Below are positions 1-64,000 of a DNA stretch of 64,000 nucleotides, piece by piece (the first letter of the stretch is position 1; the number at the start of each line of letters is the position of its first letter). This stretch comes from Ignavibacteriota bacterium (GTDB lineage Bacteria; Bacteroidota; Ignavibacteria; UBA10030), in the NCBI GenBank assembly GCA_963701295.1, contig OY969585.1:1600001-1664000 (forward strand), given 5' to 3'. The translations under genes were made by a program, and so were the position numbers. The notes under the pieces were generated by a model, which saw only the letters and a list, made by a program, of their open reading frames with translations, ran no database searches and was not told where the DNA came from.

Positions 1-487
1 GTGCACGGCGTAATCCGAAATCATAGAGCTTCCGATTACCGGCAGCGAACCGAATGCGAGACGCTTTCGTAGCGATGAGCGATTCAAAGTTGAGAAGATT
101 CAAGAGCAGCGTTTCTATTATTTGTGTTTCGATAAGACTTCCTTCTACACGAACGATCGGTTCCAATGGAAATATGAGTTCACCTTCACGCATTGAATGA
201 ATAGTACCGTTGAAACGGAAACGTCGGAGGTACTGAAGAAACTCTTGTTTGAATCCTAGCGATTGAAGATATTCAACTTCTGCGTCCTCAAACCTGTATG
301 TTTCGAGAATTTCCAACAGATCACTGAGTCCGGCAAAAACGACATAACCGTTCCCAAAGGGATTCTCGCGAAAAAAATAGTCAAAGACGGCGGTCGTCTG
401 CGCTTTCCCTGAAAGGAAGTAACCCTGTGCCATTGTGAGTTGATAATAATCTATATAAAGTGCTGCATGCGAATCGAATACTCTCAT
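1..487 (-). CDS. pncB: Nicotinate phosphoribosyltransferase (5' part; runs off window start)
   Basis: Manual translation from ATG at 487: MRVFDSHAALYIDYYQLTMAQGYF...FDYFFRENPFGNGYVVFAGL...LNFESLIATKASRIR...DFGLRRAH. These are typical NAPRTase motifs. Not in the ORF track because it is truncated. Confidence 0.9.
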   Translation of the reverse strand, partial: MRVFDSHAALYIDYYQLTMAQGYFLSGKAQTTAVFDYFFRENPFGNGYVVFAGLSDLLEILETYRFEDAEVEYLQSLGFKQEFLQYLRRFRFNGTIHSMREGELIFPLEPIVRVEGSLIETQIIETLLLNLLNFESLIATKASRIRFAAGNRKLYDFGLRRA

Positions 488-531
488 TGTCCATCCTTCT
501 AAAAACTTTTTAACATCACCTAAAATAAAAA

Positions 532-891
532 TCAGAACGCATCTCGTATATGACGAATTTCTGCGGTTCCATTCCGATATTCAATTGCCACGATGTCGAA
601 CCGGCATGGACGATCATCGATGTCGTGTATGAACAAATACCCCTCGGCAACGGCATGCACTTGTTCTTGTTTCTTTTCGGTTACAGCATCTTCTGGAGCG
701 CCAAAAGTATTTGATCGCCGTGCCTTCACTTCGACAAAGACCAACTCTTCGCCCTCTTCGGCAATGAGATCAATCTCACCTCGCTCGAAACAAAAGTTAC
801 GTTCAAGAATCTTCAAGCCGCTTTGTTCGAGAAAGTGAGCTGCCAGTTCTTCTCCCGCTTTTCCCCATTTTCGTCGATTCATAAGTGACAT
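532..891 (-). CDS. yraN: YraN family (UPF0102) nuclease-like protein
   Basis: GKAGEELA...GEIDLIA...LVFVEVKAR...RFDIVAI. The start is probably at 891 or 882 rather than 924. Confidence 0.9.
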   Translation of the reverse strand: MSLMNRRKWGKAGEELAAHFLEQSGLKILERNFCFERGEIDLIAEEGEELVFVEVKARRSNTFGAPEDAVTEKKQEQVHAVAEGYLFIHDIDDRPCRFDIVAIEYRNGTAEIRHIRDAF

Positions 892-1121
892 TGCGACGAG
901 AGGCATTATCACGACTTCCTGCATAATATGCTACTGGAAAAGTATGGTTGATGCAAATTAGAATGCTCTAAAGATTATTAAAACACTAAAGAATTTCAGT
1001 AAAAATCCACTTGTGTGTGATCTCCATCATAGAAAACAATGTTGCCTTTTAATTTCTTTTCAGTTCCAGGTCTGATCGGTGTGTAACGGTTGATAATTTT
1101 TGAAGAGTAACGGAAACGAGC

Positions 1122-1751
1122 TCAAGATAAAAGTTCTCCCTGAAGAATGGAAGGATGAAACGACCTGCGATGAATTTCACATAAACCGTAAATGCGTATA
1201 GCCTCAATATGCTGAGGTGTTCCATAACCCTTATGCTGGGCAAAGCCATATTGTGGAAAATATGCGTCTAACTCGCACATCAACCGATCACGTGTCACTT
1301 TCGCGATGATCGAAGCGGCTGCAATAGTGAATGACTTTGCATCGCCGCCGATGATATTTTGAAAACGCAATGTATCATGTGTAAATGAATTACCATCAAC
1401 GAGAACGTAATCCGGTTTGATGGCCAAGTTTTCCAATGCCTTTCGCATCGCTAAATGAGTTGCTTGTAAGATGTTGATATGGTCAATCACTTTGTGATCG
1501 ATAATTCCCACTCCAACACTCATTGCTTGCTGCGAGATCATTCTAAACAATTCTTCCCGTTTTCTTGTCGACAACTTCTTTGAATCGTTCACGCCATGCA
1601 TGACGAATTCTTTCGGGAAGATGACTGCTGCCGCGACCACAGGGCCTGCAAGCGGACCGCGTCCGGCTTCATCTACTCCGGCAATGTGCTCGATGTTTTG
1701 CTCCCAGAGCGTACGTTCCGTTTTAAGATTCACTTCGGGATGTTGCTTCAT
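1122..1751 (-). CDS. rnhB: Ribonuclease HII
   Basis: GVDEAGRGPLAGPV, DSKKLS, IAAASIIAKVTRD and HKGYGT motifs. Confidence 0.97.
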   Translation of the reverse strand: MKQHPEVNLKTERTLWEQNIEHIAGVDEAGRGPLAGPVVAAAVIFPKEFVMHGVNDSKKLSTRKREELFRMISQQAMSVGVGIIDHKVIDHINILQATHLAMRKALENLAIKPDYVLVDGNSFTHDTLRFQNIIGGDAKSFTIAAASIIAKVTRDRLMCELDAYFPQYGFAQHKGYGTPQHIEAIRIYGLCEIHRRSFHPSILQGELLS

Positions 1752-2594
1752 TCACACCGAACCTGCAATAATGGCCATCAGACCAATTACCATAGTGAGT
1801 TTTAAATTACTACTCACGCGTCTCATATGAATGGAGGAGGAACCTTGCCACATCATCACTCCTGAAACACACATAAGGATGTCAGCAACGAAAATAATAT
1901 ACATAAAGGCAGAATGATATGCAGAATATTTGACCACCGCAAATGTGATACTGATGAGCGTAAGAAGCGACAAGGTTGCCAATAAGAGTGCCGGTCTGAT
2001 GCCATATTTGACGGGTAAGGTGACGGCATGTTCTTTCCTGTCACCTTCAATGTCTTCCACATCTTTCACTAACTCACGTGCGAAGTTAATGAGAAATGCA
2101 AATACAGCCGGAACAAGAGCCCGTTCGATGTGTCCGACTATGGCACCTCCATAGATGAACGCCATCCCCGTCATTAATCCGACGACGACATTACCGGCAA
2201 TAATGGTTCTTTTCAGTCGAGCCGAATAATAATAGAGGAGGACAACGGCAAAAATAACAATGAGCAGTGCAAGAGGATTGATAAATACATTGATACAGAT
2301 TGCCGTCATAGAGACTATAAACCACATCTGTTGTGCATTACGCTGTGTCAGCACACCGAGCGGCAATGGACGATTCGGTCGATTGATTCGATCTATCTCA
2401 ATATCGAACGAGTCATTAATGGCGTTTGCGCCAGCAGTCACCAACATACCTGTCAGTGCTGCCAAGAGGATGATAAGCAAATCATGTGTCGTTCCACCAG
2501 CGATCCAACACGCAACGGGAATAGATGCAAGTGTGATGAAGATGTTTATCGGACGGCTCAATTGAACGAATGCTTTGAGTTTTTTAGAATTCAT
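1752..2594 (-). CDS. UbiA prenyltransferase, digeranylgeranylglyceryl-phosphate synthase-like
   Basis: Multi-TM protein with Asp-rich motifs INDSFDIEIDRINRPNRPLP and RELVKDVEDIEGD...TLP. Confidence 0.85.
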   Translation of the reverse strand: MNSKKLKAFVQLSRPINIFITLASIPVACWIAGGTTHDLLIILLAALTGMLVTAGANAINDSFDIEIDRINRPNRPLPLGVLTQRNAQQMWFIVSMTAICINVFINPLALLIVIFAVVLLYYYSARLKRTIIAGNVVVGLMTGMAFIYGGAIVGHIERALVPAVFAFLINFARELVKDVEDIEGDRKEHAVTLPVKYGIRPALLLATLSLLTLISITFAVVKYSAYHSAFMYIIFVADILMCVSGVMMWQGSSSIHMRRVSSNLKLTMVIGLMAIIAGSV

Positions 2595-4407
2595 TGATCA
2601 ACCGAATGTGAATTTTTGCTGTGCTGAACGTGTCGCCTTCTCCTAATGCAATGCTGACACCGATCAATCCAAGTGCAGAATCCATACGCACGCCTATGCC
2701 ATAACCTACTTTACTTTGTTCCGATGCTTTTCCATCCATTGCAGCAAAAGCGGGTTGGACTATATACCCGAAATCAATGAATCCGTAGAAAAAAGAACGC
2801 GGTGCAACGAGAAAACGATATTCTAAATTTGTCCATAAAAGTCGTGAACCCAGGAACTGTCCTTCCTGGTATCCGCGCAATGTCATTGCACCACCAAGCC
2901 GGAACAAATCACTCACATCTATATTTCCGCTGCTGAAATCTCTAAGATGCAATTCAGTAGCAATGACTTGCCGAAGAAACGGCGAGAGATAATAGGAAAG
3001 ATCAAATATCACGCGGCGGGTTGTACTTCGAGACCCAATAGGAAAAGCATCGCTGCTCAAAGTCCGCTTTGTACCGGTTTGATATTCTGTGGAATACAGA
3101 ATGCCGTTTGTGGGTGTTGTTGGATTATCACGAGAATCATACCGGACAGATGCTCCCAAACCTGTGGTTTGACTTTCTGCCATAGCTTTGCTTCCGTCAT
3201 ATCGCTCAGTCGGATACACATTGTTCTGCAAAAACGAGATGCCCACGGAAAATTCCTCAGTGATCATCAACTCGGTGGCAATGTCGTATTCCATACGCAC
3301 AAATGTCGAATCCTGTTTTCGTTGAAAGAATCCAAGCTGAGCATTGACAGGATAGGAAGCTATCCATGGCTCAAAGTAGTGAAGTTCAGTTTCCTGAGAG
3401 CTTTTAGTCTCTTGATACCATCGGACGGAGAGTTTGCGTCCGGTGCCAAAAAGGTTTCTCAGTGAGATGTTGACAAGTCCTGTGATGTAGCCGTTTCCAC
3501 CGGATGCAGTGGAGGGAACATACCCAATCACTCCATCGAAATTGTTTTGGTTTCCCTCCACAACTCGCACCAACAATCCTGCCTGTTCTGCTTCTGTTAA
3601 ATATAATTCCGGTAGAGAGACGGACGAGAAAAGCTGCAAATGATCCAGTCGGCGTTTGAGGCGTTCAGGAAGATCACTGCTGAACAATTCATTTTCCCTC
3701 AAACGTGCTTCACGCATGATAACATAATCTTTGGTCGTCTTATTCCCTTCGATGTGTATTTCAGAAATGCGCAATGCTTTTCCTTCGTCGATATGCAACT
3801 GCACTGTTACAGACATTTCATCTGCAGAATCAATAAAGGAAACATTTTGAACTGTAATTTTTGAAAGTGGAAATCCTTTGCGCTCATATTGTTGGAGGAG
3901 AGTTTGAATGTCTTGTTCCAAGAGAGAAGGGATAAAAGGATCGCCTTTGTGTAGTTGCATACTCGGATATAACTCGGCAGCTATAAGATTTTGACAACCA
4001 TCGAATTCAATCTGCCGCACAACTGACGGTTTCCCTTCGGTTAGAAAGATGCGCACTCCCATATCGTGCAGTACGGTATCGTAATGTACCTGCATCGAAT
4101 CTATTCGAGCATGGAGATATGCGCGATTTTTGTAGAGATCGAGAATGCGTTCCCGATCGCCCGCTAATATAGACTCGGAGAATGGGCCGCCTTTTTTAGT
4201 TGAAAGAGCAGTGGTAAGTTGATTAGCTGAAAGGGTATGATTTCCTTCAAATTCCACTGAATGCACTGTCAGCGAAACTTGCCCGTTGACAACCGATGAA
4301 AGAACAAGATGCAAAAAACCCCATAGTAAACAACAAGCCGGTGTGAAGTATGCGCTGGCTCGTATCGAATGACGTAGGAGAAACCGACTCACCGTATCCT
4401 TCCCCAC
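2584..4407 (-). CDS. BamA/TamA (Omp85) family outer-membrane protein with POTRA domains
   Basis: POTRA-like repeats (VEFEGN, IHIEGNKTTKDYVI), NLFGTG, LRGY and a C-terminal Phe. Start position uncertain. Confidence 0.85.
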   Translation of the reverse strand: MGKDTVSRFLLRHSIRASAYFTPACCLLWGFLHLVLSSVVNGQVSLTVHSVEFEGNHTLSANQLTTALSTKKGGPFSESILAGDRERILDLYKNRAYLHARIDSMQVHYDTVLHDMGVRIFLTEGKPSVVRQIEFDGCQNLIAAELYPSMQLHKGDPFIPSLLEQDIQTLLQQYERKGFPLSKITVQNVSFIDSADEMSVTVQLHIDEGKALRISEIHIEGNKTTKDYVIMREARLRENELFSSDLPERLKRRLDHLQLFSSVSLPELYLTEAEQAGLLVRVVEGNQNNFDGVIGYVPSTASGGNGYITGLVNISLRNLFGTGRKLSVRWYQETKSSQETELHYFEPWIASYPVNAQLGFFQRKQDSTFVRMEYDIATELMITEEFSVGISFLQNNVYPTERYDGSKAMAESQTTGLGASVRYDSRDNPTTPTNGILYSTEYQTGTKRTLSSDAFPIGSRSTTRRVIFDLSYYLSPFLRQVIATELHLRDFSSGNIDVSDLFRLGGAMTLRGYQEGQFLGSRLLWTNLEYRFLVAPRSFFYGFIDFGYIVQPAFAAMDGKASEQSKVGYGIGVRMDSALGLIGVSIALGEGDTFSTAKIHIRLINEF

Positions 4408-5706
4408 AAATCTGTTTCGGGATATTGAAGACGATAGTCGCCAAATCCGGTTTCATCTACAAAAATAAATTCCCGATTTTGATCATAGTAATACCAAATT
4501 TCATATGGCTTACTCTCTGAATCGAAAGGATGGCGGTCTATGTTTTGTGGTGAACCATACTGGATGAGAACCATTCCCCTGTCTGTCTTCCAGCCTTCCA
4601 TGTATTGCTTAAAGTTCCTATTTGCGTACGCGACGCGTGCATAATATTCTTCCATCAGTTTATTTCGCGATGTTTTAGGATTTGGATTGCGTTTTGCCCA
4701 GAATTCAAGAAATCGTTTTTGTCTCTCTTCCTGAGTTGCCGCTTCTTTGATATAGTCAATCTCGCTTCCTTTTGCAATGTACCGAAGCTGATCCGTTGCC
4801 TTGTCGATGTCTGTGACGGTCAAAGGCAAATCCTTTATTCGCACAAGACAGGTACGCGAAGATGACGTATGAACCATTATCACCGGATTGACTTTAGAAT
4901 ATCCCGTGGCTTCAACGAAAAACACGTACTGACCAGCAGCAAGTGCCGGTGTATCAATTCGCCAAGTCATTTGTGTCCGATTGCCTGAGAGTACTTCACT
5001 CTTTGGACGTTGTGCGATGACTTCTTTCTCTTGATTGATAAACTTGCATAATAATTGGACAGAATCGAGTTGAATTCTGTTATAGATTTCGAAGAAGAGA
5101 TAAAAACCATTCGATTCTTTTGCAAGAACTCCTGTCAAATTTGGTACGATGTTCTTTCGCGTACCGTCAACATCCATTCTATGTACCTAGCATCAGATTA
5201 CTCAGCGCAAGCGAATCTGCGCCAAAATCTTTTACCACCATTGATTTGTGAAAGGCGGCTATTTTTTTAGATGCATTATCTGTTACTTGCAAAAGGAGTT
5301 CATACTTTCCTGGCAGGAGATCAGTCGAAAATCTTTTGAGAGTAGACAGTCGATGGGAAATGGTTTGCGTAAAATCTTTCAGGCGCAATTCCACCGTTTG
5401 GCTCGTTTGCCAGAGTTCTTGCTTCTCTTGTGTGAGTACCGTTGCGGATATTTCAATACGTCCTATGTATTGTTCTCCCTCTTTGACAAAATTGATCTCT
5501 GGATAGGGAACCTGAATATAGATATCCAGACGTCCTTTATTGGATGAGTCAGATTTGAATGCGAATGCTTCTGCAAGTATTTCCGATTCATATCCCTTTG
5601 ATTCATTTTGATTATCGATCTGCGCATACAAGTAATTGGCAAGTATACCAAATGCAAGGATTGTTCGTCCCGCGAAGATTATCCGTTGTATTCTTCTGTA
5701 TGCCAT
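4389..5706 (-). CDS. GWxTD domain protein; one gene split by a +1 frameshift near 5186-5187
   Basis: The C-terminal part has EGWKTDRGMVLIQYG. The N-terminal ORF (5179..5706) has a signal peptide. Removing one base joins ...NLML-VHRMDVDG. Confidence 0.8.
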
Positions 5707-5733
5707 AACGTTGTTCTCATGTAAGAATGTACA

Positions 5734-7038
5734 TCACGCCGCTGCAACGAGATCATACTCTGTTGCATCGGTAATAGTCACAGAGTGAAATGCACCTACG
5801 TCTATTGGTTGACTACTGCGTACGAGTACTTCTTGATCGATTTCCGGTGCGTCCCATTCTGTTCTTCCAACAAAAAAATCGTTCTCCCGAGTATCGATTA
5901 ACACCCTCATCGTCTTACCAATGAGAGATTCATTGTGCTGTTCAGAAATTTCTTTTTGGATTTCCATTATTGTTGTTTGTCGTTCCTGTTTCATTTCTGC
6001 CGGGATCGGATCGCCGAGATCAAACGCCGTTGTGCCTTCTTCTTGCGAATAGAGAAAGACACCGAGGCGGTGAAAACGAGTCTCTTCTACAAAATCGCAT
6101 AATTCCTTGAAATCATTTTCTGTTTCACCCGGATATCCGACGATGAGTGTTGTGCGGAGAGCGAGATTGGGAATTTCATTTTTCAACTGTACGAGCAACT
6201 CACGCGTTGCTTTCCGGCTTATGCCGCGCCGCATGGATTTTAACACAGTGTCAGAGTAATGCTGAATCGGAATATCGATATAGCGGCAGAGCTTTGTGTA
6301 TTTCTGAAATGCTTCTATAATATCCGTTGGAAATTTTGCCGGATAAGCATACATCAATCGAATCCATTCGATTCCATCAATGTCGTTCAACTCGCCAAGA
6401 AGTGTTGCAAGATGCCTCTTGCCGCACAAATCTAATCCATAGTATGTTGTATCTTGCGCGATGACAATGAGTTCCTTCACTCCCTTCTCTGCGAGCAGTC
6501 GTGTTTCATATACAAGTTCTTCCATTGGTTTGCTACGATGTTGTCCTCGCATCTGTGGAATAGCACAGAAAGAGCAAGGATTGTCGCATCCTTCGGAGAT
6601 TTTAAGATATGCATAGTGCGATGGGGTTGAGAGGAGACGCTCGCCGAGCAGATTGGTCTTGTAATCTACACCAAGAGAGTTCAGCACACTGCGCAATTGA
6701 TCTGTCCCAAAGAACGAATCAACTTCTGGAATTTCAGCGGCAAGTTCATTCTTAAAACGCTCAGAGAGACAGCCCATGACGACAATTTTTTTTATTTTGC
6801 CCAGGTTTTTCTTCTCCACAGCTTCTAGAATAGTGTCTATCGATTCCTTTTTTGCATCCTGAATGAAACCGCATGTGTTAATAACAACCATATCGGCGTC
6901 GTCGGCATTCTTCACAAGCTGCACATTGCTGTGCTTCAACTGACCAAGAAGCAATTCTGAATCAACTAGGTTTTTTGGACAACCGAGTGTAACAACGTTG
7001 ACCTTTGATTTTACAGCCACAAACATCCTTCCAAACAA
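5734..7038 (-). CDS. rimO: Ribosomal protein S12 methylthiotransferase
   Basis: LGCPKN, NTCGFI, GCL, the radical SAM motif CDNPCSFC, and DAPEID before a TRAM domain. Confidence 0.95.
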   Translation of the reverse strand: MFGRMFVAVKSKVNVVTLGCPKNLVDSELLLGQLKHSNVQLVKNADDADMVVINTCGFIQDAKKESIDTILEAVEKKNLGKIKKIVVMGCLSERFKNELAAEIPEVDSFFGTDQLRSVLNSLGVDYKTNLLGERLLSTPSHYAYLKISEGCDNPCSFCAIPQMRGQHRSKPMEELVYETRLLAEKGVKELIVIAQDTTYYGLDLCGKRHLATLLGELNDIDGIEWIRLMYAYPAKFPTDIIEAFQKYTKLCRYIDIPIQHYSDTVLKSMRRGISRKATRELLVQLKNEIPNLALRTTLIVGYPGETENDFKELCDFVEETRFHRLGVFLYSQEEGTTAFDLGDPIPAEMKQERQTTIMEIQKEISEQHNESLIGKTMRVLIDTRENDFFVGRTEWDAPEIDQEVLVRSSQPIDVGAFHSVTITDATEYDLVAAA

Positions 7039-7044
7039 TAAATG

Positions 7045-7995
7045 CTACGACAGCACAACAAAGTCTATATAAAGATACACAATCGGGGAGATATAAACCA
7101 AACTGTCGAACCGATCATATACTCCGCCATGTCCCGGGATGAGTGTAGAAGAATCTTTGACACCCGCGTCTCGCTTGAATCGAGACTCGATGAGATCTCC
7201 AAGCTGTCCAAATACTCCAATAAGCACTCCGAGAACAATTGCATGGTGATATGTGAGATAGCCAAGCACAAATATTTTTGCTGTCACCATGGTCAGTATG
7301 GAAAAAATGAAACCGAATATAGCTCCTTCCCAAGTTTTATTTGGACTTACTTCCACGAAAAGTTTATGTTTCCCGAATGTTTTACCGCCAAAATATGCCG
7401 CCGTGTCACAGATCCAAATCGTTGCGAAGATGGCAATGACCGTATAACCGCCCCATCGATTAATCTGCGCAAGCTGCTGGCCATTGGCTAAGCCCTCTGC
7501 AAAGAATTTATGTACGGGAAATCCGTACGGAAAGAGTTCACGTAAAAAAATGAGCATGCCGAAACACAGTGAAACGACAAATACACCCAGTATCGTTGTG
7601 GCGATATTGATTGTCGGCGAACCTTTTGTACGAAACAACTCGATCAGCATGGTCAACAAGAGGAATTTGAGCAGTACGACGGCGAGAAGTTGATGTTGTG
7701 AAAACACCGAAAGATGGATTTCAAAATGGTCGATGACGAATTGGTAGATTTCGACTTGAAATCGTTCGTAGATGAAGACGGCATTGACGATGACTCCGAC
7801 GACGAGTCCGAGTGTTTTGAGCGGCGCAGCGCCTTTGGCTTCCGCAAGTCCATAGAATTCGTACAATGCAAGCGATGAGATGACGGTAATAAGGAAGAAG
7901 AAGAAATAGCCGCCAAGCATAGTCATCCAGAGGATGATGGGAATAGCGACAAGCGCCACGAGAACACGCGCTGTGAGATTTTTAAATTGAGGCAT
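7045..7995 (-). CDS. cdsA: Phosphatidate cytidylyltransferase
   Basis: SPNKTWEG, GDLIESRFKRDAGVKDS, PGHGGVYDRFDS. Confidence 0.95.
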   Translation of the reverse strand: MPQFKNLTARVLVALVAIPIILWMTMLGGYFFFFLITVISSLALYEFYGLAEAKGAAPLKTLGLVVGVIVNAVFIYERFQVEIYQFVIDHFEIHLSVFSQHQLLAVVLLKFLLLTMLIELFRTKGSPTINIATTILGVFVVSLCFGMLIFLRELFPYGFPVHKFFAEGLANGQQLAQINRWGGYTVIAIFATIWICDTAAYFGGKTFGKHKLFVEVSPNKTWEGAIFGFIFSILTMVTAKIFVLGYLTYHHAIVLGVLIGVFGQLGDLIESRFKRDAGVKDSSTLIPGHGGVYDRFDSLVYISPIVYLYIDFVVLS

Positions 7996-8076
7996 AATTT
8001 TTAATGATTGGTGAATGATAAACAGCCAAGAATTATTAACTAACTAATTTGAATGAATTTCGTTCATTTGTTTATC

Positions 8077-9021
8077 TCAGCAAATCCGTCTCGAGATATC
8101 ATTCGTGATACGAAGATATACTACAAAACTGAGAAAGAAGAGCACAGCAAAGACAACCAACTCGAACAGCATCGCCGGTATATCTACTGTCGTCTGTGCG
8201 GCAGATAAAAGATTTTCGTCATTCAAACCGTAATAGGAAGCGAGCACCGCCATAAGGTTATTGAGGAAATGTGCTGACATGGGAAGCAAGAGACTTTGTG
8301 AACGATACCTCAGTAGTCCGAAGAACACACCCAATCCGATGAGCGGCACAACCTCGAATGGATTCATATGATACAAACCGAAAATCGTTCCTGCCAATAT
8401 TGCCGAAACGATTGGCGACATCAGCCGCTCAAATATTTTTTGAATGAGGCCACGAAAGAGTAATTCTTCTACAATCGCCGGACCTACTGCCACGACAAGA
8501 ATGACAGCAAGAAGTTCCACCGATGAATCAGCATGAATCAAAACTTTCGTTAGTTCCTCAAACAACTTCTTAATCGGTTCGATGAGATCACGCAGTAATT
8601 CCGGAAGAGGAATCCGTTCCTGAAAAAACATATATGCTTCAAACACCCGCTGTAATGAAAAGAGTGCAATGAGCGCAAGAATTGATTCTCGAATTCCCGG
8701 TACTCGAAACTGAAATACTCCACTCAATCGAGTAGCAAACAATCGCGCCAGCAGCAAGGTCGGAAGGAGGATGAAACACATCTGTCCGATGAGTGTCAGC
8801 CAACGCATTGTCCAAACATTTTCGCGGGTAATGGATGCTGCTCCTGTAACAAGAAATGTCAGCAAACCGCCGCCGACTTGATAGAGAAGAAAGATGGAAA
8901 CAAGCGATACAAACGCGAACAAGAGTGGATGGATAGCATGCCGATCGACAAAAGAAAGTTTTTCGGCAGTCACTTCTTCTTGATTCACAGATTCGGAAAT
9001 GTGTTCGTGAAATTCAGTCAT
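8077..9021 (-). CDS. CPBP (CAAX/Abi) intramembrane metalloprotease
   Basis: EELLFRG, FGLYH and HFLNN motifs in a multi-TM protein. Confidence 0.9.
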   Translation of the reverse strand: MTEFHEHISESVNQEEVTAEKLSFVDRHAIHPLLFAFVSLVSIFLLYQVGGGLLTFLVTGAASITRENVWTMRWLTLIGQMCFILLPTLLLARLFATRLSGVFQFRVPGIRESILALIALFSLQRVFEAYMFFQERIPLPELLRDLIEPIKKLFEELTKVLIHADSSVELLAVILVVAVGPAIVEELLFRGLIQKIFERLMSPIVSAILAGTIFGLYHMNPFEVVPLIGLGVFFGLLRYRSQSLLLPMSAHFLNNLMAVLASYYGLNDENLLSAAQTTVDIPAMLFELVVFAVLFFLSFVVYLRITNDISRRIC

Positions 9022-9977
9022 GTAGCAGGAAGCTGGGATTTGATCATGGCAGCAAGCAAGGGGAACATAAGTTCGTGATGTCCCGTAAAATTATAACCTC
9101 GTCCGTGCTTTTGTGTCGGCCGTTCAACAACATTCATTTGCGGACGATACTGTCGGATCATATCAAAGTTGGCAGTGGAAAATCCTTTCGCTTTATAGCC
9201 GAGATTACGGGCAACAGTGAGCGCTTTTAGAAAAACTTCCGGCATGATCACCGCAGAACCGAAGTTTAATACTACACCGCCGTTGATGAGATCCTTGACG
9301 GAATTCACGAACACCTTGAAATCACGAAAACTCAATTCACCGGTTGCGGCCCCGTCCATCGTTGCTTGTTGGTGAACGATATCTGTTCCAATCGCTGCGT
9401 GTACCGTTACTGGAATGCCAAGGTCGTAGCAATTGGCAAGAATGCTGACATTCCGGTTGCGTCCGTTGTTTGCAAGAATATTCTTGGCAAGTGTTTCACC
9501 ATATCCATCAGTTGTTTCTTTCATTCCTTTTACAAGTGCAAGGTTGATGAAGTCGCCTGTTTCTTTCGACATCCCAAACGTTCCGTCCATCAAGTTTGCG
9601 GCTACATCTTCTGAAGTATGTCCCCACATCGCCGTTTCGACATCGTGGATGGAAGCTGCACTGTTCATTGCCACATGCGTGATGACACCGCGTTTGAGTA
9701 AATCAACAATGACCGGTGAGAGTCCGACCTTGATGACGTGTGCTCCCATCATGAGAATGACAGGTTTCTTCTTCGCGCGAGCTCGGACGATGTCGTTCAC
9801 GACATCGCGTAATTCGTTACCGATGAGAATGCGCGGCAGTGAATCGGCAAAATCCTTGAAGCTCGCTTTCTGCGCATCGAGCGGTATGGCAAAATCGTTC
9901 GGCGTCACTTTGCTCTTGCGATCTTTGATGGAAATTGTCTTGACGTGGCTAAAGTCTATTTGCTTGAATTTCGTCAT
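9018..9977 (-). CDS. Conserved hypothetical protein with a deoxyhypusine-synthase-like fold
   Basis: MGAHVIKVG, GHTSEDV, IPVTVHAAIGTDIVH, GSAVIMPEVFLKAL, GHHELMFPLL. The fold assignment is from recall. Confidence 0.6.
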   Translation of the reverse strand: MTKFKQIDFSHVKTISIKDRKSKVTPNDFAIPLDAQKASFKDFADSLPRILIGNELRDVVNDIVRARAKKKPVILMMGAHVIKVGLSPVIVDLLKRGVITHVAMNSAASIHDVETAMWGHTSEDVAANLMDGTFGMSKETGDFINLALVKGMKETTDGYGETLAKNILANNGRNRNVSILANCYDLGIPVTVHAAIGTDIVHQQATMDGAATGELSFRDFKVFVNSVKDLINGGVVLNFGSAVIMPEVFLKALTVARNLGYKAKGFSTANFDMIRQYRPQMNVVERPTQKHGRGYNFTGHHELMFPLLAAMIKSQLPAT

Positions 9978-9988
9978 ATGAGAATTGG

Positions 9989-10798
9989 TTACTCCACTTT
10001 TGCTTTAATCGGCCCGTTAATACCGGAGTATTCACGCAGTTCGGAATCTATCGATCCGACAACGACTTTCGTACTCACTTTCACCGGAATTTTTCGTTCA
10101 TCGTTCGTCAGCCAGATAACGATGCGGCCTTCACTCTTAAACAATCCGCCTTCTTTCATAAGAGGCTCTACTACGACGCAATTGAATTTTCCTGCTTCCA
10201 CTTCAATTTGCTGGTACCCAAGAAACTTTACAGCAAGCTGGTACGTCGAGTCTTTATAGAAATTCTGTAAGTACAATTTCTCACCCGGGCGCGATTTAGA
10301 AAAATCCAATGTGCGTACATAATACATTGCTGACACAGCATCGTGTACATATGGGGGAATCGCATAACGGTTATTTTTTGTCAAGGCAACATTGTTCAAT
10401 TGATCGAATTCTGCGGAAAAATCATATTTATATTTTCCTTCACGCACACGCTGTGTAAATCTCCATGGGAAAATACCTTTCGTGTCAAGCATCGTTTCGT
10501 AACGATCATCTACTTTATAGAAGAAGGAGAAGGTTGGCGTGGAAACAACCGTGAAAAGCACCTGATAGCATTCTTTACCATGGATCGTATCGATCGCGGG
10601 AATAGAAAACACCGCTTCCCCGGCTGTGATAAAACTGTAACCTACATCGTAGACAAGTCTTTCACCCAGAGAAAATGCAGATTGATTGAGGTTTCGAAGG
10701 CTGTCGACAGATTTTGCAACAAGCGTATCTTGTGCCCAAATTTGGGAAGTGGTAATAGTCAGGAAGGATATCATAAACACAACGAAGATTTTTTTCAT
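9989..10798 (-). CDS. DUF3108 domain secreted protein
   Basis: Signal peptide; GERLVY...AGEA; WLTNDERKIPVKV. Confidence 0.8.
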   Translation of the reverse strand: MKKIFVVFMISFLTITTSQIWAQDTLVAKSVDSLRNLNQSAFSLGERLVYDVGYSFITAGEAVFSIPAIDTIHGKECYQVLFTVVSTPTFSFFYKVDDRYETMLDTKGIFPWRFTQRVREGKYKYDFSAEFDQLNNVALTKNNRYAIPPYVHDAVSAMYYVRTLDFSKSRPGEKLYLQNFYKDSTYQLAVKFLGYQQIEVEAGKFNCVVVEPLMKEGGLFKSEGRIVIWLTNDERKIPVKVSTKVVVGSIDSELREYSGINGPIKAKVE

Positions 10799-10850
10799 TT
10801 ACAATATTCCAATCTTAAAAAAATCGCAAATCACAACAACTCACCATTGT

Positions 10851-11861
10851 CTAATTGCCAAGTATCAGCTTCGTCGCAGCTTCTAAAACCTGACGTACTG
10901 AAATTTGGTCCATACAATCGTTTCCTTGGCATTCACCGCCATTACAGCGCGGACAACGTACCGGATCGGGAATAAAGATCGCCTTTTTGTCGGTCAATGG
11001 TCCCCAGCGTTTTGGACTCATTACACGCACAGGTGGATAGAATCCGATCACCGGAGTTCCGACTGCAGCAGCCATGTGCAATGGACCAGTGGAGTTTGCC
11101 ACAAACAATTTCGCTGTCTGGATGAATGCTGCAAACTCTTTCAAGTTCAATGTGCTGATAAAAGGTTCCACACCATTTTCTGCTTCATGTGCAACACGAT
11201 GTACAAGCGCTTCTTCTGTCTTCCCACCCGTAATCACAACCCGATAACCGAGCTTTGTTAATTCAACGGCGAGTTGAGCAAAGCGTTCCGGTTTCCAATC
11301 TCGTGCTGAGTTGCCGCTTCCTGGATGCAACAATACTAAGCGGTCGGTGTCCAAAATTCCTAGCGATTGAAGAATATCAGAAGCTGTTTTTTTCTCCTTT
11401 TGGGAGATAATAATCTTTGCTTTAAGCTTCGATGATACCGTGCGTCCCAAACCTTTCAAGAGTGCGAGATTGTATTCTGCTTCGTGCTTCTCTGCAGTCT
11501 TACGGTGTTCGTAAATTTTTTTGTTGAAAAGGAACGAATACCATCGATAACCAGTTCCAACGCGTACCGGAATTCCCGCAAGCCACAAGAGTAAAGATAT
11601 CCGTAAACGTGGAGATGCTATCAATACTACAGCGAAATGTGCATTTCGAATTTCCCTCAGCATCTCAAAGAACGATTTTGGCTTTCCATCTCTACTATAG
11701 AGAAGAGTATCTGCGATACCCTCAACTAACGCGCTGGTGTAGCTGCTTATTAACATCGTCACACGTGCGTTCGGGAAGTTTGATTTAAGCGCTTCGACCA
11801 TCGGAAGTGTGAGAATTACGTCTCCAATACGGTCTGTCCGAACGACTAAAATGTTTTGCAA
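10851..11861 (-). CDS. Glycosyltransferase family 9 (LPS heptosyltransferase-like)
   Basis: RTDRIGDVILT, HPGS, NSTGPLHMAAA. TTG start. Confidence 0.92.
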   Translation of the reverse strand: MQNILVVRTDRIGDVILTLPMVEALKSNFPNARVTMLISSYTSALVEGIADTLLYSRDGKPKSFFEMLREIRNAHFAVVLIASPRLRISLLLWLAGIPVRVGTGYRWYSFLFNKKIYEHRKTAEKHEAEYNLALLKGLGRTVSSKLKAKIIISQKEKKTASDILQSLGILDTDRLVLLHPGSGNSARDWKPERFAQLAVELTKLGYRVVITGGKTEEALVHRVAHEAENGVEPFISTLNLKEFAAFIQTAKLFVANSTGPLHMAAAVGTPVIGFYPPVRVMSPKRWGPLTDKKAIFIPDPVRCPRCNGGECQGNDCMDQISVRQVLEAATKLILGN

Positions 11862-12105
11862 ACGATATTATTCCACTCCAACTATTGTCAAATCGTGGCT
11901 CAATATACACAGAGGTGGTGGGAGATGCAAGGTAAGCGGAATGAAGAGCTTGAGTCCAAAAAACAACATCTTGGATATCAAAGCCGTATTTCTATCCAAT
12001 CGGCTTTTTCTCGAAGTCTTTGCATTGAAGATTGGTTAGCTCTGCTCCATTTGATGTAATAGAGTAATCTGGATTGGAGAACATTGAAGCATGAATGAGG
12101 AAAGT

Positions 12106-13326
12106 TTATTTATAATAAGGACCAAGTTCCTTGAGTATCTTAGCTAGAAGTTCAGTGGAATCGACAAGGCCGTTGTGACTGTAAACAATCTTTCCGTTGG
12201 GTGCAATGAAAACTGTGTGCGGCAGCGGACCAGGCCAAGAGGGATCAAGAGTTTGTATCAAGGTGTCGATATTAGCGCCTGTGAAGAGGTAGTTGTTGGT
12301 TTTCCGCCCTTCAGTTTTAAGCGAACTCTCCAGGCGATTGGGAAGAGAAACATGCTGTTTCTCAAGAAAACTCTGGACTTTCGGTTGTTCCTTCGGGTCG
12401 TTTAAGCTAATAGTAATAAGCTCGAAGTCACGGTCGCTAAGACGACGGGAAATCGATACCAAACCGGGAAACTCCTTTACACACGGACCACACCATGTTG
12501 CCCAAACATTAAAAAGCCGATATTTTAAAGTTTTGTTGTGAACGAGGTTGTTAACACCGGCTAAGTCGATTGTATCCAAAGTGACGGGTGCGTTTTTCCA
12601 TTCCTCTGTTACCCGGGCAATTTCTTCCTTTTTCGTATTCCACTTGGTGGAGCAGCCCATCGGCTTTGTCATCTCGAGCGGTACAAGACGGCCTGTAAGC
12701 ATCGCTTGGACTGCATTGCGCGTATCAGGGGAAGTGACTGTGGAAGTATTGGCGAAACGCGAATCATCAAATCGACCCGCGTAACGCAAGTGCCGCTGCT
12801 GGTCAAAAAGAAAAACGTGTGGCGTGGCAAGACATCCGTAGGCTTTGGCAGTGATCTGTGTATCGCCGTCGTAGAGATACGGAAAGGTAAATCCTGATTC
12901 CTTGGCATAAAGTTTCATCTCATCATAACTGTCGCTGTATTTACTGTACCCAAGTTCCCAGATAGCAACACCTTCTGGGCTGTTGGGATTAATAGCGACG
13001 ACCTCAAGACCTTTCCCCTTGAATTCGGCGGCCAGAGGGAGCAAGCGTGTCTCAGCTGCATGGGAAAACGGGCAGTGGTTCGATAAGAAAACCACCATCA
13101 AAACAGGTGCGGTCTTAAAATCAGCCAAGCTGTAGGTTTTGCCATCAATCCCGAGCAACGAGAAATCTGGTGCGGAATCGCCAATCTTGAGGTGGCGAAT
13201 ATCAGGCGGCAATCCATTCTCGAAGTAATCTTTCACTTTGCTTTGCTTTGTGTCTTGAGCGGATAGTAGCCCGCAGGTGAATAAAACGACGACACCAAGA
13301 TAAAGCATGGATGAGATGTGTTTCAT
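12106..13326 (-). CDS. Secreted two-domain redoxin (AhpC/TSA-like plus TlpA-like thioredoxin)
   Basis: Signal peptide; APDFSL...SNHCPF in domain 1; NVWATWCGPC in domain 2. Confidence 0.85.
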   Translation of the reverse strand: MKHISSMLYLGVVVLFTCGLLSAQDTKQSKVKDYFENGLPPDIRHLKIGDSAPDFSLLGIDGKTYSLADFKTAPVLMVVFLSNHCPFSHAAETRLLPLAAEFKGKGLEVVAINPNSPEGVAIWELGYSKYSDSYDEMKLYAKESGFTFPYLYDGDTQITAKAYGCLATPHVFLFDQQRHLRYAGRFDDSRFANTSTVTSPDTRNAVQAMLTGRLVPLEMTKPMGCSTKWNTKKEEIARVTEEWKNAPVTLDTIDLAGVNNLVHNKTLKYRLFNVWATWCGPCVKEFPGLVSISRRLSDRDFELITISLNDPKEQPKVQSFLEKQHVSLPNRLESSLKTEGRKTNNYLFTGANIDTLIQTLDPSWPGPLPHTVFIAPNGKIVYSHNGLVDSTELLAKILKELGPYYK

Positions 13327-13695
13327 AGATATAGATCTTTCATGGTTGTATTTTTGACCGATAGTTATTGGAATGAATCGTTCCTTCCTAATTTATTCAG
13401 ATTGGCACAAAACATAACAACGATTGAACTTTTTTTTCTGAAGAACAGACGGTGTCGAACACTTATGTCATAATCTATTGCTAATAATAGCGAACTTAAG
13501 AAATAAACACAAGAAATTGCAAAACGAATATCCCACCATTCTTTGCTCTTCCGTTGACTCCTAAAAAAACCTTTCCGATATTAGCCCCACGAAACTTTAC
13601 AAATGTTGCTCAAAACTTCGTGCTTTGAGAATTGCCCAGCTGTTCACACCGACATGAACGGCGGCAGTATTCATATAAAATATTGAGGAGTTCCT

Positions 13696-15027
13696 ATGAG
13701 GCACACCAAAGTGATCATCATGGGCGCAGCGGGACGGGATTTCCATAATTTCAATACTGTTTTCCGCATGGACGACCGCTATGAAGTCGTCGCGTTTACT
13801 GCAACACAAATTCCAAACATTGAAGAGCGTAAGTATCCTGCTGAACTGGCAGGAAAGTTTTATCCAAATGGCATTCCAATCTTTCCAGAATCGGATCTGC
13901 CGCGCCTTATTAAAGAACTGAGTGCAGATGAGGTTGTTTTCGCGTACTCAGATGTTTCATTTAACTACGTGATGAGCAAAGCAGCACTCGTAATGGCCTG
14001 TGGTGCTGATTTTAAATTGCAGGGTGCGCATCCAACGATGCTCAAGAGCAAAGTACCGGTCATCGCTGTGGTCGCAGTGCGTACGGGATCTGGCAAGAGT
14101 CAGACTTCGCGCAAGGTATGTCAATTACTCCGCGCAGCCGGAAAAAAAGTTGTTGCGATCCGTCATCCAATGCCGTACGGCGATCTGGTAAAGCAAAAAG
14201 TTCAACGGTATTCTTCTCTCGAAGACCTGCAAAAGTATGAATGTACTGTTGAAGAGATGGAAGAATATGAACCTCACATCGTCAACGGAACGATCATCTA
14301 CGCCGGAGTTGATTATGAAGTGATCCTTCACGCGGCAGAGAAGGAAGCCGACGTGATCGTGTGGGACGGCGGAAACAATGATATGTCATTCTATCAACCC
14401 GATCTTACCATCGTGGTAGCAGATCCGCACCGTCCGGGACATGAGATATCGTACTATCCCGGTGCAGTTAACATTCATCTCGCCGATGTTGTTGTTATTA
14501 ATAAAATAGATACAGCCTCGCGCGAAAATATCGACATTGTGCGGAAAAATATCGTCAGCACAAACCCGAAAGCAATCATTATTGAAGCGGCATCGCCCAT
14601 TACAGTAGAAGATGAAACCGTTATCCGCAATAAGCGCGTACTCGTGGTGGAAGATGGGCCCACATTGACCCACGGCGAGATGACGTATGGCGCCGGTATG
14701 GTTGCAGCTCGAAAATATGGTGCAAAGGAAATCATCGATCCGAGACCATGGGTCGTTAATTCTATTGCAGAAACATTCAAGAAATATCCGCATATTGGAA
14801 CATTGTTGCCGGCAATGGGATACGGTGGAAAACAGATCACGGATCTCGAGACGACAATCAATACAGTCGAATGCGACTCAGTCATCATCGGCACACCGAT
14901 CGACCTACGTCGTATTATTAAGATTAACAAACCAAGTACGCGTGTGCGATATGATTTGGATGAAATCGCAAAACCGGACTTGAATGAAATCTTGAACAAT
15001 TTTATGAGAAAACATGGATTGAAATAA
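13696..15027 (+). CDS. arcE: COG2403-type P-loop GTPase; probable arginine synthetase (ArcE-like)
   Basis: GAAGRDFHNFN, P-loop RTGSGKSQT, RHPMPYGDL, DGGNND, EDGPTLTHG, LPAMGY. Clustered with OTC and carbamate kinase. Confidence 0.75.
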   Translation: MRHTKVIIMGAAGRDFHNFNTVFRMDDRYEVVAFTATQIPNIEERKYPAELAGKFYPNGIPIFPESDLPRLIKELSADEVVFAYSDVSFNYVMSKAALVMACGADFKLQGAHPTMLKSKVPVIAVVAVRTGSGKSQTSRKVCQLLRAAGKKVVAIRHPMPYGDLVKQKVQRYSSLEDLQKYECTVEEMEEYEPHIVNGTIIYAGVDYEVILHAAEKEADVIVWDGGNNDMSFYQPDLTIVVADPHRPGHEISYYPGAVNIHLADVVVINKIDTASRENIDIVRKNIVSTNPKAIIIEAASPITVEDETVIRNKRVLVVEDGPTLTHGEMTYGAGMVAARKYGAKEIIDPRPWVVNSIAETFKKYPHIGTLLPAMGYGGKQITDLETTINTVECDSVIIGTPIDLRRIIKINKPSTRVRYDLDEIAKPDLNEILNNFMRKHGLK

Positions 15028-15035
15028 CATTATGT

Positions 15036-15063
15036 GTAGGGATACGCCATGTTGTGTCCCTGC
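15036..15063 (+). repeat. GTAG-type REP-like palindrome
   Basis: GTAGGGATACGCCATGTTGTGTCCCTGC, an imperfect hairpin beginning GTAG, between arcE and OTC. Confidence 0.55.
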
Positions 15064-15079
15064 CAAGGAGAAAAAAACC

Positions 15080-16093
15080 ATGAAACGAGATTTCCTCGGT
15101 ATTGCAAATTGGTCAACGAAGGAATTAACACAAATCCTCGACCTTTCAAAAAAAATGAAAGCAAATCCAAAACAGTTTGCCAAATCTTTAGAAGGTAAAT
15201 CGGTGGCGCTGATTTTTGAAAAGCAGTCGCTCCGCACGCATGTGACATTTGAGATCGGCATGAAACAATTGGGTGCTAACACGGTATATCTTACCAATGC
15301 CGATATCAGTCTGGGCAAACGTGAATCCATCTATGATGTTGCAAAAAATCTCGAACGTTGGGTTGATGCAATTATCATCCGAACGTTTGCCCAGAAGAAT
15401 ATCGACGATCTTGCAAAGTTTACTAAGATTCCCATTATCAATGCTCTGACAGACTTCGAACATCCGTGTCAAGCAGTCGGTGATTTCCTTACCATTCAAG
15501 AACACCTCGGCTCTTTTAAGGGAAAGAAACTCGCATGGGTTGGTGATGGGAATAACGTCTGTCACTCGCTTATGCTCATGGCAGCAAAAGTGGGAATGGA
15601 CTTTATTGCGATTACTCCTGCAGGTTTACAGCCTCATTATACGGTGGTAGAACGTGCTATGGAGATCGCTGCAACCACCGGAGCAAAGATCGAACTCTCG
15701 TGCAATCCATCGGAAGGCGTACATGATGCTGATGTTATTTACACAGACGTATGGGTCAGTATGGGTCAAGAGGCAGCTTTCGATACGAAGATGAAGGCGT
15801 TTGCAGGATTTCAAATTGATGCCGAGTTAATGAAACAGGCAAAACCCACAGCCATCTTTATGCACTGCCTGCCGGCACACCGCGGAGAGGAAGTAACAGA
15901 TGAAGTGATGGACTCATCTCAGTCCGTAGTATTTGATGAAGCAGAAAACCGGCTTCACACACAGAAAGCAATTCTGTATACGCTGTTGAAAGATAAGGGA
16001 CGTGAAAAACTCCATACTCGTCGCAGTCGGCGGAAACTCGCTCATCCGAGCCGGACAGCGCGGAACAATCGCCGAACAGTTCGTAAACGCTAG
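15080..16093 (+). CDS. arcB: Ornithine carbamoyltransferase
   Basis: SLRT, HPCQ, GDGNNV, DVWVSMG, HCLP, EAENR. An AAGGAG RBS precedes the ATG at 15080. The C-terminal tail overlaps the next gene. Confidence 0.93.
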   Translation: MKRDFLGIANWSTKELTQILDLSKKMKANPKQFAKSLEGKSVALIFEKQSLRTHVTFEIGMKQLGANTVYLTNADISLGKRESIYDVAKNLERWVDAIIIRTFAQKNIDDLAKFTKIPIINALTDFEHPCQAVGDFLTIQEHLGSFKGKKLAWVGDGNNVCHSLMLMAAKVGMDFIAITPAGLQPHYTVVERAMEIAATTGAKIELSCNPSEGVHDADVIYTDVWVSMGQEAAFDTKMKAFAGFQIDAELMKQAKPTAIFMHCLPAHRGEEVTDEVMDSSQSVVFDEAENRLHTQKAILYTLLKDKGREKLHTRRSRRKLAHPSRTARNNRRTVRKR

Positions 16094-16940
16094 ACTTACC
16101 GCTAAAAGTCTTGCAGGTATTGTTGCGCAGGGCTATGCGCTGATCATAACACATGGTAATGGTCCGCAGGTTGGTGCACAATTGTTACGTTCGGAGGCTG
16201 GCTCATCGCAGACGTACACACTTCCACTTGATGTATGTGTCGCCATGACGCAAGGTGAAATCGGTTTTATGCTGCAAAATTCCATGCAAACGGTACTCCA
16301 CAAACAAGGGATCAAACGTTCTGTTGTTACCGTTGTCACACAAGTCATTGTAGATAAAAACGACCCTGCATTTCAACGTCCGACAAAACCGATCGGTCCG
16401 TTTTATTCCAAAGAAGTTGCAGAACGAAAGAGAAGGGAATTAAGCTGGAGTATCATTGAAGACGCCGCTCGTGGTTATCGCCGTGTTGTTCCCTCTCCTC
16501 TACCACAAGATATCATTGAACTGGATGTAATAAAGGATTGTCTGGAACATAATAATGTCATCATAGCTGTAGGCGGCGGTGGAATTCCCGTGATACTTGA
16601 AAATGGTGAAGTCAAAGGCGTTGAAGCAGTGATTGATAAAGATCGTGCATCTGCATTGCTCGCCTCAAAATTAGGTATTGAGCATCTCATAATCTCGACA
16701 GAAGTGCCCGAGGTCTATATCAATTATAAGAAATTCGACCAGCAGGCGCTTCGAATCAGCACGGTCGCAGAAGCAAAAAGACATCTTGCTGATAGACAAT
16801 TTAGTGAAGGCAGTATGAAACCAAAGATTGAAGCTGCACTTGATTTTCTTTCGGCTGGCGGGCAACTTGTGACCATTACTGATCCCGGACATCTCCTCGG
16901 TGCGTTGGAAGGCAAAGCGGGAACGAGGATAACGTTATGA
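16002..16940 (+). CDS. arcC: Carbamate kinase
   Basis: VAVGGNSL, THGNGPQVG, PTKPIGP, RRVVPSP, GGGGIP, AVIDKD, GSMKPK. Confidence 0.96.
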   Translation: MKNSILVAVGGNSLIRAGQRGTIAEQFVNARLTAKSLAGIVAQGYALIITHGNGPQVGAQLLRSEAGSSQTYTLPLDVCVAMTQGEIGFMLQNSMQTVLHKQGIKRSVVTVVTQVIVDKNDPAFQRPTKPIGPFYSKEVAERKRRELSWSIIEDAARGYRRVVPSPLPQDIIELDVIKDCLEHNNVIIAVGGGGIPVILENGEVKGVEAVIDKDRASALLASKLGIEHLIISTEVPEVYINYKKFDQQALRISTVAEAKRHLADRQFSEGSMKPKIEAALDFLSAGGQLVTITDPGHLLGALEGKAGTRITL

Positions 16941-17176
16941 ATTTCAAATGGCAGATGACAATATGAATTGCATTTGTTCTACAATAATAGCCCTACCTGC
17001 TGAATTGCTTATGCTCTTTTGAACACTACAAAAATGGAAAGAATTCCACTGGGGATTCAAGATTATCAAAGACAATAAAATCGAAAGACAACACCTTTCT
17101 CTTAGGTTGTCATGCCGGGGAACGAAGCGTATATTTAAGTATTTATTTGTTGTGGAGCATAGAGCTTTAACGATAT

Positions 17177-18458
17177 ATGAAGAAACTGATTCCAGGACAG
17201 AATATCCGCATAAACATTGATCCATTTGCTTCTTTTCGATTCCCCGAATTTCGTTATCTCGTAGCCGCTTCATTTTTATTGACAATGGCATTGATGATTC
17301 AAGAAGTTGCCATTGGCTACGAACTGTACCGCATTACTCACGACCCGATGGCGCTGGGACTCATCGGACTTGTCGAAGCAATACCGTTCATTTCATTTAC
17401 GCTCTATGGCGGCCATGTTGCGGATCGTAGCAGCAAGCGGAAGGTGTTAATGTGGAGTGTCGGTGGAATCGCTCTCAGTTCGGCGATGCTTCAATTTTTT
17501 ACTCGGCAGCAGGATCAGATTCACCAGCCGGTACTGTTGGTTGCTATCTATGGATCAATATTTGTCATTGGATTATGCCGTGCATTTCTATCGCCGACAG
17601 CAACGTCGTTGCGCGGGATTCTTGTTCCACCTGCTTTGTTCGAAAATGCCGCAACATGGGGAAGTTCTTCATGGCAAGTTGGCGCCATTCTTGGTCCAGC
17701 TGCCGCCGGATTTCTCTATGCTTGGATCGGTTTTGCCAACACTTTACTGGTTGTCACACTGCTTGTCGTTTCATCTTTTCTGCTTTATTCTAAAATCAAG
17801 GATCGCCCGATTGCCCAGATTGCTCGGCATGGTAGTGTTATCGCAAGTATTAAGGAAGGCATACGGTTTGTTTTCAACACAAAAATTATTCTCTATTCAA
17901 TTTCGCTCGATCTTTTTTCCATCCTCTTTGGCGGCGTGATGGCGATACTGCCAATCTATGCACAAGATATTTTAAAAGTGGGTGCAGAAGGGCTTGGGAT
18001 ACTGCGCGCTGCCCCGTCTATTGGTGCAACGCTTATGCTCATTTTGCTTTCGCGTTTCTCGCCTATGGAGCATGCCTGGAAGAACTTACTTATTGCAGTT
18101 GCAGGATTTGGTGTGTGTATTTTGACCTTTGCTGTCTCGCCTTGGATGCTGGTCTCGATAGCAGCTTTGTTCCTGAGCGGTGCATTCGATAGCATTAGTG
18201 TGGTTATCCGAGCGACCATTCTCCAAGTGATGACTCCCAATGAAATGCGTGCACGTGTGATGGCCGTGAATGGAATCTTCCTCGCCTCGTCAAATGAAGT
18301 TGGTGCATTTGAATCCGGTACAGCAGCAAAACTATTCGGGACAGTACTATCAGTTACTTTTTGGCGGCACAATGACACTGCTCATCGTCAGCTGGGTATA
18401 TTTTAGAACCGGCGATCTGTTGAAGGCAAAAGTAAGAGGTCATGCCACTTCCAAGTAA
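17177..18458 (+). CDS. MFS transporter (MFS_3/EntS-like); +1 frameshift in the T-run at 18358-18362
   Basis: GGHVADR, SLDLFSILFGG, SNEVGAFESG. The last TM helix (FGGTMTLLIV) lies in the shifted frame. Confidence 0.85.
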
Positions 18459-18623
18459 AGATTTAAATCAATGAATCTGCGCCATTCCGTAATTGATTAT
18501 TTCAACATCCGGTGTAAGGATGTTCACCACTTATTGGAATGACGTTGAGTGTGGAATATAGATTGTTCAGCGTAATTGGTAAGAAATCAGTGATTTATTT
18601 AGGGTAGTAATTTATATTTCCTT

Positions 18624-18638
18624 TGGCACAAATATTGG
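18624..18638 (+). promoter_or_regulatory. Possible sigma54 promoter for the first GcvH-like gene
   Basis: TGGCAC-AAATA-TTGG has correct spacing, but the -12 element is GG rather than GC. Confidence 0.45.
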
Positions 18639-18737
18639 GACATGATTATGGGAAAGTTCAAGAGAAAGTATTCTACGAGCATATATGCAAAAGTGCAAGT
18701 TGAGAAATCTAAATTTATTTTTTGAGGAGAAACAATC

Positions 18738-19406
18738 ATGGTAGCATTATTCGTTGTCGCCACAATCCTTCTCTGTGTTGGAATTGAACTCCTCCGAGAT
18801 CGAACCAAGCAGCGGAAAGAAGCACCATCAACTGCTCAAATAGCGGCAGATCAATTTTTTTTGCCGAAAGGATTCTTCATCAGCAAAGCCCACACATGGG
18901 TCGAGCTTACGTTTGCCGGTGAAGCACGTGTTGGTGTTGATGACTTTGCGCAAAAAGTCATCGGATCAATTGACAGAATCGAAGTTGCACCACTCAACAA
19001 GGAACTGAATAAGGGAGACACACTTTTCACTGTGGCGCAGGGCAATCGTGTGCTCTCTATTCCTGCTCCGATATCCGGAAAAATATTGGCGGTGAACGAA
19101 TCACTGCTTGCTTCCCCCAAAATGTTTCATCAAGACCCATATGTAGCTGGATGGGTTGCAGTAATCGTTCCCAAAAATATTTCAGCGGAATTGCATTTAC
19201 TCGCCATCGCCGATGATGCGGCAAAATGGTTGAAAAAAGAAGTCAACCGCTTCCGCGATTTCGTAAAAGAGCAGGCGCAAATCGGTGTGCCGGTACCCGC
19301 AGGCGCTACCATGCTGGATGGAGGCGCACCATTGAATGGAGTGCTGGGGCAGTTTAATGAAAACACATGGAATGCTTTTCAGAAAGAATTTTTGAAGACA
19401 GAATAA
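18738..19406 (+). CDS. GcvH-like protein with an N-terminal membrane anchor, lacking the lipoyl-lysine motif
   Basis: HTWV...VGVDDFAQKVIG...APISGKILAVN...DPYVAGW. No ESVK motif. Confidence 0.85.
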   Translation: MVALFVVATILLCVGIELLRDRTKQRKEAPSTAQIAADQFFLPKGFFISKAHTWVELTFAGEARVGVDDFAQKVIGSIDRIEVAPLNKELNKGDTLFTVAQGNRVLSIPAPISGKILAVNESLLASPKMFHQDPYVAGWVAVIVPKNISAELHLLAIADDAAKWLKKEVNRFRDFVKEQAQIGVPVPAGATMLDGGAPLNGVLGQFNENTWNAFQKEFLKTE

Positions 19407-19440
19407 ATACTAATGCGCGCACTATCGAATCTTTTTACAG

Positions 19441-20262
19441 GTGAAAAATATGGAAAAGAAATCAACTCAGAGTATTATTCCTCAAGGCGAATTGCGATGT
19501 GTCTGGATGGATGCAGGGGTAACAGGATTTAAACTCTGTGATCAAAAATTCCATTGTGAGTTTTGTGAATTTAATAACACCATCCAGAAACGGCAATTAG
19601 GAACTGTAAATTCTCGTAATGAGGAAGAATCGGTGATCCTCATGGAAGGGAAAGCAATGACCACCGATACAATCTTTAGAAACACATTGAAGAATTATCT
19701 TGAAGGTTTACATGCGGTTGTGGTACCGCAGGATAGAATGTATAATCGCAGCCACTATTGGGTTCGGGAAAACGAGACAGGCAAGTATCGAATCGGAATC
19801 AATCACATCCTTGCAAATTTCTTTCAACCGATACTCAGCATTGTAATCTCAAAAGCTCCATTAATCATACGACGACATGATCCATTCTGTTGGATTATCT
19901 TACCAGGGGGTGCCATTACACTTCGCTCTCCCGTCGATGCAACTATTTGTAAGTTTAATCCGGCTTTGCAGCAAAAACCGAATTTGCTGGGTATGTCGCC
20001 GTTTGACGAAGGTTGGATTATGGAGATTACCACAAAGACAAAAGGACTCCATGGTTTTAGTTCTGCCCAAGATTCGCGGCAAAATACCGAACGAACAATA
20101 CGAAGCATTGAACATTCATTTGCACACGCTTTCCGACATGATCATCCTTCAGCAGGTACAACATTATTTGACGGCGGTATTGGTGTAAACAGCATCGAAA
20201 GCATCCTCGGACCTAAGGTTTACACAGAGGTTGTGAATCGAATAGTGCATTTCCCTCATTAA
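19441..20262 (+). CDS. GcvH-like protein with an N-terminal 4-Cys motif
   Basis: CVWMDAG...KLCDQKFHCEFC; HYWV...IGINH...SPVDA...PFDEGW. No lipoyl motif. Confidence 0.8.
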   Translation: MKNMEKKSTQSIIPQGELRCVWMDAGVTGFKLCDQKFHCEFCEFNNTIQKRQLGTVNSRNEEESVILMEGKAMTTDTIFRNTLKNYLEGLHAVVVPQDRMYNRSHYWVRENETGKYRIGINHILANFFQPILSIVISKAPLIIRRHDPFCWIILPGGAITLRSPVDATICKFNPALQQKPNLLGMSPFDEGWIMEITTKTKGLHGFSSAQDSRQNTERTIRSIEHSFAHAFRHDHPSAGTTLFDGGIGVNSIESILGPKVYTEVVNRIVHFPH

Positions 20263-20283
20263 CTTCAAATAATCTCTATTTCT

Positions 20284-20321
20284 AGCCTTTCCTATTACTT
20301 TTTTGGGAGAGGCTTTCTTTT
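20284..20321 (+). terminator. Intrinsic terminator after the second GcvH-like gene
   Basis: AGCCTTTCC...GGAGAGGCT stem followed by a T-rich run. Confidence 0.55.
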
Positions 20322-20381
20322 TATTGAGACTTTAAGCCATTTTCACCACAGATTGTTGAGTTTATCAACTCTATTTGTTAT

Positions 20382-20396
20382 TGGCACAAATCTAGC
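20382..20396 (+). promoter_or_regulatory. sigma54 -24/-12 promoter upstream of the sensor kinase
   Basis: TGGCAC-AAATC-TAGC with exact GG-N10-GC spacing. A sigma54 activator is encoded in the same operon. Confidence 0.6.
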
Positions 20397-20420
20397 CAAA
20401 AAACTGTATATTAATTCAAC

Positions 20421-22028
20421 TTGAACACTATGCGATTTTTCCATTTACTTGGTTTTCGATTATTTCTCGGTATTGCAATAATCGTGCTCATTGGAACGAC
20501 GCTGTTCACAATGTTACTTGTGGACTGGCAATCTGGCAAGTATATAGCTTCTGCTAAACAGTCGGCAACGAATATCAGTGATCTTATTAGTCGATCCACC
20601 CGTTATAGCATGCTGCTCAACCGCCGGGAGGATATTTACGAAATTATAAAAACAATTGGAAATGAACCACGCATAGAAGGAATACGTATTATAAATAAAA
20701 AAGGGATGGTTACATTTTCAACACAAGAATCCGAAGTTGGGAAAAATATCGATATGACTGCCGAGGCGTGCATTGGTTGCCATGCAACAGGGAAGCCGGT
20801 TGTTCCGCAGAAAGATCCGACACTCAAGCGCATTTTCGATTCGCCGAAAGGATATCGTGTTATTGGGATCATCACTCCTATCCGAAATGATGCAAGTTGT
20901 TCCACAAATGATTGCCATGCGCATAGCCCTTCCCAAACCGTGCTCGGAATTCTTGATGTCATGCTCCCGCTTCAGGAAGTCGATCAGGATATTGTACAAT
21001 TTGAACGTACGCAAATTCTTGGATCGTTTTCACTTGTCGTTCTGCTCACTGGCTTCGTTACCATCTTCATCTGGAGGATGGTCAATATTCCTGTCAAGAG
21101 ACTTGTGATTGGGACTCAGGAAATCGTGAAAGGGAATCTCGATTATCGCATTGATGTCCAAACGAGTAATGAAATTGGATCACTAGGAATGTCCTTCAAT
21201 CAGATGACACAAGAGTTAAAACGCGCACGGGTAGAACTGACTGCTTGGACACAAACACTCGAACAGCGTGTTGCTGAGAAGACCGACGAGCTTCGCCGTG
21301 CACAAAAGCACATGGTACAAATTGAAAAGATGGTGTCACTTGGTACCCTTGCTGCTACTGTTGCGCATGAATTGAATAATCCTTTGGAAGGTATCCTTAC
21401 GTACGCCAAGTTGCTGCGGAAAAAAATAGAACGAGGAATTCCATCGGCGGAAGACACACAAGAAATGATCGGTGAGCTGACGCTCATTGCGGACGAGACG
21501 GCGCGTTGTGGCAACATCGTCAAGAATCTCTTGCTATTTTCACGGGAGAAAGTCGGCGAGTTTAAAGATTCCGATCTGCGGTTGATCATCGAGCGAAGTT
21601 TAAAGCTTATCGACCATCACTTGAAAATGAATAATATTATATCTGTCGTTGAGATGGGAGATAAACAGGTTGTTTTGTACTGCGATCCATATCAATTGGA
21701 AGAGGCGCTGCTTGCGCTTGAGATCAATGCTGTTGAGGCGATGACCGGCGGCGGTTCGTTCTACATCCGTGTAGAAGAAGTTGAATATCTTCATGCAGTT
21801 CAGATCACGGTGCGTGATACAGGGAGCGGAATTACTGAAGAAGATATGTCGCACATCTTCGAACCTTTTTATACAACAAAGAAAGAAGGTAAGGGTACTG
21901 GACTCGGCCTCTCGGTGGTCTATGGTATTATCGAGCGTCATAGCGGTTCAATATCTGTAGATTCAAAACAAGGCATGGGCACAACATTTACTATAACACT
22001 TCCACGACAAACTTTGCCGAATGGATAG
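20421..22028 (+). CDS. Sensor histidine kinase with periplasmic heme-c motifs, HAMP, HisKA and HATPase domains
   Basis: Two TM helices flank CIGCH and CSTNDCH. H-box AHELNNPL; FEPFYTTK; GTGLGL. Confidence 0.92.
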   Translation: MNTMRFFHLLGFRLFLGIAIIVLIGTTLFTMLLVDWQSGKYIASAKQSATNISDLISRSTRYSMLLNRREDIYEIIKTIGNEPRIEGIRIINKKGMVTFSTQESEVGKNIDMTAEACIGCHATGKPVVPQKDPTLKRIFDSPKGYRVIGIITPIRNDASCSTNDCHAHSPSQTVLGILDVMLPLQEVDQDIVQFERTQILGSFSLVVLLTGFVTIFIWRMVNIPVKRLVIGTQEIVKGNLDYRIDVQTSNEIGSLGMSFNQMTQELKRARVELTAWTQTLEQRVAEKTDELRRAQKHMVQIEKMVSLGTLAATVAHELNNPLEGILTYAKLLRKKIERGIPSAEDTQEMIGELTLIADETARCGNIVKNLLLFSREKVGEFKDSDLRLIIERSLKLIDHHLKMNNIISVVEMGDKQVVLYCDPYQLEEALLALEINAVEAMTGGGSFYIRVEEVEYLHAVQITVRDTGSGITEEDMSHIFEPFYTTKKEGKGTGLGLSVVYGIIERHSGSISVDSKQGMGTTFTITLPRQTLPNG

Positions 22029-22069
22029 ACACATAATGAAAAGAAGAATTCTATCAAGGGATATGAATT

Positions 22070-23425
22070 ATGACTGAAAAAAAGTCTACACCACAAAGCA
22101 TCATGATTGTTGATGACGAACTGATTGTCCGTGAATCACTTACGAAGTGGTTCCGCCAAGATGGGTACCACGTCGAATCAGCGGAAGATGCAAACCACGC
22201 ACTTAAATTAATGAATGAAGGTCTATGGGATCTGGCATTACTCGATATCAAGATGCCTGGAATGAGCGGGCTTGATCTTCAGAAACGCCTCAAGGAGATT
22301 AGCAAGAACACAAGTGTTATCATGATCACGGCATTCGCCTCAGTCGAGAGCGCTGTGCAGGCGCTCAAAGAAGGTGCGTTCGATTATGTCACCAAGCCCA
22401 TCGATCCGGAACATCTTTCGCATCTTGTTACAAATGCTCTTAAACAGAGAAAATTAGTAGAAGAAAATGTTCAACTTCGCGAACAGATTTCGGATATAGC
22501 CAAAGCAAACGAGATCGTTGGTGAAAGTCAGCAAGTCCAAAAAGTGGTAGAGCTGGCAAAGACCGTTTCCAAAACCGATACAACAGTGATGCTGCGCGGT
22601 GAAAGCGGGACCGGCAAGGAGCTGATTGCACGAGTCATTCACGCTAACAGCAGCCGTCGTTACTTTCCCATCATTGCCGTCGATTGCGGCGCAATGGCTG
22701 AAAGCCTTCTGGAGAGCGAGCTGTTTGGTCATGAGAAAGGTTCATTTACTGGCGCACAGTTTCGTAGAAAGGGAAAATTTGAATTGTCTGATGGTGGAAC
22801 AATCTTTCTCGATGAAATCGGAACAATAAGCCAGAAAATGCAAGTGGAGCTCTTGCGTGTTCTTGAGACAAAGCAATTCACGCGTGTCGGTGGAAATGAA
22901 GTCGTATCCAGCGATTTTCGCGTGGTCTGCGCTACGAATCGTGATCTCGAAGCCGCGATTAAGGAGGGATTGTTTCGTGAAGATCTCTATTATCGTCTAA
23001 ATGTTTTTACGATTGTGATTCCCCCGCTGCGTGAGCGCCGACAGGATATTCCATTACTTGCTGAGTATTTCTGCAATAAACATGCAGCCGCTATGCACAA
23101 AGCGGTCACCGAAATCAGTCCGAATGCAATGGATATTATGGTGCAGTATGATTGGCCGGGCAATGTACGGGAATTGGAAAATGTCATGGAACGTGCGATG
23201 GTGCTTGCAAAGCCGCCGGCAATTCAGCATACCGATTTACCTTTCCAGCTTGCATCAAAAGCGCATGGGCTGCAGGCAGATTCGATTGCAGCGATTGAAC
23301 GAGCCCACATCGAAATGATTCTGCACCGAAGCGGATGGAATATTTCACGGTCGGCGGATATTCTCGATATTGATCGCGTCACGTTGTACAATAAAATCTC
23401 CAAGTACGGTTTAAAGAGACCGTAG
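22070..23425 (+). CDS. sigma54-dependent NtrC/ZraR-family response regulator
   Basis: REC domain, GESGTGKE, ELFGHEKGSFTGA, WPGNVREL and a C-terminal HTH. Confidence 0.96.
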   Translation: MTEKKSTPQSIMIVDDELIVRESLTKWFRQDGYHVESAEDANHALKLMNEGLWDLALLDIKMPGMSGLDLQKRLKEISKNTSVIMITAFASVESAVQALKEGAFDYVTKPIDPEHLSHLVTNALKQRKLVEENVQLREQISDIAKANEIVGESQQVQKVVELAKTVSKTDTTVMLRGESGTGKELIARVIHANSSRRYFPIIAVDCGAMAESLLESELFGHEKGSFTGAQFRRKGKFELSDGGTIFLDEIGTISQKMQVELLRVLETKQFTRVGGNEVVSSDFRVVCATNRDLEAAIKEGLFREDLYYRLNVFTIVIPPLRERRQDIPLLAEYFCNKHAAAMHKAVTEISPNAMDIMVQYDWPGNVRELENVMERAMVLAKPPAIQHTDLPFQLASKAHGLQADSIAAIERAHIEMILHRSGWNISRSADILDIDRVTLYNKISKYGLKRP

Positions 23426-23428
23426 GCG

Positions 23429-23971
23429 ATGTCGTCGATTCTGATCGTTCCGATTCGGCCGGTCGATCATGCGGAATTAACCTCGCTCATCGCACCGTTA
23501 ATAAGTATATTTGAGCAATCGATTTCCATCGAAGAGTCGAGATACGTTGATCTGGCGTTCGCATTTGATTCGTACCGCAACCAATTCAATTCCACTTCCA
23601 TTATTGCAGCACTTCTCGAAACCTATACAACACATCAAGGGAAAATCATTGGGATAACAACGGTGGATCTTTTTGTACCTGTGCTTACGTATGTATTCGG
23701 AGAAGCCCAGCTAGATGGTAAAGCTGCTGTGCTTTCTTCGTTTCGGCTCAGAGAAGAACTCTTCGGATTGGATGCGAATCCCGAGTTAGAGCATATTCGT
23801 TTATTGAAAGAAGCTGTTCATGAGCTTGGCCATACTTTCGGACTTATTCACTGCCATAGACCGGCGTGCGTCATGCACTCCTCTACTTTAGCCGAAGAGA
23901 TCGATGTGAAAGGAAAGAATTTTTGTGAAGAGTGTGAGCAGACAATAAGGGAAGCAACAACGATGAGTTGA
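23429..23971 (+). CDS. Archaemetzincin (peptidase M54)
   Basis: KEAVHELGHTFGLIHC...CVMHSS...FCEEC. Confidence 0.93.
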   Translation: MSSILIVPIRPVDHAELTSLIAPLISIFEQSISIEESRYVDLAFAFDSYRNQFNSTSIIAALLETYTTHQGKIIGITTVDLFVPVLTYVFGEAQLDGKAAVLSSFRLREELFGLDANPELEHIRLLKEAVHELGHTFGLIHCHRPACVMHSSTLAEEIDVKGKNFCEECEQTIREATTMS

Positions 23972-24015
23972 ATCTTATTGGACAACTTAATAACCTGTTC
24001 TATACATAAGACAAT

Positions 24016-24450
24016 TTATCGAGCGCCAGTAATATAATTTTCCAATTGCTTGATTGTGTCTTCATGCTGGGAAATGATGGCTTTCACGACATCTCCAATT
24101 GAAATCATGCCGACGAGTTTACCGTTTTCTAATACGGGGAGATGACGGATGTGTTTGCCCGTCATGAGGGCCATGCAATCTTCAATTGATTGATCTGGTG
24201 TTACAGAAATCACTCCAGAAGTCATGACATTTCGTATAGCAATATTATGAGAGGATTCTCCTTTTAACACGACCTTTCTTGCATAGTCCCGTTCTGAAAA
24301 GATTCCTATCAATTGATTGCCTTCGATCACTAAGAGTGCACCGACATTTTTATCAGCCATTACTTTCAGGGCATCAAATACCAAAGCATCCGGTGCGGTC
24401 GACCAGATATCATTACCTTTGGATTGCAACACACTTCTGACGGTTGTCAT
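24016..24450 (-). CDS. CBS domain protein
   Basis: GIFSERDYARKV, IRHLPV, SIGDVVK. The start is taken as MTTVRS at 24450. Confidence 0.92.
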   Translation of the reverse strand: MTTVRSVLQSKGNDIWSTAPDALVFDALKVMADKNVGALLVIEGNQLIGIFSERDYARKVVLKGESSHNIAIRNVMTSGVISVTPDQSIEDCMALMTGKHIRHLPVLENGKLVGMISIGDVVKAIISQHEDTIKQLENYITGAR

Positions 24451-24609
24451 AATACGACTCCTCTCATTACCGTTTATCACTAAACACACCATGGATGGTA
24501 TTGATTCCCTCTATAAAATGTGAAAGTCTACGAAGAAAATCAATAAACAATATATCTTATGATTGTGCTTGTATAAGAAATGATGCTTTTATAAGTCTCC
24601 CATTGATTC

Positions 24610-25746
24610 TTAGAGAGTATCCAATGAGGTTACTAATTGATCTACACATTGTGTAACATCAAAGCGTTTAAGAGCGTCGGTTCGCGCTTCCGATGAAAAC
24701 GATGATCGTAGTTGCTTATCCTTGAGCAATTTCAAGATTGCTTCAGCAAGAGCGGGCACATTCTGCGGAGGAGTAAGAAGCCCAGTGGAGCCGTGTGTAA
24801 TAATTTCCGGTACACCTCCGGAGTTTGTTGCAACAATTGCTTTTCCCATCGCCAATGCTTCAACGAGAACAAAGCCAAATGTTTCGGCGTGGGAAGGGAG
24901 GACGAAGATATCGATAGCAGACATAAATTCAGGAACCGCGTCCGTAAATGGAAGAAACTGAACTTTGTCGTTCACTCCAAGTTCGATACTCAGATCTCTC
25001 AAGTTTTTTTTGAATCCATACTGCCCTTCAGTTTCATCTCCTGCGATAACGAAATGCAAATTAGTTTGATGTTTTAAAAGAATCGGAATAGCTCGAATGA
25101 ACTCCTCCTGTCCTTTTTGTAGGTCCAATCTACCTAATACACCAACAACAAGTTTTGATTGCGGAATGTCAAACTGTATTCTGGCTGTTTTTTGATCATA
25201 GAGACAGGGATTGAAGCGTTGCAAGTCTGTGCCAATGGGAATGACGTTAATTCGTCCCTGAGGCATGCGTGTATGCTCAATAACTTCCTGCTTCATCTTC
25301 TTTGTTAGAGTAATCCAGAGTGAAAGATGAGAGTACATCCATGTGTGGAGAATATCGCGTTTATTTATACCAAACTGCATTTCCTGGTAGAACACAGGTT
25401 TCGCATACGGATAGAGCACATGTGCGATTGTAACAATACTCATGTCTTTTGATTGCATTATAACAACGACGTCTATACGGTGGGATCGAAAAATGCGCGC
25501 TAAATGGATTGAAGCCGTAACATCGCCATATTTCAATTTTGTCTTTAAGAGTTCTACTTTAAGATCATATTGTCTAGCAAACTGTGCCAGCGATGTGTCC
25601 GGTGGCACGATGAGAAGGCAATCTGCCATTCGCTTTTTGAATTCAGATGCAAGTTTCAATATACTTAATTCTAATCCCCCAAAAGAGGAGGAGAAACAAA
25701 CAAAGGCGATGTTGCAGTTTTTTGAAAATGTTATCTCATCATTCAT
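24610..25746 (-). CDS. Glycosyltransferase family 4
   Basis: GGLE, GRLDLQKG, ETFGFVLVEALAMG. Confidence 0.92.
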   Translation of the reverse strand: MNDEITFSKNCNIAFVCFSSSFGGLELSILKLASEFKKRMADCLLIVPPDTSLAQFARQYDLKVELLKTKLKYGDVTASIHLARIFRSHRIDVVVIMQSKDMSIVTIAHVLYPYAKPVFYQEMQFGINKRDILHTWMYSHLSLWITLTKKMKQEVIEHTRMPQGRINVIPIGTDLQRFNPCLYDQKTARIQFDIPQSKLVVGVLGRLDLQKGQEEFIRAIPILLKHQTNLHFVIAGDETEGQYGFKKNLRDLSIELGVNDKVQFLPFTDAVPEFMSAIDIFVLPSHAETFGFVLVEALAMGKAIVATNSGGVPEIITHGSTGLLTPPQNVPALAEAILKLLKDKQLRSSFSSEARTDALKRFDVTQCVDQLVTSLDTL

Positions 25747-26142
25747 TGAAGATTAGGATTTAATAAGATGCATTTATGTGAAGGTGCTCAGTTTCTGTTC
25801 ATCCAATAAAATGAAAATTTCCAAGACAAACATGACATTTCTTCCTTTTTCTGAGGAGGATAATGGAATATAGTTGAAAAGGATTAACTATTTCAGTATT
25901 CTTTTAAAGTGTTTTTTAATAAACTAAAACTTCGGTATACTTATTTATTAAGGTAATGAGTATTCTCTCCAAGAGGGATGGTAGAGAAAGAGCATGAAAA
26001 AACTTGTGGCAATCCGGGAGTCCTTTTCTGCAACAGAAGCAAAAAAGATATAAAATTACTGGATACGTACGAAATAAAATTCTTCAAAGAGAGCACGATG
26101 GTTGTTCGATTCCTCTTGTCAAGAATCTGATATTATCTTAGA

Positions 26143-29016
26143 GTGCTCTGCATAAAATTCGATCACAGACCCAAGTGCTATGAAAGGAGCGTAGAAGTCA
26201 TTCAGCCCATAATACCTACTCCATCATCAGGCAAAGTAGAACCGGAAATAAATTTCAATCGTATTGTATCAGTCTTCAGTACCATGACATTAGTGATTGG
26301 TGTCTTTGGATTATTGGGCTGGATACCATGGTTTCGTGTACTCACCGGTATTCATTTAGATTATGTTTCTATTGCACCAGTCTCATCGGCGGCTTTCCTC
26401 GTATTTGGACTTATCTTGCTTCTCCTCGTCCGTAAACAGTGCCACGATAGAAATAAAGTGATCGTATCGACTATCATAGCTTTCATATCTATCTATGGGC
26501 TTTTAGAGTTCATTGGATACTTTGCAGATGTTGATCTCACTTTTGATTCCGTTTTGTTCTCTGCTGCAGAAAAACTTGGTCCATTTGATGTCAAACGTAT
26601 GTCCCCCCTCGCCGGCATACTGTTCTTCTTTTCTGGGGTTTCTCTGCAGCTCAAAGTTTTTAGTGAGGATCGTTTAAAAATTCTAAACTTGGTCGGTGGA
26701 TATGGGCTGATAACTCTACTAGCAGGTTTTATAGCAACAATAGGATATTTGTTTGGAACTCCGCTCCTCTATGGCGGTACCATGATTCCATTAACAGTAA
26801 CAACCGCTATAGGATTTTTAATTTTGGGATGCGGGTTGGTGGCAATCGCAGGACTTAAAATGTTTTTTATACGACCCTTTGTTGGTTCGTCGGCAAGTGC
26901 AAGGATGCTTCAAGTTCTTGTTCCGTTGGTTGTCATAGCTATTCTCATTGAAGGATATCTCAACGAAGTGTTTGCAAAAGCATTGGACATCAACCAAGCA
27001 TTACTTTCTGCAGTTTTAAGCTTGGTTTTTGCAATAGTGACCGGTCTTCTTGTTGTTCAAATTGCACGAGCCGTATTTCGTAAAGCAGATAAAGTAGAGA
27101 TCGAACGTCGGCGGGTACAGCATGATCTCGAAGCTTCTGAGATTCGTTATCGTCGGCTCTTTGAATCGGCTAAGGATGGCATTCTCATTCTTGATGCAGC
27201 GACCGGAGAAGTAGTGGATGTCAACCCCTTTATGATCGAATTGCTGGGGTATCCGCATGAATTATTTTTAGGGAAGGCAATCTGGGAAATTGGACTTTTT
27301 AGAGATGTTGTAGCATCGAAAGAAGCTTTCTTAAAATTGCAAAGGAAAGGCTATATCCGTTATAAAGATCTGCCGATGGAAACAAGGGATGGCCGGAAGA
27401 TCTATATTGAATTTGTGAGTAATGTCTATCGAGTAAACAGCACGTCAGTCATCCAGTGTAATATCCGCGATATCACAGAACGCAAACGAGCGGAAGAATC
27501 TCTCATGCTGCAAAACGTTGCGTTGCAATCAGCGGCGAATGCAATTGTAATCACAGATCGAGCTGGAAAAATCATTTCAGTAAATCAGGCTTTTACTCAA
27601 TTAACAGGTTATTCTCAGGAAGATGTTATCGGCAATAAACCGAATATCCTCAAATCCGGCAGCCACACTGACTCCTTTTATCAAAATTTGTGGAAGACTA
27701 TTCTTTCCGAAGATGTATGGAAGGGAGAGATTGAGAATAGACGTAAAGACGGAAGTCTTTATACCGAAGAAATGACAATTACTCCAGTGCGTCAAGCGCA
27801 AGGGGAAATTTCACATTTCATTGCTATTAAGCAAGACATCACCGATAGAAAAAAGCTGCAACAGGAAATACTTCAATCCCAGAAAATACAAAGCATCGGT
27901 ACACTTGCTGGCGGCATCGCGCACGACTTCAACAATATCCTTGCTATCATTCTCATCTATGCTTCATTATTAGAGCGATCGGAAGATTCTAGTAAGGAAA
28001 AGATCCTGGAGAGCAGTCGTGCAATTGCTCGAGCAGTGGGTAGGGGCAAAGAACTTGTGCGTCAGATTCTCACATTCGCAAGAAAAACGGATGTCGTCTT
28101 CGAACCGATGAGTGTTGTTGATTTGATTCATGAACTTCTTTCTATGCTCAAAGTAACATTTCCCAAAGTTATCACATTTGTAGAGAAGATCGATGAAGAT
28201 GTTCCGTTCATCTTTGCTGATCGTGCACAAATCCATCAGGTGATATTGAATCTTTATGTCAATGCCCGTGATGCTATGCCGCATGGAGGGACAATCACGA
28301 TCAAGGTAGAAAAACGAATGAAGGACCATGTCCAAAAAAGGTTCCCTGCTGCCGAGCAAAATTCATATATCTGTATAAGTGTAACCGATACGGGCGAAGG
28401 AATAGACAAAGCAATAATTTCCCGGATCTTTGATCCATTCTTTACCACCAAGGAAATGGGAAAAGGAACAGGCCTTGGTTTGGCCGTTGTTTATGGTGTT
28501 CTACAATCCCATCACGGTTATGTCGATGTAGAGAGCGAACGAGAACTTGGCACAACTTTCCGGCTCTACTTTCCCATTCCCCTATTGAATGAACAAGTGA
28601 TTGCTGTTCCGTCTATGCCTGAATCTATTGTTGTCGGCGGTACAGAAACAATTTTATTCGTGGAGGATGAAGAACTTCTAATAGAGTCGGTGCGTCCATT
28701 GCTGAAATCAAAAGGATATAAGGTATATACAGCAGTGGATGGAATAGAGGCGATTAAGCTCTATGACCAACACAAACAGGAAATTGATCTTGTTATGACA
28801 GATATGGGCCTGCCAGGAATTACAGGTAAGGATGAATTCAAGATACTCAAAGAGATGAATCCTAGTGTCAAAGTCGTTCTCGCCAGCGGATTCTTCGAAC
28901 CCGAATTGAAATCCGAACTCTTGAAAGCTGGAGTTAAGGGGTTTATTCAGAAACCGTATATACCGGATGATATTTTACGGATTATTCGTGAAGCATTAGA
29001 TACAAAAAACGAATAA
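26143..29016 (+). CDS. Hybrid histidine kinase (multi-TM, two PAS, HisKA, HATPase, REC)
   Basis: AHDFNNIL, FDPFFTTK, GTGLGL and a C-terminal REC domain. Start uncertain. Confidence 0.92.
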   Translation: MLCIKFDHRPKCYERSVEVIQPIIPTPSSGKVEPEINFNRIVSVFSTMTLVIGVFGLLGWIPWFRVLTGIHLDYVSIAPVSSAAFLVFGLILLLLVRKQCHDRNKVIVSTIIAFISIYGLLEFIGYFADVDLTFDSVLFSAAEKLGPFDVKRMSPLAGILFFFSGVSLQLKVFSEDRLKILNLVGGYGLITLLAGFIATIGYLFGTPLLYGGTMIPLTVTTAIGFLILGCGLVAIAGLKMFFIRPFVGSSASARMLQVLVPLVVIAILIEGYLNEVFAKALDINQALLSAVLSLVFAIVTGLLVVQIARAVFRKADKVEIERRRVQHDLEASEIRYRRLFESAKDGILILDAATGEVVDVNPFMIELLGYPHELFLGKAIWEIGLFRDVVASKEAFLKLQRKGYIRYKDLPMETRDGRKIYIEFVSNVYRVNSTSVIQCNIRDITERKRAEESLMLQNVALQSAANAIVITDRAGKIISVNQAFTQLTGYSQEDVIGNKPNILKSGSHTDSFYQNLWKTILSEDVWKGEIENRRKDGSLYTEEMTITPVRQAQGEISHFIAIKQDITDRKKLQQEILQSQKIQSIGTLAGGIAHDFNNILAIILIYASLLERSEDSSKEKILESSRAIARAVGRGKELVRQILTFARKTDVVFEPMSVVDLIHELLSMLKVTFPKVITFVEKIDEDVPFIFADRAQIHQVILNLYVNARDAMPHGGTITIKVEKRMKDHVQKRFPAAEQNSYICISVTDTGEGIDKAIISRIFDPFFTTKEMGKGTGLGLAVVYGVLQSHHGYVDVESERELGTTFRLYFPIPLLNEQVIAVPSMPESIVVGGTETILFVEDEELLIESVRPLLKSKGYKVYTAVDGIEAIKLYDQHKQEIDLVMTDMGLPGITGKDEFKILKEMNPSVKVVLASGFFEPELKSELLKAGVKGFIQKPYIPDDILRIIREALDTKNE

Positions 29017-29112
29017 ACAATTGATAGCACGAATACTGACACCTCCTCGATTGATAGGGAGTATTGACGATTTGAATAAGTGTTAGGAGACGATGAGGAG
29101 GTTTGAATGTGG

Positions 29113-29159
29113 GTCAGAAAGGTTTTTCTGACAGACATCATCAGGAGCAAATTCCTGCA
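29113..29159. promoter_or_regulatory. Two GTCAGGA-N6-TCCTGAC-type palindromes
   Basis: GTCAGAA-aggttt-TTCTGAC (29113-29132) and ATCAGGA-gcaaat-TCCTGCA (29140-29159). Confidence 0.55.
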
Positions 29160-29917
29160 TAATAACAAGTCCTTCAACACAAACAGGTGTTCCTGAACAT
29201 TCTATATAACGCTTCTTTCTCCTAAAAAGGAATCCCTTTCTCAAACTTTCGGGCTATTCTTGCTTAAGAAAATCATCAAAAATCCTCTATATAAAACAGA
29301 TTGCGCTTGTTAAAAACAAGTCGAGATTTGTTCCAAAGTGGAAATTTTCATAGTTTGAACAAGAATTCTCGAGCTCAAAGAACACTCCTAGGAGTATAGT
29401 TTTGGGGCCTTCAACTTTCCCATAACTATTTCATACAAATGTACATACATTCGAGCTCGATGGTTCCTTGGAACAATGCGCTTGTAATGAGGTGTGCTGG
29501 TAACGATGCAGCAAAAATTTTAGGTTTACGAGTCCAATCTTCTGCCAGAATGCACGTTGAAGATTTCGATCACAAATCTAAGTGCTCGGGTAGGAGCACA
29601 GAAGTTATGAAATTCAATCCGCAAGGTGCAAAATTGTTCAATCTCTTTTTTTATCCACATCCAAAATATTTTAAAAACCAAATATTTTTTCCATCACTCT
29701 CGGTGAAAATGCCACGTTTATGTCTAAAGTTATGCCTGTGTCGTCAGGACTACTGTTTTGTGTTGTCAAATCATTCTTTCCGTACTGTCTGGACTTTCAT
29801 CCTAGCAGATGCAGAGCGAATTTTGAGCAGGTACGAAGGAACGACAGGAGGTAACTCCCGGCGTCACCTTCATACAATAGTCCCATGTTCTTGGAGCTGA
29901 ATATAGAAGGAGTCCTC

Positions 29918-30475
29918 ATGATAAAATTTATACGTTCAATACCAGAGTATGCGACGGCATTCTTCGCAAGGTACCCTGCAGTGCTTTCGGGATATATTAT
30001 ATATTGTTACTTATTTATTTCTATTATGCGTCTGTTTTATAGAGTGAAACATCATGGTGCAACGTTATACGAAGCCTATGATATTTTCAGCGCACTGCCA
30101 TTCATGTGGCTCTTGGCAGTCAGTTTGGTGAAAGTGATTGAGTATCGTACAAAACTTCATCAAAACGAAACACAACAGTTAGCGCATGAGAGAGAATTAC
30201 AAATGAAAGATACTCAACTGAAAACCATGCATGAAGTTGTAAAGGGTTTGCAACATCAGATCAATAATCCGCTTGCTATCATTGCTCTCTTAATTAGTAA
30301 AACAAAAAAATCAGTAAAGGATAATCAAGACGCAATTAAGAATATTGAGTCCATCGAACATTCCGCCAATAGTATTGCCCAGGCGCTCGAAGACTTTAAA
30401 CGGGCAGAGATCTATAAAACTGACAACATTGGCTCGCTGGAGGGAAAGATCGCTACAATTCCCAAAGAACAATAG
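29918..30475 (+). CDS. Membrane protein with a HisKA-like H-box and no ATPase domain
   Basis: Two TM helices, a coiled coil and LQHQINNPL. An AAGGAG RBS precedes the ATG at 29918. Confidence 0.75.
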   Translation: MIKFIRSIPEYATAFFARYPAVLSGYIIYCYLFISIMRLFYRVKHHGATLYEAYDIFSALPFMWLLAVSLVKVIEYRTKLHQNETQQLAHERELQMKDTQLKTMHEVVKGLQHQINNPLAIIALLISKTKKSVKDNQDAIKNIESIEHSANSIAQALEDFKRAEIYKTDNIGSLEGKIATIPKEQ

Positions 30476-30487
30476 TAAAAAATATGT

Positions 30488-30543
30488 GTTAGGAAGTAAT
30501 TCTTGACATCTTCAACACGTGCCGCCATGACTTTCATCCTGAC
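30488..30543. promoter_or_regulatory. Two more copies of the GTCAGGA-N6-TCCTGAC palindrome
   Basis: GTTAGGA-agtaat-TCTTGAC (30488-30507) and GCCATGA-ctttca-TCCTGAC (30524-30543). Confidence 0.5.
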
Positions 30544-30629
30544 GGTAGTAAGGAAGTACAAAATAAATTGAAGACAACCTCAAAACTTGTTCTGGGGTTA
30601 TATATCATAATATGAAAGGCAGTCGCACT

Positions 30630-31001
30630 ATGGCAAAAATATTAGTTGTTGACGATGAAAAAGATGCACTCACTGCAATTGAAGCAGTACTCTCCTCGGA
30701 AGGACATAAGATTATTCTAGCGGAAGACGGTGTACGAGCATTAGAGTCTGTCAGCACTCATCCACCTGATGTGATTGTCTGTGATATAGAAATGCCGAAG
30801 CTCAAAGGATTCGATGTTCTTGCTGAACTGCGGAAGGACCCGGTTACCTCAAAAATTCCAATTATTTTTTTGACTGGCAGAACCGATATCACAGCTTTGG
30901 TTCAGTCGATGGAGCTGAATGTCAATGATTTTCTCACAAAACCATATACTGTGCAAGATTTGATTGCGGCAGTGAATATCCAATTAAAAAAAATCGTATA
31001 A
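30630..31001 (+). CDS. Stand-alone response regulator receiver
   Basis: ILVVDD, CDIEMP, FLTG, TKP. Confidence 0.92.
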   Translation: MAKILVVDDEKDALTAIEAVLSSEGHKIILAEDGVRALESVSTHPPDVIVCDIEMPKLKGFDVLAELRKDPVTSKIPIIFLTGRTDITALVQSMELNVNDFLTKPYTVQDLIAAVNIQLKKIV

Positions 31002-31351
31002 GTTTCCCACAGATCTGTCTCAAACCTATTGTCGAAGCCAACATAAGGGGTTGGCGTTAGTAGCGGTCTATCTATGGTGAGACATTTTTGGAAACCCAGA
31101 ATTCAATTGTCGTACTTGCTTTCCTAAGAGCATTTCGTTCTACAAAAAGGATTAATCCCTTTTTCATTCTTTCGAGCTATTCCCTCTTTTATAAATCATC
31201 ATCATAATTCATTAGTGGTAGTTAAGGAATACTCCTTACTCAAAGGATAGATGGTCGTTTTCTGAATGTGTATGCCAAGGGGATAATATCCCAAGCAGAA
31301 TAATGGTCCAAAAAAATATTAAAATATTCTGTACTCTCAAAAGGAAAAACT

Positions 31352-33385
31352 ATGCAAAAACTCATTGCAGTAGATGAACCAGAACGGCTTAATAATGCAC
31401 GATCCTATTTCCAGACGGCACGAGAGTATGGAATGCATGAACTTGATGTGACGCTCATCCGTCCGACTAATTACACGGACGATGGTTATCCGATTAAAAC
31501 ACGTATCGGTGTTATCCGCAGTAACACGTTAACGCAGATCGGAACGCTTGTCCACGATCTCGAGAAAGAATCTTTCTTTCATAAAGTCACTCTTAACATC
31601 CGCAAAATCGATGAAGCGATTGAGTGGATACCTATGAAGGATATCATCAAGCATTCCAAAGTTCCTGGTGTGAAATCAATCGTTATGCTCGTTGGTGTTC
31701 AAACAAACCAGTACCCTCGTGCGCTGGATATTGCTTCGAAGTTCTTGCCATACAAAATCCCGGTATTGATCGGAGGTTTTCATGTAAGCGGTATGCTCGC
31801 TATGATCGGCGTTACAGATGATCTTAAGGCTGCAATGTCAAAAGGAATCATTCTTGTTGCCGGAGAGGTCGAAGGGGGTCGGTTGTCTGTTGTTGTAGAA
31901 GACGTGCTCAGGGGGAGAACACAAACACTCTATAATTTTTTAAATCCCACACCCAATCTCATGGATCTTCCGATACCATATATTACGAAGAATGAATTTG
32001 ATAATTTTGCCTCGAGATTTACCACTATTGATACAGGGCGAGGATGTGTTTTTAACTGTGACTTTTGTACTATTATTAATGTTCAAGGTCGGACAATGCG
32101 GTATCGGAATCCAAAACAAGTTGTCGATTTTGTGCGGCAAAGTTATCATGAGGCAGGCGTTTCACACTCCTTCTTCACGGATGACAACACAGCGCGAAAT
32201 CCTCAATGGCGAGAACTTTTCTCACAACTCATCCACCTGCGAGAAAAAGAAAAGATACCGTTCACATTCATGATGCAGAGCGATCTCGCAGCGCGGAAAA
32301 TGCCGGGAGGAGATTTCTTTGAACTCGCAGCGCGGGCAGGTTGCAATCAAGTCTTCTTCGGTGTGGAAAGTGTGAACCGAGAGAATCTCCGTTCCAAAGA
32401 TAAGTTTCAGAATCAGGTCTCCGAGTACAAAGATCTCGTTGCTCATTGCCATTCACTCGGTATCTCCTGCCACGCAGGCTATATGCTGGGACTGCCGTTC
32501 GATACATTGGCAAGTATCAAACAGGATATTGCGGAACTTCAACGGATGATGTTTGATTCTGCTTCGTTCTACATCCTTGCTCCGCTCCCAGGTTCAAAGG
32601 ATCATCAGCGGTGGTGGCGGGAGGGAAGATGGATGAGCGATGATTTCAATACGTACGATTCGGCACATGTCGCGGTAGAGCCGGAACGCATGTCTCGTGA
32701 TGAGCTTATGAAAGCTTATTATAACGCGTGGGAACAGTTTTACTCTACCGAGCATATGGTCAACGTTCTTAAGATCTGGAGGCATGACCAATACTATTAT
32801 AGAGAGAAACTATCTTTCTTTGCTTGGTACCTCTATTCATCAAGAATTGAACGATTACACCCAATGAACTGCGGATTTTGGACAGTACGGCGCCGAAATG
32901 ATCGCCGAGTTGGATTTTCCTGTGAAGCATTTGCTCCGTTTTGGTGGAATCGGTCGAAGGTTCTCGCTTCTCGGCTGTGGGGAATAATAAAACTTTTCTT
33001 CCAGCTCGAAGAAGTGTGGCTTCAGAGTCGATCGAAAAGCAAAATTGAAGATGCTCTGCATGAACTGATCAAGAAGACGGAACGGGGTATCGTAGATTGG
33101 CGAGAGATTAAATTGAAGGAACTCGTATCGTTCTATGCGAAGCTTCACATCGAAATGCCGGAAGTCAAAGTGCCCTCAAGCGTGCGTCTCTGGTTCAGGA
33201 AGCGGAATCCATTCGCTGGTGCATTTACGAGAACCTATGTTCAACATATTTGGCGGCGATGGTATTTGTATCTATGGAATCCATTAAAGTGGGTAGAAGT
33301 GTGGTTGTTCGAATGGGTGAATGGTCTTCGTTTCCTTGGTCACTTGCTTGGTGAGGGAACAGAAAAGAAATTAACCCTATTCTAG
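31352..33385 (+). CDS. B12-binding radical SAM protein
   Basis: GRGCVFNCDFC, an N-terminal cobalamin-binding-like region (IGGFHVSG), GVES, PLPGS and a Trp-rich C-terminal extension. Confidence 0.88.
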   Translation: MQKLIAVDEPERLNNARSYFQTAREYGMHELDVTLIRPTNYTDDGYPIKTRIGVIRSNTLTQIGTLVHDLEKESFFHKVTLNIRKIDEAIEWIPMKDIIKHSKVPGVKSIVMLVGVQTNQYPRALDIASKFLPYKIPVLIGGFHVSGMLAMIGVTDDLKAAMSKGIILVAGEVEGGRLSVVVEDVLRGRTQTLYNFLNPTPNLMDLPIPYITKNEFDNFASRFTTIDTGRGCVFNCDFCTIINVQGRTMRYRNPKQVVDFVRQSYHEAGVSHSFFTDDNTARNPQWRELFSQLIHLREKEKIPFTFMMQSDLAARKMPGGDFFELAARAGCNQVFFGVESVNRENLRSKDKFQNQVSEYKDLVAHCHSLGISCHAGYMLGLPFDTLASIKQDIAELQRMMFDSASFYILAPLPGSKDHQRWWREGRWMSDDFNTYDSAHVAVEPERMSRDELMKAYYNAWEQFYSTEHMVNVLKIWRHDQYYYREKLSFFAWYLYSSRIERLHPMNCGFWTVRRRNDRRVGFSCEAFAPFWWNRSKVLASRLWGIIKLFFQLEEVWLQSRSKSKIEDALHELIKKTERGIVDWREIKLKELVSFYAKLHIEMPEVKVPSSVRLWFRKRNPFAGAFTRTYVQHIWRRWYLYLWNPLKWVEVWLFEWVNGLRFLGHLLGEGTEKKLTLF

Positions 33386-33628
33386 AACTTCCTTTGAGTA
33401 TACCGATGATGGTAACAATAGATTTTTTCTGTGAGGATTCACTGTCACGTGCGGATAGTTATAATAAAGATGCAGCAGGAACTTGATATCTCGTTTAATT
33501 TGCTTACTTAACCTAGCTTGAGCGAACCCGGTTCTATCGCATTCGTCTTTATTATTCCATCGTCCATACTTGAATGAATCAGAAAAGAATTCTATTTTTA
33601 GAAAACTAAGAAAAACAATGAACATCAT

Positions 33629-34999
33629 TTGAAAAAACCGCTTCTCGTTTTCTTCCTCGCCATCGTCTCTGTTATAGGATCTGTCTGGATTCTCAAATCG
33701 AACGGATTTTATTATATCGATGAGAGCGCACATTATCTCTATAGCAGGTTTGTTTTTCAGGCACTGCCTGTGACAGTGCAGACTTGGCACAGACCGATAC
33801 CGCAATGGCTTTTTGCTCTGCCGGCACAACTTGGGCATTCGTTTACAATGTTCTTTGCACTGTCGCTCTTGATCTGTCTTCTGTTGGTCACCTACCGGAT
33901 TGCGAAATTGAAAGGGATACAACATGCGGAATGGGTTGTCATACTCGTTGGGCTTCAACCGGTTCTCTTCGATGTTTCGTATGCGTGCATGACAGAACTG
34001 CCGACTGCTTTTCTGATCACACTTTCGTACTGGTATTACCTGAAGGAAAAGCACGGATGGAGTCTGGCGATTGCTTCGGCAGTGATATTGTGCCGAAGTG
34101 AAATGTATATATTTGCCGGATTAATGTTCTTCGTTTTTGTTTGGAAACGCGAGTGGAAGATACTTCCTCTCGTGTTGTTGGGACCTTTGCTCTGGATTGG
34201 ATCGACGACAATCATCTCAGGTGATGTCATGACGTTTTTCAGGGAATGGTCAAAATTTTCGAGTCTGAGTAAGTTTATCCCTGGCGTCTCGGTGACGCAC
34301 TATGTTGAAAATCTGCATACAACTTTCGGATTTGCACAGGTGGCTTTTTTTGTTGCAGGCACCGCGTTTATTGTCAGGGCAAAGAAAGGTGCTGACTTTG
34401 GAATTTTGTTTGGTACGATAGCGATTACACTCATCATTCATACACTTGCCGGAGCAGAGATATTTCACTGGACGGGTAGCATCGGTGAGTTGCGGTACAT
34501 CGCAGTCGTAGGGCCGTTCTTCGGAATTATTTCCGTCTATGGCCTATCGGAGATTTTGGATAGAGTAAATCGGTCGGGAGTGCGGCTGGTTTTTTCCATC
34601 CTCGTTTTAAGTGTCGTAGTGTTCAATTGCACATTGACAACTCATCCAAGGCGTTGGCCAAACTATGACCTGGTTATGATCAATATGACGAAAGCGTTGA
34701 GGACTGAATATCCGAATCTGACATTGTTGAGTAACAACTCTGTTCCAGCATATATCATGGATGTGGCGCCAACGGGAGGGCCGCATTTTGCGCCATTCAA
34801 CAAGAAGACGCTCGAGGAGTATCCAGAATGTCTCATTCTATGGGATCCATTCTCGTCGAATTCTATTTTCACTCAAACCGAATTGACGAAGACGGAGATG
34901 TTGCAAGATACAACTATAAAAGTATTGGAAAAATATAACTATTGGAGTGCAGAGTATTTTGTGCTGTATAGGAATAAGAAGATGGTGACAGTTAGATAG
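33629..34999 (+). CDS. Polytopic membrane protein, GT-C glycosyltransferase-like
   Basis: DE motif after the first TM (YIDESAHY), TELP, RSE and many TM helices. Confidence 0.6.
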   Translation: MKKPLLVFFLAIVSVIGSVWILKSNGFYYIDESAHYLYSRFVFQALPVTVQTWHRPIPQWLFALPAQLGHSFTMFFALSLLICLLLVTYRIAKLKGIQHAEWVVILVGLQPVLFDVSYACMTELPTAFLITLSYWYYLKEKHGWSLAIASAVILCRSEMYIFAGLMFFVFVWKREWKILPLVLLGPLLWIGSTTIISGDVMTFFREWSKFSSLSKFIPGVSVTHYVENLHTTFGFAQVAFFVAGTAFIVRAKKGADFGILFGTIAITLIIHTLAGAEIFHWTGSIGELRYIAVVGPFFGIISVYGLSEILDRVNRSGVRLVFSILVLSVVVFNCTLTTHPRRWPNYDLVMINMTKALRTEYPNLTLLSNNSVPAYIMDVAPTGGPHFAPFNKKTLEEYPECLILWDPFSSNSIFTQTELTKTEMLQDTTIKVLEKYNYWSAEYFVLYRNKKMVTVR

Positions 35000-35429
35000 T
35001 GTTTATGCTGTTAGAATTACATAAATAAAGGACATTAGCGGAAAAACAAAAAAAGCAGCTACAATTTTTAACACATGCGCCTTTTAGTGTCGCAGAGGAA
35101 TGCTCTTCCTACAGTCGCAATCATAATATTCATGGTTTTTGAGATGATTTTTTAGATTAGCTCAAATTATTTCTTTCCTCATCTCGAATTATTCAACCTC
35201 TTTTCTTTTTTTCGTAAAATGAAATATGCGTATCTTTCTTTTCAAAGAATCACCAAGATGCTGTTTATTATTTGCGGTTCATTGTACATCCTTGCATATT
35301 TAACTTTTATGCATATAGCTTCAAGACTTGAACAGATGGAAATATAGCACTACAATATCAACGCAAAATAATTATTCAATTTAAGTATTGAAGAATAGAC
35401 ATGGGAATATTTCAACGGAGCAGTGTTCA

Positions 35430-36263
35430 ATGAACTTACAGGAAATAACGAAGGCATATGATTTTTCAGGTAGAACTGCCGCAATTACAGGCGGTGGCGG
35501 TGTGCTTTGCGGCGAAATGGCTAGAGCTCTTGCAGGGTGCAATGCGAATGTCGTCCTTCTCGATCGTGATGTAGCGCTTGGCGAAAAAGTGTTTCAAACA
35601 TTAAAGGACACAAAAGGAAAACACAAAGTCATCTTTATAGATGTTCTCGATAAGGCCAGAGTGCAGGAAGCAGCCGATAAATTATTTGCCGAATACGGAC
35701 GCATCGATATTCTTATCAACGGTGCAGGTGGAAACAATCCGAAAGCGACAACGAACACCGAACAATCGTTCTTCGACATTCCGGCTGAAGCATTGCAGTT
35801 TGTTTCCAATTTGAATCTGATCGGAACAATTCTGCCAAGTCAGATTTTCGGGAAGAAGATGGTGGAGCAGAAGGAAGGAATTATTCTGAATGTTTCTTCG
35901 ATGAATGCATTTCGTCCGCTGACACATATTCCGGCTTACTCGGCAGCAAAAGCAGCAATTAGTAACTTTACACAATGGCTCGCTGTCCATATGGCGCAGG
36001 AATATACACCAAACATTCGTGTGAATGCAATTGCTCCGGGTTTCTTCTTGACAGATCAAAATCGATTTCTCTTAACCGACAAAGCAACGGGCGAATTAAC
36101 TGCCCGTGGCAAGAAAATTTTGGATCATACACCGGCTGGACGTTTTGGTACACCGGATGATTTACTTGGTGCAATGCTCTGGTTATTGTCGCCCGCATCG
36201 AAGTTCGTCACCGGTATTGTTCTTCCAATTGATGGCGGCTTCTCGGCATATTCAGGCGTGTAA
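35430..36263 (+). CDS. uxuB: SDR oxidoreductase, D-mannonate oxidoreductase type
   Basis: TGGGGVL, NGAGGNNPKATT, SSMNAFRPLT, YSAAK, FTQWLAVH. Adjacent to kdgK. Confidence 0.82.
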   Translation: MNLQEITKAYDFSGRTAAITGGGGVLCGEMARALAGCNANVVLLDRDVALGEKVFQTLKDTKGKHKVIFIDVLDKARVQEAADKLFAEYGRIDILINGAGGNNPKATTNTEQSFFDIPAEALQFVSNLNLIGTILPSQIFGKKMVEQKEGIILNVSSMNAFRPLTHIPAYSAAKAAISNFTQWLAVHMAQEYTPNIRVNAIAPGFFLTDQNRFLLTDKATGELTARGKKILDHTPAGRFGTPDDLLGAMLWLLSPASKFVTGIVLPIDGGFSAYSGV

Positions 36264-36307
36264 GTAATGGGAACAATCATATTTTAAGAGAGATAAAGGA
36301 GTAAATA

Positions 36308-37387
36308 ATGGGTGCTTTGAATATAAAAAAGGATGGTGCATTGGATTTGGTATCGGTTGGTGCGTTGGTGAATCGTCTCGATCCCGGCATCATCCCTTTC
36401 AAAAAGGCACAGGAGTGTCAAATTCATGTGAGCGGCGGTGAATTTAACGTGGCGGCAAACTTGTCTGATTGTTTTGGTATGAATACAGGTATTGCGACGG
36501 CAATGGTCGACTACCCAATCGGTGATTTGATCAATGAGCGCGTTCGCGCGATGGGAGTGAAACCGTTCTATAAAAGATTTAAGCACAATGGTGTAAACGG
36601 CCCAAACATGGCAACGGTGTACAGTGATCGTGGACAAGGCGTTCGTCCTCCAGTGGTGTTCTACAATCGTGCAAATGAAGCCGGTGCCTTGTTGAAACCA
36701 GGTGATTTCGATTGGAACACGATCTTTGCAGGCGGTGTGCGTTGGTTCCATAGTGGTGGAATCTTTGCAGCGCTTTCAGAAACCACAGGCGAAGTGATCA
36801 TCGAAGGAATGAAAGCAGCAAAGAATGCCGGAGCGATTGTCAGTTTTGATCTGAATTTTCGTGCAAAGTTATGGAACATTTGGGGCGGAGAAAAGAAGGC
36901 GATGGAAATCATTGCACGTATCGTTGAGAATGTTGATGTGTTGGTTGGCAATGAGGAAGACTTGCAAAAGGGCTTGGGAATTCATGGTCAAGATGTGGAG
37001 TCAAAATCGAAACTTGATCCGACCGCTTTCTTTGAGATGATTGATAAAGTTGTAAAAAAACATCCACATGTAAAAGCAGTAGCAACAACGTTACGTGAAG
37101 TCCATTCAACAAATCACCATACATGGGGTGCTGTTGCGTGGGTTGATGGCAAGACGTACATCTCGCCTACCTGTGAGCTGGCAGTGGTCGATCGTATCGG
37201 CGGGGGTGACGGATATGCATCTGGATTCTTTTACGGCCTGTTATCTGGTGAAACACCGGAAGAAGCTGTAAAGCTTGGTTGGGCGCATGGTGCATTGCTT
37301 ACCACAACACCAGGTGACACATCTATGGTGACGGTAGAGCAAGTACGTGAATTTGCTCAAGGTGGGTCGGCGCGCATCCAGCGATGA
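36308..37387 (+). CDS. kdgK: PfkB sugar kinase, 2-keto-3-deoxygluconate kinase type
   Basis: SGGEFNVA, FDLNFRAKLW, GNEED, DRIGGGDG. Confidence 0.85.
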   Translation: MGALNIKKDGALDLVSVGALVNRLDPGIIPFKKAQECQIHVSGGEFNVAANLSDCFGMNTGIATAMVDYPIGDLINERVRAMGVKPFYKRFKHNGVNGPNMATVYSDRGQGVRPPVVFYNRANEAGALLKPGDFDWNTIFAGGVRWFHSGGIFAALSETTGEVIIEGMKAAKNAGAIVSFDLNFRAKLWNIWGGEKKAMEIIARIVENVDVLVGNEEDLQKGLGIHGQDVESKSKLDPTAFFEMIDKVVKKHPHVKAVATTLREVHSTNHHTWGAVAWVDGKTYISPTCELAVVDRIGGGDGYASGFFYGLLSGETPEEAVKLGWAHGALLTTTPGDTSMVTVEQVREFAQGGSARIQR

Positions 37388-37425
37388 CCACAATCCTGAG
37401 CGAAGTCGAAGGATGCGGTGTGGTC
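37386..37425. repeat. REP-like hairpin with a CCTGAGCGAAGTCGAAGG core
   Basis: GACCACA...TGTGGTC flanks an ATCCT/AGGAT stem just after kdgK. The core resembles a common FCB intergenic repeat. Confidence 0.5.
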
Positions 37426-37657
37426 GAACGAATCATTCTGCCGTTTCGATTTTGCTTGAATGGTTACTTCAACGATGCTTAGCAACCTGTGCAAACCGCA
37501 CCTCCTTCTTAACTATCTTTTCAAAAACAGGTTCCACTCGCTGGAAAAGATCTCTTTGTATTATGGTGGATTTATCCGCCATAGAAATAGGCAATCACTT
37601 TTCAATTGGAGTTTGAAAATAAGTTATCATATTGGCTGAGAAAGACACATAATTTCC

Positions 37658-38353
37658 TCATTCCCATCCTTCTTTTGCTAATTCCGAGTGCAACTCGTTG
37701 GGATGTTGCCTACAGTAATACTCGATCTTGCTTGAATCCTCGTGTGCTTTATCATACGTCCATCCTTTTGCCATCAAATTCCGTTCGTGGAGTTCGTGAA
37801 GAAGAACATAAGGGCGCTCTTCCTCTTCGAGATCATTATCGATCCATACTTCATTCTGAGGCACAAACTCATAGACATAGTCATGCCCGCCTTCTGTAAA
37901 ATCAACATCGAACACACTTCTCACTAACCTGCCGTCGATGATCCACACACTGATCCCATTTTCTAATTTCTTCCAGAGCCGCACATGCACTTTTTTCGGA
38001 TCGGGAAGATTGCCTCCCATTGTCAGCTTTTCCACATCGCCCGCTTTCTTTCGTTCTGCCATCTCTTGTTTGTCGGCAGCTTCAAGCGCATCGTCATAAG
38101 GAACACCCTTCTCCATCAACCGATGTTCGACCAACAAATGGTCAATAAAGAAGCTCTGTTCATCCTCCTGTGCTTCCTTATCAAGCCAAAACTCATCTTT
38201 TGGGATGCATTTGAAACCGTAATGCTGGCCGTAGTTTGTAAACTCTTCGTCGATATGCGTTCTCACATATGTGCCGTCGACTACCCAGATAGAGATCTTT
38301 CCGCGCTGCCCAATCTTTTTGATGTACGGCGGCTTAATAAGTGGAGTTTTCAT
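37658..38353 (-). CDS. Hypothetical protein with an internal domain duplication and an HELHE motif
   Basis: Two copies of (I/V)WxxDGxxVR...FT...PxxExWxD...LMxKGxxYDxA. The start is probably MKTP at 38353, after AAGGA. Confidence 0.75.
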   Translation of the reverse strand: MKTPLIKPPYIKKIGQRGKISIWVVDGTYVRTHIDEEFTNYGQHYGFKCIPKDEFWLDKEAQEDEQSFFIDHLLVEHRLMEKGVPYDDALEAADKQEMAERKKAGDVEKLTMGGNLPDPKKVHVRLWKKLENGISVWIIDGRLVRSVFDVDFTEGGHDYVYEFVPQNEVWIDNDLEEEERPYVLLHELHERNLMAKGWTYDKAHEDSSKIEYYCRQHPNELHSELAKEGWE

Positions 38354-38961
38354 ATTCTGTCCTTTTGGAGTAATCTCCTGTTGTTGTGTGCTACTTCCAT
38401 AGCACTTTCCTGAGCCGTAAAGATATGGTCGATTGATCAAAGCCATCATCAAGAGACTTGCGACAAAAAATCTACGACCTCTCAATTGTTGTCTAATTTT
38501 CTTTGATATCCTCATTCCAGGATTAAAACCCATATAATTGTTTAGACATCCCCCATCGCTTGTCTGCGTTTCACACACCGCCATTGAGTAGTGAGTCTTC
38601 CTCATCGCATGAAAAGAAAATACATTTTTTTCTCTATTCGCACAATCGGATATCTATTTTAGTTCGGTTATGTGCATCTGTCGTCTTTTATCGGATAAGC
38701 AGGTATCCAGATCTTGGGTTTCTTTTGTGGATTCCCGATTCCAACGTTCCCGTTTGCTGCTTTGTTTTGGTATGCAGGTGTGAATGACTATTGTGAATAA
38801 TGATACTTTCAGGAGAATATCTTCCAGCAGTCTAGGAATTTGCAGCCTGAATATTCGGCAATGAAACTTATTGGAAATAAAAATGGTTATATGATAAAAT
38901 AGAAAAATATCTGAATTCTACGGTGTTTAATAATTTCACAGCCACTTAAAAAGGAGACCAC

Positions 38962-39507
38962 ATGAAGAAAAATATTTTTATTCTCTGCTTCGCCTGCATC
39001 CTTACCAATGCATCGTTCCTGACCGCTCAAGACGAACATACGGTTCATCAGAAATCAATCGTCAACAGGGCGGTTGCCCTGATAATTCCGACGAAAGGAA
39101 ATTCAATTCACGGAGTCGTGACATTTGAGAAGACAGAAAAAGGAGTTCGTGTTATTGCAAATCTAACAGGATTGACGCCGGGAAAACATGGGTTTCATAT
39201 CCATGAATTTGGTGATATTACATCCGACGATGGGAGTTCGGCAGGCGGGCACTACAACCCAATGAACATGCCTCACAGTATGCCGACAAGCGAGAAACGT
39301 CATGCAGGCGACATGGGGAACATCGAGGCAGATGAAAATGGAAACGCACATCTCGACTATATCGATTTGGTCATGGAACTCGATGGCAACTATTCGATTG
39401 TTGGTCATGCTGTTATTGTCCATGAGAAAGAGGATGATCTTAAAACACAGCCAACAGGAAATGCAGGTCCAAGAATCGGGTACGGGGTAATCGGATTTGC
39501 GAAATGA
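38962..39507 (+). CDS. sodC: Cu/Zn superoxide dismutase, secreted
   Basis: HGFHIHEFGD, AGGHYNP, HAGDMGNI, VIVHEKEDD, GNAGPR; signal peptide. Confidence 0.93.
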   Translation: MKKNIFILCFACILTNASFLTAQDEHTVHQKSIVNRAVALIIPTKGNSIHGVVTFEKTEKGVRVIANLTGLTPGKHGFHIHEFGDITSDDGSSAGGHYNPMNMPHSMPTSEKRHAGDMGNIEADENGNAHLDYIDLVMELDGNYSIVGHAVIVHEKEDDLKTQPTGNAGPRIGYGVIGFAK

Positions 39508-39521
39508 AAGAATAAAATCAA

Positions 39522-39810
39522 ATGCCAATCACAGATAATGGACTCCATATCACTCGTGTCTTCAATGTGCCATGCAAATCAGTGTGGAAAGCCTGGACCG
39601 AGCCAGTACATTTCATGCGCTGGTGGGGACCCAAAAACTTCACGTCGCCTGTATGCACAATCGATTTCCGCGTCGGAGGAAAGTATCACAACTGCATGCG
39701 CTCGCCTGAAGGCAGGGATTGAGGATCACGATATGATGTTCAAGTCAGGAATGGAGGAAGGGTCATCCGAGTCCATGGATTGCCTTGCTGAACTTCTGGC
39801 GAAAATCTAA
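39522..39810 (+). pseudogene. SRPBCC/AHSA1 protein remnant with an internal deletion and frameshift
   Basis: ITRVFNVP...VWKAWTEP...WWGP...DFRVGG stops at 39722. The C-terminal helix (GMEEGSSESMDCLAELL) is in another frame and the central strands are missing. Confidence 0.75.
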
Positions 39811-40007
39811 AATGTGGTCTAGGTCATTGACATCGGTCTCTTTTGTACCTCGTCCAACGGTCGCACTTAAAAAAAATCAATTTCGTTTACTCCTCGCAAT
39901 GGCGATTTCTCTTGAACTTCACAAATCCGCTTGTTTTAAATCTGAAATATGACTACAATCCTACCCACAATGTTGAATACCATTCTCCAAAATTACAAGG
40001 TGACAGC

Positions 40008-42524
40008 ATGAAAATCTTCTCGTTTCTTTTTGTTTTTTTAACATTTCTCGTGGCTCTTCCATTGGTAGCTCAGCCGGTTTCATCCGATAAAAAGATTGAC
40101 GACCTCATAGGAAAGATGACACTCGAGGAAAAAATAGATTTCATCGGAGGATATCAGGATTTTCACATTCGTGCTATTCCGAGATTGGGAATCCCACAAA
40201 CTAATATGGCTGACGGTCCTGTTGGTGTACGGAATTACGGTCCTTCTACTGCCTATCCAGCGACCATAAATCTTGCTGCTTCATGGGATACGCTGCTCGC
40301 CCATCGAGTCGGAAATGCGATGGGGAAAGAATCGCGGGCCCGGAATAACCACATCATGCTCTGTCCGGCAATGAATATCCATCGCGCGCCGATGAACGGG
40401 CGTAACTTCGAATACCTCGGTGAAGATCCTTACCTTGCCGGCAGGATTGCTTCAAATTACATCCAAGGTATGCAGCAGGAAGGTGTTATGGCGACCGCCA
40501 AGCACTATATGGCAAATTATCAGGAATATGACCGTCACCATATTTCATCCGACATGGATGAACGGACAATGCGCGAAATTTATCTTCCTGCATTTCAAAC
40601 TTCGGTCACCGAGGGACATACCGCAGCGGTCATGACTTCGTACAATCTCATAAACGGTACTTACGCATCACAAAACGATTATTTAATCAACAAAATTCTC
40701 AAAGACGAATGGAAGTTTGAGGGAATTGTTATGTCCGACTGGACTTCGACTTATAACGGTGTTGCTGCCGCGAACGCCGGACTCGACCTGGAAATGCCTT
40801 CGGCAATAGCAATGTGCCACGATACGCTCTTCCCTGCCATCAAGGATGGACGGGTATCGGAAAAAACCATTGATGATAAGATCCGGCGAATACTTCGAAA
40901 CTACGAACGGTTCGGGTATTTTGAAAATCCGGATATCAGCAAGGGATATGTCTTAGACTCTGCCGGCGTGCGTGCGACAGCACTTGATGATGCGCGAGGC
41001 GGTATAGTATTATTGAAGAATGAGCAAAGTATTCTTCCGATACAATCAAATTTAATAAAACGCATTGCTCTCATTGGTCCGAATGCTGATCCTGCGGTTA
41101 CTGGAGGCGGAGGAAGCGCACTTGTTCAGCCGCTCCATCCCCTTTCGCTCTACGAAGCATTACAGCGTATTGCACCGAAAGGCGTCAGCGTCACTTTCGA
41201 ATCCGGTATCTACGAAACAGAATTTCTTCCATCGGAATTCTATGCTCAGAGTAAATTCTATACCAAGACCGGCGGGAAGAAAGTTCCCGGCTTGAACATA
41301 GAGTACTTTGCTAAACGCCGGCCCGAAGGAATACCGGATCATGAACAGTATGCTGATAACAGCAATCTCGTGCTCAATAATATTCCATCTGGAATTACAA
41401 AGGATTTCTTTTCAGCAAAATGTTCTGGACTTCTTCAAGTTGAGGAATCCGGAAAATATCGGTTTGTTGTTTCAGCAGATGTAGGTTTTAGACTTCTTGT
41501 CAATGATTCAGACGTTGCGGGCTCATGGGGAAATGTAAAAGAAGCGGTACATTCTGCGACAATTCAACTGGAGGCAGGAAAAGAATATAAAATCACTGTG
41601 CTCGCATGGCCGCGCCACGCCAATGGAATTGTCCGGCTGGGATACGAAACAGAAAAATCAGCAAAACAAAAAGCCGCGGCAAAATATCAGCAAGTACGCC
41701 AGCTTGCTGAGCAGAGCGATCTCGTTATTCTCTCAGTTGGATTCAATAATGAGATAGAGAGGGAAGACGCAGACCGATCATTTGTGCTGCCGGTACAGCA
41801 GCAAGAGTTAATTCAGGAATTACTGAAAGCAAAAAAGGATGTTATTATCGTTCTGAACGCTGGCGGCAACGTTGATATGAACCAATGGCTCCCGCAAACG
41901 AAAGCGCTCATCCATGCCTGGTATCCCGGACAGGAAGGGAACATCGCTGTTGCTGAAATTCTTTTTGGAAAAACTAATCCTTCCGGAAAACTTCCGGTAA
42001 GTTTTGAGAAACGCTGGGAAGACAACGCAACGTATAAAAGTTACTATGATGACGACGGCGATAAACATGTAAAATTCACTGAAGGAGTTTTTCTCGGGTA
42101 CAGGCATTTCGATAAGGACAATATCGAACCGCAATTCCCCTTCGGGTTCGGACTTTCGTACACAACATTCGAATATAGCAATCTGCGCACGTATAAAGAT
42201 CAATTTAGGACAACCGATCCTGTGGAAATCAAACTCACGGTAAAAAACACTGGAAAGGTGGATGGCGCAGAGATTGTAGAACTTTACGTGAATGATCCTG
42301 TCGCTTCTCTGCCGAGGCCTCCCAAAGAACTCAAGGCGTTTTCAAAAGTTCAACTCAAAGCCGGAGAAAGCAAAGAAATAAAATTTACTTTGAATGAAAA
42401 TGCGTTTCACTTTTACAACCCGGAGAAGAAACAGTGGGTCGTAGAACCCGGCGAGTTCAATATTCTCATCGGAAGTTCCTCAAAGGATATACGGTTAAAA
42501 AAGAAAATTATAATTCTTGAATAG
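40008..42524 (+). CDS. GH3 beta-glucosidase with PA14 insertion and FnIII-like domain
   Basis: ADGPVGVR, GRNFEYLGEDP, KHY, nucleophile motif MSDW, AWYPGQEG, FPFGFGLSYT. Signal peptide from the ATG at 40008. Confidence 0.93.
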   Translation: MKIFSFLFVFLTFLVALPLVAQPVSSDKKIDDLIGKMTLEEKIDFIGGYQDFHIRAIPRLGIPQTNMADGPVGVRNYGPSTAYPATINLAASWDTLLAHRVGNAMGKESRARNNHIMLCPAMNIHRAPMNGRNFEYLGEDPYLAGRIASNYIQGMQQEGVMATAKHYMANYQEYDRHHISSDMDERTMREIYLPAFQTSVTEGHTAAVMTSYNLINGTYASQNDYLINKILKDEWKFEGIVMSDWTSTYNGVAAANAGLDLEMPSAIAMCHDTLFPAIKDGRVSEKTIDDKIRRILRNYERFGYFENPDISKGYVLDSAGVRATALDDARGGIVLLKNEQSILPIQSNLIKRIALIGPNADPAVTGGGGSALVQPLHPLSLYEALQRIAPKGVSVTFESGIYETEFLPSEFYAQSKFYTKTGGKKVPGLNIEYFAKRRPEGIPDHEQYADNSNLVLNNIPSGITKDFFSAKCSGLLQVEESGKYRFVVSADVGFRLLVNDSDVAGSWGNVKEAVHSATIQLEAGKEYKITVLAWPRHANGIVRLGYETEKSAKQKAAAKYQQVRQLAEQSDLVILSVGFNNEIEREDADRSFVLPVQQQELIQELLKAKKDVIIVLNAGGNVDMNQWLPQTKALIHAWYPGQEGNIAVAEILFGKTNPSGKLPVSFEKRWEDNATYKSYYDDDGDKHVKFTEGVFLGYRHFDKDNIEPQFPFGFGLSYTTFEYSNLRTYKDQFRTTDPVEIKLTVKNTGKVDGAEIVELYVNDPVASLPRPPKELKAFSKVQLKAGESKEIKFTLNENAFHFYNPEKKQWVVEPGEFNILIGSSSKDIRLKKKIIILE

Positions 42525-42547
42525 CAGTCTCCAATAGTTCTTCTGAT

Positions 42548-42579
42548 AAAAAGCCTCAGCAAACGTCTGAGGCTTTTTG
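42548..42579 (+). terminator. Bidirectional intrinsic terminator
   Basis: AAAAAGCCTCAG...CTGAGGCTTTTT. Confidence 0.85.
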
Positions 42580-43067
42580 TTTATTCAACGGAATTTGAGA
42601 GGGATGGCTAGTGCGGCGGATTTCCATCATCGTAGGGAGTATGGCTCGAGACTATCTTCTTCCTCACATCCAGCCGGCCGACTACATATACAATGAACAC
42701 ACCGACTTTTTCCTGTCATTACGAGTCCCGCACAAGCGGGATGAAGTAATCTGCACACTTGGACTTTCCTTTGGTAATTCCTCTTTTGCAGATTGCTGCG
42801 TTTCCCCATCAACTTCGTTGTTTAGGATTCTCGCGATGACGATTATTCTTTCTAATATGAAATCTGACGATAGCTGAGGGCATGCCCAAATCTCCGACAT
42901 GCTTCTCGCCAAAATAGTTGCGAGTTATCAGAAGAGAATCAAGTGGCAAGGCAGGAAAGGAGAAAAGGATCCTTCTTTGGAACTTGTATCGAGATATCAT
43001 CGTTCTCGGATGAAACCATTGGCATAACAATGCGTCTAACTATTAAACAATATAGTATGGAGGAAAT

Positions 43068-43520
43068 ATGGCACACAAAATCATTTCATTCGCCTTCCTG
43101 GTCATAGCAATCAGTCTCTTCGGATGTGCGTCTGAACGATATACACAGAATGATAAAGATCATTCTATGCGAAGAGACACCCTCAGAAGGATGACCCAGC
43201 AAGATGTGATTAATTTGTCGAAAGCTGGCGTGAGCGACAGCCTTATCGTTGACATGATGGATGTAACAGACACCTGGTTCCAATTGAAACCGCAGGAAGT
43301 TATTGATCTCAGAAATGCGGGTGTGAGTGAGAAAGTGATCAGCGCTATGATGACTCAGCCGAGCGAATCATCAAGCCAATCAAGCAATCCCGGTGTGGTA
43401 CGATATTATGGCTATCCACCGTACTTCTGGTATTATGGATTTTATCCGGACTGGTATTATTATCCTCGACTTTCTGTGAGATTAGGATTCAACGGCTTTT
43501 ATCATAGGCGGTTCCGTTAG
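43068..43520 (+). CDS. Hypothetical lipoprotein
   Basis: Lipobox LFGC, twin LxxAGVS repeats and a Tyr/Pro-rich tail. Confidence 0.8.
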   Translation: MAHKIISFAFLVIAISLFGCASERYTQNDKDHSMRRDTLRRMTQQDVINLSKAGVSDSLIVDMMDVTDTWFQLKPQEVIDLRNAGVSEKVISAMMTQPSESSSQSSNPGVVRYYGYPPYFWYYGFYPDWYYYPRLSVRLGFNGFYHRRFR

Positions 43521-43685
43521 CAGAATTCTCTGATCTTAGAGGATAAAAGAGAATTTTTAGAAGCAGGAGTTTCGCTTCAGGTGAAGTTTCGGGTTGAGTG
43601 ATCTTGGTCTCGACAAATCTTTCATCGTCGGAGAATGTTCTTGACAATGGAGAACTTCAACGATAATTTTAACTCGAATCACTAA

Positions 43686-43722
43686 TAAAAAAGCGGAGAA
43701 TCTTAAAAGAGATTCTCCGCTT
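43686..43722 (-). terminator. Intrinsic terminator between convergent genes
   Basis: AAAAAAGCGGAGAATCT...AGATTCTCCGCTT. Confidence 0.8.
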
Positions 43723-43769
43723 GTAATACACACAGTCTCTTTTCGAGCCGCTCAAAAAGGTACTGCTAG

Positions 43770-44870
43770 TTATTCGAATATCTTATCAAAGATATTCCAC
43801 GGACCCTCATGTAAGTTTTCCCGCCATGGCCGATTTTTTTTCCATTCTTTATACTGTTCACGCGTCATGATACCGATCGGCCCCTCGTAAATGCCGCCGG
43901 GCCCCCCTCCGTCATATACACGAACAGCGATAACATTATCTGTACCCGACTTCAGTACACCGGCTGAAATGGTATAGGCACGAAACTCTCTATACTCTCC
44001 ATCGAGATTACTTCTTTTTGGATTGCTGCGGATTTTTCCCGTGCGGCCAATTTCTTCTCCATTGACATAAGTTTCATCAAGGTCGTCAATTTTGCCGAGG
44101 AGAAGGACTATCGTTTTTTCCGAGAGTTCTGAAGGCAATTTAAAATGCAGTCTATACCATGCCACGCCATCATACCAAGGATATCCTTGGGATTCCCAGT
44201 ATCCTGGAACAAAAATTTGATTCCATGAGCGGTCATCAAAGGAAGGATCCATCCATTTTTCCGAATCGCCCGTCTTGAACCGCCACTTGCCTACAAATGA
44301 AATTTCCGGAGTAAGATATGTCTTCGATTCGAATAAACCGATCTTGCCGCTCACGATTCCGCCGGCAAGTCCATCATCATAGACACGAACCGCTATGACA
44401 TTGTCTCCTGAAACGTTGAGAGCATTTTGAGAAATAGGGAGAACAACTTCGACGTTGTACGCAGTCGTGTAATCCGGAGGGAAATTGCCGGTAATTCCAA
44501 TAAGCATTCCGTTGAGATAGACTTCGGAAACGTCATCTATACAGCCGAGGCGCAGGTACAGCGCTTTCTTTTCTACTTCTGTAGGCAGCCGGAAATGTTT
44601 ACGGTACCAAGCATATCCATCGTAACCGGGATAACCTTCATCCTCCCATGGAGAGGGAACGAAGATCTCGTCCCATTTCGAATCATCAAAAGCAATGCTT
44701 GCGCGTTTCTCATCATCGCCGAGTTCAAACTTCCATTTTCCGCGGAGGTCGAGGACGGATTTCCAATCTTCTGCCACCGCAAAGGAAACAAGCGTGAGCG
44801 ATAGGAGAATGGCGATTCGGAGGTATCGTGATTTCATGTGACAGAGTATCATCTCTGTATTTTTTTTCAT
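43770..44870 (-). CDS. Secreted tandem beta-galactosidase jelly-roll (GH2 sugar-binding) domain protein
   Basis: Two repeats of WKF..GD...DDxxW...VPxxWE...YDGxAWYR...LGxIDD...NVIAVRVYD...GGI. Confidence 0.85.
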   Translation of the reverse strand: MKKNTEMILCHMKSRYLRIAILLSLTLVSFAVAEDWKSVLDLRGKWKFELGDDEKRASIAFDDSKWDEIFVPSPWEDEGYPGYDGYAWYRKHFRLPTEVEKKALYLRLGCIDDVSEVYLNGMLIGITGNFPPDYTTAYNVEVVLPISQNALNVSGDNVIAVRVYDDGLAGGIVSGKIGLFESKTYLTPEISFVGKWRFKTGDSEKWMDPSFDDRSWNQIFVPGYWESQGYPWYDGVAWYRLHFKLPSELSEKTIVLLLGKIDDLDETYVNGEEIGRTGKIRSNPKRSNLDGEYREFRAYTISAGVLKSGTDNVIAVRVYDGGGPGGIYEGPIGIMTREQYKEWKKNRPWRENLHEGPWNIFDKIFE

Positions 44871-44885
44871 ATTGTCCTCGGTTGT

Positions 44886-45311
44886 TTAGTTGGAACTCAA
44901 TAGCGTCTTGGACATTCTTTCAGCCAGTGCGCTAAAAAATGCATCCCGGTCGCTGTACTGACGTGTGGCTTCTGCTTTGAACATTGCCGGGTTAGCAAAC
45001 ACTGCTTCAGCTAGATATGCTTTATATCGAATCACCGGTGTAGTACCGTTAACCACAAGACTTTCAATTTCATCCTTGATCGCTGGAAATTCATCCGCTG
45101 GAATATCCAGCTTTATCATCGTAACAATTGCAAGAGCCGATTCAATGAATCCGTTGTGCTTGGAGCTCAAAGCGGCCGCATAGGTCTTATCCAGTCGCTC
45201 TTTATCTGCAGTAGAAAAATTTTTGAGCACAGGGAAAAAGGTTTGTGCTTGTGAAAGATTAGTTATCGCAAATATCATCAGTGCAGCCAATACCATTTGT
45301 TTCTTGTTCAT
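44886..45311 (-). CDS. Hypothetical secreted protein
   Basis: GGAGG RBS before MNKKQ; signal peptide; helical body (IRYKAYLA). Confidence 0.75.
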   Translation of the reverse strand: MNKKQMVLAALMIFAITNLSQAQTFFPVLKNFSTADKERLDKTYAAALSSKHNGFIESALAIVTMIKLDIPADEFPAIKDEIESLVVNGTTPVIRYKAYLAEAVFANPAMFKAEATRQYSDRDAFFSALAERMSKTLLSSN

Positions 45312-45374
45312 GACATCCTCCTGAAAAGTTGTGGATTTATATTTCATTGACTGATACATAATACGCCCACAGAA

Positions 45375-45419
45375 GGTCAAAGATGTCATGATAGGGTCAA
45401 GAATTGTAAAAGATTATCA
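45375..45419 (-). promoter_or_regulatory. OmpR-type direct repeats
   Basis: GTCA/GTCA/GTCA/GTAA/ATCA at 45376, 45385, 45396, 45406 and 45416, about 10 bp apart. Confidence 0.55.
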
Positions 45420-45424
45420 TGGAA

Positions 45425-46105
45425 TCAAGCGATCAACTTGTATCCCATGCCATGAATGGTGAAGATGATTTTGGGATGGGCAGGATCATCCTCGATTTTT
45501 TGCCGTATCTTCAAAATAAAATTATCTATCGTCCGCGTGCTTACCGATTCGTCATATCCCCAGACGTTCGTTAAAAGGTCGTCCCGGCTGACGGTCTCAT
45601 TACGGTGCTGCCAAAGATATTTCACGATCTCGAACTCTTTCGGCGTCATGGAAAATTCTTTTCCATTCTTCGAACCGCAATAACTGGCAAAATTTATTAT
45701 AATATCTCCAAGCACCATTATCGTATCACCGGCACCAGAGGGTGCTGTACGGCGCAAAAGGGCATTCACCCGCGCGATGAGTTCGCGCAAGCTGAATGGT
45801 TTTGTGACGTAATCATCTGCGCCCAGCTCCAATCCGAGAACTTTATCGATCTCTTCGCCTTTTGCAGTCAGCATAAGGATGGGTGTGCGGATTCCTTTCT
45901 CTCTTGATTTCCGTACGACATCGAATCCCGACATCTGCGGAAGCATGACATCCAGAATAACGAGATCGAATGATTCGCGGAGCAAAGTTTGATATCCGCT
46001 GCTGCCGTCTCCTACAACCATAACCTCGTGCCCTTCGAACTCAAGGTTGTCGCGCAAACCACGTTGCATCTGGGGTTCATCTTCAACAAGAAGTATCCGT
46101 GCCAT
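45425..46105 (-). CDS. OmpR-family response regulator
   Basis: LDVMLP, GADDYVTKPF and a winged-helix region (RTIDNFI...GMGY). Confidence 0.95.
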   Translation of the reverse strand: MARILLVEDEPQMQRGLRDNLEFEGHEVMVVGDGSSGYQTLLRESFDLVILDVMLPQMSGFDVVRKSREKGIRTPILMLTAKGEEIDKVLGLELGADDYVTKPFSLRELIARVNALLRRTAPSGAGDTIMVLGDIIINFASYCGSKNGKEFSMTPKEFEIVKYLWQHRNETVSRDDLLTNVWGYDESVSTRTIDNFILKIRQKIEDDPAHPKIIFTIHGMGYKLIA

Positions 46106-46110
46106 AGTGA

Positions 46111-47727
46111 TTATCCTTTGTGCGTCGAATCTGATCGGTTCACAATTGGAAACAGAAGTCGGAATGTGCTTCCCTTGCCGGGTACACTTTCAAGTTCTAT
46201 CGTTCCCCCGTGTGCGTCCATAATGTGGCTGACGAGAGAAAGACCGAGTCCGCTGCCTTTGATGTTGTTTGTCAGTCCAGTTGAAACACGGTAAAAGGTT
46301 TCGAAGATTTTTTTATGGTAATGCTTATCGATACCGATGCCATGGTCTTCTACTTCCACATAGATCATACGATCTGTTTGGCCCGTTTTGATCCGCACAT
46401 ACTTGTCGGCAGCGGAGTATTTTACGGCGTTATCGAGAATATTGATGAGCGCTTCGGCTATGGCTTCACCATCAGCGTGAACAGCCGGCAAGTTTTCACC
46501 AACCTGTACAGAAGTTATGAATTCTTCATGCTCCAAATGAGAAGTATACGTCTTTAAAACGCCGGTGATAACATCGTTAAGTGCGATCTGCTCAAAATGA
46601 TATTGTTTTTTCCCCGCTTCCATCCGGGAAAAGTTCAAAATGTTATTGATGAGGCGCGTTAGCCGCTCGGTCTCCTGGAGAATGGTTTCATAATATTCAT
46701 CTTTCTTTTCTTCTGTTTGCACCCTCTTCATGGAAAGCGTTTCTGTGAACATTCGGATAAGGGATAGTGGTGTCCGCAGCTCGTGTGAAACATTCGACAC
46801 GAAATCTCCTTTTAGCCGCACAAGCTCCATTTCCTTTTTCAGAGTGCGATACATAAGCCATACAGCTCCGATAAGAAGAATATCCAGAACTCCAATAAGG
46901 ATAAGATTTCGTTCTGCCCTTGCCTTTACAACATCTTCAACGCTGGTTCCTCTTAACCTGATGCCGATGCTGTGACCTGGAAAGAGCCAGAGGTCTTTGA
47001 TTTCCCGAAGCTCTGTGATTTCAACGGGAGACGTTGAGAGAACGATTTGTCGGTTCCGGCGGTCGAACACTGCGAGCAGAAATTCCTCTCCGGCAGCTTG
47101 CTCGATTTTTGCTTGGAGAACATCGGTGAGAAATGACTTTGCATCGATCAAAAACCCGGCTATTTTCTGCTCCGGGAATCGGGACGATGTCACAAACATG
47201 AGTAACAACCCCTGACCCGAAACACTATCCCCGATGATGACAGGTTCAATTTTCCGATAGCCGGAAGATGCATATCGCAATAATTTTTCGATGGTCGCTG
47301 ATTGGTTTTGCAGAGAAGATACTGAGATATTCTCATTACCTCTTGCCTTTTCTTTTTTCTGCTGCGTCACGAAAGAAATAGAATGACCTGTAGAATCAAA
47401 GTAGAATACACCATGAACGGCTACCCTCTTGTTCAGAAATATTCTCGTGTCAGAATCCACGCGTGAAGGTTGAGAGGTGATGAGAAGTGCATTGATCTCA
47501 CCAGACCAGCTTTGAGCGACATCCAGCGCATACTGGTTGATTGAAAAAAGAATAACATCCAGTTGTTTTATGTAAATCGATTGAATCAGTTCTTCAGTCG
47601 AACTTAATGAGCTTACTTCATAGGCCGAATAAAAGAGTACGGGCAGAAGGGCGACAAGCACAAAGATGATACCAATCTTGTGTCCGTTTTCTATTCTGCG
47701 CGCTTTGATATATTTATTATTTTTCAT
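46111..47727 (-). CDS. Sensor histidine kinase
   Basis: Two TM helices, SHELRTPL, NAVKY, GSGLGL. Confidence 0.93.
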   Translation of the reverse strand: MKNNKYIKARRIENGHKIGIIFVLVALLPVLFYSAYEVSSLSSTEELIQSIYIKQLDVILFSINQYALDVAQSWSGEINALLITSQPSRVDSDTRIFLNKRVAVHGVFYFDSTGHSISFVTQQKKEKARGNENISVSSLQNQSATIEKLLRYASSGYRKIEPVIIGDSVSGQGLLLMFVTSSRFPEQKIAGFLIDAKSFLTDVLQAKIEQAAGEEFLLAVFDRRNRQIVLSTSPVEITELREIKDLWLFPGHSIGIRLRGTSVEDVVKARAERNLILIGVLDILLIGAVWLMYRTLKKEMELVRLKGDFVSNVSHELRTPLSLIRMFTETLSMKRVQTEEKKDEYYETILQETERLTRLINNILNFSRMEAGKKQYHFEQIALNDVITGVLKTYTSHLEHEEFITSVQVGENLPAVHADGEAIAEALINILDNAVKYSAADKYVRIKTGQTDRMIYVEVEDHGIGIDKHYHKKIFETFYRVSTGLTNNIKGSGLGLSLVSHIMDAHGGTIELESVPGKGSTFRLLFPIVNRSDSTHKG

Positions 47728-48070
47728 TTCGCTATGTGAAATTCAATTACCATTTCCTCATTCCAACTCTGAACAAAATACTCCAGAGATCAATCAAAGG
47801 CAAGCATTTCATGTGTAAGTCAATACAATAAAGACAAGAGCATGCCATCGATAATATTTTCATACTTCAACATTTTATGTGTCTCCTTTTCTATCAGAAA
47901 GGTTTCTTCGCACGCAATGAGAAGTTGTTTGATTTCAGATACTGGAAAAACCATAAAGGTAAAACTTTTGAAAGTATCCAAGTATTGTCATCTCGTTTAC
48001 AAAATCGTATATTAATCCATGAAAAGTTTTTTTATGATGGACTCTAAGTTCAATATTCGAGGATCCTGCA

Positions 48071-48749
48071 GTGAATGAATTAGTTGAAAAAATAGGTCAA
48101 TGTGTAGAACGAGGAAAGATTAATAAAATATCATCATATCCTAACGATATGAAAGGAGTGGATGGTGCCGAAGAGTTAACCGTGCAAGCATTGGAAACCG
48201 CTGTGAAACCTAGTGCCATACTTCAGGCATGTACCTGACGGCATGCAGCGTATTGGAGAGCGATTCAGTAAAAATGAAGTGTTTGTTCCGGAACTTTTGA
48301 TGGCAGCGAAAGCGATGCATACTGTCATGGTTCAGCTTGAGCCATTTTTTAAATCGGGGAGTGTGAAGGTGAAAGGAAAATTTATTCTTGGAACCGTTAC
48401 AGGCGACTTACATAACATCGGTAAAAATCTTGTTCGGATGGTTGTAGAAGGAAATGGTTGGCAGGTTGTTGATTTGGGTGTAGATGTCAAACCTGCAAAG
48501 TTTTTAGAAGCGATTAAAAATACTCCGGGATGTATAGTCGGGTTAAGCACTTTATTGACAACAACAATGGCAAATATGTCGAAAACCGTACAAGAAATCA
48601 AAACCAATTTTCCTACGACGAGTATTATCGTAGGTGGTGCGCCGCTGACAATGGAGGCTGCACTCAAAATGGGTGCTGATGGATATTCTCCTGACCCGCA
48701 AGGTGCGGTCGCATTTCTTAACAAAGTCAGTGGAGTGAATATTGCTTGA
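48071..48749 (+). CDS. Corrinoid (cobalamin-binding) protein; +1 frameshift near 48233-48236
   Basis: GTG at 48071 gives MNELVEKIGQCVERGK...LQACT. The sequence continues in the next frame as DGMQRIGERF...FVPELLMAAKAM, GDLHNIGKN, IVGGAP. Confidence 0.88.
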
Positions 48750-48808
48750 AAGAAACTGTTCCTTTGTAACACAGAGCTGTATACTTGAAGAAATTTGCAG
48801 GGTAGAAA

Positions 48809-49693
48809 ATGAGCTCACTTCTTGCGGCACTTAAAAGTAAAAACATTCTCATCTCAGATGGAGCGTGGGGTACATTCCTGCATCAACGTGGATTGCAGCC
48901 GGGGGAATGTCCGGAGTTATGGAATATTACCCATCGCAATGATGTTTTCGCAATTGCAAAAAGCTATATAGATGCCGGAGCTGATATGATCCTTACCAAC
49001 AGTTTTGGCGGCAGCCCCTCAAAATTAGAACATTTTGGACTGCAGAACCGTTGTGCGGAATTGAATGAAACCGCCGCTGTTATATCCAGAACTGCGGCAG
49101 GCACCGATCATCTTGTACCTGGCTCCATTGGTCCTACGGGTGTTATGTTGATGATGGGAGAGGTTTCTGAAGAGACACTCTACGATGGATTCTGCGTTCA
49201 AGCGAAGGCTCTTAAAAGAGGAGGCGTTGACGCCATTTGTATTGAAACCATGTCCGCTCTTGATGAAGCTTGTCTCGCAATCCAAGCAGTCCGCAAATCT
49301 ACCGGTTTGGAAGTTGTATGCACGTTTACTTTTGAAAAAACTGTTTCCGGCGAATATCGGACTATGATGGGTGTCTCACCCGCTGAAATGGTTCTAGCTG
49401 TTAAGGAGGCTGGAGCAGTTATCGTCGGGACGAATTGCGGTAATGGATTCGATCAGATGATTGACATAGTTCAGGAAATCAGAAGTATTGATTCAGTAAC
49501 GCCCATTCTTGTTCATGCGAATGCCGGAAAACCGATATTTCAGAATGGCAAAACGGTTTTTCCTGAAACACCAGAAATGATGGCAGCGAAGGTCCTGGAA
49601 ATAATAAAATCCGGGGCAAATATTATCGGCGGTTGCTGCGGTACAACACCAACCCATATCCAAAAATTGGTTGATGCAGTGAGAATTCTCTGA
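48809..49693 (+). CDS. Homocysteine S-methyltransferase (stand-alone MetH Hcy-binding domain)
   Basis: DGAWGT, TNSFG, IETM, GTNC, NAGKP, GGCCGT (Zn ligands). Confidence 0.93.
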   Translation: MSSLLAALKSKNILISDGAWGTFLHQRGLQPGECPELWNITHRNDVFAIAKSYIDAGADMILTNSFGGSPSKLEHFGLQNRCAELNETAAVISRTAAGTDHLVPGSIGPTGVMLMMGEVSEETLYDGFCVQAKALKRGGVDAICIETMSALDEACLAIQAVRKSTGLEVVCTFTFEKTVSGEYRTMMGVSPAEMVLAVKEAGAVIVGTNCGNGFDQMIDIVQEIRSIDSVTPILVHANAGKPIFQNGKTVFPETPEMMAAKVLEIIKSGANIIGGCCGTTPTHIQKLVDAVRIL

Positions 49694-50448
49694 TGACCGA
49701 CGGCTTTTCTCATGTTGAGAAAGAAAAAGATGTTTTTGAAGCCATGATTGACTTCAAAGATCTTAAAGTAAGCAAGACTGAAGTTGTCTTATCACTCGGA
49801 TACAGCGATGCTATTCTTCCCGCTCATTTTGAAAAGATGATCGATACTATTCTTGATCAACTGTCAAACTATTGTACAGTACAGGCAGGATATCGGATTC
49901 TTGATGTCCAAAAATCGGGAAAACGAAACGACGGCTTAGTGATTGGTGGTTCGTTCTTCGCGCTGAAGAAGATCGTTACCAGCCATCTCAAAAAATCCGA
50001 AAAAGCAGTGTTGTTTGTATGCACCATCGGTTCTGGGATGGAAACATGGGCAAAAGAATTATCCAACGAAGGCGATATTGCATTAAGCTATCTTGTTGAT
50101 ACGGTTGCATCGATAACGGTAGAACAGGCAGCCGATGTGCTTCATGATTATATAGGAAAGCATATGCTGGCTCTTGGATTGAAAATTACGAACAGGTACA
50201 GTCCGGGCTATTGTGATTGGCTGGTGGCGGAACAGCACCTTCTTTTTTCATTTCTGCCGGCTCAATTCTGTGGAATAACACTCACAGAATCCGCGCTCAT
50301 GATCCCCATAAAATCTGTGAGCGGAATTATTGGCGCCGGGACGGCAGTCAAGAGAGTTGATTATATGTGTAATACATGTGGTATGAAGGATTGTACATAT
50401 CGCGCATACCGTCGAGCAAAGACAAAACGTGCTGATCGGAAAATGTAA
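49693..50448 (+). CDS. Stand-alone MetH reactivation (SAM-binding) domain
   Basis: CTIG, RYSPGYCDW, PIKSVSGIIG and C-terminal CxxCxxxxC. Confidence 0.88.
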   Translation: MTDGFSHVEKEKDVFEAMIDFKDLKVSKTEVVLSLGYSDAILPAHFEKMIDTILDQLSNYCTVQAGYRILDVQKSGKRNDGLVIGGSFFALKKIVTSHLKKSEKAVLFVCTIGSGMETWAKELSNEGDIALSYLVDTVASITVEQAADVLHDYIGKHMLALGLKITNRYSPGYCDWLVAEQHLLFSFLPAQFCGITLTESALMIPIKSVSGIIGAGTAVKRVDYMCNTCGMKDCTYRAYRRAKTKRADRKM

Positions 50449-50508
50449 AGGTAAAGAACGATCATAAAAAAAATCAAGAGATCATTGCCTACGTAGAGAT
50501 GGGAAAAA

Positions 50509-51534
50509 ATGACTGATCAACAATGGAAAACTTTGCAGGGAATAATGAGGGGCGAAGCCGTAAAACCTTTACCGGTTGGTTTTATTATTGATTGCCCGTG
50601 GCTTCCCAATTGGTATAATATCAAGATACTCGATTACTTCTCCAATGACGAATTGTGGCTGAATGCAAATTTAAAGGCGTTGAAAGACTTTCCGGATGTA
50701 ATGTTTTTACCTGGCTTCTGGTCCGAATTTGGCATGTGCACAGAACCATCGGCATTTGGAGCACGCTGTACCTTCCCGCTGAATGAATTTCCACATGCTC
50801 ATAGAATCCTCCAATCAGTTGATGATATCGACTCGTTACCGCAGCCGAACCCCAAGACGGATGGCCTGTTGCCATTTGTACTGAATCGTTTAAAGCTTGC
50901 CCGGCCAAAAATTGAAGTGGCAGGGCATAAAATCCGGTTCGCAGTTGCCCGCGGCCCCTTGAATATTGCCAGCTATCTTATGGGTTTGACAGAATTTTTA
51001 ACAATGATGATGATGCGGCCCGAAAAAGCCGAAGCACTCATGAAAAAGATTACAACATTTCTCAAAAACTGGCTGCATTTGCAAATGGAAACATTTTCAT
51101 CTATCGATGGCATTTTCATCCTGGATGATATCATCGGGTTTATGGGTGAAGAAGAGTTCCGTAATTTTGGCATGCCGTACTTTAAGGAATTGTACAATAC
51201 CAATGTCTCTGTTAAATTCCTGCATAATGACGCTCCCTGTAAGGTGTCTGCGCCTCTTCTGCCTGAGATCGGAGTAAACTTGTTCAACATGGGTTTCGAT
51301 ATTACACTGAATGAATTGAAGCAGTTGACACAGAATAAAGTTACACTGCTCGGCAATATTCCTCCGCGTGATGTATTGGCAAACGGTGATGCCGCTCAGG
51401 TGATCCAAGTGACTACTCAGCTTGTAGATTCCTTAAAAGATACATCCAGAGTGATTTTTTCATGTGGAGGCGGTATACCGCCGGGAGTTAGGTCGGAGAA
51501 TATCAACGCATTTATCCGCGCCGTCAGAAAGTAA
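50509..51534 (+). CDS. URO-D/MtaA-CmuA family methyltransferase-like protein
   Basis: RGPLNIA, FLHNDA, LLGNIPP, FSCGGG. Lacks the RQAGR motif of true HemE. Confidence 0.8.
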   Translation: MTDQQWKTLQGIMRGEAVKPLPVGFIIDCPWLPNWYNIKILDYFSNDELWLNANLKALKDFPDVMFLPGFWSEFGMCTEPSAFGARCTFPLNEFPHAHRILQSVDDIDSLPQPNPKTDGLLPFVLNRLKLARPKIEVAGHKIRFAVARGPLNIASYLMGLTEFLTMMMMRPEKAEALMKKITTFLKNWLHLQMETFSSIDGIFILDDIIGFMGEEEFRNFGMPYFKELYNTNVSVKFLHNDAPCKVSAPLLPEIGVNLFNMGFDITLNELKQLTQNKVTLLGNIPPRDVLANGDAAQVIQVTTQLVDSLKDTSRVIFSCGGGIPPGVRSENINAFIRAVRK

Positions 51535-51900
51535 TTGCAAAGCATTACGAATTGATGTTACGTACGTAGTCAGTGACCAACCTTTGAGAAATACGTTTGG
51601 CGTTTCTCCGTGTTTTTAAAAAAAGTAAAAGTTCTCACAAAACTGCAAAGAATGAAAAGAAATTTAACCGTGCAGAATCCGGTTTCATCAAAACACAAAA
51701 AATGATAATGTTCAATAAGAGATGAATAAATGAAAAAACAAAACTGTAAACTATATAGATACAAACATTCTTGATAGTGCATAGGTGAAACTTATCATGA
51801 ATAAAATACACAAAAGATCACTAGGAACATTGCTCTTTGGAACAGCAATAGCAATCAATATAACAGAAGCATGCATGAGAAAAAGAGAAAGAACACTTCG

Positions 51901-53172
51901 ATGGCAGAAAATGAAAAAGGCAAAAAGAGAATAGGTTCTTATCGTTGGACGATCTGTGCGTTGCTATTCTTTGGCACAACGATCAACTACATTGATCGGC
52001 AAGTCTTGGGTATTCTTGCGCCGTTGCTGCAGAGTGAAATCAAATGGACCGAATCTGAATATGGATGGATTGTAACAGCGTTTCAAGCCGCTTATGCTCT
52101 TGGCCTTCTTTTGTTCGGCTGGCTTATTGATAAATATGGAACAAAAATCGGTTATTTCATTTCGGTAACTGCGTGGAGTTTTGCGGCAATAGCACATGCG
52201 ATAGTGAAAACACCATTTGGGTTTGGTGCTGCACGTGCAGGACTCGGATTAAGCGAGGCAGGGAATTTTCCTGCCGCCATTAAAACGGTTGCTGAATGGT
52301 TCCCCAAAAAGGAACGTGCCCTGGCGACAGGTATATTTAATTCTGGCGCAAATATCGGTGCAGTTGTTGCACCGGCGGCAGTACCGTGGCTCACAATTAC
52401 GTATGGATGGCAGGCTGCTTTTGCCGTCACAGGTATGGTCGGCTTTATTTGGGTAGTTTTTTGGACCCTTCTGTATGAAAAACCAGAAAAACAAAAACGT
52501 CTTTCGTCTGCTGAATTGGATTTTATTTTAAGTGATCGAGAGAAAGTGATTTCGGAAAAAGTACCATGGATCGGATTGTTAAAATATCGTCAGACGTGGG
52601 CTTTCGTTCTCGGAAAATTTTTTACTGATCCAATCTGGTGGTTTTATCTCTATTGGCTGCCAAAATTTTTAAATAAAACATATGGATTAACACTCACGAA
52701 TCTAGGCTTGCCGCTGATTACGATCTATATGATGACGAGTATAGGAAGTATCGGGGGAGGATGGTTGTCTTCGTTCTTTATACGACGAGGCGCTGCAATT
52801 ATGAAAAGCCGGGAAGTAGTCATGCTTCTGTGCGGGATTTGTGTATTACCAATCATCACAGCTTCAGAAGTATCAAATGTCTGGAGTGCAGTGGGACTTA
52901 TCGGACTGGCTGCTGCGGCACATCAAGGATTTTCTGCTAATCTCTATACGATGGTGTCGGATATGTTTCCCAAGAAGGCAGTTGGCTCGATTGTCGGATT
53001 GGGAGGAATGGCGGGTTCTGTGAGCGGAATGCTCTTTTCTGTAACGACAGGATATATTTTAGAATGGACAGGAAGCTATATCTCGCTTTTTCTTATCGCT
53101 GCTCCAACATATTTGATTGCGTTGAGTCTCATTCATGTGCTAACACACAAAGTAAAACCGGTGGTTTTTTGA
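51901..53172 (+). CDS. exuT: MFS transporter, ExuT-like hexuronate permease
   Basis: YRWTICALLFFGTTINYIDRQ, EAGNFPAAIKTVAEWFP, DPIWWFYLYWLP, AHQGFSAN. Confidence 0.8.
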   Translation: MAENEKGKKRIGSYRWTICALLFFGTTINYIDRQVLGILAPLLQSEIKWTESEYGWIVTAFQAAYALGLLLFGWLIDKYGTKIGYFISVTAWSFAAIAHAIVKTPFGFGAARAGLGLSEAGNFPAAIKTVAEWFPKKERALATGIFNSGANIGAVVAPAAVPWLTITYGWQAAFAVTGMVGFIWVVFWTLLYEKPEKQKRLSSAELDFILSDREKVISEKVPWIGLLKYRQTWAFVLGKFFTDPIWWFYLYWLPKFLNKTYGLTLTNLGLPLITIYMMTSIGSIGGGWLSSFFIRRGAAIMKSREVVMLLCGICVLPIITASEVSNVWSAVGLIGLAAAAHQGFSANLYTMVSDMFPKKAVGSIVGLGGMAGSVSGMLFSVTTGYILEWTGSYISLFLIAAPTYLIALSLIHVLTHKVKPVVF

Positions 53173-53497
53173 TCCTGTATTTAAAAAGTGAGCAGAAAAT
53201 ATTATGTCGAAATAATTCTTGAATGAGTGTCCTGCTTTTGGAAAAAGTTTTTATACATGAAAGTAGAAAATAGAAATAATCCATGAAGAAGAAAGTGATA
53301 GAGGCGCCGATATCTTCTTCTCTTTTTTTCTAACTCGTTGATCCACGAAAATTATTCCACCCGTTGTGAGGAAGACCTGCCATACAAATGACGGGTATAT
53401 GTTCTCCTGAACCTGCGTTTAAAAATGATGTATCCCCTCGAATCAAGAGGAATTTGCAGAAAAACAAGCCCTTTGGTAATAATACCAAACTCATATA

Positions 53498-53534
53498 TAC
53501 GGTAACTTCCGTAAATGATACGTATATCGCCGTA
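53498..53534. promoter_or_regulatory. Tandem TACG(G/T)-N6-CCGTA inverted repeats
   Basis: TACGG-taactt-CCGTA and TACGT-atatcg-CCGTA, 21 bp apart. Conserved upstream of the second paralog as well. Confidence 0.6.
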
Positions 53535-53629
53535 ATTAAGAAATTACGGTTTTCCCTCGATTCCTGGCAACTTTCTATCCTCTATATTAATTCAGTGAAT
53601 TTAATGATGACATTTTCAAGGAGAGTCGT

Positions 53630-56600
53630 ATGAAAAATTTATCTTTTATTGTTGTTGTCACAGCAGTGGCTGCCTTTTTTGGAACCCAAATGACTGCTGT
53701 TGCACAAAGTGTAGCAAACTATACACCGACACACACAACAGGCATCACATATAATTCTATATTATCCTCAGGTAATGCAGTCTCAGCGTGGCGAACCACC
53801 AATATTGGTGACGGCAGTTACTATGATGACAATCGTAGTTATCCGGTTCTAATTGGTTTCGATTTTTGGTATGATGGCAAACGATACACCCAATTTAGTG
53901 TTTCAACAAACGGATTCATGGATTTTGATTCGTCAAGCTGGAATGGCGGCTCTGGATCTTTGGAGCAATTTAATCCTTATGGACCATACTCTACCGACCT
54001 TGTCAATCCGACACGGTCTGCTCCGTCAGGTGGTGTGGGAACTGTAACTGCTCTTGCACCGTTCTATTATGATTTAACAACATGGCAAACAACTGTACCG
54101 CTTGGCAATAGCATCAAGTATCTTCTTGGCGGCGTAGCACCGAATCGTGTGCTCACTGTTGAGTGGAATAATATGAGTACATGGACGAATCAAAATGACA
54201 CACTTAATTTCCAAGTGAAGCTGTACGAAAGCACTGGAGTGATTGAGTATTACTATGGATATATGAGCGGTACGATCTCGACAACATATGGATTTGGATA
54301 CGTTACTGGAATCAATGCACCTTCTATTTCACCGAATCCTCCGACGGCAGCGCAGCTCCTTTGCTTGCAAACAGAGAATACAAATAATTTCTCAAATGGT
54401 CAGCAAAATCAACTCGCAGTAATGCCACAGAGTTATTCGAAATACGCTTTTACACCAAGAACACCCGGCAATCCTTCCAGTCTAACATTTACTGCGATCA
54501 CACAAACCTCTATGACATTGAATTGGAATGATAATGCGAACAATGAAGTTGGCTATGTCATTTATAGCTCCTTGGATGGTTCAAATTATACTTATACAAC
54601 TCAGGTGGCAGCGAATAGCACTTCCTATACAGCAACCGGCCTGTTCCCCGGAACAATGTACTATTGGAAAATCTATGCAGTAACCGAAGGCGGGCTGAGC
54701 GCGAGCTTGAATGGTTCGCAAGCGACAACTGCTGCTGCAAATTTTATTTCGCAACAAAGCGGATTGTGGAATGCCACAACGACATGGGTTGGTGGAGCAG
54801 TACCGCCAGACAACGCAAATGTCACCATTGCTGACGGACAGACAGTGACAATTGATGGAAATATTATGGTCAATAATATTACTGTGGGTCAAGGAACGAG
54901 CGGTATACTTCTTATTGGAAATAATGCCACGGCTCGCACTTTGAATGTTTTGGGCAATATAACAGTTAATGCAGGGGCACAATTTGCAGTGAACTCGGGT
55001 TCCGCTACATCAGGTCATATACTCAATCTCACAGGGAACATTCTGAACAATGGTACGTTCGATTTAGGACCCAGCTCCAGCTCGAGATGTCTCTCAACAT
55101 TTAATAAAGACGGCAATCAAACCATTAGCGGAACCGGCACCATGACACGTTTCTATTTGATGACACTCACTATGGGAACATCAAATAATAATGTGCTTGA
55201 TATAACCTCATCGAATTTCTCTACACAATCAACTGGATTCTTAACGATCACCAATGGCACATTGAAATATGAAGCGCCAAGCGCTATTACTCCTTTCACG
55301 GCAAACACCACTGTTCCTTTGACAGGCGGCTTGTGGGTGAACAACTCCTCGGCAATCGTCACAACGACGGGCGGGAATCTGAGTGTGTGGGGATTCGTCA
55401 GGGTTACCAATGGAGTCCTGAATATTGGAACTGCTGCTGATCAACAATTATTGTCAAACGGTGGGACATTTATTATCGAAGGTGGTGCAGTGAATGTTTC
55501 AGGAAGTTTTACATCTGCTCCGTATGCAATAATGAATTTCACTATTTCAGGAGGAACATTTACTGTTCCGACAGTCGGCTCAACTCTGAGTGGTCAAGCC
55601 CCTTTTATGTTGTCCATTGCCGGCTCAACCTTTAATCAATCTAATGGTACCATCGTTATCAGGAGCACTGGAAACGGAAACTTAGGATATGTCAATACGA
55701 ACACCTCAAGCTCTTCAGTTCTTGGTGGAACGCTGCAAATTGGCGACTATGGTACACTCACAGCCCAAACTATTCAGATCAATAGTACTATACCTGTTTA
55801 CAATCTGACTGACAGCAGTGCAAATGCAACTATACAATTGATGACGAACAATTTGACCGTAAACAATAATGTTTTTATTGCGGTAGGAACTTTGAATGCA
55901 AACAATCTTAACTTGAATGTGCAAGGAAACTGGACGAATCAAGGAACGTTTATTCCCGGAACCGGCACTGTTACATTCAGCGGATCGACTGGTTCGATAA
56001 TTACGAAAGTAACCGGAGAAACATTCAATAATCTTACTATCAACAAGTCGAGTAATAATGTGAGTTTAGGCGGCGCAGCAACCGTCAATGGAACACTCAA
56101 CTTTGCGTCAGCGCATAATGTACTCCTTGGCGCCAATAACCTTACGCTGAATGGTTCGGTCAGCGGTGCAGCAGATGGTAAGTGTGTAGTGACTAACGGA
56201 ACCGGAGTGGTATCGAAAGTTATTGCGGCTGCTGGCAGTTTTACATTCCCAGTTGGAATATCAACTCGTTATAATCCAGTAGCTTTCACAAGTCCGCTTG
56301 GCGGAACATATACAGCCGCTATTGACTCTGGTGAGACTCCGGCAACTGCGAACAATGCTGCATCTTGCCTTAGAACTTGGACAATCACCGGCACGAATCC
56401 GGCTGATGTTACGTTCACCTGGAACAGTGTAGACGCAGGTACTTCTATTGTTCCTTCGTCTTGTGATGCGTGGCATTACAATGGAACAGCATGGATAGAT
56501 ATGGTGGGTGCAACTGCTGGATCTGGTCCGACATATACGACAACTCTGACAAACGTGACTTCGTTCTCACCTTGGACGGTTGGTAATAGCGGCAGCTTGC

Positions 56601-57169
56601 CTGTACAGCTTACATCCTTTACGGCAGTTCTGCAGGGAACAAATGCGTTACTCAAATGGGCAACAGCAACAGAAACGAACAACTCGGGTTTCCAAATTGA
56701 GCGATGCGTCGAGGGATCCAATGTTTGGGCAGAAATTGTGTTTGTCAACGGCGCAGGCACGAGCAGCTCACCGAAAACATATTCTTATGAAGATAAGAAC
56801 CTTGCCCCCGGTAAGTATGTCTATCGTATTAAACAAATAGACAACGATGGAAAGTTTACATACTATACTGCAAACATGCCGAAAGTGGATGCTGGGGTAT
56901 CGAACACACTTCAACTGGGCGGCAATTATCCTAATCCGTTTAACCCGACAACGAATATACAATTCTCGGTGCCTCAAGATGGATATGCATCGTTGAAGGT
57001 GTATAACATGTTAGGTCAGGAAGTAGCGACGTTATTTGCAGGAATGGCAAAAGCTGGGCATTATATTCCAGCAACGTTCAATGCTTCACGATTGGCATCG
57101 GGCATTTACTTTGCGCGCTTGCAGTATAGCGGTAAGAGCTTGGTGCAAAGAATGCTGCTGACAAAATGA
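53630..57169 (+). CDS. Large T9SS-type secreted protein (FN3, Gly/Thr/Asn-rich beta-helical region, C-terminal sorting domain)
   Basis: Signal peptide; FN3 (LNWNDNANNEVGY); LPVQLTSF Ig-like domain; NYPNPFNPTT...VYNMLGQEVATL...LASGIYF. Confidence 0.9.
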   Translation: MKNLSFIVVVTAVAAFFGTQMTAVAQSVANYTPTHTTGITYNSILSSGNAVSAWRTTNIGDGSYYDDNRSYPVLIGFDFWYDGKRYTQFSVSTNGFMDFDSSSWNGGSGSLEQFNPYGPYSTDLVNPTRSAPSGGVGTVTALAPFYYDLTTWQTTVPLGNSIKYLLGGVAPNRVLTVEWNNMSTWTNQNDTLNFQVKLYESTGVIEYYYGYMSGTISTTYGFGYVTGINAPSISPNPPTAAQLLCLQTENTNNFSNGQQNQLAVMPQSYSKYAFTPRTPGNPSSLTFTAITQTSMTLNWNDNANNEVGYVIYSSLDGSNYTYTTQVAANSTSYTATGLFPGTMYYWKIYAVTEGGLSASLNGSQATTAAANFISQQSGLWNATTTWVGGAVPPDNANVTIADGQTVTIDGNIMVNNITVGQGTSGILLIGNNATARTLNVLGNITVNAGAQFAVNSGSATSGHILNLTGNILNNGTFDLGPSSSSRCLSTFNKDGNQTISGTGTMTRFYLMTLTMGTSNNNVLDITSSNFSTQSTGFLTITNGTLKYEAPSAITPFTANTTVPLTGGLWVNNSSAIVTTTGGNLSVWGFVRVTNGVLNIGTAADQQLLSNGGTFIIEGGAVNVSGSFTSAPYAIMNFTISGGTFTVPTVGSTLSGQAPFMLSIAGSTFNQSNGTIVIRSTGNGNLGYVNTNTSSSSVLGGTLQIGDYGTLTAQTIQINSTIPVYNLTDSSANATIQLMTNNLTVNNNVFIAVGTLNANNLNLNVQGNWTNQGTFIPGTGTVTFSGSTGSIITKVTGETFNNLTINKSSNNVSLGGAATVNGTLNFASAHNVLLGANNLTLNGSVSGAADGKCVVTNGTGVVSKVIAAAGSFTFPVGISTRYNPVAFTSPLGGTYTAAIDSGETPATANNAASCLRTWTITGTNPADVTFTWNSVDAGTSIVPSSCDAWHYNGTAWIDMVGATAGSGPTYTTTLTNVTSFSPWTVGNSGSLPVQLTSFTAVLQGTNALLKWATATETNNSGFQIERCVEGSNVWAEIVFVNGAGTSSSPKTYSYEDKNLAPGKYVYRIKQIDNDGKFTYYTANMPKVDAGVSNTLQLGGNYPNPFNPTTNIQFSVPQDGYASLKVYNMLGQEVATLFAGMAKAGHYIPATFNASRLASGIYFARLQYSGKSLVQRMLLTK

Positions 57170-57185
57170 TTTCACTCTTTTCGTG

Positions 57186-57320
57186 AAATCATCCCGACAT
57201 GTTTTTAGTCGGGATCTACAGTTTGCAAAAATGATACTCACAACGCCTCGGCTGCCGTCGGGGCGTTGCTGTATGTATGAGAGTGCTGTCAAAAAGATGT
57301 AACATCCGGTCGGTGACCGG
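57186..57320. repeat. Duplicated 3' intergenic unit with three hairpins (copy 1)
   Basis: ATCCCGAC...GTCGGGAT, CAACGCCTCG...CGGGGCGTTG and CCGGTC...GACCGG. Near-identical to 62053-62186. Confidence 0.85.
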
Positions 57321-57387
57321 ATTTCTACTCGAATCCGGAGGAATTTGCAGACAGCAAGCCCTTTCGTGATGAAACCCAACTCATACA

Positions 57388-57425
57388 TACGGTAATTTCC
57401 GTAGATGAATACGTATTTTACCGTA
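57388..57425. promoter_or_regulatory. Tandem TACG(G/T)-N6-CCGTA inverted repeats (second copy)
   Basis: TACGG-taattt-CCGTA and TACGT-atttta-CCGTA, inside a ~185 bp upstream region homologous to 53447-53629. Confidence 0.6.
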
Positions 57426-57520
57426 ATTTTAAAAATAAGGCTTCTCCTTGATTCCTGACGACTTTCTATCCAGTATATTTATTCATTGAATTTAATGAAA
57501 ATATCTTTAAGGAGATTAAC

Positions 57521-60086
57521 ATGAACAAGTTTACTTTTATTCTCATCACATCGTTGCTTGCTATTGCGCTGAGTGCGACGGCAATGGCGACAACTAGAAC
57601 CAGCGTAGCAGCAGGCGGTGCATGGAGCACAGCTGCAACGTGGGTTGGTGGTGTTGTACCAGCTGCGACTGACACCGTGATTATCGCAGCGAACACTGCT
57701 GCGGTCACGACCGGTGGCAATCAAACCTGCGCTGGGATAACTATTACAGGTACTATTTCCATGGCAGCCAATAATACTCTTACTGTCAATGGTGATGTTA
57801 GCGGTGCAGGAACATGGACAGCCGCATCTGCAACTAGAGTTATCTCTTTAACCGGAAACTGGTCATTCAATGGGACTTCAACCGGGACTGGTACGGTTAC
57901 TTTTACGGGAACAGGCACAGAGACACTTTCAGGTAAGATAAGCACCGGAAATGCTAGTCTCACCATTAACAAAACTGGCGGTTCAGTAACTCTCGGCAGC
58001 GCAATAAGCATCGGCACCGGTACGTTTACTCTCACGGCAGGTACCTTCGATGCTACGTACTTATCTTCTTACAGCAGGCACCCGTACATTTACTGCTGGA
58101 ACTTTGCGAGTAGGTGGTGCGACGTGGGCAAACAATTTTTCTGGCGCAATTACAGAACCAGCAGCAGGGACAATTGAGTATTACGCAAATATAGCACAAA
58201 CCGTAAATGGCGTCTCTTACGGTGGCAATTTAACTCTTTCTGGTTCTGGAACGAAGACTTTCGCTGCTGCAATTACTGTCAACGGCAATTTTACAAACAA
58301 TGGTACATTCAATGCCGGAACCGGAACTGTTACTTTCAGCGGTGCCACAGCGGCTATTAATGCAGGCACTGGAACGGGGAACTTCTACACAATAAGTTTA
58401 CCTGCAACGGGCACTAATATTTTAACAATAAATACTTCTGTAGTTTGCAGTACTTTTACAATGCCTCAAAATACCGCTGGATCGAATACTGTCAACATTA
58501 CCGGAACAAACACATTGACTGTTTTAGGTCTTGTTACAATTGATCGTATTGCAGCTTTTAATGTTAATGCTGGAACATTAATTGCTGATTCTATAGATAT
58601 GACTGGAGGTACCGCAGCCAATATTGCAAGTTTAAATATTACAACTGGAACAGTTACTGTTCTGGGTAGTATTGTATTTAGTGGTGATATAACAACGATA
58701 CAAACAATTTCATTGGGTTCCGGCACATTAAATGTTGGCGGTACATTTGAAGCGGATGGAACATTAACAGCCGGAACAGGAACTGTTAATTTCACCGGTA
58801 CGAATCAAACCATTCCACCTTATACATACGATAACCTTACAGTCTCAGGCAGTGATACTGTCAACCTTACCGGTATTTCGGTAAATGGTACTGTTACGGT
58901 AACAGGAAACGCAAAAGTTACATTGCCGCCCACGCCAATAAGCGGTCTAACTGTTAATACGAGTAATGGCATGACGTTGAGCAGCACAACTACAGTCAAT
59001 GATACGCTCAAATTTTTATTAGGCAATTTATATATCGGCGACGACTCCCTTAAGCTTGGCAGCACAGCCACAGTAATAGGTGCTGCAGATGGTAAGTGTG
59101 TCGTGACTAATGGAACCGGTGTGGTATCGAAAGTTATTGCAGCGGCTGGCAGTTTCACATTCCCAGTTGGAATATCAACTCGTTATAATCCAGTAGTTTT
59201 CACAAGTCCGCTTGGCGGAACATATACAGCCGCTGTTGTGTCTGGTGAAAATCCTATAACGGCAGACAATACAAAATCTTGCATGAGAACTTGGACAATC
59301 ACCGGCACGAATCCGGCTGATGTTACGTTCACCTGGAACAGTGCAGACGCAGGTAATTCTATTCATCCTACGTCTTGCACAGCGTGGCATTACAGCGGAA
59401 CAGTATGGACAGATATGGGTGGTGTAACAGCAGGATCTGCTCCGTCATATACGACAACTCTGACAAACGTAGCATCGTTCTCACCTTGGACAGTAGGTAA
59501 TACCGGCGCATTGCCTGTACAAATGACATCCTTTACGGCGGTTTTGCAGGGAACAAGTGCGTTGCTTAAATGGGCAACAGCAACAGAGACGAACAACTCG
59601 GGCTTCCAAATTGAGCGAAGTGTTGAGGGATCCAATGTTTGGGCAGAAGTTGCGTTTGTCAATGGTGCAGGCACGAGCAGCTCACCGAAAACATATTCTT
59701 ATGAAGATAAGAACCTCGCCCCCGGTAAGTATGTCTATCGCATTAAACAGATAGATAATGATGGAAAGACAACAATCTACAATCCGAATGCATTACCGAA
59801 AGTGGATGCAGGAGTATCGAACACACTTCAACTGTGCGGCAATTATCCTAATCCGTTTAACCCGACAACGAACATGCAGTTCTCAGTACCTCAAGACGGA
59901 TATGCATCGTTGAAGGTGTATAACATGTTAGGTCAGGAAGTAGCGACGTTGTTTGCAGGAATGGCAAAAGCTGGTCATTATATTCCAGCAACGTTCAATG
60001 CTTCACGATTGGCATCGGGCATCTATTTCGCACGCTTGCAGTATAGCGGCAAGAGCTTAGTACAAAGAATGTTGTTGACCAAATAA
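57521..60086 (+). CDS. T9SS-type secreted paralog 2; +1 frameshift near 58055-58058
   Basis: The signal-peptide ORF 57521..58177 joins ORF 58050..60086 (GTFDA-S-TYLLTAG) when one base is removed. Same C-terminal sorting domain. Confidence 0.85.
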
Positions 60087-60163
60087 TAAAATTATTTGGT
60101 CAGAAATCCTGCTGTTCTTTAGCGGGACTGATGACGTAACAAGAATAATATTTTTTGAAACGC

Positions 60164-60200
60164 ATGTGCAGTCTCTGCGTAAGGGGGCTGCACATTTTTT
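60164..60200 (+). terminator. Intrinsic terminator after paralog 2
   Basis: ATGTGCAGTCTCT...GGGGGCTGCACAT followed by a T-run. Confidence 0.75.
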
Positions 60201-60525
60201 ATGTACTCAACCCATCAAACTCCCCACCGTTTGTAGAATCTACAGGCACTGACCAGTTGCCGCATATTGTGTAACTAACCGAATTCAATAATTCGCCTCT
60301 AAAAAACCGCAAATCAGATTGTTTCCACCAACTTTTTCCGTCGTTGGTGATTTTTCTTCTGCTTTCGCAATAACTCAAATGGTACATTTAATGAATCTTT
60401 TATGTCATAGGAACACGGCAAATGGAATCAACAATGAAAAGAAGGAATCATACATCTAACCTTCAACTGCCTATTCTGTATTTTGATTCATTGAATTTAA
60501 TGATAATATCCTTAGGGAGATTAAC

Positions 60526-62035
60526 TTGAACAAGATTAGTTTTATTCTCATCACATCGCTGCTCGTTGTTGCATTGAGTGCGACGGCATTTAGTGCCATC
60601 AAGACTGCATCAGTGACAGGCAACTGGAACTCCACTGCTACTTGGGGCGGTTCTGCAGTCCCAACAGCTACTGATGTTGTTATTATTAACAACGGTATTA
60701 CTGTAACAATCACTGCAACGGCAACCTGCGCTGACCTGACTATTAATAACGGTGGAATTCTTACTACGACTACTTATGGACTTACCGTTGCCGGTCCTTG
60801 GGTTAACAATGGCACATTCAATGCCGGAACTGGAACTGTCACTTTCAGCGGTACCACAGCGGCTATTAATGCAGGCACTGGAACGGGGAACTTCTACGCA
60901 ATAAGTTTACCTACAACGATCACTTATACTTTAACAATAAATACTTCTGTAGTTTGCGCTACTTTTACAATGCCTCAAAATACCAGTGGATCGAATATTG
61001 TCAACATTAGCGGAACAAACAAATTGACTGTTTTAGGACTTGTTACAATTAATCGTATTGTAGCTTTTAATGTTAACGCTGGAACATTAATTGCTGATTC
61101 TATAGATATGACTGGAGGTACTGCAAGCCATGTCGCAAGTTTAAATATTACAACTGGAACAGTTACTGTTTTGGGTAATATTGTGTTTAGTGGTGATATA
61201 ACAACGATACAAGAAATTACCATGGGTTCCGGAACATTGAATATTGGCGGCAACCTTGGAGCCGATGGAACATTTACTGCTGGAACAGGTACTGTAAATT
61301 TCGATGGCACTAGTGCACAGACCATTGGCGCATACACATACAATAATCTCACCATCGATAATTCGGCTGGTGCGACCGTACCTGCTGGAGGGATAACAGT
61401 AGATGGTACCTTAGATCTTATAGCAGGTGTATTAGATAATTCAACCAATAAAGTTACACTTGGACCGAGTGGAAGCGTAGTATATAATGGTGGTTCTTCA
61501 GGGAACCAGTGCGTTACTGAAATGGACAACAGCAACAGAGACGAACAACTCGGGCTTCCAAATTGAGCGAAGCGTTGAGGGATCCAATGTTTGGGCAGAA
61601 GTCGCGTTTGTCAACGGTGCAGGCACGAGCAGTTCACCGAAAACATATTCTTATGAAGATAAGAACCTTGCTCCCGGTAAGTATGTCTATCGCATGAAAC
61701 AAATAGACAACGATGGAAAGTTTACATACTATACTGCAAACATGCCGAAAGTGGATGCGGGAGTATCGAACACACTCCAACTGGGCGGCAATTATCCTAA
61801 TCCGTTTAACCCGACAACAAACATGCAGTTCTCAGTTCCACAAGATGGATATGCATCGTTGAAGGTGTATAACATGTTGGGTCAGGAAGTAGCGACGTTG
61901 TTTTCAGGGATAGCAAAAGCAGGACATTATATTCCAGCAACGTTCGATGCTTCAAGATTGGCATCCGGTATCTATTTTGCACGCTTGCAGTATAGCGGCA
62001 AGAGCTTAGTGCAAAGAATGCTGTTGATAAAGTAA
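60526..62035 (+). pseudogene. T9SS-type secreted paralog 3, disrupted by an out-of-frame deletion at about 61492
   Basis: The passenger ORF runs into VLQGTSALLKW in another frame. The LPVQxTSFTA linker present in paralogs 1 and 2 is missing. Confidence 0.75.
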
Positions 62036-62052
62036 TTTTATTCTTTTTGTGG

Positions 62053-62186
62053 AATCATCCCGACATGTTATTAGTCGGGATCTACAGTTTGCAAAAATGA
62101 TACTCACAACGCCTCGGCTGCGGTCGGGGCGTTGCTGTATGTCCTACAGTGCTGCCACAGAGATGTAACATCCGGTCGGTGACCGG
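62053..62186. repeat. Duplicated 3' intergenic unit (copy 2)
   Basis: Near-identical to 57186-57320. Confidence 0.85.
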
Positions 62187-62527
62187 CTTGCTTGCCGCAG
62201 GCAGGGATGTTATCCATCCAGTGGAGAAACCAATCCTACTTCACCCGATGTGAAGGAAGCCCGTCACAGAAAAATCAATTAAATGTTTTTCTAAATCCGT
62301 GTAAAAAGATGTACATCTTTCGTATTTCCCTTACAAACTACAGAATCCGGTTAAATCTAGGATCTTCATACATTATACCCATTTAAAGTTAGCATTAGCA
62401 CTTTTTAACAATTATTAGAGAATTCTAATTAGCATATTCTTGGTAAGGTTAATATACTTTATCAGTAAAAAAATCCACTACTACGAAATTTTAAAAACTA
62501 TCAATCACATTTTTCGAGGAGAGCTAT

Positions 62528-64000
62528 ATGAAAAAAATATTTCTACTTTTGTCATTAATAGTTTTAATGACACAATTAATTTGGGCAACAAAATATTATT
62601 CAAATGGAAACAATGCTCCAAATTTAGTAAATAGTTGGTGGACTAACACTAATGGGACAGGTTCAAATCCACTAAATTTCACTACTGCGAGTGATACACT
62701 CATTATCCAAGCGGGCCATACAATGACCACAACGGCAACATGGACTGTCAGTGGAACGGGTAGCTCAGTACAGATTAATGGTACTCTTGTTGCTTCAAAT
62801 ACGGTAACTTTACCGACAGCCTCAGCAGTTAACAGCGGCGGAACATATCAGCACAATATCAATGGTGGCACAATTCCAACAGCAACATGGGATGCGAATT
62901 CTACTTGCTCCGTGACTGGCGTAACAACCAGCATATGCACTACTGCTACTTCTACGTATGGTAATTTTATTTGGAACTGTCCTGGTCAAAATTTTACAAC
63001 TGCACAGGCGATGTCTACACTTAAAGTTAATAACCTGACAATTATGAATACGGGTACTAGTGGTACTTATAATCAATTTAGAGTCCAAGCACAAGCAGAT
63101 TCATTAATAAATGTAAATAATAATCTCAACATTAGTGGTGGAATAATGTGGGTTGCTGCACTAGGATGGCCAAAGAAATTGAATGTAGGCGGAAATGTAA
63201 CACTGACTGGCGGAGAACTAGACGTAGTTGGGACTGGTGGTACATTTAGTGGGACCCTTAATATAACAGGTAATTTATCTCTCTCTACCGCTGCTATTTT
63301 GGATTTATCCTCCGGTGCAGGTACAACTAGCACTGGAACAGTTAATCTTAAGGGTAATTACACACAAAGCGGAACAAGTATTGTTAGAGTATCAACTACA
63401 AGTACAGGTGATGGAGCTTTTAATTTTTCCGGCACATCTGCACAAACATTTTCTAAGAGTGGGGGGAGTATCTCTTGTAGTTCGGGAAATACACTTACCT
63501 TTACAATAAATAATAATGCAATTGTTGATTTCGGAACTTCAGTATTAGATAATGGTACAAGCGCTGGTAACGTTAACTTCGCTCTTGCTTTAGGAGGTAG
63601 TATTATCACTGCCCATTCGCAAGGTCTTTCAACAACAGTGGGAACGGGTTCAATACAAGTTGGCGGAACAAAAACATTCAATGCGGGAGCAAATTATATT
63701 TACAATGGAACAGGTGCCCAAGCAACCGGAACCGGTTTACCAACAACAGCTATTACTGGAGGTGTTACAATATTAAGTGGGGCATCAGTAACAACAACCA
63801 ATGCTATTGTGGAAAATGGTACGCTGACTGTAAACGGAACTTTAATTCCCGGTGCAGCAACTCAGGTGATGAGTGGTTCAGGCACACTCGCTGGATCCGG
63901 GACAGTACAGGTTAACCGGACGGCAGCAACTGCTGATTTTTCTTCGCAGTACACCATAACCAATAAGGCGTTAACAAATTTAACGGTTGAATATACAGTG
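62528..64000 (+). CDS. Fourth large secreted Gly/Thr/Asn-rich protein (runs off window end)
   Basis: Manual translation MKKIFLLLSLIVLMTQLIWATKYYSNGNNAPNLVNSWWTNTNGTGSNP... with a GAGGAG RBS. The frame appears open to the window end; the C-terminus is not visible. Confidence 0.8.
   Translation, partial: MKKIFLLLSLIVLMTQLIWATKYYSNGNNAPNLVNSWWTNTNGTGSNPLNFTTASDTLIIQAGHTMTTTATWTVSGTGSSVQINGTLVASNTVTLPTASAVNSGGTYQHNINGGTIPTATWDANSTCSVTGVTTSICTTATSTYGNFIWNCPGQNFTTAQAMSTLKVNNLTIMNTGTSGTYNQFRVQAQADSLINVNNNLNISGGIMWVAALGWPKKLNVGGNVTLTGGELDVVGTGGTFSGTLNITGNLSLSTAAILDLSSGAGTTSTGTVNLKGNYTQSGTSIVRVSTTSTGDGAFNFSGTSAQTFSKSGGSISCSSGNTLTFTINNNAIVDFGTSVLDNGTSAGNVNFALALGGSIITAHSQGLSTTVGTGSIQVGGTKTFNAGANYIYNGTGAQATGTGLPTTAITGGVTILSGASVTTTNAIVENGTLTVNGTLIPGAATQVMSGSGTLAGSGTVQVNRTAATADFSSQYTITNKALTNLTVEYTV

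Follow-up and report, generated by a model that had tools for sequence, protein, structure and literature searches.

A five-gene locus on the forward strand of the 64,000-nucleotide stretch of DNA analyzed here (the window) represents a shortened version of a seven-gene cassette, in which two GcvH-fold proteins lacking the lipoyl lysine, H1 and H2, have been kept after loss of the quinone-linked genes that lie between them in most relatives. The genome holding the window (G000) is a single contig, and all other genomes compared are drafts. The ORFs agree with a preliminary description of five co-oriented genes: H1 (18738–19406; 222 residues), H2 (19441 or 19450 to 20262; 273 or 270 residues), a sensor histidine kinase (20421–22028; 535 residues), an NtrC-type σ54 activator (22070–23425; 451 residues), and an archaemetzincin of family M54 (23429–23971; 180 residues) that, as had been described, starts 3 bp past the stop of the regulator. 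Linkage of these genes across genomes, set beforehand as a test, was found in the loci of relatives. In a literature search covering papers outside subscription access, we found none describing the five-gene set.

The reading that we favor, tentatively and at somewhat less than an even chance, is that the locus encodes a self-activating σ54 redox/NO two-component system, in which H1 and H2 would serve as feedback adaptors in the cytoplasm and the archaemetzincin would read their DGG tails. Because G000 is a natural deletion of the quinone module on a single contig, it allows an accessory to the kinase to be separated from a subunit of a redox complex.

Loss of the Fe–S/NrfD module and retention of H1 and H2

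In most relatives, H1 and H2 are separated at the place of the deletion junction (19407–19449, forward strand) by about 2.1 kb encoding an HmcB/HybA-like Fe–S protein and an HmcC/HybB-like NrfD protein. This difference was not visible to the preliminary description, which was made from the sequence of the window alone. The best matches of these intervening genes are HmcB and HmcC of the Desulfovibrio Hmc complex and HybA and HybB of hydrogenase 2 (NF045715, NF045714, NF008134, and NF008133), the HmcB and HmcC matches scoring below cut-off. Compared with the Hmc and Hyb complexes, the module of the relatives usually comes without a catalytic subunit, and in G000 it is absent. A genome-wide search of G000 revealed no PF03916, HmcB-like, or HmcC-like gene or remnant, with the positive control (L001) being detected; hence, neither the Fe–S nor the NrfD subunit of an Hmc/Hyb-type quinone complex is encoded. 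The junction is homologous among G000, G202, G203, and G207 (0 of 300 shuffles reached the score), but not in G102. An assembly artifact as the source of the deletion was ruled out, since three other genomes carry the homologous junction.

H1 and H2 are under purifying selection among the four genomes sharing the deletion. Over the six pairs, dN/dS was 0.11–0.23 for H1 and 0.17–0.26 for H2 (Fisher p for G000–G203 of 8e-8 and 1e-17, respectively), which is well below 1 over dS values of up to 0.48, accumulated after the shared deletion. The ratio is about 0.2 in close pairs versus about 0.1 in deep pairs, and comparisons between genomes that carry the module have reached saturation (dS > 1.2), so that some relaxation after the loss is compatible with these values. 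These data bear on the idea that the shortened operon is a remnant in slow decay, with autoregulation but no output, which we consider very unlikely. The higher ratio in close pairs would fit such decay, as would the lack of a second strong copy of the upstream element described later, whereas the low ratios after the deletion, the saturation that distorts the ratio of the deep pairs, the intactness of all five genes and their catalytic motifs, and the recurrence of the reduced form argue against it. In total, the cassette without Fe–S/NrfD was found in 13 genomes from four families. A genome-wide search detected no HmcC-like NrfD in nine of these, and four (G029, G068, G123, and G131) have a different Tat-Fe–S/NrfD operon elsewhere, meaning that the H proteins could serve that complex in trans.

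The minimal form, seen in G123, G131, and G171, consists of H1, kinase, regulator, and protease only, and at two loci (L085 and L105) the set of H, kinase, regulator, and protease genes lies beside a different, Qrc-like module. A single-protein contig scan reached eight close loci and one spurious match (L009). In a FastTree tree, from which L051 was left out because of its split kinase ORF, G176 retains Fe–S/NrfD yet nests among the deletion carriers with weak support, which implies that the history of the deletion is not clean.

Since the quinone genes were lost and H1 and H2 remained intact, the H pair likely serves the signaling system, and the quinone module would be an exchangeable output or client rather than the reason why the pair is kept. 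Alternatively, H1 and H2 could belong to membrane redox complexes, of the NrfD type or other, as structural or assembly subunits, with the two-component system doing no more than co-regulating them. In G000, such a role would be in trans, for example in the complex of a multiheme/Rieske-cytochrome b operon, with the protease acting as a maturation enzyme. It is true that the H genes flank Fe–S/NrfD in most loci, that NrfD is still present in 57 of the 64 loci with DGG-tailed H proteins, and that split cassettes (L056, L057, L091, and L096) keep H with Fe–S/NrfD and the kinase, regulator, and protease genes apart. Moreover, the multiheme operon of G000 (C1:1343722-1356176) has a σ54-type site and is the divergent neighbor of the cassette in G102. 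We nevertheless consider this alternative unlikely, given the purifying selection on H1 and H2 in a genome devoid of NrfD and the existence of both minimal H1–kinase–regulator–protease operons and fusions of H domains to receiver domains. Two ORFs following the multiheme operon of G000 resemble, by eye, heme-lyase genes.

H1 and H2 as relatives of GcvH

Both proteins pass the Pfam GCV_H cut-off (H1, 75 bits; H2, 51 bits), but neither reaches any of the four NCBIfam cut-offs for GcvH-type proteins (equivalogs including TIGR00527, NF045810, and TIGR03077). The predicted model of H2 (pLDDT 80) resembles the Escherichia coli H protein (3a7l; RMSD 1.7 Å, E 1.7e-10), and H1 was assigned to the fold by sequence alignment with Thermus GcvH (1onl). 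The only hydrophobic segment in the pair is at the N terminus of H1, and H2, predicted to be soluble, starts with a four-Cys motif, in agreement with the membrane anchor and the Cys motif noted earlier, one on each protein. H1 and H2 thus share the core fold and motifs with GcvH (PF01597, TIGR00527), LbpA, and GcvH-L, but differ from these in lacking the lipoyl lysine, in the anchor or four-Cys domain in front, in a helical tail of about 50 residues that carries DGG (residues 194–196 in H1 and 241–243 in H2), in scoring below every curated NCBIfam cut-off, and in lying in a window without gcv or lipoate genes.

The absence of the lipoyl lysine, also reported in the preliminary description, was confirmed in the alignments. 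The position aligned with the lipoyl lysine of Thermus GcvH is Asn103 in H1, a column with lysine in 7 of 126 homologs; in H2 it is Gly153, in a register counted by hand from a conserved proline, and no more than 1 of 55 homologs has lysine there. Judging from these columns, H1 and H2 cannot be lipoylated at the canonical site. The C-terminal DGG motif is almost fully conserved in H1 (Asp in 125, Gly in 126, and Gly in 124 of 126 rows) and in H2 (54 of 55 rows), and is lacking in the true GcvH of G000, a protein of 126 residues that retains the lysine and is encoded elsewhere in the genome; for this GcvH, the earlier claim that true GcvH lacks the motif holds. G000 has a glycine cleavage system, with GcvP encoded away from the window, and no GcvT, GcvP, or LipA-type family was found among the 50 ORFs scanned in the first 62 kb of the window, which are those that overlap no longer ORF, in line with the gene content first described.

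A tie of H1 and H2 to lipoate metabolism, either through lipoylation of a shifted lysine or as decoys for GcvP, GcvT, or ligases, has a very slim chance in our estimate. The conserved GcvH fold and the glycine cleavage system of G000 are compatible with such a role, and a lysine one position downstream of the lipoyl site is found in 40 of the 126 H1 homologs, but this position is arginine in 75, including H1 of the window. Lipoylation also needs a strictly conserved lysine (10.64898/2026.10.01.755906), and no lipoate or gcv gene was recognized in the window (other loci were labeled with cassette profiles only). Elsewhere, the H domain is fused to receiver domains and also occurs behind a periplasmic binding-protein fold, that is, it behaves as signaling domains do. 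A plasmid search with H2 matched 2 of 72,556 records, both of which were ordinary gcvH.

The four cysteines of H2 (C17, C30, C36, and C39) are kept in 50–51 of 55 aligned homologs, the remainder being gaps. This conservation, together with the solubility of H2, is what speaks for another reading, namely that the central function is cytoplasmic metal/Fe–S redox sensing by the Cys motif, with H1 tethering H2 to the kinase and the protease being incidental. We find this doubtful, somewhere between unlikely and very unlikely, because the Cys motif is gone from H2 in 4 of 4 family f23 loci examined and H2 is absent altogether from three f19 cassettes, with H1, DGG, and protease persisting. Furthermore, the Cys domain models poorly (pLDDT 40–66) and had no usable look-alike in the ESM Atlas. 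Binding of a metal or an Fe–S cluster is thus probably not what the pair centrally does. The preliminary description had proposed that the two H proteins are metal/Fe–S-binding accessory subunits of a two-component system; the accessory role is supported, as the pair is kept when the redox module goes, and the metal part needs correction, as a metal-type Cys motif exists only in H2 and is missing from the f23 loci. In the adaptor model that we prefer, H2 would be an optional metal- or thiol-sensing partner of a membrane-tethered H1 that tunes the kinase or the regulator, as gene history and co-occurrence suggest.

The kinase sensor, the regulator, and their promoters

The kinase is predicted to consist of a transmembrane helix, a single Cache domain, a second transmembrane helix, HAMP, HisKA (His316), and HATPase. 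A structure model and fold search place the single Cache fold outside the cytoplasm, between the helices. The heme-c-type motifs previously noticed on the kinase correspond to a CxxCH at residues 117–121 and a CX4CH at 160–166, which are kept in every one of the 41 sensors aligned, except that one has CX3CH. The domain looks like a heme redox/gas sensor and, in the model, resembles the sCache_heme NO/redox sensors (PF11845/Tll0287, GSU0582/GSU0935; PMC12889525, 10.64898/2026.05.25.727664), with which it shares a periplasmic single Cache between two transmembrane helices followed by HAMP, as well as a heme-type motif ahead of the last strand. When read by eye against PMC12889525, CX4CH sits where sCache_heme has its heme motif, and 3b42 and 3b47 were among the fold-search matches. 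It differs in that the motif before the last strand is CX4CH and in having an extra, canonical CxxCH in mid-domain. At the sequence level, the sensor of the window did not match PF11845 (7 of 41 homologs did so weakly; best E 0.028), and a PDB search returned weak KinD matches only. Should both motifs carry heme c, as we infer, this predicted diheme sensor would likely read the redox state or NO, and would place a two-motif Cache-heme sensor alongside the recently defined single-heme family.

The features of an NtrC-type two-component system are present: the HisKA histidine, the HATPase boxes, the receiver aspartate (Asp59), the AAA+ σ54 domain with a noncanonical GSFTGA in place of the GAFTGA loop, a Fis-type HTH, RpoN encoded in G000, and a −24/−12 promoter. 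The intact His316 and Asp59 and the adjacency of the genes suggest that the kinase phosphorylates this regulator. A comparable arrangement is the Geobacter BccR (GSU0598)/cbcBA system, in which a σ54 response regulator turns on a quinone-linked module through a −24/−12 promoter when the redox potential shifts; its output is a bc-type cytochrome, and the accessible part of that report mentions neither H-fold proteins nor a protease (10.1101/2021.04.15.440034).

The window contains two σ54-type sites, compared with a chance mean of 0.34 (two or more in 4 of 100 shuffles), both on the forward strand. The first (18624–18638), before H1, has a noncanonical GG at −12 and recurs in 7 of the 8 genus loci for which H1 sequence exists, the eighth having a near match. 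The second (20382–20396), before the kinase, recurs in 8 of the 9 loci of the genus and is preceded by an inverted repeat (20355–20369). A conserved 32-bp element (18499–18530, forward strand), a candidate activator site, lies upstream of the first promoter at a distance of about 125 bp and is present at all 8 loci of the genus that were examined. With a matrix from which G000 was excluded, this element scored 51.6 and the next site in the genome 14.6, so a regulon search of G000 gave no second strong site. The 13 σ54 activators of G000 are all possible binders of this element. Taken together, the two σ54-type promoters and the genome-unique element suggest autoregulation, in which the regulator, acting on the 32-bp element, would drive H1 and H2, along with Fe–S/NrfD in cassettes that have it, from the 18624 promoter, and the kinase, regulator, and protease would be transcribed from the one at 20382. 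Scans for σ70 promoters (13 versus 13.3 by chance) and terminators (5 versus 5.1) were at chance level. In a peat metatranscriptome, 6% of words were found and contigs of related strains cover 30 of 30 bins of positions 17000–25000; the flanks are covered too, so that these data neither show transcription nor rank the genes.

The archaemetzincin and the DGG tail

The protease, a small zinc enzyme, scores 155 bits against NF033823 (cut-off 145) and has neither a signal segment nor a transmembrane segment. Its motif, HEXXHXXGXXH-C-X4-C-X-M-X16-CXXC, is complete, including the Met-turn and CxxC (the consensus in PMC3427221 has X17), and Glu132, catalytic in the predicted active site, is invariant in 62 of 62 sequences. 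The full active-site and Cys4 motif is shared with archaemetzincins such as AfAmzA (PMC3427221); in contrast to AfAmzA, the protease of the window is bacterial, follows a response regulator by 3 bp, and co-occurs with DGG-tailed H proteins. Crystal structures of archaemetzincins exist, but no natural substrate was known as of 2012, and the acidic/hydrophobic groove of AfAmzA has been taken to suggest basic substrates (PMC3427221). Given this groove, the Asp of the motif fits poorly, whereas the small S1′ pocket would fit Gly.

Within our adaptor model, the protease would cut or bind the DGG tail and thereby reset the switch, a role suggested by gene history and co-occurrence. That DGG-tailed H proteins are natural substrates of bacterial archaemetzincins, with the fold of a metabolic carrier recast as a protease-controlled feedback switch that is tethered to the membrane and acts on a diheme NO/redox kinase within a portable four-gene regulator (H1, kinase, activator, and protease), is possible, although we lean clearly against it. 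If true, this set would plug onto varied respiratory modules or run alone. The locus provides candidate partners and a well-delimited motif for an orphan protease family, and a case of the GcvH fold being reused without lipoate.

M54 is a faithful partner of the cassette, and H1 and H2 are candidate partners of the protease. Among loci of at least 12 kb, M54 was found in 55 of the 64 that encode a DGG-tailed H protein, but in none of the 16 whose H proteins all lack DGG; this correlation largely reflects one inherited cassette type versus another, and the loci therefore do not count as independent observations. The DGG tail occurs in 0 of 44 receiver–H fusions. Of the genomes whose DGG-H locus lacks M54, five of five have M54 elsewhere, and five of five genomes with receiver–H only had no M54 match over cut-off. 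In a sample of 201 genomes, the lists of which were read by hand, M54 was present in 77 of 80 with cassette-type H2 versus 16 of 121 others. The only joint loss seen was in G160, which has a DGG-less H2 and no M54.

The H-like proteins and the sensor kinase

The five open reading frames of the preliminary description were recovered at the same positions when the window was re-examined. Pfam and NCBIfam searches assigned HAMP-HisKA-HATPase domains to the kinase, receiver, sigma-54, and HTH domains to the regulator, and an over-cut-off score to the archaemetzincin (M54) protease. The two GcvH-like proteins, H1 and H2, have the GCV_H fold, yet score under every curated GcvH cut-off. Asn103 of H1 aligns with the lipoyl Lys of Thermus GcvH, and Lys occupies this column in 7 of the 126 H1 homologs and, for H2, in no more than 1 of 55, which bears out the earlier observation that the pair lacks the lipoyl Lys; in true lipoyl carriers, as described in 10.64898/2026.10.01.755906, this Lys is strictly conserved. 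Lipoylation at another Lys, the alternative raised in the preliminary description, is disfavored by the adjacent column in H1 homologs, which contains Arg (75) or Lys (40) and is therefore not a modification site. It is near-certain that the H1/H2 pair is not a lipoyl carrier. The window's own genome (G000) encodes ordinary GcvH and GcvP elsewhere.

The C-terminal DGG motif that the two proteins had been noted to share is nearly invariant in both families, and H1–H2 homology extends through this tail (hhalign probability 99.4). The predicted model of H2 superposes on the E. coli H protein, with a low-confidence Cys domain. A further protein, P0243 (1391 aa), has several tandem H-like domains ahead of regions that by eye resemble FAD-oxidase and Fe-S (CCG-type) domains.

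The periplasmic domain of the kinase is predicted to adopt a single Cache fold (pLDDT 84), the model matching WalK, KinD, and CitA best and GSU0935 and GSU0582 as well. Both of the haem-c-type motifs noticed previously are invariant in 41 of 41 sensors. The sCache_heme family is defined in PMC12889525 by a CXXCH insertion; the properties of an NO sensor are reported there for a signaling-fused member, and redox properties for one that stands alone. Compared with that account, the cassette sensor has CX4CH at a comparable place, plus CXXCH as a second motif, and PF11845 matches only 7 of the 41 homologs, weakly. The sensor is regarded as a relative of sCache_heme outside the family proper. A Cache_heme-HAMP receptor described in 10.64898/2026.05.25.727664 is bound at its HAMP domain by a cytoplasmic partner, which provides a precedent for accessory-protein binding.

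Conservation of the cassette and loss of the Fe-S/NrfD genes

Across 48 genome regions, picked for family spread rather than at random, the prevailing gene order is H1-FeS-NrfD-H2-kinase-regulator-protease, the genes ahead of H2 matching HmcB/HybA and HmcC/HybB best. Linkage of the five genes is generally kept among relatives, and some split cassettes were seen (G120, G012, and G152) in which H stays with Fe-S/NrfD and kinase-regulator-protease lies elsewhere. Among eight close loci, four have the Fe-S and/or NrfD gene ahead of H2, the fourth being truncated by a contig end and the other three complete, and four have neither. The G000 assembly is a single contig, 99.3% complete; its whole genome contains no NrfD family member, and HMM, tblastn, and blastn searches found no trace of either gene.

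G000 and three relatives (G202, G203, and G207) share a homologous H1–H2 junction of 43–46 bp (0 of 300 shuffles reached the score), and the G102 junction is not homologous to theirs; in the tree, G102, G029, and G163 are separate from the G000 group. G176 (L001, contig C8) keeps both module genes, yet is nested in the G000 group with weak support, possibly through recombination or regain. A protease-led search added module-less cassettes with five genes (G139 and G194), rearranged (G068), or in a four-gene form, H1-kinase-regulator-protease (G123, G131, and G171). Such cassettes occur in 13 genomes of four families, all drafts except G000. HmcC-like NrfD was not found in 9 of the 13, four carry a different Tat-Fe-S/NrfD operon elsewhere, and G203 has a partial PF03916 match at a contig end.

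Among the four genomes with the common junction (dS 0.05–0.48), dN/dS was 0.11–0.23 for H1 and 0.17–0.26 for H2, compared with 0.09–0.13 (kinase), 0.05–0.12 (regulator), and 0.14–0.31 (protease). The G000–G203 pair departs from neutrality (p = 8e-8 for H1 and 1e-17 for H2); dS is saturated in module-bearing genome pairs, and mild relaxation is therefore possible. The H pair probably serves signaling rather than the quinone-linked module, and the split cassettes count against this reading.

Of 201 class genomes, 80 have cassette-type H2; in a phylum sample of 301 genomes, weighted towards close kin, 42 encode H1-type proteins. The H1 profile retrieved 797 clusters at E <= 1e-30, among them fusions of the binding-protein-H, receiver-H, and tandem kinds, and metagenome loci with a GC of 0.35–0.67 carry the same gene set. 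The cassette is real and conserved and, as a literature search for the gene set found no description, apparently undescribed; its parts belong to known families, and what is new is the way they are combined, as a variant two-component system with auxiliary proteins.

Two further arrangements were seen. A Qrc/ACIII-like type (L085 in G184, L105 in G128, and L201 in G151) has the order H, small multihaem, molybdopterin-oxidoreductase-like, Fe-S, NrfD, H, and its own kinase, protease, and regulator. A third (L093–L107 and L048) reads Fe-S, NrfD, 13-haem cytochrome, Cache kinase, and two receiver-H fusions, with neither DGG tail nor protease. In G211 alone, NiFe hydrogenase genes (L004, 16882–19854) run convergently towards the cassette; three genes resembling hydrogenase large subunits are found elsewhere in G000.

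The DGG tail and the protease

A DGG-tailed H protein is present in 64 of 80 loci of at least 12 kb (a count that includes loci of one genome or close kin), accompanied by M54 in 55, the sigma-54 regulator in 56, and a Cache kinase and NrfD in 57 each. All 16 loci with only DGG-less H contain receiver-H fusions and none has M54; the tail is absent from all 44 such fusions. DGG genomes without a local M54 encode one elsewhere (5 of 5), and no receiver-H genome has M54 over cut-off (0 of 5). Within the 201-genome class sample, lists read by hand place M54 in 77 of the 80 genomes that have cassette-type H2 and in 16 of the 121 others. Among 20 further M54 loci, 15 have an adjacent Cache kinase, 11 of these with a DGG-H in the locus, one has only a sigma-54 domain adjacent, and four, on a separate branch, lie in unrelated contexts; L202–L204 (G072, G167, and G091) and L197 (G047) carry M54 genes that belong to no cassette and that branch separately. 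G160 is the sole joint loss of DGG and M54 seen. As kin are not independent, this co-occurrence is a strong lead to a link between tail and protease, short of proof.

In PMC3427221, natural archaemetzincin substrates are stated to be unknown, the S1′ pocket is small and closed, and basic or hydrophobic substrates are suggested. Set against an Asp-Gly-Gly motif, these properties cut both ways. The tail is a candidate, though a rather unlikely one, for the protease's substrate. For the full mechanism, a self-activating redox/NO system with the H pair as adaptors linked to the protease, the case falls just short of even.

Regulation and neighboring genes

A sigma-54-type pattern matches the window only twice, ahead of H1 and of the kinase (4 of 100 shuffles reach two). 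Both sites are retained in most genus loci, and beyond the genus fewer than half of the loci show the pattern. A 32-bp element 5′ of H1 is kept in 8 of 8 genus loci and is unique in G000, which encodes RpoN and 13 sigma-54 activators in total. We infer that the cassette is autoregulated, a functional analogue being Geobacter BccR-cbcBA as presented in 10.1101/2021.04.15.440034. A candidate target of the regulator is a G000 operon (C1:1343722-1356176) with seven multihaem cytochromes and a cytochrome b-like gene, then probable haem-lyase genes. A sigma-54-type site for this operon lies at 1343541, and a similar operon (NapC-like, Rieske, and cytochrome b) is the divergent neighbor of the cassette in G102.

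Elsewhere in the window, a GTPase-like gene, ornithine carbamoyltransferase, and a carbamate-kinase-like member of the amino-acid kinase family (13696–16940) form an arginine/ornithine catabolism-type cluster that is syntenic in close relatives. A CBS-domain protein (24016–24492, minus strand), convergent on the protease gene, is retained in the closest relatives only. A corrinoid methyltransfer cluster (48213–53172) encodes a B12-binding protein, homocysteine methyltransferase, a methionine-synthase activation domain, a UroD-like protein, and an MFS transporter.
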